DNA of 27,830 nt from Polyangiaceae bacterium (GCA_033763455.1 JANRKO010000037.1:1-27830), one strand, 5' to 3'; shown: positions 1 through 27,830, numbered from the stretch's first letter. The notes: generated by a model from the sequence alone, not told the origin. A program made the numbers and translations.

Positions 1-112
1 CACCATTTGGCCAAGACCTGCGCGATGTTTCCTCCGAACGCAATTCCAATAAACACAAACCGAAGAGCCGGATGCGGGAAATTCGCAAGTCCGGTTCTGT
101 AAGGAGCACCGG

Positions 113-1861
113 GTGGCAACACCCGGTGTTTACTTGATGAAGAAACTAGACATGGCCACGAAAGCACTCCTTCCATCTAAGCGAGCCATTTGGGCTCGGC
201 TCACCACCTTGGCTTGCGCTGCGGGGGCAGCCTTTTCGTGTAGCGACGACGCTTCATCCCCATTGCCCACGGGTACCGGTGGCACAGCGGCCATCACGGG
301 AGGCGCGAGCGCAAAGAGCGGTGGAGCCGCGAGTGGCGGGACGGGTGGGGCGGGGGTGACAGCCGGGGTTGGGGCAACAGGTGGAGCTGCTATGGCCGGA
401 GCTGGAACCGGGGGCGCTAGCGGCGGGGCGAACGGCGCGTCGGGTGGGCAGGCGGGCGCTGCGGGGCTGGCCGGGGCGGGGGGTGCGTCCGGGGGCGCAC
501 CGTCGTCGACTGGGGGTGCTGGCGGTCAGGCAGGGGCTCCCGTTGCCGGTGCCCCAGGCTCGGGCGGTCAAGCTGCCACTTCGTATACTGAGTTCTCGAG
601 TCCAGTGCCGGTTTCTCCGACGGAGGCAGATCGCTTCTTTGGAGTTACGTTCGATCCAGAAGGGCGGGTATACGCCACGGGTTATGTCGTCGGGGGCAAC
701 GGGGACAGCCGTGTGGCGTTAGTGCGGTTTCTCTCGAACGGTAACTTGGATACTGGTTTCGGAACCTTTGGTGTTGTGACCTTAAATACCACCGTCGGGG
801 CAGGAACCACAGACCAAGGGCGCTCCGTACGCGTGCAGTCGGACGGGAGGGTTGTTGTAGCGGGGTACACTCAGAACGCTTCGAACATGTTGGACAGGGA
901 CGTGGTGGTGGCCCGTTTTACCAGCAGCGGCACGCTTGATACCACGTTCGGCAACTTGGGACTCACGATCTTGGATATTAACGCCGCCACGCCTACTACT
1001 GGTGCGCCAGACACCCTGTGGGACATGGATCTTGATGCGACAGATCGCATCGTACTGTTCGGAGTGACCGAAGCGCTCGACATACGCACCGATCAGGAGC
1101 GCTTTGTCGCCCGGCTCACCAAAGACGGCGCTCTTGATACGAGCTTTGCCGCCGCGAGCACTTTGCCCGGAGTTTTCACGCATGATCTGGATGCGCTTGG
1201 CCTGGCCGACCAAGCCCGCGGGGGGTTCGTTCAAGCGGACGGCAAGATCCTCGCCTCTGGCTACACCCCAGTAGGCGGCAACAACGAAGTCGTGCTCGTG
1301 CGCCTCAACGACAATGGGACACCCGACCCTACGTTCTCGGGAGGCGGCGTGGTTCGTTCGGCGGTTTTTCCAGCTCCCGGCATGGCAGAAGCCTACGGAG
1401 CCGTCCGGCAATCCGACGGAAAATACGTCACTACAGGTTACGGGCGAGAGGCAGCTTCGCCGGCTCCGGTGGACTTAGTGTCCTTCCGCTATGGATCGGA
1501 TGGGGCGCATGACACGAGCTGGAATGGAGGTGGAGCCCTCATTCACAACGTGGGCGTTAACGACCGCGGCCGAAACCTCTTGGGCTTGCCCGATGATCGG
1601 ATCGTGATGGTGGGTACGGCTACGCCGGTGGACTCCGAAGACGCGATGGTGGTCCTTGTCCGAAACACGGGCGCTCTTGAAACCACTTTTGGTACGATTG
1701 CGAAGCCAGGCTACCGCTTGTTCGACTTCGGGGGTGCGGACGAAGAGTTCTACGGCGTGGCACTCTCGCCTGATAAGCGACTGCTGGCCATCGTTGGTTA
1801 CCGCTCAGGCGGCGTGATCACCAACGACGACGCCACGCTGCTCTTGCTGCCGGTTCCCTGA
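113..1861 (+). CDS. Lipoprotein with Gly/Ala-rich linker and delta-60 repeat (DUF5122-like) beta-propeller domain
   Basis: AAGGAG (101-106) precedes GTG 113; alternative ATGs at 137 and 152. Signal ends AAFSC, followed by ~110 aa of G/A/S/T linker. About six delta-60-like repeats follow (GNLDTGFG, GTLDTTFG, GALDTSF, GTPDPTFS, GAHDTSWN, GALETTFG) with VQSDGRVVVAG/QADGKILASG units. Confidence 0.85.
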   Translation: MATPGVYLMKKLDMATKALLPSKRAIWARLTTLACAAGAAFSCSDDASSPLPTGTGGTAAITGGASAKSGGAASGGTGGAGVTAGVGATGGAAMAGAGTGGASGGANGASGGQAGAAGLAGAGGASGGAPSSTGGAGGQAGAPVAGAPGSGGQAATSYTEFSSPVPVSPTEADRFFGVTFDPEGRVYATGYVVGGNGDSRVALVRFLSNGNLDTGFGTFGVVTLNTTVGAGTTDQGRSVRVQSDGRVVVAGYTQNASNMLDRDVVVARFTSSGTLDTTFGNLGLTILDINAATPTTGAPDTLWDMDLDATDRIVLFGVTEALDIRTDQERFVARLTKDGALDTSFAAASTLPGVFTHDLDALGLADQARGGFVQADGKILASGYTPVGGNNEVVLVRLNDNGTPDPTFSGGGVVRSAVFPAPGMAEAYGAVRQSDGKYVTTGYGREAASPAPVDLVSFRYGSDGAHDTSWNGGGALIHNVGVNDRGRNLLGLPDDRIVMVGTATPVDSEDAMVVLVRNTGALETTFGTIAKPGYRLFDFGGADEEFYGVALSPDKRLLAIVGYRSGGVITNDDATLLLLPVP

Positions 1862-1900
1862 CGGGCTTGCCTTCCAAGTTAAGCTTCGCACCTCTGCCCT

Positions 1901-3370
1901 ATGACTTTAGCCTGTCTTAAGCACGTCAAGCGACGACCACCGCTGATTCTTGGCGTGGTGGCGTTCTTGGCCACGCCAGCCTGCCGCAAACCTGCGCCTG
2001 ATGAGGTGGTTTTTCAAGGCACGAGCGTGGTCGCCCGCCCCATGAACACGGCGGGTGCCACCGGAGGCAGCCCCGCGCTGGGCAGCGGTGGCGTGCTCAA
2101 CAGGCCTACTTCAGGCGCCACAGTGAGCAACCCCACCGGCGGGACTGGGGGGCAACCGAATCCAGGTAGTGGTGGGTCGCCGTCCAGCGCATCCGGCGGG
2201 AGCACGCCTCAGCCAATGGGAGGTTCTGCGGGCCAAAGCCCGCTACCTCCGGAACCACTCATTCCACGAGCGGTAAGCTGTGGAGGCGCCAACGTTGTGG
2301 TTCCCTTCAGCAAGGAAGCGTTGCTTGGCTCGATCGCCGAATGTGCGGTGAAGTCCTACGTCGATTTCGAGGTCGCAGCGCGCGCACTGAGCTTGGTCCT
2401 CGCTGGCACCCGTACAGACACAACCCCCGAACAGGCCTGGCTCAGCACCCAACGCGCCTGGCAGCATGCCGAGCTTTTCCGCTTCGGCCCTGCGGGACGC
2501 TCTACCGAGCCAGGCGGGCGGGACCTGCGCGACCACATCTACGGTTGGCCGTTGATCAGCCGCTGCAAAATAGAGGAGCAGTTGGTGAGTCAGGCCTACG
2601 CGCTCCCGACGTTCTCCGACACTACCATTAATGGGCGCGGGCTAGGCGCCCTAGAATACTTGCTGTTCTACAAGGGCAGCGACAATGCTTGCTCCGCCTT
2701 CTCTCCAATCAACGCAGGAGCGTGGGTTGCATTGGGTCCCGTTGAGCTCGCTCAACGAAAACGCGCGTACGCGTTGGCCGCTGCCAGCGACGTAGTGGCG
2801 CGCGCCAATTCACTGTTGTCATTTTGGGATCCTGCCTCGGGCAACTTCTGCAAGGAAGTCACCCAAGCAGGCACAGGTAGCACAACGTTCGGTAGTACTC
2901 AGTTGGCTCTGAACGCGGTGAGCGACGCGCTCTTTTACATGGACGAGGAGTTCAAAGATTGGAAGCTGGGGCGCCCCTCGGGCCTGGTAGAGTGTGCTGG
3001 GTTGAGCTGCCCTGAGGCGGTGGAGGCTCCGTATGCAGGGGCTTCGTTGGACAACTTACGAGCTAACGTGTCAGGGTTTCGCAGCCTGTTTCAAGGCTGC
3101 GGCCAGGGCCATTCAGGCCTTGGCTTCGATGATTGGCTCATCGCGGTGGGTGCGAGTGACCTCAACGCGCGCATGTTCGGCGCACTCGATCAACTGGAGC
3201 AAAAGCTCAAGGCCGTCCCCGTTCCGCTCGAAGATCTGGTTAGAACGGACCTTGCCCGCGCCCAGGAGCTTCACGCTGCCGCCAAGGCCCTTACTGATCT
3301 TCTGAAGACGGAGTTCGTCACGTTGCTGAATCTGGACTTGCCGAAATCGGTTGAAGGTGACAACGACTAG
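1901..3370 (+). CDS. Imelysin-family (Peptidase M75-like) lipoprotein, probable metal/iron-uptake component
   Basis: Lipobox-like ATPAC and G/S/P linker. Imelysin-like motifs AWQHAELFRFGP, IYGWP, RGLGALEYLLF, KDWKLGRP and EAPYAGASLDNLRANV, plus an acidic C-terminus EGDND. Confidence 0.85.
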   Translation: MTLACLKHVKRRPPLILGVVAFLATPACRKPAPDEVVFQGTSVVARPMNTAGATGGSPALGSGGVLNRPTSGATVSNPTGGTGGQPNPGSGGSPSSASGGSTPQPMGGSAGQSPLPPEPLIPRAVSCGGANVVVPFSKEALLGSIAECAVKSYVDFEVAARALSLVLAGTRTDTTPEQAWLSTQRAWQHAELFRFGPAGRSTEPGGRDLRDHIYGWPLISRCKIEEQLVSQAYALPTFSDTTINGRGLGALEYLLFYKGSDNACSAFSPINAGAWVALGPVELAQRKRAYALAAASDVVARANSLLSFWDPASGNFCKEVTQAGTGSTTFGSTQLALNAVSDALFYMDEEFKDWKLGRPSGLVECAGLSCPEAVEAPYAGASLDNLRANVSGFRSLFQGCGQGHSGLGFDDWLIAVGASDLNARMFGALDQLEQKLKAVPVPLEDLVRTDLARAQELHAAAKALTDLLKTEFVTLLNLDLPKSVEGDND

Positions 3371-4751
3371 TTCCTTCTACCGCCTCTTGACGCGGCTGCG
3401 AGAACCCGTCGATTCGGCGTGGTTGGCTGCCTTTCGTGTATTGTTTGGGCTGACGCTAGCGGTGAGCATCGGTCGCTTCATCTGGAACGGCTGGATTGAT
3501 ACCTTCTACGTTCGCCCCACCTTTCGCTTCTCGTACTTTGGCTTCGAATGGCTCACCCCGCTTTCAGATGAAGGGTTCCACCTGCTGTTCTGGGTGCTGG
3601 GTGCACTGGCTGTCGCAGTGGCACTCGGATTTTTGTTCCGCCTCACTGCCCTGCTGTTCGCCCTGGGCTTCGCTTACCTCCAGCTCCTGGATGTGGGAAC
3701 CTACCTCAACCACTATTATCTGGCTGCGCTCCTCAGCTTTCTGTTGTGGCTCTCCCCCGCCCATCGTACCTGGTCGTTGGATCGCTGCCTGTTTCGAATG
3801 CGTTCGCCTGAGAAAGTACGCGCTCTCTGGCTTTACCTATTTCGATTTCAGCTGGCGGTTGTTTACACGTTTGCTGGGCTTGCCAAGGCCACTCCAGATT
3901 GGTTGTGGCACGCGCAGCCGCTGGGCATTTGGATTTCGTCTCACACTGACCTGTTCCTGGTTGGGCCGTTCTTCCGGCTGCCTTTTGCGGCCCACGTCAT
4001 GAGTTGGGCGGGCTTTCTGTTCGATATGAGTATCGCTTGGCTCTTGCTCGTTCCGCGCTTGCGCCCCTTTGCGTACCCGGTCTTGCTTTTCTTCCACAGC
4101 ATGACGAGCGTGCTGTTTCCAATTGGGATGTTCCCGGTGATCATGACCTTGGGTGCGCTGGTTTTCTTTTCACCTTCTTGGCCAAGGAGGCTCCTGGGAA
4201 TTCTCGGCGCACGGCTCGCGTCGGATCCCAACCCCGCCACAAATGCAGAGGGAACCCTAGGGTTTTCCCGGCTGGACCGTCTGGGTCTCATGGCTGCCGC
4301 CAGCTACTGTGTCCTCCAACTCGCGATGCCGTTGCGCTATTTGGCATATGGAGGCAACGTGCTTTGGCACGAGCAAGGCATGCGCTTCTCCTGGCGTGTT
4401 ATGGTGCGCGAGAAGAATGGAAGCGTTACCTTCGTTGTGCGTGAGCCGCGTACGGGCAAGATTTGGCACGTCAGTGCACGCCGCTACCTGAACCCGGTGC
4501 AGGAGCGTGAAATGTCCACCCAGCCTGATTTGATCTTGCAGCTAGCGCATCGAATCAGGGACGATTACCGTGCCCTTACCAACTCGCCCGTCGAAGTGCG
4601 TGCGGAGGCCCTCGTGTCGCTCAACGGAAGGCGCATTCATGCTCTGATTGATCCCAATGTGGATCTCGCAACAGTCCAAGACAGCCTCCTTCCAGCCCGA
4701 TTCATCCTCCCCTCTCCTGTGGAAGCCCCACCTCACCTTAAGCGCATATGA
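3351..4751 (+). CDS. HTTM-domain / vitamin K-dependent gamma-carboxylase-like membrane protein
   Basis: Multi-TM protein with LAAFRVLFG, YLNHYYL, VYTFAGLAK..DWL, FHSMT..LFPIGMFP, WHEQGMRFSWRVM, MSTQPDLILQLAH and VSLNGR motifs. Start uncertain (TTG 3351 or a nearby GTG/TTG); overlaps the imelysin 3' end. Confidence 0.88.
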   Translation: MKVTTTSSFYRLLTRLREPVDSAWLAAFRVLFGLTLAVSIGRFIWNGWIDTFYVRPTFRFSYFGFEWLTPLSDEGFHLLFWVLGALAVAVALGFLFRLTALLFALGFAYLQLLDVGTYLNHYYLAALLSFLLWLSPAHRTWSLDRCLFRMRSPEKVRALWLYLFRFQLAVVYTFAGLAKATPDWLWHAQPLGIWISSHTDLFLVGPFFRLPFAAHVMSWAGFLFDMSIAWLLLVPRLRPFAYPVLLFFHSMTSVLFPIGMFPVIMTLGALVFFSPSWPRRLLGILGARLASDPNPATNAEGTLGFSRLDRLGLMAAASYCVLQLAMPLRYLAYGGNVLWHEQGMRFSWRVMVREKNGSVTFVVREPRTGKIWHVSARRYLNPVQEREMSTQPDLILQLAHRIRDDYRALTNSPVEVRAEALVSLNGRRIHALIDPNVDLATVQDSLLPARFILPSPVEAPPHLKRI

Positions 4752-6991
4752 GCTGCCGTCTCCCTCGTTATCGTCCACCATCGAGATTTCGTTCCAGGCT
4801 CCTTGCAGGGGCGTTCGGTGGGTACTTAGTGGCTGTAAGTCTTGCTGCTGGAGCTCAGACCGTCGAGGCAACTCCCGCTGCCGAAACGAATCCAACTGAA
4901 GCAAGTCCACTGGAGGTGATGATCGTCGGGGTTCCAGCGCGGCGCGTGGCGGGTTCAGCTCACGTGATCCAAAAGGCTGAGCTCGAACGCTTCGAATACG
5001 ACGACCCGCACGCGGTCTTGCAGAGTGTTCCGGGCGTCTACGTGCGAGGCGAAGACGGCGTCGGTTTGCGCCCGAATGTCGGCCTACGGGGAGTTAACCC
5101 TGACCGCAGCAAGAAGTTGGCACTCTATGAAGACGGCGTCCCGTTTGCGCCCGCCCCGTATTCGGCTCCTGCGGCCTATTATTTCCCCGTGCTCACCCGC
5201 ATGCACCACCTGCGGATCGTGAAAGGGCCAAGTGCGATAAGCTATGGGCCGCAGACCGTGGGCGGCGCGATGGAGCTCATCACGCGACCTATTCCAGCGA
5301 ACGCAGAGGGAAGCGCGGACGTGGCGGCGGGAGAATTCGGCTACGGCAAGGCGCACGGGTATTTCGGCTCAAGCGACGGTAAGAGCGGGTTTCTCGTTGA
5401 GGGTGTGCATCTCATGAACAGCGGCTTCAAGGAGCTCCCAAGTGGCGCTGACACGGGTGCCTATCGCAATGAATGGATGTTCAAGTCATCCTACGCCCCC
5501 AACCCAAGCGCCGCGGATCAGAGCGAGTTCACTTTGAAGCTCACCTATTCGGACGAAGTCTCTAATGAGACTTACCTTGGCCTCACAGACAGTGATTTTC
5601 GCAAGTTCCCCGATCGAAGGTACGCGGCGAGCCAACTCGACCGCATGGCGTGGCACCGTTTTGCCGTAGCTCTCAAACACGAATTCGTGACCCTATCAGG
5701 AGTGAAGGTACGGACGCTTGTCTATCGTCAAGACATGGCTAGAACCTGGCGAAAGCTGAACGGGTTCCGCGGTGCCCAGCTCTTCGACGTTACGACCACC
5801 CCAGATACGCCACAGAATCAGATTTTTGCCGAGTTGTTGCGCGGCACGCAAAACTCCGGCTCACCCACCGAGGGGCTCCTCATCGGGCCGAATCAACGCG
5901 AGCTCGCGTCCCAAGGCATCGAAACTCGCGTTCAGTTAGCAAAGGTGACGGGTCCCGTGCACCACGATCTGGAATACGCCGCGCGCTTGCACAACGATCG
6001 CGTAGAGCGCCGCCACAGTGAGGATGGTTTCGTGTTCGTTGACGGTCGGCTTCTGCCAGACGCCACCCCGACTGTCGTAACGGCCTTCAACGAGGCGGAA
6101 AGCTCCGCACTAGCACTCCACGCCGTAGACAAGGCAACCTGGGGCGAGCTTACGCTCACGCCTGGCGCCCGCCTTGAGGTTGTGCGTTCCATCTTTCGCG
6201 ATCGCACCTCCGGGGAACAGGCGACCCAGCTCACCCACGCCATTCTTCCGGGCGTAGGAGCATTTCTGTCCTTGTCCGACGCGTTCGGCGTTCTGTCCGG
6301 CGTGCACCGCGGTTTTAGCCCACCCGCTCCGAGCTTGGAACGCCAAGTTTCCCCTGAATTCAGTGTGAACTACGAAGCCGGTGGGCGCTTCATAGAAGGG
6401 GCGACTCGCCTCGAACTCATTGGTTTCTACAACGACTACTCGAACCTCACCGAGGTGTGCACGTTTTCGAGCGGCTGCAGGGAGTCGGATTTGGACCAAC
6501 AAGTGGATGCCGGCCAAGCTGCCATCTATGGCGCTGAGGTGTACCTCGGGGCAACGCCAGCTGCCGGCGAATTCAAGGTCCCGATGAGTCTCGCTTATAC
6601 CGTGACGCGCACTGAGTTTCTCCGCGCCTTTGCTTCAAGCGACCCAATCTTTGGAACGGTTGAGGTCGGTGACGAAATTCCGTACGTGCCACGGCATCAA
6701 GCGTCTGCCTCTTTGGGGCTCGAACAGGAACGGTTCGGTGCCGCTGCGCACGCAGTCTTCGTATCCCGTATGCGTGAGCAGGCGGGCTCGGCGCCCCTCT
6801 CCGAGGTACTTTCCACCGACGAACAATTCACGGTGGATTTTAGTGGATATTATCAGATTCACGCTTCGATTAAGCTCTATGCCAACCTGCGTAATGCCTT
6901 CGATCAGCGGGCCATCGTATCCCGCCGGCCGTACGGGGCCCGCCCGAATGCGCCGCGCTGGACGCAAGTGGGCATCAAAGCTGATTTCTGA
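4748..6991 (+). CDS. TonB-dependent outer-membrane receptor, FecA-like
   Basis: ATGA overlap with the upstream gene. Signal peptide, plug domain (VPGVYVRGEDGVGLRPNVGLRG, YEDGVP, IVKGPSAISYGPQTVGGA) and a C-terminal barrel ending NAPRWTQVGIKADF. Confidence 0.95.
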   Translation: MSCRLPRYRPPSRFRSRLLAGAFGGYLVAVSLAAGAQTVEATPAAETNPTEASPLEVMIVGVPARRVAGSAHVIQKAELERFEYDDPHAVLQSVPGVYVRGEDGVGLRPNVGLRGVNPDRSKKLALYEDGVPFAPAPYSAPAAYYFPVLTRMHHLRIVKGPSAISYGPQTVGGAMELITRPIPANAEGSADVAAGEFGYGKAHGYFGSSDGKSGFLVEGVHLMNSGFKELPSGADTGAYRNEWMFKSSYAPNPSAADQSEFTLKLTYSDEVSNETYLGLTDSDFRKFPDRRYAASQLDRMAWHRFAVALKHEFVTLSGVKVRTLVYRQDMARTWRKLNGFRGAQLFDVTTTPDTPQNQIFAELLRGTQNSGSPTEGLLIGPNQRELASQGIETRVQLAKVTGPVHHDLEYAARLHNDRVERRHSEDGFVFVDGRLLPDATPTVVTAFNEAESSALALHAVDKATWGELTLTPGARLEVVRSIFRDRTSGEQATQLTHAILPGVGAFLSLSDAFGVLSGVHRGFSPPAPSLERQVSPEFSVNYEAGGRFIEGATRLELIGFYNDYSNLTEVCTFSSGCRESDLDQQVDAGQAAIYGAEVYLGATPAAGEFKVPMSLAYTVTRTEFLRAFASSDPIFGTVEVGDEIPYVPRHQASASLGLEQERFGAAAHAVFVSRMREQAGSAPLSEVLSTDEQFTVDFSGYYQIHASIKLYANLRNAFDQRAIVSRRPYGARPNAPRWTQVGIKADF

Positions 6992-7131
6992 TCTCGGGCC
7001 TCTCGCCTGCTAGGCTCCGCGCAGCTGGGAGAGATGGGTGCAAGGTCATCGAGCACGGTGGCCGCTCTGCCAAAAGTTGGGACCAAAGCGCATCGACGCC
7101 CGCCACCTTTGGTGTTATCGGAGAGGTCGCT

Positions 7132-8115
7132 ATGTTTCAATCCGTTCATGCTAGCCGATTTCAGCGCTCATGGCTCGCCGCTGGCACTCTGTGGCTCCAA
7201 GCGGCCGTAACCTTGCACGCTTGTGCACCTCAAAGCGACGCCAAGTCTCCGACTACTGTCTCGCCTAGGGCGGCCAGTGGTGCGGCTCTTGCCCCAACAC
7301 CTGCCAGCCCTAACGATGCGCGAGGTGGGCGCCTTTACGACAATTGGCGCAACGAGAAGAAGCTGCTGAGCTTCGTCGCTGACTCTTCGAAAACCCCAGA
7401 ATTGGATGGGGAAGGTGGGCCCCATAGTAACGGAACGTTGAGCGATTCCGAGGGAAAGCCGTTGGCAAATACGGGGCACGATTATCGGCTTAAGAACTTC
7501 TTTGGTTGGGATCTGCGTGGCGCCGAGGGCATCTATGGGGCCACGTTTCACAACAAGCCGTTCGCAATCAGCGTTAACCTGCTGACCGACACACGCACGG
7601 AGGCCGAACTCTTCGCATGGTTTAAAGGGGGAGGCAGTGGGTTGCCCGCATTCGGCTCAGTACTGAGCGACGCCGACTTGAAAGACCTCGTGGCTTTCGT
7701 AATAAAGACCCGCGCTAATGCTTTGCCACGCCCTGAACAGATCTTTCGACTAGATGCGGAAGCCCCCAAGAACTACGCCCTTTTAGACGGTGGGAATGCC
7801 GTCAGGGGCAAAGCCAGCTATCAGGAGGCCTGCTCCGGATGCCACGGGGCTGACGGCCGCAACTTCCCCCTCGACGAGACCGAAAGCGTGGGGAGCCTTT
7901 CGCGCTTGAGCGGCTATGAGGTGTGGTTCAAGGTCGTCAACGGTCAACCGGGCTCGCGTATGGGCCGCATGCTACCCGAAGCTCACGGCAAGCTGGAGGC
8001 CCAGGCTGTGCTCGACGTATTGGCAGCCCTCTGCGATCGAACAGCCTTTCCAGCGCTCAACGGCACCGCCGAAGTCCCGGACGGCGATGCTCGGTGCGGT
8101 TCGTATTTGAAGTAA
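7132..8115 (+). CDS. c-type cytochrome lipoprotein (one intact CxxCH)
   Basis: GGAGAGG RBS-like site upstream, lipobox TLHAC, and RGGRLYDNW motif. CSGCH is encoded at 7831-7845, with downstream NGQPGSRM as a possible Met ligand. Confidence 0.8.
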   Translation: MFQSVHASRFQRSWLAAGTLWLQAAVTLHACAPQSDAKSPTTVSPRAASGAALAPTPASPNDARGGRLYDNWRNEKKLLSFVADSSKTPELDGEGGPHSNGTLSDSEGKPLANTGHDYRLKNFFGWDLRGAEGIYGATFHNKPFAISVNLLTDTRTEAELFAWFKGGGSGLPAFGSVLSDADLKDLVAFVIKTRANALPRPEQIFRLDAEAPKNYALLDGGNAVRGKASYQEACSGCHGADGRNFPLDETESVGSLSRLSGYEVWFKVVNGQPGSRMGRMLPEAHGKLEAQAVLDVLAALCDRTAFPALNGTAEVPDGDARCGSYLK

Positions 8116-8148
8116 AGCTATGCAAATGGGGGGAAAGCGCCTTCACTG

Positions 8149-10068
8149 CTATCGAGCCTCAAGTTCCCGTCGATCATCCGCGAGCACTCGACCGAACTGT
8201 TGCTGAAAGAGTTCAGCGTAAAGCCCGCCTCTTGCGAGGAGTTCTGTGTGCGTGCCAGATGCGACGACGCGGCCGCCATCCATTACCAAGATCTTGTCAG
8301 CATTCAGGATGGTGGAGAGCCGGTGGGCGATAATGAGTGAGCTTCTCCCTCGGAGAAGGTGTTCCAGGGCGCGCTGGATCAGGAACTCACTGGTGGCGTC
8401 CAGATTGCTGGTGGCCTCATCGAGGATCAAAATCTTCGCGTCTTTGAGCAGTGCGCGTGCGATGGCGATACGCTGTTTTTCGCCTCCAGAAAGTCTAAAG
8501 CCGCGTTCACCCACGAGGGTGTCGTAGCCCTGGGGCAGGTTCTGAATGAAGTCGTGGATCTGGGCCGCCTCGGCTGCCGACTCGATCTCTTGCTGCGTAG
8601 CGGTCGGTTTGGCGTAGATGAGATTGTCGCGGATGCTGGCGTTGAACAGGAAGGTATCTTGGGTGACCATGCCGATGTGTGTGCGCAAGCCTTCTTGGGT
8701 GAGCTCACGCACGTCGTGGCCGTCAACGGTGATCTTGCCATCGCTCACGTCGTAAAAGCGGGGCAACAAATAGGTGATGGTGGTCTTGCCGGCGCCGCTT
8801 GGGCCAACGAGCGCTACTTTTTCGCCAGGCTTGATTTCAAAGCTTACGGCATTAAGCAAAAAAGACTGCTTCTTTTCGGTAGCTGAGCTTTGCTCTTTGA
8901 GCGCCGCCGGAGGCGTGGGGTACTGAAACGACACATGCTCGAAGCGAATGTGCCCTTCGGTGCTCGGAAGGCCTGTGGCATTCGGACGATCAGAAACTTC
9001 CGGCACGCGGTCGAGGTAATCGAAAATTCTATCGAAGACAGCGAGCGACGCCTGGATATCCACATACACGCTCGCTAGGGAGTGCATGGGCCGATAGAGG
9101 TTGCCGAGCAGTGCCGCAAAAGCCACCACCGTTCCCACGCTGAGCTCGTTCTTCAGGACCTCGAGGCCGCCATACCAATAAATGAGGGCGGGGCCCGTTA
9201 CAGCGAACACGCTCAGCACCATAAAGAGCCAGCGGCCCACAATGGCGTTCTTAATATTGAGTTGTTTTACGCGCGCACTGCGCCCCAAAAACACATTCTG
9301 ATCGGCCTCTGCTTGGTTGAACACCTTAGTAAGCACCGAGCCGCTCAGGTGGAGCCGTTCGTGCAAGAACGCCAACAGATCGGCTTGTGCCTCTTGCAGC
9401 TGCTTGGAGAGCCCGCGACGCATTCCGCCTACGATGCGGGAGGGGAAGTAGAAGGCCGGCATAATGAGGAGTGCCAACACCGCTAAACGCCAGCTCATGG
9501 AGAAGACCACGATCGAGGTCACAACGAGAGACAATACGTTGCTCACGATGGAGGTAAGCGTGCTTGTGGCAACATGTTCTACTGCGTAGACGTCATTGTT
9601 GATGCGAGAAACGATCTCACCGCCGCGGGTGGTGGTGTAGAAGTGCAGCGACATTTTTTGCAAGTGCCGGTAAAGCTCCCGCCTGAAATCAAACAGGATG
9701 CTTTGGCCCGCGCGTGCTGAATACGTTTGTTGAAGCACGCTGATGAGGCCCATCAGCACCGCGATGGCGACCATTGCGAGCGCAAGCAGGCCCAGCAGTT
9801 GATGATTCTTCTCGGCGATGCCGCGGTCTAAAATCGCCTTCACGCAAATCGGCGGTAGCACCGAAAGGCCCGCAGTTAAAACGATGCACAGGAAGATAAC
9901 CAGCCACTCTTTTTTGTACGGGCGAAAGTAGCTGAACACACGTCGGAGGCGCTCACGGCTGAACTCGGGGCGAGGGCCTTCAAAGCGTTTGGTGAGAGAA
10001 TCACCCAGGCCGTACGTGCGGGCCACGCCGCCAGTGCTGGGGCTCCCGCCAATCCAACCGCCTTTCAC
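8149..10068 (-). CDS. Fused ABC exporter (transmembrane + ATP-binding domains), MsbA/multidrug-like
   Basis: Six-TM domain, Walker A GPSGAGKT, Q-loop VTQD, signature LSGGEKQR, Walker B ILILDEAT and IAHRLST. Confidence 0.95.
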   Translation of the reverse strand: MKGGWIGGSPSTGGVARTYGLGDSLTKRFEGPRPEFSRERLRRVFSYFRPYKKEWLVIFLCIVLTAGLSVLPPICVKAILDRGIAEKNHQLLGLLALAMVAIAVLMGLISVLQQTYSARAGQSILFDFRRELYRHLQKMSLHFYTTTRGGEIVSRINNDVYAVEHVATSTLTSIVSNVLSLVVTSIVVFSMSWRLAVLALLIMPAFYFPSRIVGGMRRGLSKQLQEAQADLLAFLHERLHLSGSVLTKVFNQAEADQNVFLGRSARVKQLNIKNAIVGRWLFMVLSVFAVTGPALIYWYGGLEVLKNELSVGTVVAFAALLGNLYRPMHSLASVYVDIQASLAVFDRIFDYLDRVPEVSDRPNATGLPSTEGHIRFEHVSFQYPTPPAALKEQSSATEKKQSFLLNAVSFEIKPGEKVALVGPSGAGKTTITYLLPRFYDVSDGKITVDGHDVRELTQEGLRTHIGMVTQDTFLFNASIRDNLIYAKPTATQQEIESAAEAAQIHDFIQNLPQGYDTLVGERGFRLSGGEKQRIAIARALLKDAKILILDEATSNLDATSEFLIQRALEHLLRGRSSLIIAHRLSTILNADKILVMDGGRVVASGTHTELLARGGLYAELFQQQFGRVLADDRRELEAR

Positions 10069-10256
10069 CGACTCTCCCAGCGTCCGGAAGTGTTTAAGCT
10101 CGAAATCACGTTAGCAATTTATGCCTCCCCTACTGGGAATGCCAGCGTGGGTGCAAGCCGAACGGCAACCACAGTTAAAACGTCCGAAAAACGGCTGGCA
10201 TCGCGTTCTCCGCTTGTGTAAGAGTCCGCCGCCTCTCGCGCCAGGTAAGCGGTAAC

Positions 10257-11819
10257 ATGAGTCACATAGCGCAAGTCACCGAAGCTGTGCGGGCTTCCGA
10301 GCCTGGGGCTGGGAGCACGTCTTCTTCTGCTCGCCGCGTCGAGCGGCTGCTCGCTGGTGTTGCGGTCTTTCTGGGGCTTCTGCTTCTGGGCATCTTCTTT
10401 GGCGTGCCCTACCTCCCCATGGTGGATTTACCACAGCATGCGGCACAGATCAGCGTGTGGCTGCACCTCGGGGATAAAAGCTTTGCTGGGGTGGAGAATT
10501 TTAGAGTTAATCTGCGAACGCCTTACCTTACCGGTTACGCTCTAGCCCGTTGGCTTGGCGCGTGGTTGGGCGTCGTGCCGGGCCTGAAGTTGGCGATCTG
10601 GCTCAGTGTGGTGGCGCAGTTTGGAGCCTTCGCTCTTCTGGTTCGAAAGCTTGGGCATCCCTTTTGGGTGAGCCTTTTCGGGCTCCCTTTTGCCTTTGGC
10701 TACAGTTTTTACTTTGGATTCGTGAGCTTTCTGGCTGCTGTGCCCTTCGTTCTTTTGGCACTCACTCTAGCGCTCTGGCATCGCGAGCGTGCTTCGGTGC
10801 TCACTGGAAGCGCGCTTGCGCTTGCGCTTGCGGGGGCCGTGGTTTCGCATGGCTTCGCCTGCGGCGTGGCGTTAGCCATGGTGGGGCCGCTGTTGTTGCG
10901 TGGGGCTGGGCACTTCTTTGTGCGTGTGGCACCGCTCGGCGCGCCGCTATTGGTCTCGTGGCTGCTGCTGTCCGATGGGGATTCCGCGAGGAAGATCGGC
11001 GCCACTATTTGGGACCCTCGCTTCTTCGAGCTCGCGCAGGTCCCGAGCTTGATGTTGTCGGCCTCAGGCGGAGACGCCGCTGCAACCGCCTTCGGAGTGT
11101 TCATGCTGGCGGCCATGTCGCTCGGCGTTGGGAGGCCTTCGCGGGAGCCCGAACGTTGGCTTCCGTTGCTTCTTGTGGTGGCGGGCTTTTGCTTGTTTCC
11201 GGCTGTGATGGGTGGGTTTGGGCCGCTGCATCCCCGTTTTGCCTCATTTTTTCCAGCCGCGCTTTTGCTGGGGTTTGAACCCAAAAATGCACCCGGCTTT
11301 AAGCTGTTGCCGGGGGTGGCCGCAGCACTTTGCGGTGCATGGTGTGCGGTGTTTGGCGTGCGCACCTACGCGTTCAGTCAGGAGGCAGCACCTGTCCGCA
11401 ATTGGGTAAAGCAGATGCCAGCCGGTCTTCGCGTTCGCCCTATTGTTTTTGAGCGCGAGAGCGAAGCCTTCCCCGGGGCCCCCATGCATCTGCATATGTC
11501 GGCTTATTATCTCGCCGAGAAAGGCGGGATCCAGGGCTACTCCTTTGCCATGTATCCAACCAGCGTCATCCGCTATGTGCCCGGCTTCGTGCCAGGCATG
11601 GGTGGGGGCGCGGAATGGCACCCGGAGCGCTTTAGCGCACTGAAAGACGTGCCGCGGTTTGATTGCTTCTTGGTGCACAGCGAAATGGATCGCTCGGTGT
11701 CGTTATTTGGGGATCTTTTGAGTCAGGTTGAGTTGGTTTTTCACGAAGGAAACTGGTGGGCGTATCGCGTGCGGCCTCAGGTGAGCGTGCGGCGTCAAAA
11801 AAGAAGCTGGGTATTATGA
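10257..11819 (+). CDS. Polytopic membrane protein, possible GT-C-fold glycosyltransferase
   Basis: About 11-12 hydrophobic segments, an acidic loop motif LPMVDLPQH after TM1, YSFYFGFVSF, HPRF, and a soluble C-terminal domain. The GT-C assignment is inference. Confidence 0.55.
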   Translation: MSHIAQVTEAVRASEPGAGSTSSSARRVERLLAGVAVFLGLLLLGIFFGVPYLPMVDLPQHAAQISVWLHLGDKSFAGVENFRVNLRTPYLTGYALARWLGAWLGVVPGLKLAIWLSVVAQFGAFALLVRKLGHPFWVSLFGLPFAFGYSFYFGFVSFLAAVPFVLLALTLALWHRERASVLTGSALALALAGAVVSHGFACGVALAMVGPLLLRGAGHFFVRVAPLGAPLLVSWLLLSDGDSARKIGATIWDPRFFELAQVPSLMLSASGGDAAATAFGVFMLAAMSLGVGRPSREPERWLPLLLVVAGFCLFPAVMGGFGPLHPRFASFFPAALLLGFEPKNAPGFKLLPGVAAALCGAWCAVFGVRTYAFSQEAAPVRNWVKQMPAGLRVRPIVFERESEAFPGAPMHLHMSAYYLAEKGGIQGYSFAMYPTSVIRYVPGFVPGMGGGAEWHPERFSALKDVPRFDCFLVHSEMDRSVSLFGDLLSQVELVFHEGNWWAYRVRPQVSVRRQKRSWVL

Positions 11820-12715
11820 GCGAACGATGGGTGTCTGCGGTTGAGCCGCTGGAGCATGTTCCGGCAACTTCGGGTTATCGATTTGAGAGCGGAGCGGTAC
11901 CGCGTGCGGGCGCCGAAGAAGAACTCCAGCTTGCGGATTTTAAACGCTATTTCCCGCACACGCCCACGGCTTTGGCCATCAAAGAATGTGCTCGGTTGGC
12001 GGCCGTCAGGCGCTATCCGTGTCCTGGGCCTGTGTTGGATGTCGGCTGCGGCGATGGCTTGTTCGCGCGTCTTGCTTTTGACAACGTGGAAGTTTGGGGG
12101 ATCGACATTGATGCCAAAGAAGGGCGCTGGGCCGCAGCGAGCCGTGCGTACGCCCAGGTCATTTTGGGGGACGTAACCCAAGCCAAGCTTCCCGAGGCAT
12201 TCTTTGCGAGTTGCGTCGCCAACTGCTCGCTAGAGCATGTGCCTCGCATCGACCTCGCGCTCCGCTCAATCCAGCGCTCGCTCAGGCCCGGTGGGGTAGC
12301 GTATATGTTCGTTCCGAATCCCGAGTGGGCTCGGCATCTGCTTTCGGTGCGCGTGCTCCAGGAGCTGGGTGCCCCGGGGCTCGCTTCAGAGTTGCAGGGC
12401 GCGATCGATCGATTTTTTGTGCACCACCACCTCTACGACGAAGCCCGATGGAGTGAGCTCTGCGTGGAGGCTGGGCTCGAAGTGGTGGCGGTTGAGCCGG
12501 TGCTTTCCTCTGCCACAACGGTGGCATTTGAAGCATTTCTGTTGCCGTCTTTGCTTGGTCTTTTAAACAAGAATCTTACGACGCGTTGGACCAATTTCCC
12601 GCGTTTTCGACGCTTGTTTGCCCGGCCCGTGTATGAACTCGTTCAGCAGGTGATGAAGCGGGCCGACCCGAGCCTTACGGCTGAATACCTTGTGATTGCC
12701 AGGCGTCCAGCATGA
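11816..12715 (+). CDS. Class I SAM-dependent methyltransferase
   Basis: ATG 11816 overlaps the upstream stop (ATGA). Motifs VLDVGCGDG, WGIDID, NCSLEHV and LRPGG. Confidence 0.9.
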   Translation: MSERWVSAVEPLEHVPATSGYRFESGAVPRAGAEEELQLADFKRYFPHTPTALAIKECARLAAVRRYPCPGPVLDVGCGDGLFARLAFDNVEVWGIDIDAKEGRWAAASRAYAQVILGDVTQAKLPEAFFASCVANCSLEHVPRIDLALRSIQRSLRPGGVAYMFVPNPEWARHLLSVRVLQELGAPGLASELQGAIDRFFVHHHLYDEARWSELCVEAGLEVVAVEPVLSSATTVAFEAFLLPSLLGLLNKNLTTRWTNFPRFRRLFARPVYELVQQVMKRADPSLTAEYLVIARRPA

Positions 12716-13341
12716 GCGCTGAAGCCGTTGATTATTTCTCGAATCACCGCTTGAAGCTGAGGTTCCCGTGGAGCCTGTATCACGGGCCCATCGTGCGTGA
12801 GCTTGGGCGCGTGCTGCGAGCGCACGGGCCTGAGGCGCTTAATGTAGGGTCGGGGCCGTTTTTCGAGTTGGAGCAGGTGTCCGGCAACGGGCTCAACTTC
12901 ACTATCTGCGATATCGATGCGCGCGCGATTGAACTCGCGAAGGAGATTCACGGCGGCCGCATCAAGCGAGCGGATGTCGTTGGTATGGATGGGCGCCTTC
13001 CGTACCAAGATGACTCCTTCGACGTGGTTGTATCCATGGACGTGGTCGAGCATGTGCCCGAGCCACTTCCTTGGTTGGCCGAAACCTTGCGCGTATTGAA
13101 GCCTGGCGGCGTGCTCTTTCTCACGACACCGAATTATGCTTCCGCCTCTTTGCGCATCATCGAAAATACGGCGCTCGAAGCGATTGCACGGGTGCAGGGG
13201 TTCAGCCGTAAGGAGTTGCACCCCACCAAGTTGAACTCTCAGAAGCTGAAGGATCTGCTGCGCCAAGTTGGCGCGACGCGTATTGAGACGCGTCCGATCG
13301 CTCTCGGATGGGTTCTCTCGGCGACCGCGCAAAAGGCCTGA
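12712..13341 (+). CDS. Class I SAM-dependent methyltransferase (type 11-like)
   Basis: ATGA overlap. Motifs LNVGSG, CDID, LPYQDDSFDVVVSMDVVEHV and RVLKPGGVLFLTTPN. Confidence 0.9.
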   Translation: MSAEAVDYFSNHRLKLRFPWSLYHGPIVRELGRVLRAHGPEALNVGSGPFFELEQVSGNGLNFTICDIDARAIELAKEIHGGRIKRADVVGMDGRLPYQDDSFDVVVSMDVVEHVPEPLPWLAETLRVLKPGGVLFLTTPNYASASLRIIENTALEAIARVQGFSRKELHPTKLNSQKLKDLLRQVGATRIETRPIALGWVLSATAQKA

Positions 13342-13348
13342 GGGTTGC

Positions 13349-14320
13349 CTACTTTTTGAAGCCGCGCGGGGTTTTCCAGCGGGCACGAACGTAGCGCTTC
13401 AGTACATCTCGAAACAGGCCAATGTGCGCGCAGTGGTCCATGGTGTCGTTGCCGGAGTAACCGCGCACGATGAAGTTGCCGCGGTTGAAGCGCCGAATCA
13501 GGTCGAGGCCCATGGGGCCCTTTCCCTTGGTGCTTGATGCTTTGCCGCCGACGGTGTCGACCAAAAGCTCCGCGGTTTCAGTCGTGGACGCGTAGCCAGG
13601 GGGAATGATCGAGGAGTGGCTAACAAACATGAATTTTCGGCCCCTCGCGGCGAGTTGAGCGAAGCGAATAAAGGCCCCGAGCTGCACGGTATCGAGAGTC
13701 TTTATGGCTCCTTTTTGCACGTAGCTTCCGTGCAATCCGTCGAGCAAGACCACGCTATCGATGCGGCTCACCACTGCGGGCTGACCGAGCAAGCTTTGGA
13801 TCGCGCCATAGCCGGCGCTCCAGGCCGAAAGCCCAATACGTCGAGCGTGCGCGCGTTTGAGTTTGCGCGCCTTGGCCACGCCTGCCTCCACGCTTTCGAT
13901 CAGCGTTTTCCAAGCTTCTGGAGACGCAAAGGCTTGTTCGTAGACACCAGAGCCTAGGCCGAGATCAATACCAACCAGAACGGGCCCATCCATGACCCGA
14001 ACCCACTCCTTGCGAACTGCTTCATGCCCGTGGAAGTGGAGCATGACGTCGAAGTCACCATTTTTGGCTACGCCTCCGCGCCCTGGCAAGATCATTTGCC
14101 CCATGCTGGGCGCGCGGCTCCAGGGCTCGTACACGCCATAGCCAGGATCGGGCGTCATACAAGGGTTGATGCCGCGCTCTTCGGAGCTCTTCTGGACTTG
14201 TGTCGAGGCGTTCGGTTGCCTCGGAATAAATGGCTTGCTCGATGAGCTCGTTGCCGCGTGCAGCGAGGTGACGCGGAGCACGCTAAGCGCGAGCATGATG
14301 CTCGCGACGCTACGCCTCAT
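13349..14320 (-). CDS. Secreted hypothetical protein, probable alpha/beta-hydrolase fold
   Basis: ATG 14320 overlaps the OsmC stop (ATGA). Signal peptide (MRRSVASIMLALSVLRVTSLHA), HFHG, nucleophile-elbow-like SAWSAG, VVLLDG and a C-terminal DHCAH. Confidence 0.65.
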   Translation of the reverse strand: MRRSVASIMLALSVLRVTSLHAATSSSSKPFIPRQPNASTQVQKSSEERGINPCMTPDPGYGVYEPWSRAPSMGQMILPGRGGVAKNGDFDVMLHFHGHEAVRKEWVRVMDGPVLVGIDLGLGSGVYEQAFASPEAWKTLIESVEAGVAKARKLKRAHARRIGLSAWSAGYGAIQSLLGQPAVVSRIDSVVLLDGLHGSYVQKGAIKTLDTVQLGAFIRFAQLAARGRKFMFVSHSSIIPPGYASTTETAELLVDTVGGKASSTKGKGPMGLDLIRRFNRGNFIVRGYSGNDTMDHCAHIGLFRDVLKRYVRARWKTPRGFKK

Positions 14321-14772
14321 GGCTCTTGAGGCTGTGTGAGCAGCACCTTCACCTGGGTTTCTAGGTGATTTTGTGCTGAGAGTGAGTTTGAAACCAAACA
14401 AGCGTGTTTAGCTTTTTCGAGGAGCCGCTGGGCTCGCTCAACACTGGCTCCGGGCAACACGTACAGCGTGGCGCGTGTGTGAAACTCCGTGAAGCGAGTC
14501 ACGCGTTCCACGCGCTCCAAGATCCCTTCCACCTGGCACTCTAGGCGTTCCCACGAGAACGCTGACGCCTTGGCGATGGCGCGGAACGAGAGCACGAAGC
14601 AGTCCGCGATGGCCCCTGTGAGCAGTGTTTCTGGAGCCCAGTGATCGCCAGGTCCGTCGAACTCGATCGGTCCGAAGGATACCAGGGAGGGTACACCTGG
14701 TGTACTCAGCGTTACTCCGCCTTGGGCGTCAGCCTGTGCGGACACTTTGTAGTGGTGAGGAAACTCTTGCAT
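14317..14772 (-). CDS. OsmC/Ohr-family protein
   Basis: Starts MQEFPHHY. Motifs PIEFDGPGDHWAPETLL, ADCF and AKHACLVSNSL carry the two family cysteines. Confidence 0.9.
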   Translation of the reverse strand: MQEFPHHYKVSAQADAQGGVTLSTPGVPSLVSFGPIEFDGPGDHWAPETLLTGAIADCFVLSFRAIAKASAFSWERLECQVEGILERVERVTRFTEFHTRATLYVLPGASVERAQRLLEKAKHACLVSNSLSAQNHLETQVKVLLTQPQEP

Positions 14773-14836
14773 AACGGAGGTCTTCTGGTTGGCTCTGGAC
14801 GCTAGCACTGCGCCGAATGGGAGCGAAACCGTTCAG

Positions 14837-15412
14837 CTACAAGGCCAAAAGTAGCTCGCCTAGCTTCAACACCGTACGCCAGTTTCGAACCGTGCTCGTG
14901 GTCTTGAGGGCTTTGTCGAAGTACGCATTCGTGAGCTTGGTGCGTGCCAGGCCGCTGGGGCAATGAAGGTAGATGTCTCGGCCTTTGACCACGAAAGCGT
15001 CGCCAGGCGAGCGGTTCACGTCGAGTTGGGCGACGGCGGTCGATGTGGGCGCGTCCTTGAGGCACATCAGGTGAAGCGCCGCTTCGGGCATTCCGGCCTT
15101 CAGGAAGGGGTTTTGGCGACAGGCAGCGTGGAGCTCTGAGGCGGAGCGCAGGATGATCGGAACTTCGAAGCCGAACTTCGATCTGATCTTGCTGCTGAGT
15201 TCAGCGGATAGGTTCTTCAGCCGTGCAGTAGGCGCCATGAACACCACGTTGCCGCTTTGGATGTAGGTGCTCACTTTGGTGCAGCCCGTTTGAGCGAACA
15301 CTTCCCGAAGGGCTTCCATCGGCAAAGTATTCTTCCCACCCACGTTGATCCCACGGAGAAGTGCCAGGTGTGGCTCGGGGGTTGTTTGGCTTCTAGCTGA
15401 GATTGCGGGCAT
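14837..15412 (-). CDS. DUF1697 family protein
   Basis: ALLRGINVGG, TYIQSGNVVF, NPF and TVRNWRTV motifs. Start uncertain (15412 or 15439). Confidence 0.9.
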   Translation of the reverse strand: MPAISARSQTTPEPHLALLRGINVGGKNTLPMEALREVFAQTGCTKVSTYIQSGNVVFMAPTARLKNLSAELSSKIRSKFGFEVPIILRSASELHAACRQNPFLKAGMPEAALHLMCLKDAPTSTAVAQLDVNRSPGDAFVVKGRDIYLHCPSGLARTKLTNAYFDKALKTTSTVRNWRTVLKLGELLLAL

Positions 15413-15584
15413 CACTGGTACGTCTATGTTCCCCCACACTTGCAGCAGCTGTAAACAAGGAGCGTCGCAAGTGCGATAGAAGTGATCGGTTTGTGTTGCG
15501 GAAAACGCGACGACTATGCGAGAGGCGGGTACACTGGGCCTAGCTGACGAGCTCTTTGGCAGAGGGGTACATGCGAGGCTTCAA

Positions 15585-16484
15585 ATGATACGACCTTTCA
15601 CGAAAACTCTGCGATTGCTTTTAACCGTGCCGGCCTGCGCGTGGGCTTTCGCCGGCTGTTCGGCACCTGAACACTCCGAGATCTTCGGCGCGCAGCGTGC
15701 CGCTGGTGAGAACTTGGGAACGGGTGGTGCAACGAGCGCGAGCGGGGGCGGCACCTCGATTACGGGTAGCGGTGGGGCCGCTAATCCCGGTGGAAAAGTG
15801 CCCACCGGTGGGCGGAACGGTGGGATGGGAAAAATGGGTGGCGCGCCCGCAATGGGTTCTGGAGGCGCCGCGCCGATAGTGGATCCGATCCCTGGCGATA
15901 CGGGGGGTACCGATGGCGGCGTGATCGATGCGACGGGTGGTGCTTCGAACGGCACTGGTGGTCAGCAAGGCGGAACGTGCGTGCCAACGGCTGAAGTGTG
16001 CGACGGGCTCGACAACAACTGCGAGAACGGAACGGCTGACGAAATGTGCCCTTCGGAGTGCAAAGGCTTGGCGATCGCTGGGCGCGGGTACATGTTCTGC
16101 GGTGCGCGTGAGCTCACTTGGCTTGAATCGCAGAAATTCTGCGTCGACCACGGAATGTCCCTCCTGAAACTTGAAACGGCCGATGAAAACACTCAGGTGC
16201 TGGCCGTGGCGGCCGGGTTACCTAACGGTGGAATCGAGTGGGCTTGGCTTGGCGCCACCGATATTGCCAACGAAGGCTCGTGGGTCTGGGAGGGCGGTGT
16301 GCACTTTTGGCAAGGGGAAGCGAACGGTACGCCCGTAAATGGCCGGTTCTCCGCCTGGATGGAGTCGCAGCCCAACAACAGCAATGGTGGGGACAACTGT
16401 GCGCGTGCCTTTCCGGACACTGCCAACTGGACCGACGGCGATTGCGGCGTCACCTCGGCCGGCTTGATCTGCGAGGCGGACTAA
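15585..16484 (+). CDS. Lipoprotein with Gly-rich linker, EVCDGLDNNC Cys motif and C-type lectin domain
   Basis: Lipobox AFAGC, G-rich linker and EVCDGLDNNC. C-type lectin signature: YMFC..TW..SQKFC, WLGATD..EGSWVW, W..SQPNN..DNC, WTD.DC, LICE. Start is ATG 15585 or 15516. Confidence 0.88.
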   Translation: MIRPFTKTLRLLLTVPACAWAFAGCSAPEHSEIFGAQRAAGENLGTGGATSASGGGTSITGSGGAANPGGKVPTGGRNGGMGKMGGAPAMGSGGAAPIVDPIPGDTGGTDGGVIDATGGASNGTGGQQGGTCVPTAEVCDGLDNNCENGTADEMCPSECKGLAIAGRGYMFCGARELTWLESQKFCVDHGMSLLKLETADENTQVLAVAAGLPNGGIEWAWLGATDIANEGSWVWEGGVHFWQGEANGTPVNGRFSAWMESQPNNSNGGDNCARAFPDTANWTDGDCGVTSAGLICEAD

Positions 16485-16505
16485 CAAGCCGTACAGAGTC
16501 CGTCG

Positions 16506-18152
16506 CTAAGCCTTAACGCTTGGCCCAAAGCTCAGGCCTCGCTCCTCCGCGAGCTCGGCCGTTAGCCCCGGAGCTGGCTCGAACCCTGCGGCGAAGCGTT
16601 CGGCTAATGCGGTGATGGTGAGGCTCGGGTTCACGGCCAGGTTGCCAGGGATGACGCTCCCATCACAAACGTAAAGGCCGGGGTATCCGAACACTTCATG
16701 ATGGGTGTCGATGACGCCCTCTTCAGGAGTAGCTCCGATTCCGCAACCGCCCAAGATGTGAGCGGTTGCCGGCGTTCGCAGCAACACTTCGGAGGCGATG
16801 TTCTGGGCTTCACCGTTGATTTCTTCAGCCAAAATCTGGGCCGCCTCTTGAGCTACCGGCAGGTAGCTGGGGACGGGCTTGTCCGTGGCCGCACCCGTGA
16901 ATTTGAGCCCAAACAGTGAGCGTTTGAGGCGCAGGCGTAGGTGCTGATCGACCGATTGCATCACCAACAGTATCACGGTGCTTTTGGCCCAATCGGAAAC
17001 GCGCCACAGCTTCCACGTCTGCAAGAAACGAGAAAAAATCCGCCCGAGCAATTTTAGCGGCCGGGTGAGTTGAGTGCCGTCTGGAGTGAGCGGCACTCCG
17101 AGCAGCCGCATCGCACCTGAGCCACTCGGGTAGCGGACGCTTTCGATCTTGGTGAGTGAATTGGGATGAAACGCGGCTCCAATCGCGATGCCACGCGATA
17201 GCTCACGGTGGGCCTCGAAGCTGGTAGCCCCGAGCAGGCTTTCTCCATTGGTGCGCACTCGTTCGCCAAGCCGCGGAGAAATGCGGGGCAGCGTGCGGTA
17301 TTGGTCGCGATTGCGGAGGAGGAGCTGAACGGTGCCCAAGACGCCTGCCGCCAAGATCACGCGTTTTGCGGCAAGCGTGCGGGTGCCACCAAAGAAAGCC
17401 GTCGAGCTTTTCGTCTCCACTTCGTAGCCAGCACCTGAGGGCGTAATTCTTGTGGCTGTTGTTTCGGGTAGCACCTCGGCTCCCCATTTTTCAGCGAAGT
17501 AGAGATAGTTCTTGTCGAGCGTATTTTTGGCACCAAAGCGGCAGCCCACCATGCAACCTCCACAAAAGTTGCAACCCGTTCGGCTCGGGCCTTTGCCGGA
17601 AAAATACGGATCTGAAACCGTAACATTCGGCTGACCAAAATAGACGCCTACCTCCGTTGAATGAAACGACGCCTCGGCCCCCATGCGTTCACTTACACGC
17701 CGCAAGGCCGCTTCGCCTTCAAACATTCCGGGGTTTACCGCGACGCCCAACATTGAGCGAGCCGTTTGGTAGTGGGGGGCGAGCTCAGCTTTCCAGTTTA
17801 CGGCGCCTGCCCACGAAGGATCGTCAAAGACGTCGTCGAGCGGCTGCATCAAGGTGTTGGCATAGACGAGGCTGCCTCCGCCCACTCCGGCTCCGTGCAA
17901 CACCATCACACCATTGAGCAACGTGATGCGCTGGATGCCAAAACATCGGAGCGCGGGGGCCCACAAATAGCGCGCCACTTTCCAGTTGGTTTTGGGGAAA
18001 TCTTGGGCGGTCCAGCGCTTGCCAGCCTCCAAAACGGCTACGCTATAACCCTTCTGGACCAAGCGCATCGCGGCCACGCTGCCGCCGAACCCACTGCCGA
18101 TGATCAGGAAGTCGTACGGCGCTGAGCTGGTGCCGAGATTTGCGGGGGACAC
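16506..18152 (-). CDS. GMC oxidoreductase, cholesterol oxidase (ChoD)-like
   Basis: FAD-binding IIGSGFGGSV, GAGVGGGSLVYAN, CNFCGGCMVGC, KNTLDKNYL, TAHILGG and DGSVIPGNLAVNPSLTITALAER. No signal peptide. Confidence 0.9.
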   Translation of the reverse strand: MSPANLGTSSAPYDFLIIGSGFGGSVAAMRLVQKGYSVAVLEAGKRWTAQDFPKTNWKVARYLWAPALRCFGIQRITLLNGVMVLHGAGVGGGSLVYANTLMQPLDDVFDDPSWAGAVNWKAELAPHYQTARSMLGVAVNPGMFEGEAALRRVSERMGAEASFHSTEVGVYFGQPNVTVSDPYFSGKGPSRTGCNFCGGCMVGCRFGAKNTLDKNYLYFAEKWGAEVLPETTATRITPSGAGYEVETKSSTAFFGGTRTLAAKRVILAAGVLGTVQLLLRNRDQYRTLPRISPRLGERVRTNGESLLGATSFEAHRELSRGIAIGAAFHPNSLTKIESVRYPSGSGAMRLLGVPLTPDGTQLTRPLKLLGRIFSRFLQTWKLWRVSDWAKSTVILLVMQSVDQHLRLRLKRSLFGLKFTGAATDKPVPSYLPVAQEAAQILAEEINGEAQNIASEVLLRTPATAHILGGCGIGATPEEGVIDTHHEVFGYPGLYVCDGSVIPGNLAVNPSLTITALAERFAAGFEPAPGLTAELAEERGLSFGPSVKA

Positions 18153-18252
18153 GTGGCTAAGCGTAGCTCACCGGGTTGCGGGTGGGGAATATTCCGAGCA
18201 TTCTCCGGCTCACCGCATGCTGAACGTGTTGACTGGCCCTAGGTGCGAAGCC

Positions 18253-19413
18253 GTGCGCCTTTTTTTCGCTTGCCGCTTCTCGTTGGCTCTGGCCCTGGGG
18301 CTTTCGAGCCTAGGTTGCGGCGAGCCCATCGCGGACGATCTCGACTTCGACCGCCAAGCCGTGCCGATCTTCCGAAGCACGGCCCGGCCAGAGGCCCCGC
18401 CACCGCCCAAGGAACTGCGCGTCATGGCCTGGAACATCAAATATGGCGCGGCTCGTATAGATTTCTGGTTTGACCTTTGGGGGGACCGGGTGCACATGCA
18501 GCGTGCCGAGGTTGAGGGGAATTTGTCGCGGATCTACGCACTAATCCGCGAGGTAGATCCTGATGTGCTGGTGACCGAAGAGATCGAGGTGAATTCCCAG
18601 CGCTCGGCCTATGTGGACATGGTGCAGGGGATCCTGAACCACACTTCCCTTGGGTATGCCGCATACATCCAGACATGGAATAGTCGCTACGTGCCTTCCG
18701 AGGGGCTCGGCCGCATGGACATGGGTAATGCGATTTTTTCTAAGTACCCCATTTTATCCGCGGAGCGCATTCGCCAAGTCGACCGCACGGATATCGATGC
18801 GCTCACCCGTATGTTCTACCTGCATCGCATGGTGGGCCGCGCCGTGATCGATGTGGGCCGTGCCCAACCGCTGGCAGCCTACGTGGTTCACACGGAGGCT
18901 TACGACAAAGATGGCACCAAAGGGCGGCACATACAGCAGATTTTCGATCTGCTCTCTGCGGAGACCTTGCCCTTCGTGATCGGAGGGGATTTCAACGAGC
19001 TGCCCCCTCGGGCTGTGAAGCTGAGCAACTTTCCGGATGAGAACCCGCGCGCGAAAGGTACGGACTACGAGCAGCCGCCATACGTTCCGGCCCAAATGCA
19101 GAAATTCTACGACAACTTTGAGCCTGCCATTCCGCTCTCCGAGTACGGCGACACAGAAGAGCTTCAGCGCAAGTATTTCAGCCATTCGGTGATTGGTCCG
19201 GCCACGAACGGCACCGATGGTAAGCCTGGCTTTTGGAATCGGACCTTGGACTATTTGTTTGCTTCCAAGGGGCAAACCTGGGCCACGGGCAAAAGCGATG
19301 TGCTGCAGACGAGCGGGCGCCAGGGCATAAGCGCCGATCCATTGTATCTGAGTGACCACGCGCCGGTCGTGGGAACACTGCAGTTGGATGCCAGCCCAGA
19401 GGGGACTCCGTGA
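18253..19413 (+). CDS. Endonuclease/exonuclease/phosphatase (EEP) family lipoprotein
   Basis: Lipobox SLGC and motifs MAWNIK, DVLVTEE, GNAIFSKYP, VVHT, GGDFN, LDYLF and SDH. Start is likely GTG 18253 or ATG 18217; the ORF-track start at 18100 overlaps the GMC gene. Confidence 0.9.
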   Translation: MRLFFACRFSLALALGLSSLGCGEPIADDLDFDRQAVPIFRSTARPEAPPPPKELRVMAWNIKYGAARIDFWFDLWGDRVHMQRAEVEGNLSRIYALIREVDPDVLVTEEIEVNSQRSAYVDMVQGILNHTSLGYAAYIQTWNSRYVPSEGLGRMDMGNAIFSKYPILSAERIRQVDRTDIDALTRMFYLHRMVGRAVIDVGRAQPLAAYVVHTEAYDKDGTKGRHIQQIFDLLSAETLPFVIGGDFNELPPRAVKLSNFPDENPRAKGTDYEQPPYVPAQMQKFYDNFEPAIPLSEYGDTEELQRKYFSHSVIGPATNGTDGKPGFWNRTLDYLFASKGQTWATGKSDVLQTSGRQGISADPLYLSDHAPVVGTLQLDASPEGTP

Positions 19414-20342
19414 AGGTGCGAACGGTCAGCTGCGGGGCGTTGTTGCTAATTTTTGCACTGAGCCGAAGTGCGTTTGGGGGCACCTTTGTCGCTGTGAAAG
19501 CACCTAAGCGAACGTCTCCCGGTGCGGCTCCCGCGGAAGAATTGGTGCAAGATGGCACCGCAGCGCTACTGCCCAAAGGTCGAGCCTTGCTGCGCGTTAC
19601 GGGTGAGTCCCGCTACGGTTTGACGCCGCGTTTCGAGCTCCGGAGTACGCTGGGCGCGTGGCTCATGCTTGTGCCGAATGTCGATCTTCGCGAGCGGGTC
19701 TACGTTTCAAAGGATTTGTTGGTTTCAACGGACTACGGGTTCTCGATTCCGAGTTTCAGCACGCGGCTGCTTTCGGGCTACCTTTTCCCGACCAATGAAG
19801 TTACCGGAGAAGCGCTGGGCTTTGCCATCGTGCCGCACCTTGGCATCAAGCTCACCGTGCCAATCGTGTTTTTGCCACGTCAGGGCTCTGAGTTCGGCAC
19901 CTCGCGCCCGGGTAGAAGAGCCTGGTTGACGAGTGCTCTCGATATTCGCGGCAGAATCTCGGCCGGAGGCCGCATGCCTACCTCGCTGGATACTTACGCC
20001 CCGATTGAGCTTGCGTACGCCCCGTACACCACCGGTTACCGAACGAGCGCCAGCGTGACGTACAAATCGCCCATGAGCGAGAACACACGCCTGGATATAG
20101 CCCTGCTCGCCGATCGCACCGGCAAGAGGAGTGAAGGTTTGCTCTCACCTTTGTTCTTGGGTGGTCGTGTGGAGCTGCAGATGAACCTGAGCGCCACGTT
20201 TGCTTTCACGTTTGGGGCCACGGTGTACAATTATGACCAAGGGGCCACGCGTATTCGCATCGGGAATGATGGCGTGGCTAAGCGAGAACGCATCCGCCAG
20301 ACGGACCTTTACCCGAGCGCGGATCTGGCGTGGCTGTTCTAA
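19410..20342 (+). CDS. Hypothetical exported protein, probable outer-membrane beta-barrel
   Basis: GTGA overlap with the EEP gene. Signal peptide, TAALLPKG followed by amphipathic beta-strand-like segments, and an aromatic C-terminus ADLAWLF. Confidence 0.6.
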   Translation: MKVRTVSCGALLLIFALSRSAFGGTFVAVKAPKRTSPGAAPAEELVQDGTAALLPKGRALLRVTGESRYGLTPRFELRSTLGAWLMLVPNVDLRERVYVSKDLLVSTDYGFSIPSFSTRLLSGYLFPTNEVTGEALGFAIVPHLGIKLTVPIVFLPRQGSEFGTSRPGRRAWLTSALDIRGRISAGGRMPTSLDTYAPIELAYAPYTTGYRTSASVTYKSPMSENTRLDIALLADRTGKRSEGLLSPLFLGGRVELQMNLSATFAFTFGATVYNYDQGATRIRIGNDGVAKRERIRQTDLYPSADLAWLF

Positions 20343-20411
20343 GTTGCCTTAAATACAGCTAGAAAACTTCGAAGCACGGTTCGCCATAAAAGCGTGTACT
20401 CTTGCGTGGCT

Positions 20412-21590
20412 ATGGCACAAACGAGCGCGGGCTTAGTTGCGGGGGTGTTTGGTTTGATCTTGATCGGAGGGTGTTCCACAAGTTCCAGCTCAGGGGGCAA
20501 TCCGAGCGTGGGGAGCGGTGGCGCCCAAGCGGCGGCGGGCGGGGCCCAAGCGGCTTCTGGTGGCAAAGCAAGCCAAGTCGGAGGAGCGGTGAGTGCCGCA
20601 GGAGGAGCGGTGAATACCTCGGGAGGGGTTGGAAATGGCACAGGGGGCTCAGTAAGCGCGGCGGGCGGCTCAACAGCGAGCGCCGCTTCAGGTTCTTACT
20701 TTCCGGCGGGTACGCCTTGGACCACCGATGTTTCTCAGGCCCCCGTCGATCCTACGAGCGGTGCGATTATCGGTTGGCTCAATCAGCAGGGCTTTGGGAC
20801 CGGGCAGATGCGCATCGATTTTTCGATCGAGGTGCTAATGGCGGACGCCACCACCCCCCAACAATCCTTCCAACCTACGAAGGATTTTTTCTCTCCAGAT
20901 TGCGATCAAGCGGCCATTCCGATCCCCGTGGGCGGGAATTTGGAGGGCGAAACAGGTTACCAATGCACAACGGACGGGGATTGCCACCTGATTGTCGTCG
21001 ACCGTGGAGCTTCGAAGCTTTATGAAATGTGGCGTGCCAATATTGTCGGGCAAGCTTTCATGGGTGGTTGCTTGGCCGTGTGGGACCTGAGCCGCGTCTA
21101 TGGCCCGAAAGGAAGAGGGGAGGGGTGTACGAGCGCAGATGCGGCGGGTTATCCGATTGCACCACTTTTGTTTTCGGCAGATGAAGTGAAGGCTGGTGCG
21201 ATTGAGCACGCAATCCGCTTTATTTTGCCGAATTCCAGCATCCGAGCGAACGAATACGTTCACCCAGCAACGCACACCACGATGGCGGCTTCTGGCCCAA
21301 GCACCGCCCCACCGTACGGCGCGCGCCTCAGGTTACGGGCTGATTACCCGCTGGCCAATTTGCCAAGCGAAGGAGCGCGCGTGGTCGCGAGGGCTCTTCA
21401 AAAGTACGGAATGCTGTTAGCCGATGGGGGCAATATCGCACTCACGGCCCAGAGCGACGTTCATACGCAGGCAAAGTGGGACGGGTTGCTCGATTCGCGC
21501 GATCTGATCGCCATCACACCGGGCGATTTCGAGGTGATGACCCTGGGCCCCACGTTCCCGCTTTCGGGCGATTGCGTGCGCGAGCCGTGA
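20412..21590 (+). CDS. Lipoprotein of unknown function (Gly-rich linker + conserved-looking domain)
   Basis: Lipobox IGGC and GGAQAA repeats, then a domain with GDCHLIVVD, LYEMW, SADAAG, IEHAIRF, PPYGARLRL and ALQKYGMLLADGG. Confidence 0.75.
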   Translation: MAQTSAGLVAGVFGLILIGGCSTSSSSGGNPSVGSGGAQAAAGGAQAASGGKASQVGGAVSAAGGAVNTSGGVGNGTGGSVSAAGGSTASAASGSYFPAGTPWTTDVSQAPVDPTSGAIIGWLNQQGFGTGQMRIDFSIEVLMADATTPQQSFQPTKDFFSPDCDQAAIPIPVGGNLEGETGYQCTTDGDCHLIVVDRGASKLYEMWRANIVGQAFMGGCLAVWDLSRVYGPKGRGEGCTSADAAGYPIAPLLFSADEVKAGAIEHAIRFILPNSSIRANEYVHPATHTTMAASGPSTAPPYGARLRLRADYPLANLPSEGARVVARALQKYGMLLADGGNIALTAQSDVHTQAKWDGLLDSRDLIAITPGDFEVMTLGPTFPLSGDCVREP

Positions 21591-21591
21591 G

Positions 21592-22419
21592 TCAGAAAGC
21601 GCTGCGGTACCACTCCAACACGAGCTCACACGTTCGTTCGGGGGCTTGATCATGCGGCTTGTGCCCGATGCCGGGCATTGAGTAGTGCCGAATATTGGCG
21701 GGAAGTGGCCGTAGGCTCTCCAACACAGCATCCGGGAGGATCCCGCCCGCCTTAGGATCGCCCTGGATGAGGAGGGTGGGCATGGGCAAGCTTAGGAGGG
21801 CCGGGCCGAGATCGATGGCGGTGACCTGGCCGGCCAGGGCGCAGCGTAGCACCGCGGGATCGAGCTGAAAAAGTGTTTCGGATTTGTAGATAACTTGAAA
21901 CGGCGAAAGATCCCCTCGGGCTGCCAACGCGTGGCTGATCTCAGCCTCACTCAGGTCGGACTCTGCCAATGAAAGCCAGAAGTCGAATACCGATGGCTTC
22001 GTGCTCGGCGGGGCCTTGGTGAGAGGCGGATCTTCCAAGATCACGCCGCCCGCTAAATCCGGCTGTTCTGACAGCAGGTAGAGCGTAACCGCCGCTCCCA
22101 GAGATTGCCCCCAAACGATCGCGCCCGGGCCCGTCACGTTCCGCAAGAACGCGCTCAAGTCACCTGCATAGTCGGCCAACGCGTAGTTGGGAGTCTGGCG
22201 CCCTGATTGACCATGCCCTCGCTGATCGAGCGCGAACACATGGAAGTGTTGCGTGAGTTCAGGCAGCACCTTGATGAACGAATCGCGGCGGCCGCTGAGC
22301 CCATGCACGAGAACCAGCTTGGGGCCGTTCGCGGGACCCTCAGAATAGGCGAGCGGCGGAGTTCCGGCTTGGTACGTCTTCGGAGTAAGTCCCAGCGGTT
22401 CGAGATCGGCGAGCGACAT
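21592..22419 (-). CDS. Alpha/beta hydrolase
   Basis: LVHG, DQRGHGQS, nucleophile GQSLG, LEDPP and GHKPH. Confidence 0.92.
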   Translation of the reverse strand: MSLADLEPLGLTPKTYQAGTPPLAYSEGPANGPKLVLVHGLSGRRDSFIKVLPELTQHFHVFALDQRGHGQSGRQTPNYALADYAGDLSAFLRNVTGPGAIVWGQSLGAAVTLYLLSEQPDLAGGVILEDPPLTKAPPSTKPSVFDFWLSLAESDLSEAEISHALAARGDLSPFQVIYKSETLFQLDPAVLRCALAGQVTAIDLGPALLSLPMPTLLIQGDPKAGGILPDAVLESLRPLPANIRHYSMPGIGHKPHDQAPERTCELVLEWYRSAF

Positions 22420-22638
22420 GCGCCGCTCATACCCGCGTACAGGGCGCCGAACAACGTTGCGGGCGGTGCGTCCTTGCTCAGGCTACCGGCTGGCGGCGAT
22501 TGATCGCGACTGCGAGGCCCCGTGGGCCGGGCCTGGGGTTCGCGGCTTCGCCAAGATGGCCCCAACGGTTGGATTACGCCCTGGTACGCGGCCCCGGGTT
22601 GCCGCGCCGCGCCTGAGGCACGTACCATCTGCGATCCG

Positions 22639-25074
22639 GTGGATAAGAAGGCTCTTTCAGAGCGGGACGTTTGCACCAAGTTCATCACTCCGGCAATTGC
22701 CAAGGGCGGGTGGGACGTGCAGGCGCAGGTCCGCGAGAACGTTTACCTGACGAAAGGGCGGGTGATCGTGCGCGGCAAGCTGGTTTCGCGCGGCACGGCG
22801 AAGTTTGCCGACTACGTGCTGTACGCCAAACCGAACGCCAACATTCCGCTGGCCATCCTTGAGGCTAAGGACAACAACCACGCCATCGGTGATGGCATGC
22901 AGCAGGGCCTCGCATATGCCGACATGCTCGATGTTCCGTTCGTGTTCTCCTCGAATGGCGATGGATTCTTGTTCCACGACCGCACGGGCCAAGGGCCTGA
23001 AGTTGAACAGCAGCTATCGCTCGATCAGTTTCCATCACCCGATGAGCTGTGGCGGCGCTACTGCACGTGGAAGACGCTAACGCCCGAGTCCGAGTCGATT
23101 GTCACCCAGGATTATTACTCCGACGGCGGTGGCAAAGCGCCCCGGTATTATCAGGTGAACGCTATTAACCGCGTGATTGAAGCCGCGGCCAAGGGGCAGA
23201 ATCGCATCTTGCTCGTGATGGCAACCGGCACGGGCAAGACTTACACAGCGTTTCAGATCATCTGGCGCCTGTGGAAGGCAGGGGTAAAAAAACGGATCTT
23301 GTTTCTGGCCGACCGCAACATCCTGGTCGACCAGACCAAGACGAACGATTTCAAGCCCTTCGCCGGGGCGATGACCAAGATCACCCATCGCAAGGTCGAC
23401 AAATCATTTGAGATCTATCTAGCTCTGTATCAGGCTATTTCAGGCACCGACGAAGAGAGTGACCTTTTCCGGCAGTTTTCGCCGGATTTCTTCGATCTCA
23501 TCATCGTGGATGAGTGCCACCGCGGCAGTGCCAGCGAAAACTCCGCCTGGCGCTCCGTGCTGGATTATTTCTCGGCGGCCACCCAAGTTGGGCTCACAGC
23601 AACCCCGAAGGAAACGGCCGACGTTTCGACCACGCACTACTTCGGCGAGCCTGTTTACACGTACTCTTTGAAGCAGGGTATCGAGGACGGCTTCCTCGCT
23701 CCCTACAAGGTCGTGCGCATCGATCTGGACAAGGACTTGGCCGGGTGGCGCCCCGAGAAGGGCAAGCTCGACAAGCACGGCGAAGAAATCGAAGACCGCA
23801 TCTACAACCAGCGCGACTTCGACCGCACGATGGTGCTCGAGAAGCGCACGGAGGTTGTTGCCAAGAAAGTGACGCAATTTCTCGCGGAAACGAACCGCTA
23901 CGATAAAACGATCGTCTTCTGCGAAGACATTGACCACGCCGAACGCATGCGCGTGGCGCTCGTTAACGCCAACCCGGAACTTGCCGCCAACAACCGCAAG
24001 TATGTGATGCGGATCACAGGCGACAACCCCGAGGGCAAGGCCGAGCTCGACAACTTCATCCACCCCGAGGAACGCTACCCCGTCATCGTTACGACGTCGA
24101 AGTTGATGACCACGGGCGTCGACTGCAAGACCTGCAAAGTTATTGTGCTCGATCAAACGATCCGCTCAATGACGGAGTTTAAGCAGATCATCGGTCGCGG
24201 CACGCGCATCGAGGAAGATTTCGGCAAGCTCTACTTCACCATCCTCGATTTCCGAAAGGCTACCGAGCTTTTTGCCGATCCAGACTTCGACGGCGATCCC
24301 GTGCAAATCTATAACCCAAAGGATGACGGCCCGATCGCGCCTCCCGATGTCGACTCAGCGGTTGACGGCGGCGATGGGATTGACGGTCAAGATCCGTCGG
24401 CAGCCGGCCCCGATGGCTTGCTCGCTCCTGGCATTGAAGGTGCGCCCGGAGGTAATTTCGCACCTACAGGTTTCGGAAGCGCAGACGACGCCTCGACCCC
24501 GGGTGGCAAGCGCGTTAAATATGTCGTCGCAGACGTGCCCGTGTACATCGTGGCCGAGCGCGTCCAGTATTACGGCAAGGACGGCAAGCTCATCACTGAA
24601 TCGCTCCGCGCCTACTCCAAGAACGCCATTCGTGAAAAGTACGCCAACCTGGACGCCTTCTTGAAAACCTGGAAAGCCAGCGACCGGAAGCAGGCCATCC
24701 TGAAAGAGCTGGAAGAGCACGGTGTGTTTTTCGAGGAATTGGCCAAAGACGTCGGGAAAGATCTCTCAGCATTCGATCTCGTCTGCCACGTGGCGTTCGA
24801 CCAGCCGGCACTCACGCGGAAAGAGCGCGCCAATAACGTGCGCAAGCGCGACTATTTCGCCAAATACGGAGACGCGGCCCGGGCCGTGCTGGAGGCTCTG
24901 CTCGACAAATTCGCGAACGAAGACGTCGATGACATCGAAAATATCGGCGTCCTCAAGGTCCAGCCGCTCACAACCCTTGGCACGCCGACCGAAATCATCC
25001 AAAGGTTCGGCAGCAAAGACGACTACCTCAAAGCCGTCCTCGACCTTGAGGACGAGCTGTTCAACGTTTCCTGA
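22639..25074 (+). CDS. hsdR: Type I restriction enzyme R subunit (EcoAI/EcoEI-like)
   Basis: Starts VDKKALSERDVCTKFITP (GTG 22639). Nuclease ADY..LEAK, Walker A ATGTGKT, DECHRG, GLTATP, QIIGRGTR and an EcoEI-R-like C-terminal region. Confidence 0.95.
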   Translation: MDKKALSERDVCTKFITPAIAKGGWDVQAQVRENVYLTKGRVIVRGKLVSRGTAKFADYVLYAKPNANIPLAILEAKDNNHAIGDGMQQGLAYADMLDVPFVFSSNGDGFLFHDRTGQGPEVEQQLSLDQFPSPDELWRRYCTWKTLTPESESIVTQDYYSDGGGKAPRYYQVNAINRVIEAAAKGQNRILLVMATGTGKTYTAFQIIWRLWKAGVKKRILFLADRNILVDQTKTNDFKPFAGAMTKITHRKVDKSFEIYLALYQAISGTDEESDLFRQFSPDFFDLIIVDECHRGSASENSAWRSVLDYFSAATQVGLTATPKETADVSTTHYFGEPVYTYSLKQGIEDGFLAPYKVVRIDLDKDLAGWRPEKGKLDKHGEEIEDRIYNQRDFDRTMVLEKRTEVVAKKVTQFLAETNRYDKTIVFCEDIDHAERMRVALVNANPELAANNRKYVMRITGDNPEGKAELDNFIHPEERYPVIVTTSKLMTTGVDCKTCKVIVLDQTIRSMTEFKQIIGRGTRIEEDFGKLYFTILDFRKATELFADPDFDGDPVQIYNPKDDGPIAPPDVDSAVDGGDGIDGQDPSAAGPDGLLAPGIEGAPGGNFAPTGFGSADDASTPGGKRVKYVVADVPVYIVAERVQYYGKDGKLITESLRAYSKNAIREKYANLDAFLKTWKASDRKQAILKELEEHGVFFEELAKDVGKDLSAFDLVCHVAFDQPALTRKERANNVRKRDYFAKYGDAARAVLEALLDKFANEDVDDIENIGVLKVQPLTTLGTPTEIIQRFGSKDDYLKAVLDLEDELFNVS

Positions 25075-25092
25075 GTTCGAGCATCAGCATCT

Positions 25093-26544
25093 ATGGCCAT
25101 CGGCACGACCATCAAGACCATCCAAGACATCATGCGCAAAGACGCAGGCGTGGATGGCGACGCCCAGCGCATCAGCCAGCTCGTTTGGATGATTTTCCTG
25201 AAAGTCTTCGACGACCACGAGACCCAGAAGGAGCTGCTAGAAGACAACTATCGCTCGCCGATCCCCGCGCGGCTGCGTTGGCGCAACTGGGCCAAGAACT
25301 CAGAGGGCATCACGGGAGATGAGCTGCTTGATTTCGTCAACAACGATCTGTTCAAGACGCTGAAAGAGCTGCCCATCACCGGCAAGAACGCCGCGATCTC
25401 GGGCGTGGTGCGCGGCGTGTTCGAAGATGCCTTCAACTACATGAAGTCCGGCACGTTGGTGCGCCAAGTCATCAACAAGCTGAACGAAGTAGATTTCAAC
25501 AAGAAGGCCGATCGCCACGAGTTTGGCGACATCTACGAAAAGCTGCTTTCCGACCTGCAAAGTGCCGGCAATGCAGGCGAATTCTACACGCCCCGCGCCG
25601 TAACCCAGTTCATCGTCGATCAGGTCGACCCCAAGCTCGGCGAAACGATTCTCGACCCCGCCTGCGGCACCGGCGGGTTCCTTACCTGCGCCATCGAACA
25701 CGTGCGCAAAAAGTACGTGAAAGATGCGGACGACGAAGAGAAGCTGCAAGCCAGCATCCGCGGCGTCGAGAAGAAGCCGCTACCTCACTTGCTCTGTGTT
25801 ACGAACATGATGTTTCACGGCATTGAGGTGCCGTCGAATATTCGCCACGACAACACGCTGGCCCGCCCCTTGCGCGACTACGGCCCGAAGGATCGCGTCG
25901 ACGTGATCGTCACGAATCCGCCCTTCGGTGGGATGGAAGAGGACGGCATTGAGAACAACTTCCCGGCCACCTTCCGGACTCGGGAAACGGCAGATTTGTT
26001 CTTGGTGTTGCTGATGAGCTTGCTCAAGCCCGATGGCCGCGCTGCGCTTGTTCTGCCGGATGGCACGCTGTTCGGCGAGGGGATCAAGACCCGCATCAAG
26101 GAAAAGCTGCTCGAAGAGTGCAATTTGCACACGATTGTGCGCCTGCCCAAGGGGGTGTTCGCGCCGTACACGAGCATTAAGACGAATTTACTGTTCTTCA
26201 CCAAGGGTGAGCCGACGAAGCACGTTTGGTTTTACGAGCACCCTTATCCTGAAGGTGCCAAGAGCTATTCGAAAACGAAGCCGATGCGCATCGAGGAATT
26301 CGCGCCCGAAAAGAAGTGGTGGAGCAAGCGCAAGGAGAACGACCAGGCTTGGAAGGTGTCGCTCGATGACATTAAGGCGCGTGGGTATAACCTGGATATT
26401 AAGAATCCGCGGGCAATTGATGATGGGCCAGGGGATGCGGATGAGTTGTTGCGGCAGTATCAGGAGGCTGCGGCGGAGGCGGCGCGGATTCGGGATCAGT
26501 TGCGGGATGAGTTGAGGGCGGCGCTAGAGGGGGGGCGGGCTTGA
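25093..26544 (+). CDS. hsdM: Type I R-M methyltransferase subunit (N6-adenine)
   Basis: IQDIMRKDAGVDGDAQR, GEFYTPR, motif I DPACGTGGFL and catalytic motif IV NPPF. Confidence 0.97.
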   Translation: MAIGTTIKTIQDIMRKDAGVDGDAQRISQLVWMIFLKVFDDHETQKELLEDNYRSPIPARLRWRNWAKNSEGITGDELLDFVNNDLFKTLKELPITGKNAAISGVVRGVFEDAFNYMKSGTLVRQVINKLNEVDFNKKADRHEFGDIYEKLLSDLQSAGNAGEFYTPRAVTQFIVDQVDPKLGETILDPACGTGGFLTCAIEHVRKKYVKDADDEEKLQASIRGVEKKPLPHLLCVTNMMFHGIEVPSNIRHDNTLARPLRDYGPKDRVDVIVTNPPFGGMEEDGIENNFPATFRTRETADLFLVLLMSLLKPDGRAALVLPDGTLFGEGIKTRIKEKLLEECNLHTIVRLPKGVFAPYTSIKTNLLFFTKGEPTKHVWFYEHPYPEGAKSYSKTKPMRIEEFAPEKKWWSKRKENDQAWKVSLDDIKARGYNLDIKNPRAIDDGPGDADELLRQYQEAAAEAARIRDQLRDELRAALEGGRA

Positions 26545-27746
26545 GCGCACAGACCTCGCTTTTCGGGGAGACCGAACCTAAGCGGAGGAACTCGAAGGTG
26601 CCGCCAAGGGTCGAGGAGAGCATCGACGGGAGCTTTGGCGTGAAGAAATTTGTTGAGAACTTCGGGGTCATTGTGGAGGCGGTCGGTGGCGTCGAACGAA
26701 TCCGTGATGCGATTCGCGATCTCGCTATCGTTGGAAAACTGACGGGGACCTTTGCGGAACGTGAAGATTGTTTGCCTCGCGGATGGATGTGGGCGACGCC
26801 GGACGAACTCTGCGCGCCGCACCGCCACGCGCTCGCAATCGGCCCTTTCGGGAGCAACCTCCTCAAAGAGGACTATACGGATTCGGGAGTGCCGCTCGTC
26901 TTCGTCCGAGACATTACGTCCCGGAGTTTCGGCGGCGAGAGAACGCGGTATGTGACTCCGAAGAAGGCGGCGGACCTCGGCGCGCATCGCGTGGAGCCGG
27001 GAGATCTTCTGATCACCAAGATGGGGAGTCCACCAGGAGACACCGCCATCTATCCTGCGACGCGACCACCGGCGATCATCACGGCCGACTGCATCAAGCT
27101 CACGCCAAATACGACCATCACGTGTTCGGAATTCCTTGAGATTGTTGTTCGGGCCGGATCCGTTCGGGAGAAGCTTCTTGAGATCACAATGGGAGTCGCC
27201 CATCAGAAGGTGAGCCTGAAGAGGTTTCGCGTCGTGAAGTTTCCCCTTCCCCCCCTCGCCGAGCAGAAGCGCATCGTCGCCCGAGTCGACCAGCTCATGG
27301 CGCTCATCGACGACCTCGAAGCCAAGCAGACCAAGAAGCGCAAGCTCAGCACCCGCTTCACCAAGGCCTCCCTGGAAGCCCTAACCACCGCCGAGTCCCC
27401 CGAAGAGTTCGACACCGCATGGCAGCGCGTGGTCGAGAACTTCCCAACCGTGGCGGACAGCAGCGACAAGGTGAGCGCGTTGCGGCGATGCGTTCGGACA
27501 CTAGCGGTCCAGGGTTTGCTGAAGACGCAGAGTGCTCACGACGAACCGGCCAAAGAGCTCCTTCAGCGTTTGGCCACATCCAAAAAGACACCCGCGAGTT
27601 CGGCTGAGGCGATAGCTGGGCTCGATCGACCGCTCCCGCCGCTCTGGTCTTGGGCTCGTTTTGATGAGGTGGCGGTCATTGCGTCTAATCTAGTTCTCAT
27701 CCAGAAACGGCAAGAGCTCGAAAATAAAGCTGTTCTTGATGGTTAA
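26541..27746 (+). CDS. hsdS: Type I R-M specificity subunit, apparently truncated after one complete TRD
   Basis: Overlaps the hsdM stop. LPRGWMWA, TRD1 (IGPFGSNL..GVPLV..GDLLITKMG) and the conserved PLPPLAEQKRIVARVDQLM helix. A second LPPLWSWARFDEV then stops ~25 aa later, with no second TRD or second PLPPL block. Confidence 0.85.
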   Translation: MSAQTSLFGETEPKRRNSKVPPRVEESIDGSFGVKKFVENFGVIVEAVGGVERIRDAIRDLAIVGKLTGTFAEREDCLPRGWMWATPDELCAPHRHALAIGPFGSNLLKEDYTDSGVPLVFVRDITSRSFGGERTRYVTPKKAADLGAHRVEPGDLLITKMGSPPGDTAIYPATRPPAIITADCIKLTPNTTITCSEFLEIVVRAGSVREKLLEITMGVAHQKVSLKRFRVVKFPLPPLAEQKRIVARVDQLMALIDDLEAKQTKKRKLSTRFTKASLEALTTAESPEEFDTAWQRVVENFPTVADSSDKVSALRRCVRTLAVQGLLKTQSAHDEPAKELLQRLATSKKTPASSAEAIAGLDRPLPPLWSWARFDEVAVIASNLVLIQKRQELENKAVLDG

Positions 27747-27830
27747 TGATGGAAATAAAAGCATCGGAGTGCGTGTTTTCTCGGGGTTCCTCCAAGAACG
27801 CTCGAAAGAAACGGCACTCCGATGCGAGAA
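27690..27830 (+). mobile_element. Probable left end of an insertion sequence inserted in hsdS (runs off the window)
   Basis: HsdS-like sequence ends at CTAG (27690-27693), then A/T content rises. A perfect 12-bp inverted repeat covers an ATG at 27822 (M-R-E...). The transposase itself is not visible. Confidence 0.5.
27761..27825. repeat. Inverted repeat / long stem-loop
   Basis: GCATCGGAGTGC (27761-27772) and its exact reverse complement GCACTCCGATGC (27814-27825), with further imperfect pairing inside. Confidence 0.9.

Follow-up and report, generated by a model that had tools for sequence, protein, structure and literature searches.

Our preferred reading, held tentatively with a probability of about 0.4, is that a Polyangiaceae bacterium carries a TonB-dependent metal-acquisition cassette in which an integral membrane relative of human γ-glutamyl carboxylase (GGCX) modifies, probably by carboxylation, the aspartate-containing C-terminal tail of an imelysin. 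The metal is most likely iron. The cassette occupies positions 113 to 6991 of the window, i.e., the whole stretch of 27,830 nucleotides that was analyzed. The imelysins of such cassettes end in an invariant D-x-D-COOH motif, which is a new observation, and the predicted docking of the carboxylase-like enzyme on its imelysin neighbor provides a testable idea of the role of these bacterial enzymes.

The ORF listing confirmed the architecture given in the preliminary description: four co-oriented genes on the + strand between positions 113 and 6991, separated successively by a 39-nt gap, a 20-nt overlap, and a 4-nt overlap. Domain searches likewise confirmed the assignments. The first gene (113..1861, +), whose GTG start codon at 113 is preceded at 6 nt by AAGGAG, encodes a delta-60-repeat (DUF5122) β-propeller with a long Gly/Ala/Ser-rich linker. 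The second (1901..3370, +) encodes an imelysin (Peptidase_M75) lipoprotein and the third (3351..4751, +) an integral membrane HTTM domain followed by a VKGC lumenal, here periplasmic, domain. The fourth (4748..6991, +) encodes a TonB-dependent outer membrane receptor of the plug and 22-strand barrel type (PF07715 and PF00593). The start codon of the HTTM gene, TTG at 3351 or GTG at 3357, is located within the codons (3347..3367, +; translation checked) of the imelysin C-terminal tail S-V-E-G-D-N-D, confirming the acidic EGDND end noticed earlier. Initiation at the GTG codon would shorten the overlap to 14 nt; the database form of the protein (P0006) has 464 residues. Since only 112 nt precede the first gene on the contig, the promoter region is cut off, and no clear Fur box was found in these 112 nt, which are all that the contig retains.

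The first gene product matched TIGR02608 in six stretches (E = 6.2e-70; 230.9 bits versus a cutoff of 76.5) and PF17164 (DUF5122; E = 1.2e-31), identifying delta-60 repeats, which are units of 55 to 60 residues. The propeller part of its earlier description as a propeller lipoprotein stands, while lipidation is only probable and the lipobox is not canonical. The imelysin matched PF09375 (E = 1.1e-27; 97.8 bits versus a cutoff of 23.5). In the AF2 model, residues 1 to 112 form the signal and a disordered linker, residues 125 to 480 are all helical (pLDDT of ~97), and a flexible acidic tail follows (pLDDT of 71 for the tail block). Foldseek retrieved IrpA-like 4ecg and 3pf0, ICMP 7xrx, EfeO, and Algp7, with E values of 4e-8 to 7e-7 for 4ecg, 3pf0, and 7xrx, so that Pfam and Foldseek both indicate the two-lobed helical imelysin fold. 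Fold and Pfam family are thus shared with the periplasmic iron proteins of the IrpA/EfeO-M75 type (4ecg, 3pf0, 7xrx, EfeO 7wgu, EfeM 7q1g, and Algp7), and the depositors' titles of solved imelysins point to iron ("iron-regulated protein A" and "metal-binding protein EfeO"). A cysteine at position 28, invariant in 71 orthologues, makes the imelysin a plausible lipoprotein, again with a noncanonical lipobox. The closest solved chain to the receptor is FecA (1pnz; E = 6.5e-24), and the label FecA-like is correct in the sense of nearest solved relative. The receptor was ruled out as a FecA equivalog: it scored 93.8 bits against the NCBIfam FecA model, for which the cutoff is 1100, and the N-terminal part of FecA is outside the match, because the alignment begins at FecA residue 111. 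It belongs to the generic TonB receptors in the branch related to FecA.

Synteny was sampled in the best 80 loci of 595 confirmed relatives, which come from Myxococcota, Bacteroidota, Balneolota, and Gammaproteobacteria. The imelysin gene is directly upstream of the HTTM gene in 75 of these 80 loci, the order is imelysin-receptor-HTTM in 3, and the remaining 2 lie at contig ends; an imelysin is part of the cassette in all 78 assessable loci. A TonB receptor gene directly follows the HTTM gene in 55 of the 80 loci and is found within 6 kb in 71. This linkage is strongly conserved, and the imelysin-HTTM-receptor neighborhood that the preliminary description had mentioned for other phyla does extend across phyla. 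The first slot, scored with our own HMM, is occupied by DUF4856 in 50 of the 80 loci and by the propeller in 16, which argues against the propeller as the partner of the enzyme.

The proposed link to iron is supported by a cassette of Riemerella anatipestifer (RAYM_09779-RAYM_09794), which comprises the same gene set in reversed order: receptor, "vitamin K-dependent gamma-carboxylase," imelysin, and a hypothetical protein. These genes are induced under iron restriction, with ratios of 2.1 to 3.1 (PMC5609570, Table 4), and are listed as Fur regulated, without discussion in the accessible portion of that article. The sister species Riemerella columbina (locus L078) has the order DUF4856-imelysin-HTTM-receptor. 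Judging from this locus, the Riemerella cassette differs from that of the window by a DUF4856 gene in place of the propeller gene, and its tail is of the D-G-D type. Fe3+-type binding proteins encoded in cassette variants lacking HTTM (see below) also point to iron.

The HTTM protein matched PF05090 (E = 7.7e-71; 239 bits) and PF22777 (VKGC_lumenal_dom; E = 2.1e-46; 158 bits), the cutoff being 27.7 bits, and aligned by phmmer against GGCX chains with residues 43 to 490 of human GGCX (27% identity; E = 3e-37). Its AF2 model (pLDDT of 94.5; pTM of 0.92) had 16 Foldseek matches at an E value of ≤0.001, all of them GGCX, with TM scores of 0.68 to 0.86 (0.80 to 0.86 for the best 15), values that fall to just 0.57 to 0.62 when normalized to the GGCX target. 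In a set of 70 diverse homologues (32 to 57% identity), R29, G93, N120, H121, K179, W184, P190, F248, H249, G259, F261, W339, and P392 were invariant. Five of these residues correspond to active-site residues of GGCX: K179 to K218, W184 to W223, N120/H121 to N159/H160, and F261 to F299; D225, the equivalent of D263, is kept in at least 90% of the homologues. According to the accessible text of PMC12647623, Lys218 is the catalytic base, supported by Trp223 and Asp263, Asn159 and His160 bind the substrate carboxylate, Phe299 stacks the CO2, and Tyr395 and Arg436 are dipeptide anchors that position Glu-containing peptides. Both structure prediction and structure comparison therefore uphold the identification of the protein as a GGCX relative, with the quinol and CO2 residues retained and the HTTM membrane and lumenal domains in common with human GGCX (PDB 9bvq, 9wfc, and 9l24). 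In contrast to the active-site residues, the two anchors are not kept (Y395 is replaced by M344 and R436 by E387, both in variable columns). The protein also differs from human GGCX in its size (466 versus 758 residues), since it ends at about human residue 490 and lacks the C-terminal lumenal domain (human residues ~490 to 758), and in its context, a TonB uptake cassette.

In 71 orthologues of the imelysin, the only invariant columns are C28, G247, D487, and D489, the last residue of the protein. The D-x-D end is present in 76 of 77 HTTM-adjacent imelysins versus none of the nine paralogous imelysins encoded by the same loci, some of which are in imelysin-DHOR-imelysin arrays. The preliminary description had envisaged a system of the Gla type, with γ-carboxylation of Glu in the imelysin, in the propeller, or in loops of the receptor, as in animal vitamin K-dependent proteins. 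Carboxylation would be in keeping with the family of the enzyme and with the residues conserved in it, and E485 of the tail falls inside the predicted interface described below; however, E485 is replaced by A, G, S, T, or P in orthologues, Bacteroidota tails (D-x-D-G-D) are free of Glu, and the propeller gives way to DUF4856 in most cassettes. With the two aspartates as the only invariant tail residues, and with both the Glu-dipeptide positioners and the C-terminal domain of GGCX missing, we regard this mechanism as highly improbable.

Prediction of a complex between the HTTM protein and the imelysin gave a score of 0.85, compared to 0.04 for the best of three controls. A score at that mark was obtained for 116 of 157 solved complexes and for 2 of 215 mismatched pairs, counts that are only rough here because our own alignments were used. 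The runs shared at least 87% of contacts, with a partner pLDDT of at least 88. On the HTTM side, the predicted interface comprises residues 118 to 121 and 256 to 261, in the active site, and residues 370 to 377, which correspond to Y425/L426 of the human propeptide exosite; on the imelysin side, it comprises residues 458 to 481 and the tail (483 to 489). The output gives no residue pairing, and the tail would be what meets HTTM residues 118 to 121 and 256 to 261. The predicted geometry would follow the same logic as substrate binding by human GGCX, in which the exosite is covered by a helix and the active site takes up an acidic stretch, although the human substrate has a propeptide and a Glu-rich domain, unlike the folded lipoprotein with its C-terminal D-x-D tail proposed here. 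The folding model may have been trained on GGCX-substrate complexes. Among the three candidate substrates put forward in the preliminary description, the imelysin tail is the one favored by the complex prediction. Tail type and enzyme also vary together: D-[NT]-D tails (32 loci) are associated with V115 and M344 in the HTTM protein, and D-G-D tails (45 loci) with K115 (43 of 45) and F344 (45 of 45), position 344 being the equivalent of the substrate anchor Y395 of GGCX. All D-N-D members fall into one clade (support of 99), for which one change suffices, and this co-switch is therefore one evolutionary event rather than independent evidence.

Bacterial HTTM/VKGC homologues had been called essentially uncharacterized, which is nearly right, and no mass-spectrometric or enzymatic evidence for cassette HTTM enzymes was found in the literature searched. 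Law et al. are said to have described MloH of malonomycin biosynthesis in 2018, and Rishavy et al. reportedly found in 2005 that a Leptospira orthologue is an epoxidase devoid of carboxylase activity. In the accessible portions of the sources, MloH from Streptomyces, a GGCX relative that carboxylates an Asp residue during malonomycin biosynthesis (PMC12186529 and PMC12647623), is the exception in print and the only bacterial member for which carboxylation is reported (PMC12647623, PMC12186529, and bioRxiv 10.64898/2026.08.19.745780). Compared by description in these sources, MloH differs from the cassette enzyme in that its substrate is a hybrid polyketide-peptide intermediate, it belongs to an antibiotic cluster with no imelysin, receptor, or iron link, and it is fused to a DUF5819-like region. 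As the substrate of MloH is thus not a protein, the cassette enzyme could carboxylate or otherwise modify a small molecule (a quinone or an imported chelate) or a lipid, with the imelysin as a structural or substrate-presenting partner. The loss of the GGCX peptide anchors would fit, as would the alternative enzyme of the slot, FA_hydroxylase, which comes from a lipid-modifying family. We nonetheless consider such a substrate quite improbable, since active-site residues touch the imelysin in the predicted interface, the substrate-anchoring position of the HTTM protein switches along with tail type, and the cassette contains no small-molecule biosynthetic genes.

Six complete DUF4856-imelysin-receptor cassettes devoid of HTTM still carry the D-G-D tail, and an HTTM protein had no match anywhere in the genome for five of the six, in assemblies that may be incomplete. 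Modification of the tail, if any, is thus not obligatory. In three HTTM-less cassettes (L110, L116, and L118), the receptor gene is followed by one for a periplasmic binding protein of the Fe3+ type, and two (L124 and L125) have a divergent gene pair for DoxX and a membrane di-iron FA_hydroxylase. DUF4856-imelysin-receptor cassettes with the latter pair have the same three-gene core and D-G-D tail (L105 and L106), but a membrane O2-dependent enzyme of another family, divergently transcribed, replaces HTTM. Thus, different parts for hand-over and redox chemistry, in the membrane or the periplasm, take this slot.

These variants, together with the existence of the tail without HTTM, favor a redox module, in which the HTTM protein would only oxidize quinol, as an epoxidase or quinol oxidase serving as a membrane redox partner, and the tail would be a metal-carrying arm that delivers iron to this enzyme at the membrane, where the metal would be reduced, released, or passed on in the direction of the cytoplasm. 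ORF and domain searches detected no inner membrane iron permease encoded in the cassette, and a DCC1-like thiol oxidoreductase gene follows the receptor gene in 12 of 32 Flavobacteriales HTTM cassettes versus none of the 6 HTTM-less cassettes, both of which agree with this possibility. Giant-virus relatives lacking GGCX residues 374 to 418 are read as epoxidases only in the accessible part of PMC13486548, but this region is kept here (W339, S347, and W348). Furthermore, the CO2-stacking Phe and the carboxylate-binding N/H pair are invariant, the conserved set being the carboxylation half-site, and the HTTM/VKGC family has no known or evident site for heme or a metal. A purely redox role is therefore somewhat unlikely.

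Points against the tail as a substrate are its presence without HTTM, the lost Y395/R436 anchors, the absent C-terminal domain, and the reported lack of carboxylase activity in a Leptospira orthologue. In the tail modification that we nevertheless prefer, the core of the system would be a surface or periplasmic lipoprotein (DUF4856, here the delta-60 propeller), the imelysin lipoprotein, and the outer membrane receptor, with HTTM/VKGC as an optional inner membrane module facing the periplasm. The HTTM protein would oxidize a quinol, putatively menaquinol, with O2 as GGCX does, generating a strong base. The part of the lumenal domain matching the GGCX propeptide exosite would dock the imelysin, and the active site would take in the invariant D-x-D tail. 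Modification would most likely be carboxylation at a carbon adjoining a carboxylate, either the β-carbon of Asp or the α-carbon of the terminal Asp, and we infer that the malonate-type product would be a Fe3+ ligand of higher denticity. MloH provides a bacterial precedent for carboxylation of an Asp residue.

A broader proposal, which we regard as unlikely, is that carboxylation of the terminal Asp by HTTM and di-iron hydroxylation in the sister cassettes both make a protein-borne chelator. Carboxylation at the β-carbon, or at the α-carbon adjacent to the free terminal carboxylate, would convert the D-x-D-COOH end to a tricarboxylate resembling citrate, which would hold the Fe3+ brought in by the FecA-related receptor, and the membrane di-iron hydroxylase of the sister cassettes would hydroxylate the same Asp instead. 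The tail would then be upgraded to a siderophore-like ligand by either of two membrane enzymes that both depend on O2 but are unrelated. If true, this would give bacterial vitamin K-type carboxylases their first protein substrate, the imelysin, and would be the first case of an enzyme forming carboxy-Asp within a protein.

Downstream of the cassette, a gene on the same strand (7132..8115, +), starting 140 nt past the receptor gene, encodes an exported c-type cytochrome with one CXXCH motif (PF13442 and PF00034). This protein is a possible accessory electron carrier. It is not conserved in the cassette, as phmmer found no relative in the best 80 related loci. Other heme proteins are encoded near some cassettes, namely, a di-heme DHOR in L040, L055, and L108 and a cytochrome b561 in L020.

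The four co-oriented plus-strand genes are those named in the preliminary description, as confirmed by the ORF list, Pfam and NCBIfam: a delta-60-repeat/DUF5122 propeller (113-1861), a Peptidase_M75 imelysin (1901-3370), a protein with HTTM and VKGC-lumenal domains (3351-4751; hereafter HTTM) and a TonB receptor with Plug and barrel domains (4748-6991). A 39-nt gap is followed by overlaps of 20 nt and 4 nt, and the start codon of HTTM falls within the codons of the imelysin tail. The designation of the receptor as FecA-like stands as far as FecA is its closest solved chain, but the alignment begins at FecA residue 111 and the NCBIfam FecA model gives it 93.8 bits, where the cut-off is 1100. 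The window is one entire contig (27,830 bp) of a 6.56-Mb genome in 92 contigs, and the closest named relatives of its proteins are from Sorangium, Polyangiaceae and Pendulispora, which places the organism in the Myxococcota.

HTTM matches 4399 clusters at 50% identity (E ≤ 0.001), and of 201 Myxococcota genomes sampled, the window's own included, 49 have PF22777. Related loci were searched with a 16-sequence HTTM alignment in one genome per species, which gave 595 confirmed relatives. The best 80 loci were kept and belong to Myxococcota, Bacteroidota (Flavobacteriia, Cytophagia, Chitinophagia, and Saprospiria), Balneolaceae, and Gammaproteobacteria; culturable genera among the cassette loci include Flavobacterium, Myxococcus, and Corallococcus. 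Genes were detected with HMMs built from the window's proteins and run over all ORFs, since greedy longest-ORF calling, unsuited to high-GC loci, missed HTTM in 19 of the 80 and also in the HTTM-bearing loci L085 and L086. The gene neighborhood is conserved across phyla: in the best 80 loci, which are the closest relatives, so that the counts apply to this orthologous group and not to all bacterial HTTM proteins, 75 have an imelysin gene immediately before HTTM in the same orientation, 3 have the order imelysin-receptor-HTTM, and the remaining 2 have HTTM at a contig end. A TonB receptor is encoded within 6 kb in 71 of them, in 55 as the next gene after HTTM; the other nine include at least three that stop right after HTTM. 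DUF4856 is the first gene of the cassette in 50 of the 80 loci (Pfam check on 17), and 16 begin with a delta-60 propeller instead. The window's propeller is therefore a lineage-specific replacement rather than a constant partner.

Three loci contain, in sequence, imelysin, di-heme DHOR, imelysin, receptor, and HTTM genes (DHOR checked by Pfam in L040 and L055), an arrangement that ties the cassette to the imelysin/DUF1111 clusters, which are better known. In the window, the gene after the receptor encodes a c-type cytochrome (7132-8115, plus strand); it was rejected as a cassette member because it has no relative in the 80 related loci. In one propeller-type cassette from a gammaproteobacterium, the receptor is followed by cytochrome b561 (L020:11772-12518). 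Heme proteins thus recur near the cassette and are not fixed members. Three loci probably hold damaged copies, namely L010, with an imelysin terminating out of frame (..GRQ), L094, with a short imelysin (328 aa, ..EKC at the end) and a 170-nt gap before HTTM, and L100, with HTTM split over two ORFs.

The link to iron comes from Riemerella, in which the cassette genes RAYM_09779-09794 had ratios of 2.1 to 3.1 under iron restriction and were listed without comment by the authors (PMC5609570, Table 4). The sister species R. columbina carries a DUF4856-imelysin-HTTM-receptor locus (L078). This paper was the only one retrieved for gamma-carboxylase together with TonB, iron, and operon in the literature searched, a body that excludes many subscription papers. 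The 112 nt upstream of the cassette in the window, all that is present before the contig start, contained 0 sigma-70-like sites and no clear Fur box. No RNA sequencing run was listed as containing this stretch. We consider the cassette and its role in iron uptake to be likely to highly likely.

HTTM aligns to residues 43 to 490 of human GGCX (E 3e-37), and its AlphaFold model (pLDDT 94.5, pTM 0.92) matched GGCX structures only (16 at E ≤ 0.001; TM 0.80 to 0.86 for the best 15). Residue roles were taken from the accessible part of PMC12647623, and conservation was scored over 70 diverse HTTM homologues (32 to 57% identity). The catalytic base of GGCX, K218, corresponds to invariant K179; the residues supporting it, W223 and D263, correspond to invariant W184 and to D225, conserved in at least 90% of the homologues. 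Also invariant are N120/H121 (GGCX N159/H160, binding the substrate carboxylate), F261 (F299, stacking CO2), and W339 (W390, within the 374-418 region). The residues holding the Glu dipeptide, Y395 and R436, are not kept, their positions being variable and occupied by M344 and E387 in HTTM; nor is N290, which makes a hydrogen bond with vitamin K and is replaced by T252. The C-terminal domain of GGCX, after residue ~490, is missing. Judged from these residues, the apparatus that makes the base and holds CO2 and a carboxylate is intact, and that recognizing a Glu peptide is not. In the accessible part of PMC12647623, the sole remark on bacterial orthologues is that the CO2 and quinol residues are conserved. 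Giant-virus relatives, read as epoxidase only in the accessible part of PMC13486548, are devoid of GGCX residues 374-418; HTTM has this region.

Alignment of the imelysins accompanying HTTM revealed four invariant columns: the lipoprotein Cys, one Gly, the third-last Asp, and the last Asp. The terminus is D-x-D-COOH in 76 of 77 of these proteins, the single exception looking frameshifted, and none of nine paralogous imelysins from the same loci ends in D-x-D. Most Myxococcota and the Gammaproteobacteria have a tail of the form G-D-N-D; in Bacteroidota and in one basal group of myxobacteria it is D-G-D. The fold of the imelysin, well defined in the model for residues 125 to 480 and of lower confidence in the tail, matches IrpA-like, ICMP, EfeO, and Algp7 structures. 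The Glu of the window's E-G-D-N-D, the tail previously put forward as a candidate substrate, is not conserved across the cassette imelysins. True Glu carboxylation, for which HTTM has kept the base and not the Glu-dipeptide holders, is very improbable. An Asp residue is carboxylated in an antibiotic pathway by MloH, a bacterial relative of GGCX and the only bacterial member of the family with a carboxylation reported in the literature searched (accessible parts of PMC12647623 and PMC12186529). Carboxylation would be the most economical chemistry for HTTM because the CO2 and carboxylate sites are conserved and MloH provides a precedent for Asp; as the reaction catalyzed here, it is nonetheless doubtful.

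Co-folding, as suggested in the preliminary description, predicted an interface between HTTM (alignment of 70 homologues) and imelysin residues 125-489 (alignment of 71 cassette imelysins). The complex score was 0.85 (runs at 0.86, 0.85, and 0.84) versus 0.04 for the best of three controls, with a contact agreement between runs of at least 87% and a partner pLDDT of at least 88. Among solved complexes, 116 of 157 attain this score mark, as do 2 of the 215 mismatched pairs; the counts provide a rough calibration only, because our own alignments were supplied. On the HTTM side, the interface comprises residues 118-121 (including N120/H121), 256-261 (including F261), the lumenal strands 350-360 and 421-429, and residues 370-377, equivalent to human Y425/L426 of the propeptide exosite. 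On the imelysin side, it comprises the last helix (458-481) and the tail (483-489). GGCX likewise binds its substrates with a helix at the exosite and an acidic segment at the active site, an arrangement that is predicted for HTTM and the imelysin from a list of interface residues without explicit pairing of the tail with the active site, by a folding model that may know GGCX-substrate complexes. The prediction is support for docking, not proof, and physical docking of HTTM on the imelysin is probable. A small molecule as the substrate of HTTM is unlikely.

Comparison of 77 enzyme/imelysin pairs showed that just four HTTM columns separate D-[NT]-D from D-G-D tails. HTTM has V115, V337, M344, and R353 in the 32 loci with D-[NT]-D tails, and K115 (43/45), L337, F344 (45/45), and M353 in the 45 loci with D-G-D tails. 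Position 344 is the equivalent of GGCX Y395. Six D-G-D loci (five labeled Myxococcota and one Pseudomonadota) group with the D-N-D clade on the tree, yet all have K115 and F344. Because the D-N-D loci form a single clade (support of 99) and the tree requires no more than one change of the tail trait, the co-switch is one event and not statistical evidence; covariation of the tail and active site was therefore rejected as independent evidence. The location of the event is suggestive.

DUF4856 was searched in 151 Flavobacteriales genomes and was present in 43, from which 40 loci were fetched. HTTM was found in 32 of these (31 by HMM and L112 by Pfam), 2 were truncated, and 6 were complete DUF4856-imelysin-receptor cassettes devoid of HTTM, all six with a D-G-D tail. 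HTTM was not found anywhere in five of the six corresponding genomes, which may be incomplete. The tail was thus rejected as a mark of HTTM-bearing cassettes only: it belongs to the cassette imelysin itself, and HTTM is a module that can be absent. This persistence counts against a simple enzyme-substrate story and in favor of the main rival explanation, in which HTTM would perform redox chemistry only and the tail would be a metal-carrying arm; we hold this explanation to be rather unlikely.

We favor a modular iron-uptake cassette in which HTTM would dock on the imelysin and act on its Asp tail, perhaps by carboxylation, with a probability of roughly 0.42 for the whole chain; the tail as the substrate of HTTM is tentative. 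No paper was found that discusses the cassette, HTTM together with imelysin, DUF4856, or a bacterial vitamin K gamma-carboxylase of Leptospira in the literature searched, outside which many subscription papers lie. Novel in this work are the D-x-D tail, the predicted docking, and the mapping of residues. As a member of the GGCX family, HTTM would have a new partner, a new type of substrate, and a new biological setting. What the bacterial relatives of the vitamin K carboxylase do is made testable by a named partner, a tail of seven residues that include two invariant Asp, a predicted docking mode, and iron limitation as the inducing condition. The unexplained imelysin iron systems are concerned as well: the cassette is modular, and its membrane enzymes are interchangeable. 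Were the modification to prove real, vitamin-K-type carboxylation would extend to bacterial protein substrates and metal acquisition.

Accessory genes differed between the two types of cassettes. Among the 32 HTTM cassettes of Flavobacteriales, 12 (L090, L092-L100, L102, and L112) carry a gene for a DCC1-like thiol-disulfide oxidoreductase of about 135-148 aa directly after the receptor gene, versus none of the 6 HTTM-less cassettes, and a SnoaL-like gene often comes next. Fifteen DCC1-like HMM matches in the first set of loci were artifacts, all off-frame inside HTTM genes. A DCC1-like domain is fused to HTTM in a Firmicute, according to the accessible part of a preprint (bioRxiv 10.64898/2026.08.19.745780), and the DCC1-like protein may be a recycling partner for the oxidized quinone or epoxide. 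In the HTTM-less cassettes, the receptor gene is directly followed by that of an Fe3+-type solute-binding protein (SBP_bac_8/6/1/11) in three of six (L110, L116, and L118), and a divergent pair encoding DoxX and a membrane di-iron FA_hydroxylase is located upstream of DUF4856 in two of six (L124:4172-5602 and L125:4357-5780), with M1 peptidase and DUF6702 genes beyond. Elsewhere, the window's own genome has three genes with a VKOR domain and a single DCC1-like gene. It also holds a second, distant HTTM-domain gene (G000:C39:157816-158493, locus L002; E 6.5e-8, open frame of 337 aa) with no VKGC lumenal match.

The remainder of the contig is apparently unrelated to the cassette and encodes an MsbA-like exporter on the opposite strand, methyltransferases, a GMC oxidoreductase, and a type I restriction system. 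The ABC exporter gene (8149-10068, minus strand) adjoins a group at 10257-13341 comprising a gene for a 520-aa protein without a Pfam or NCBIfam match, followed, with an overlap, by two genes for class I SAM methyltransferases; together, they may form a small module, unrelated to the cassette, with a membrane or lipid function. A protein combining a C-type lectin domain with a weak MopE-like metal-binding motif, rare in bacteria, is encoded at 15516-16484. The type I restriction-modification system (22522-27746) looks complete, with hsdR (ResIII, EcoEI_R_C), hsdM (N6_Mtase), and hsdS (Methylase_S), and its final gene stops 84 nt short of the contig end.
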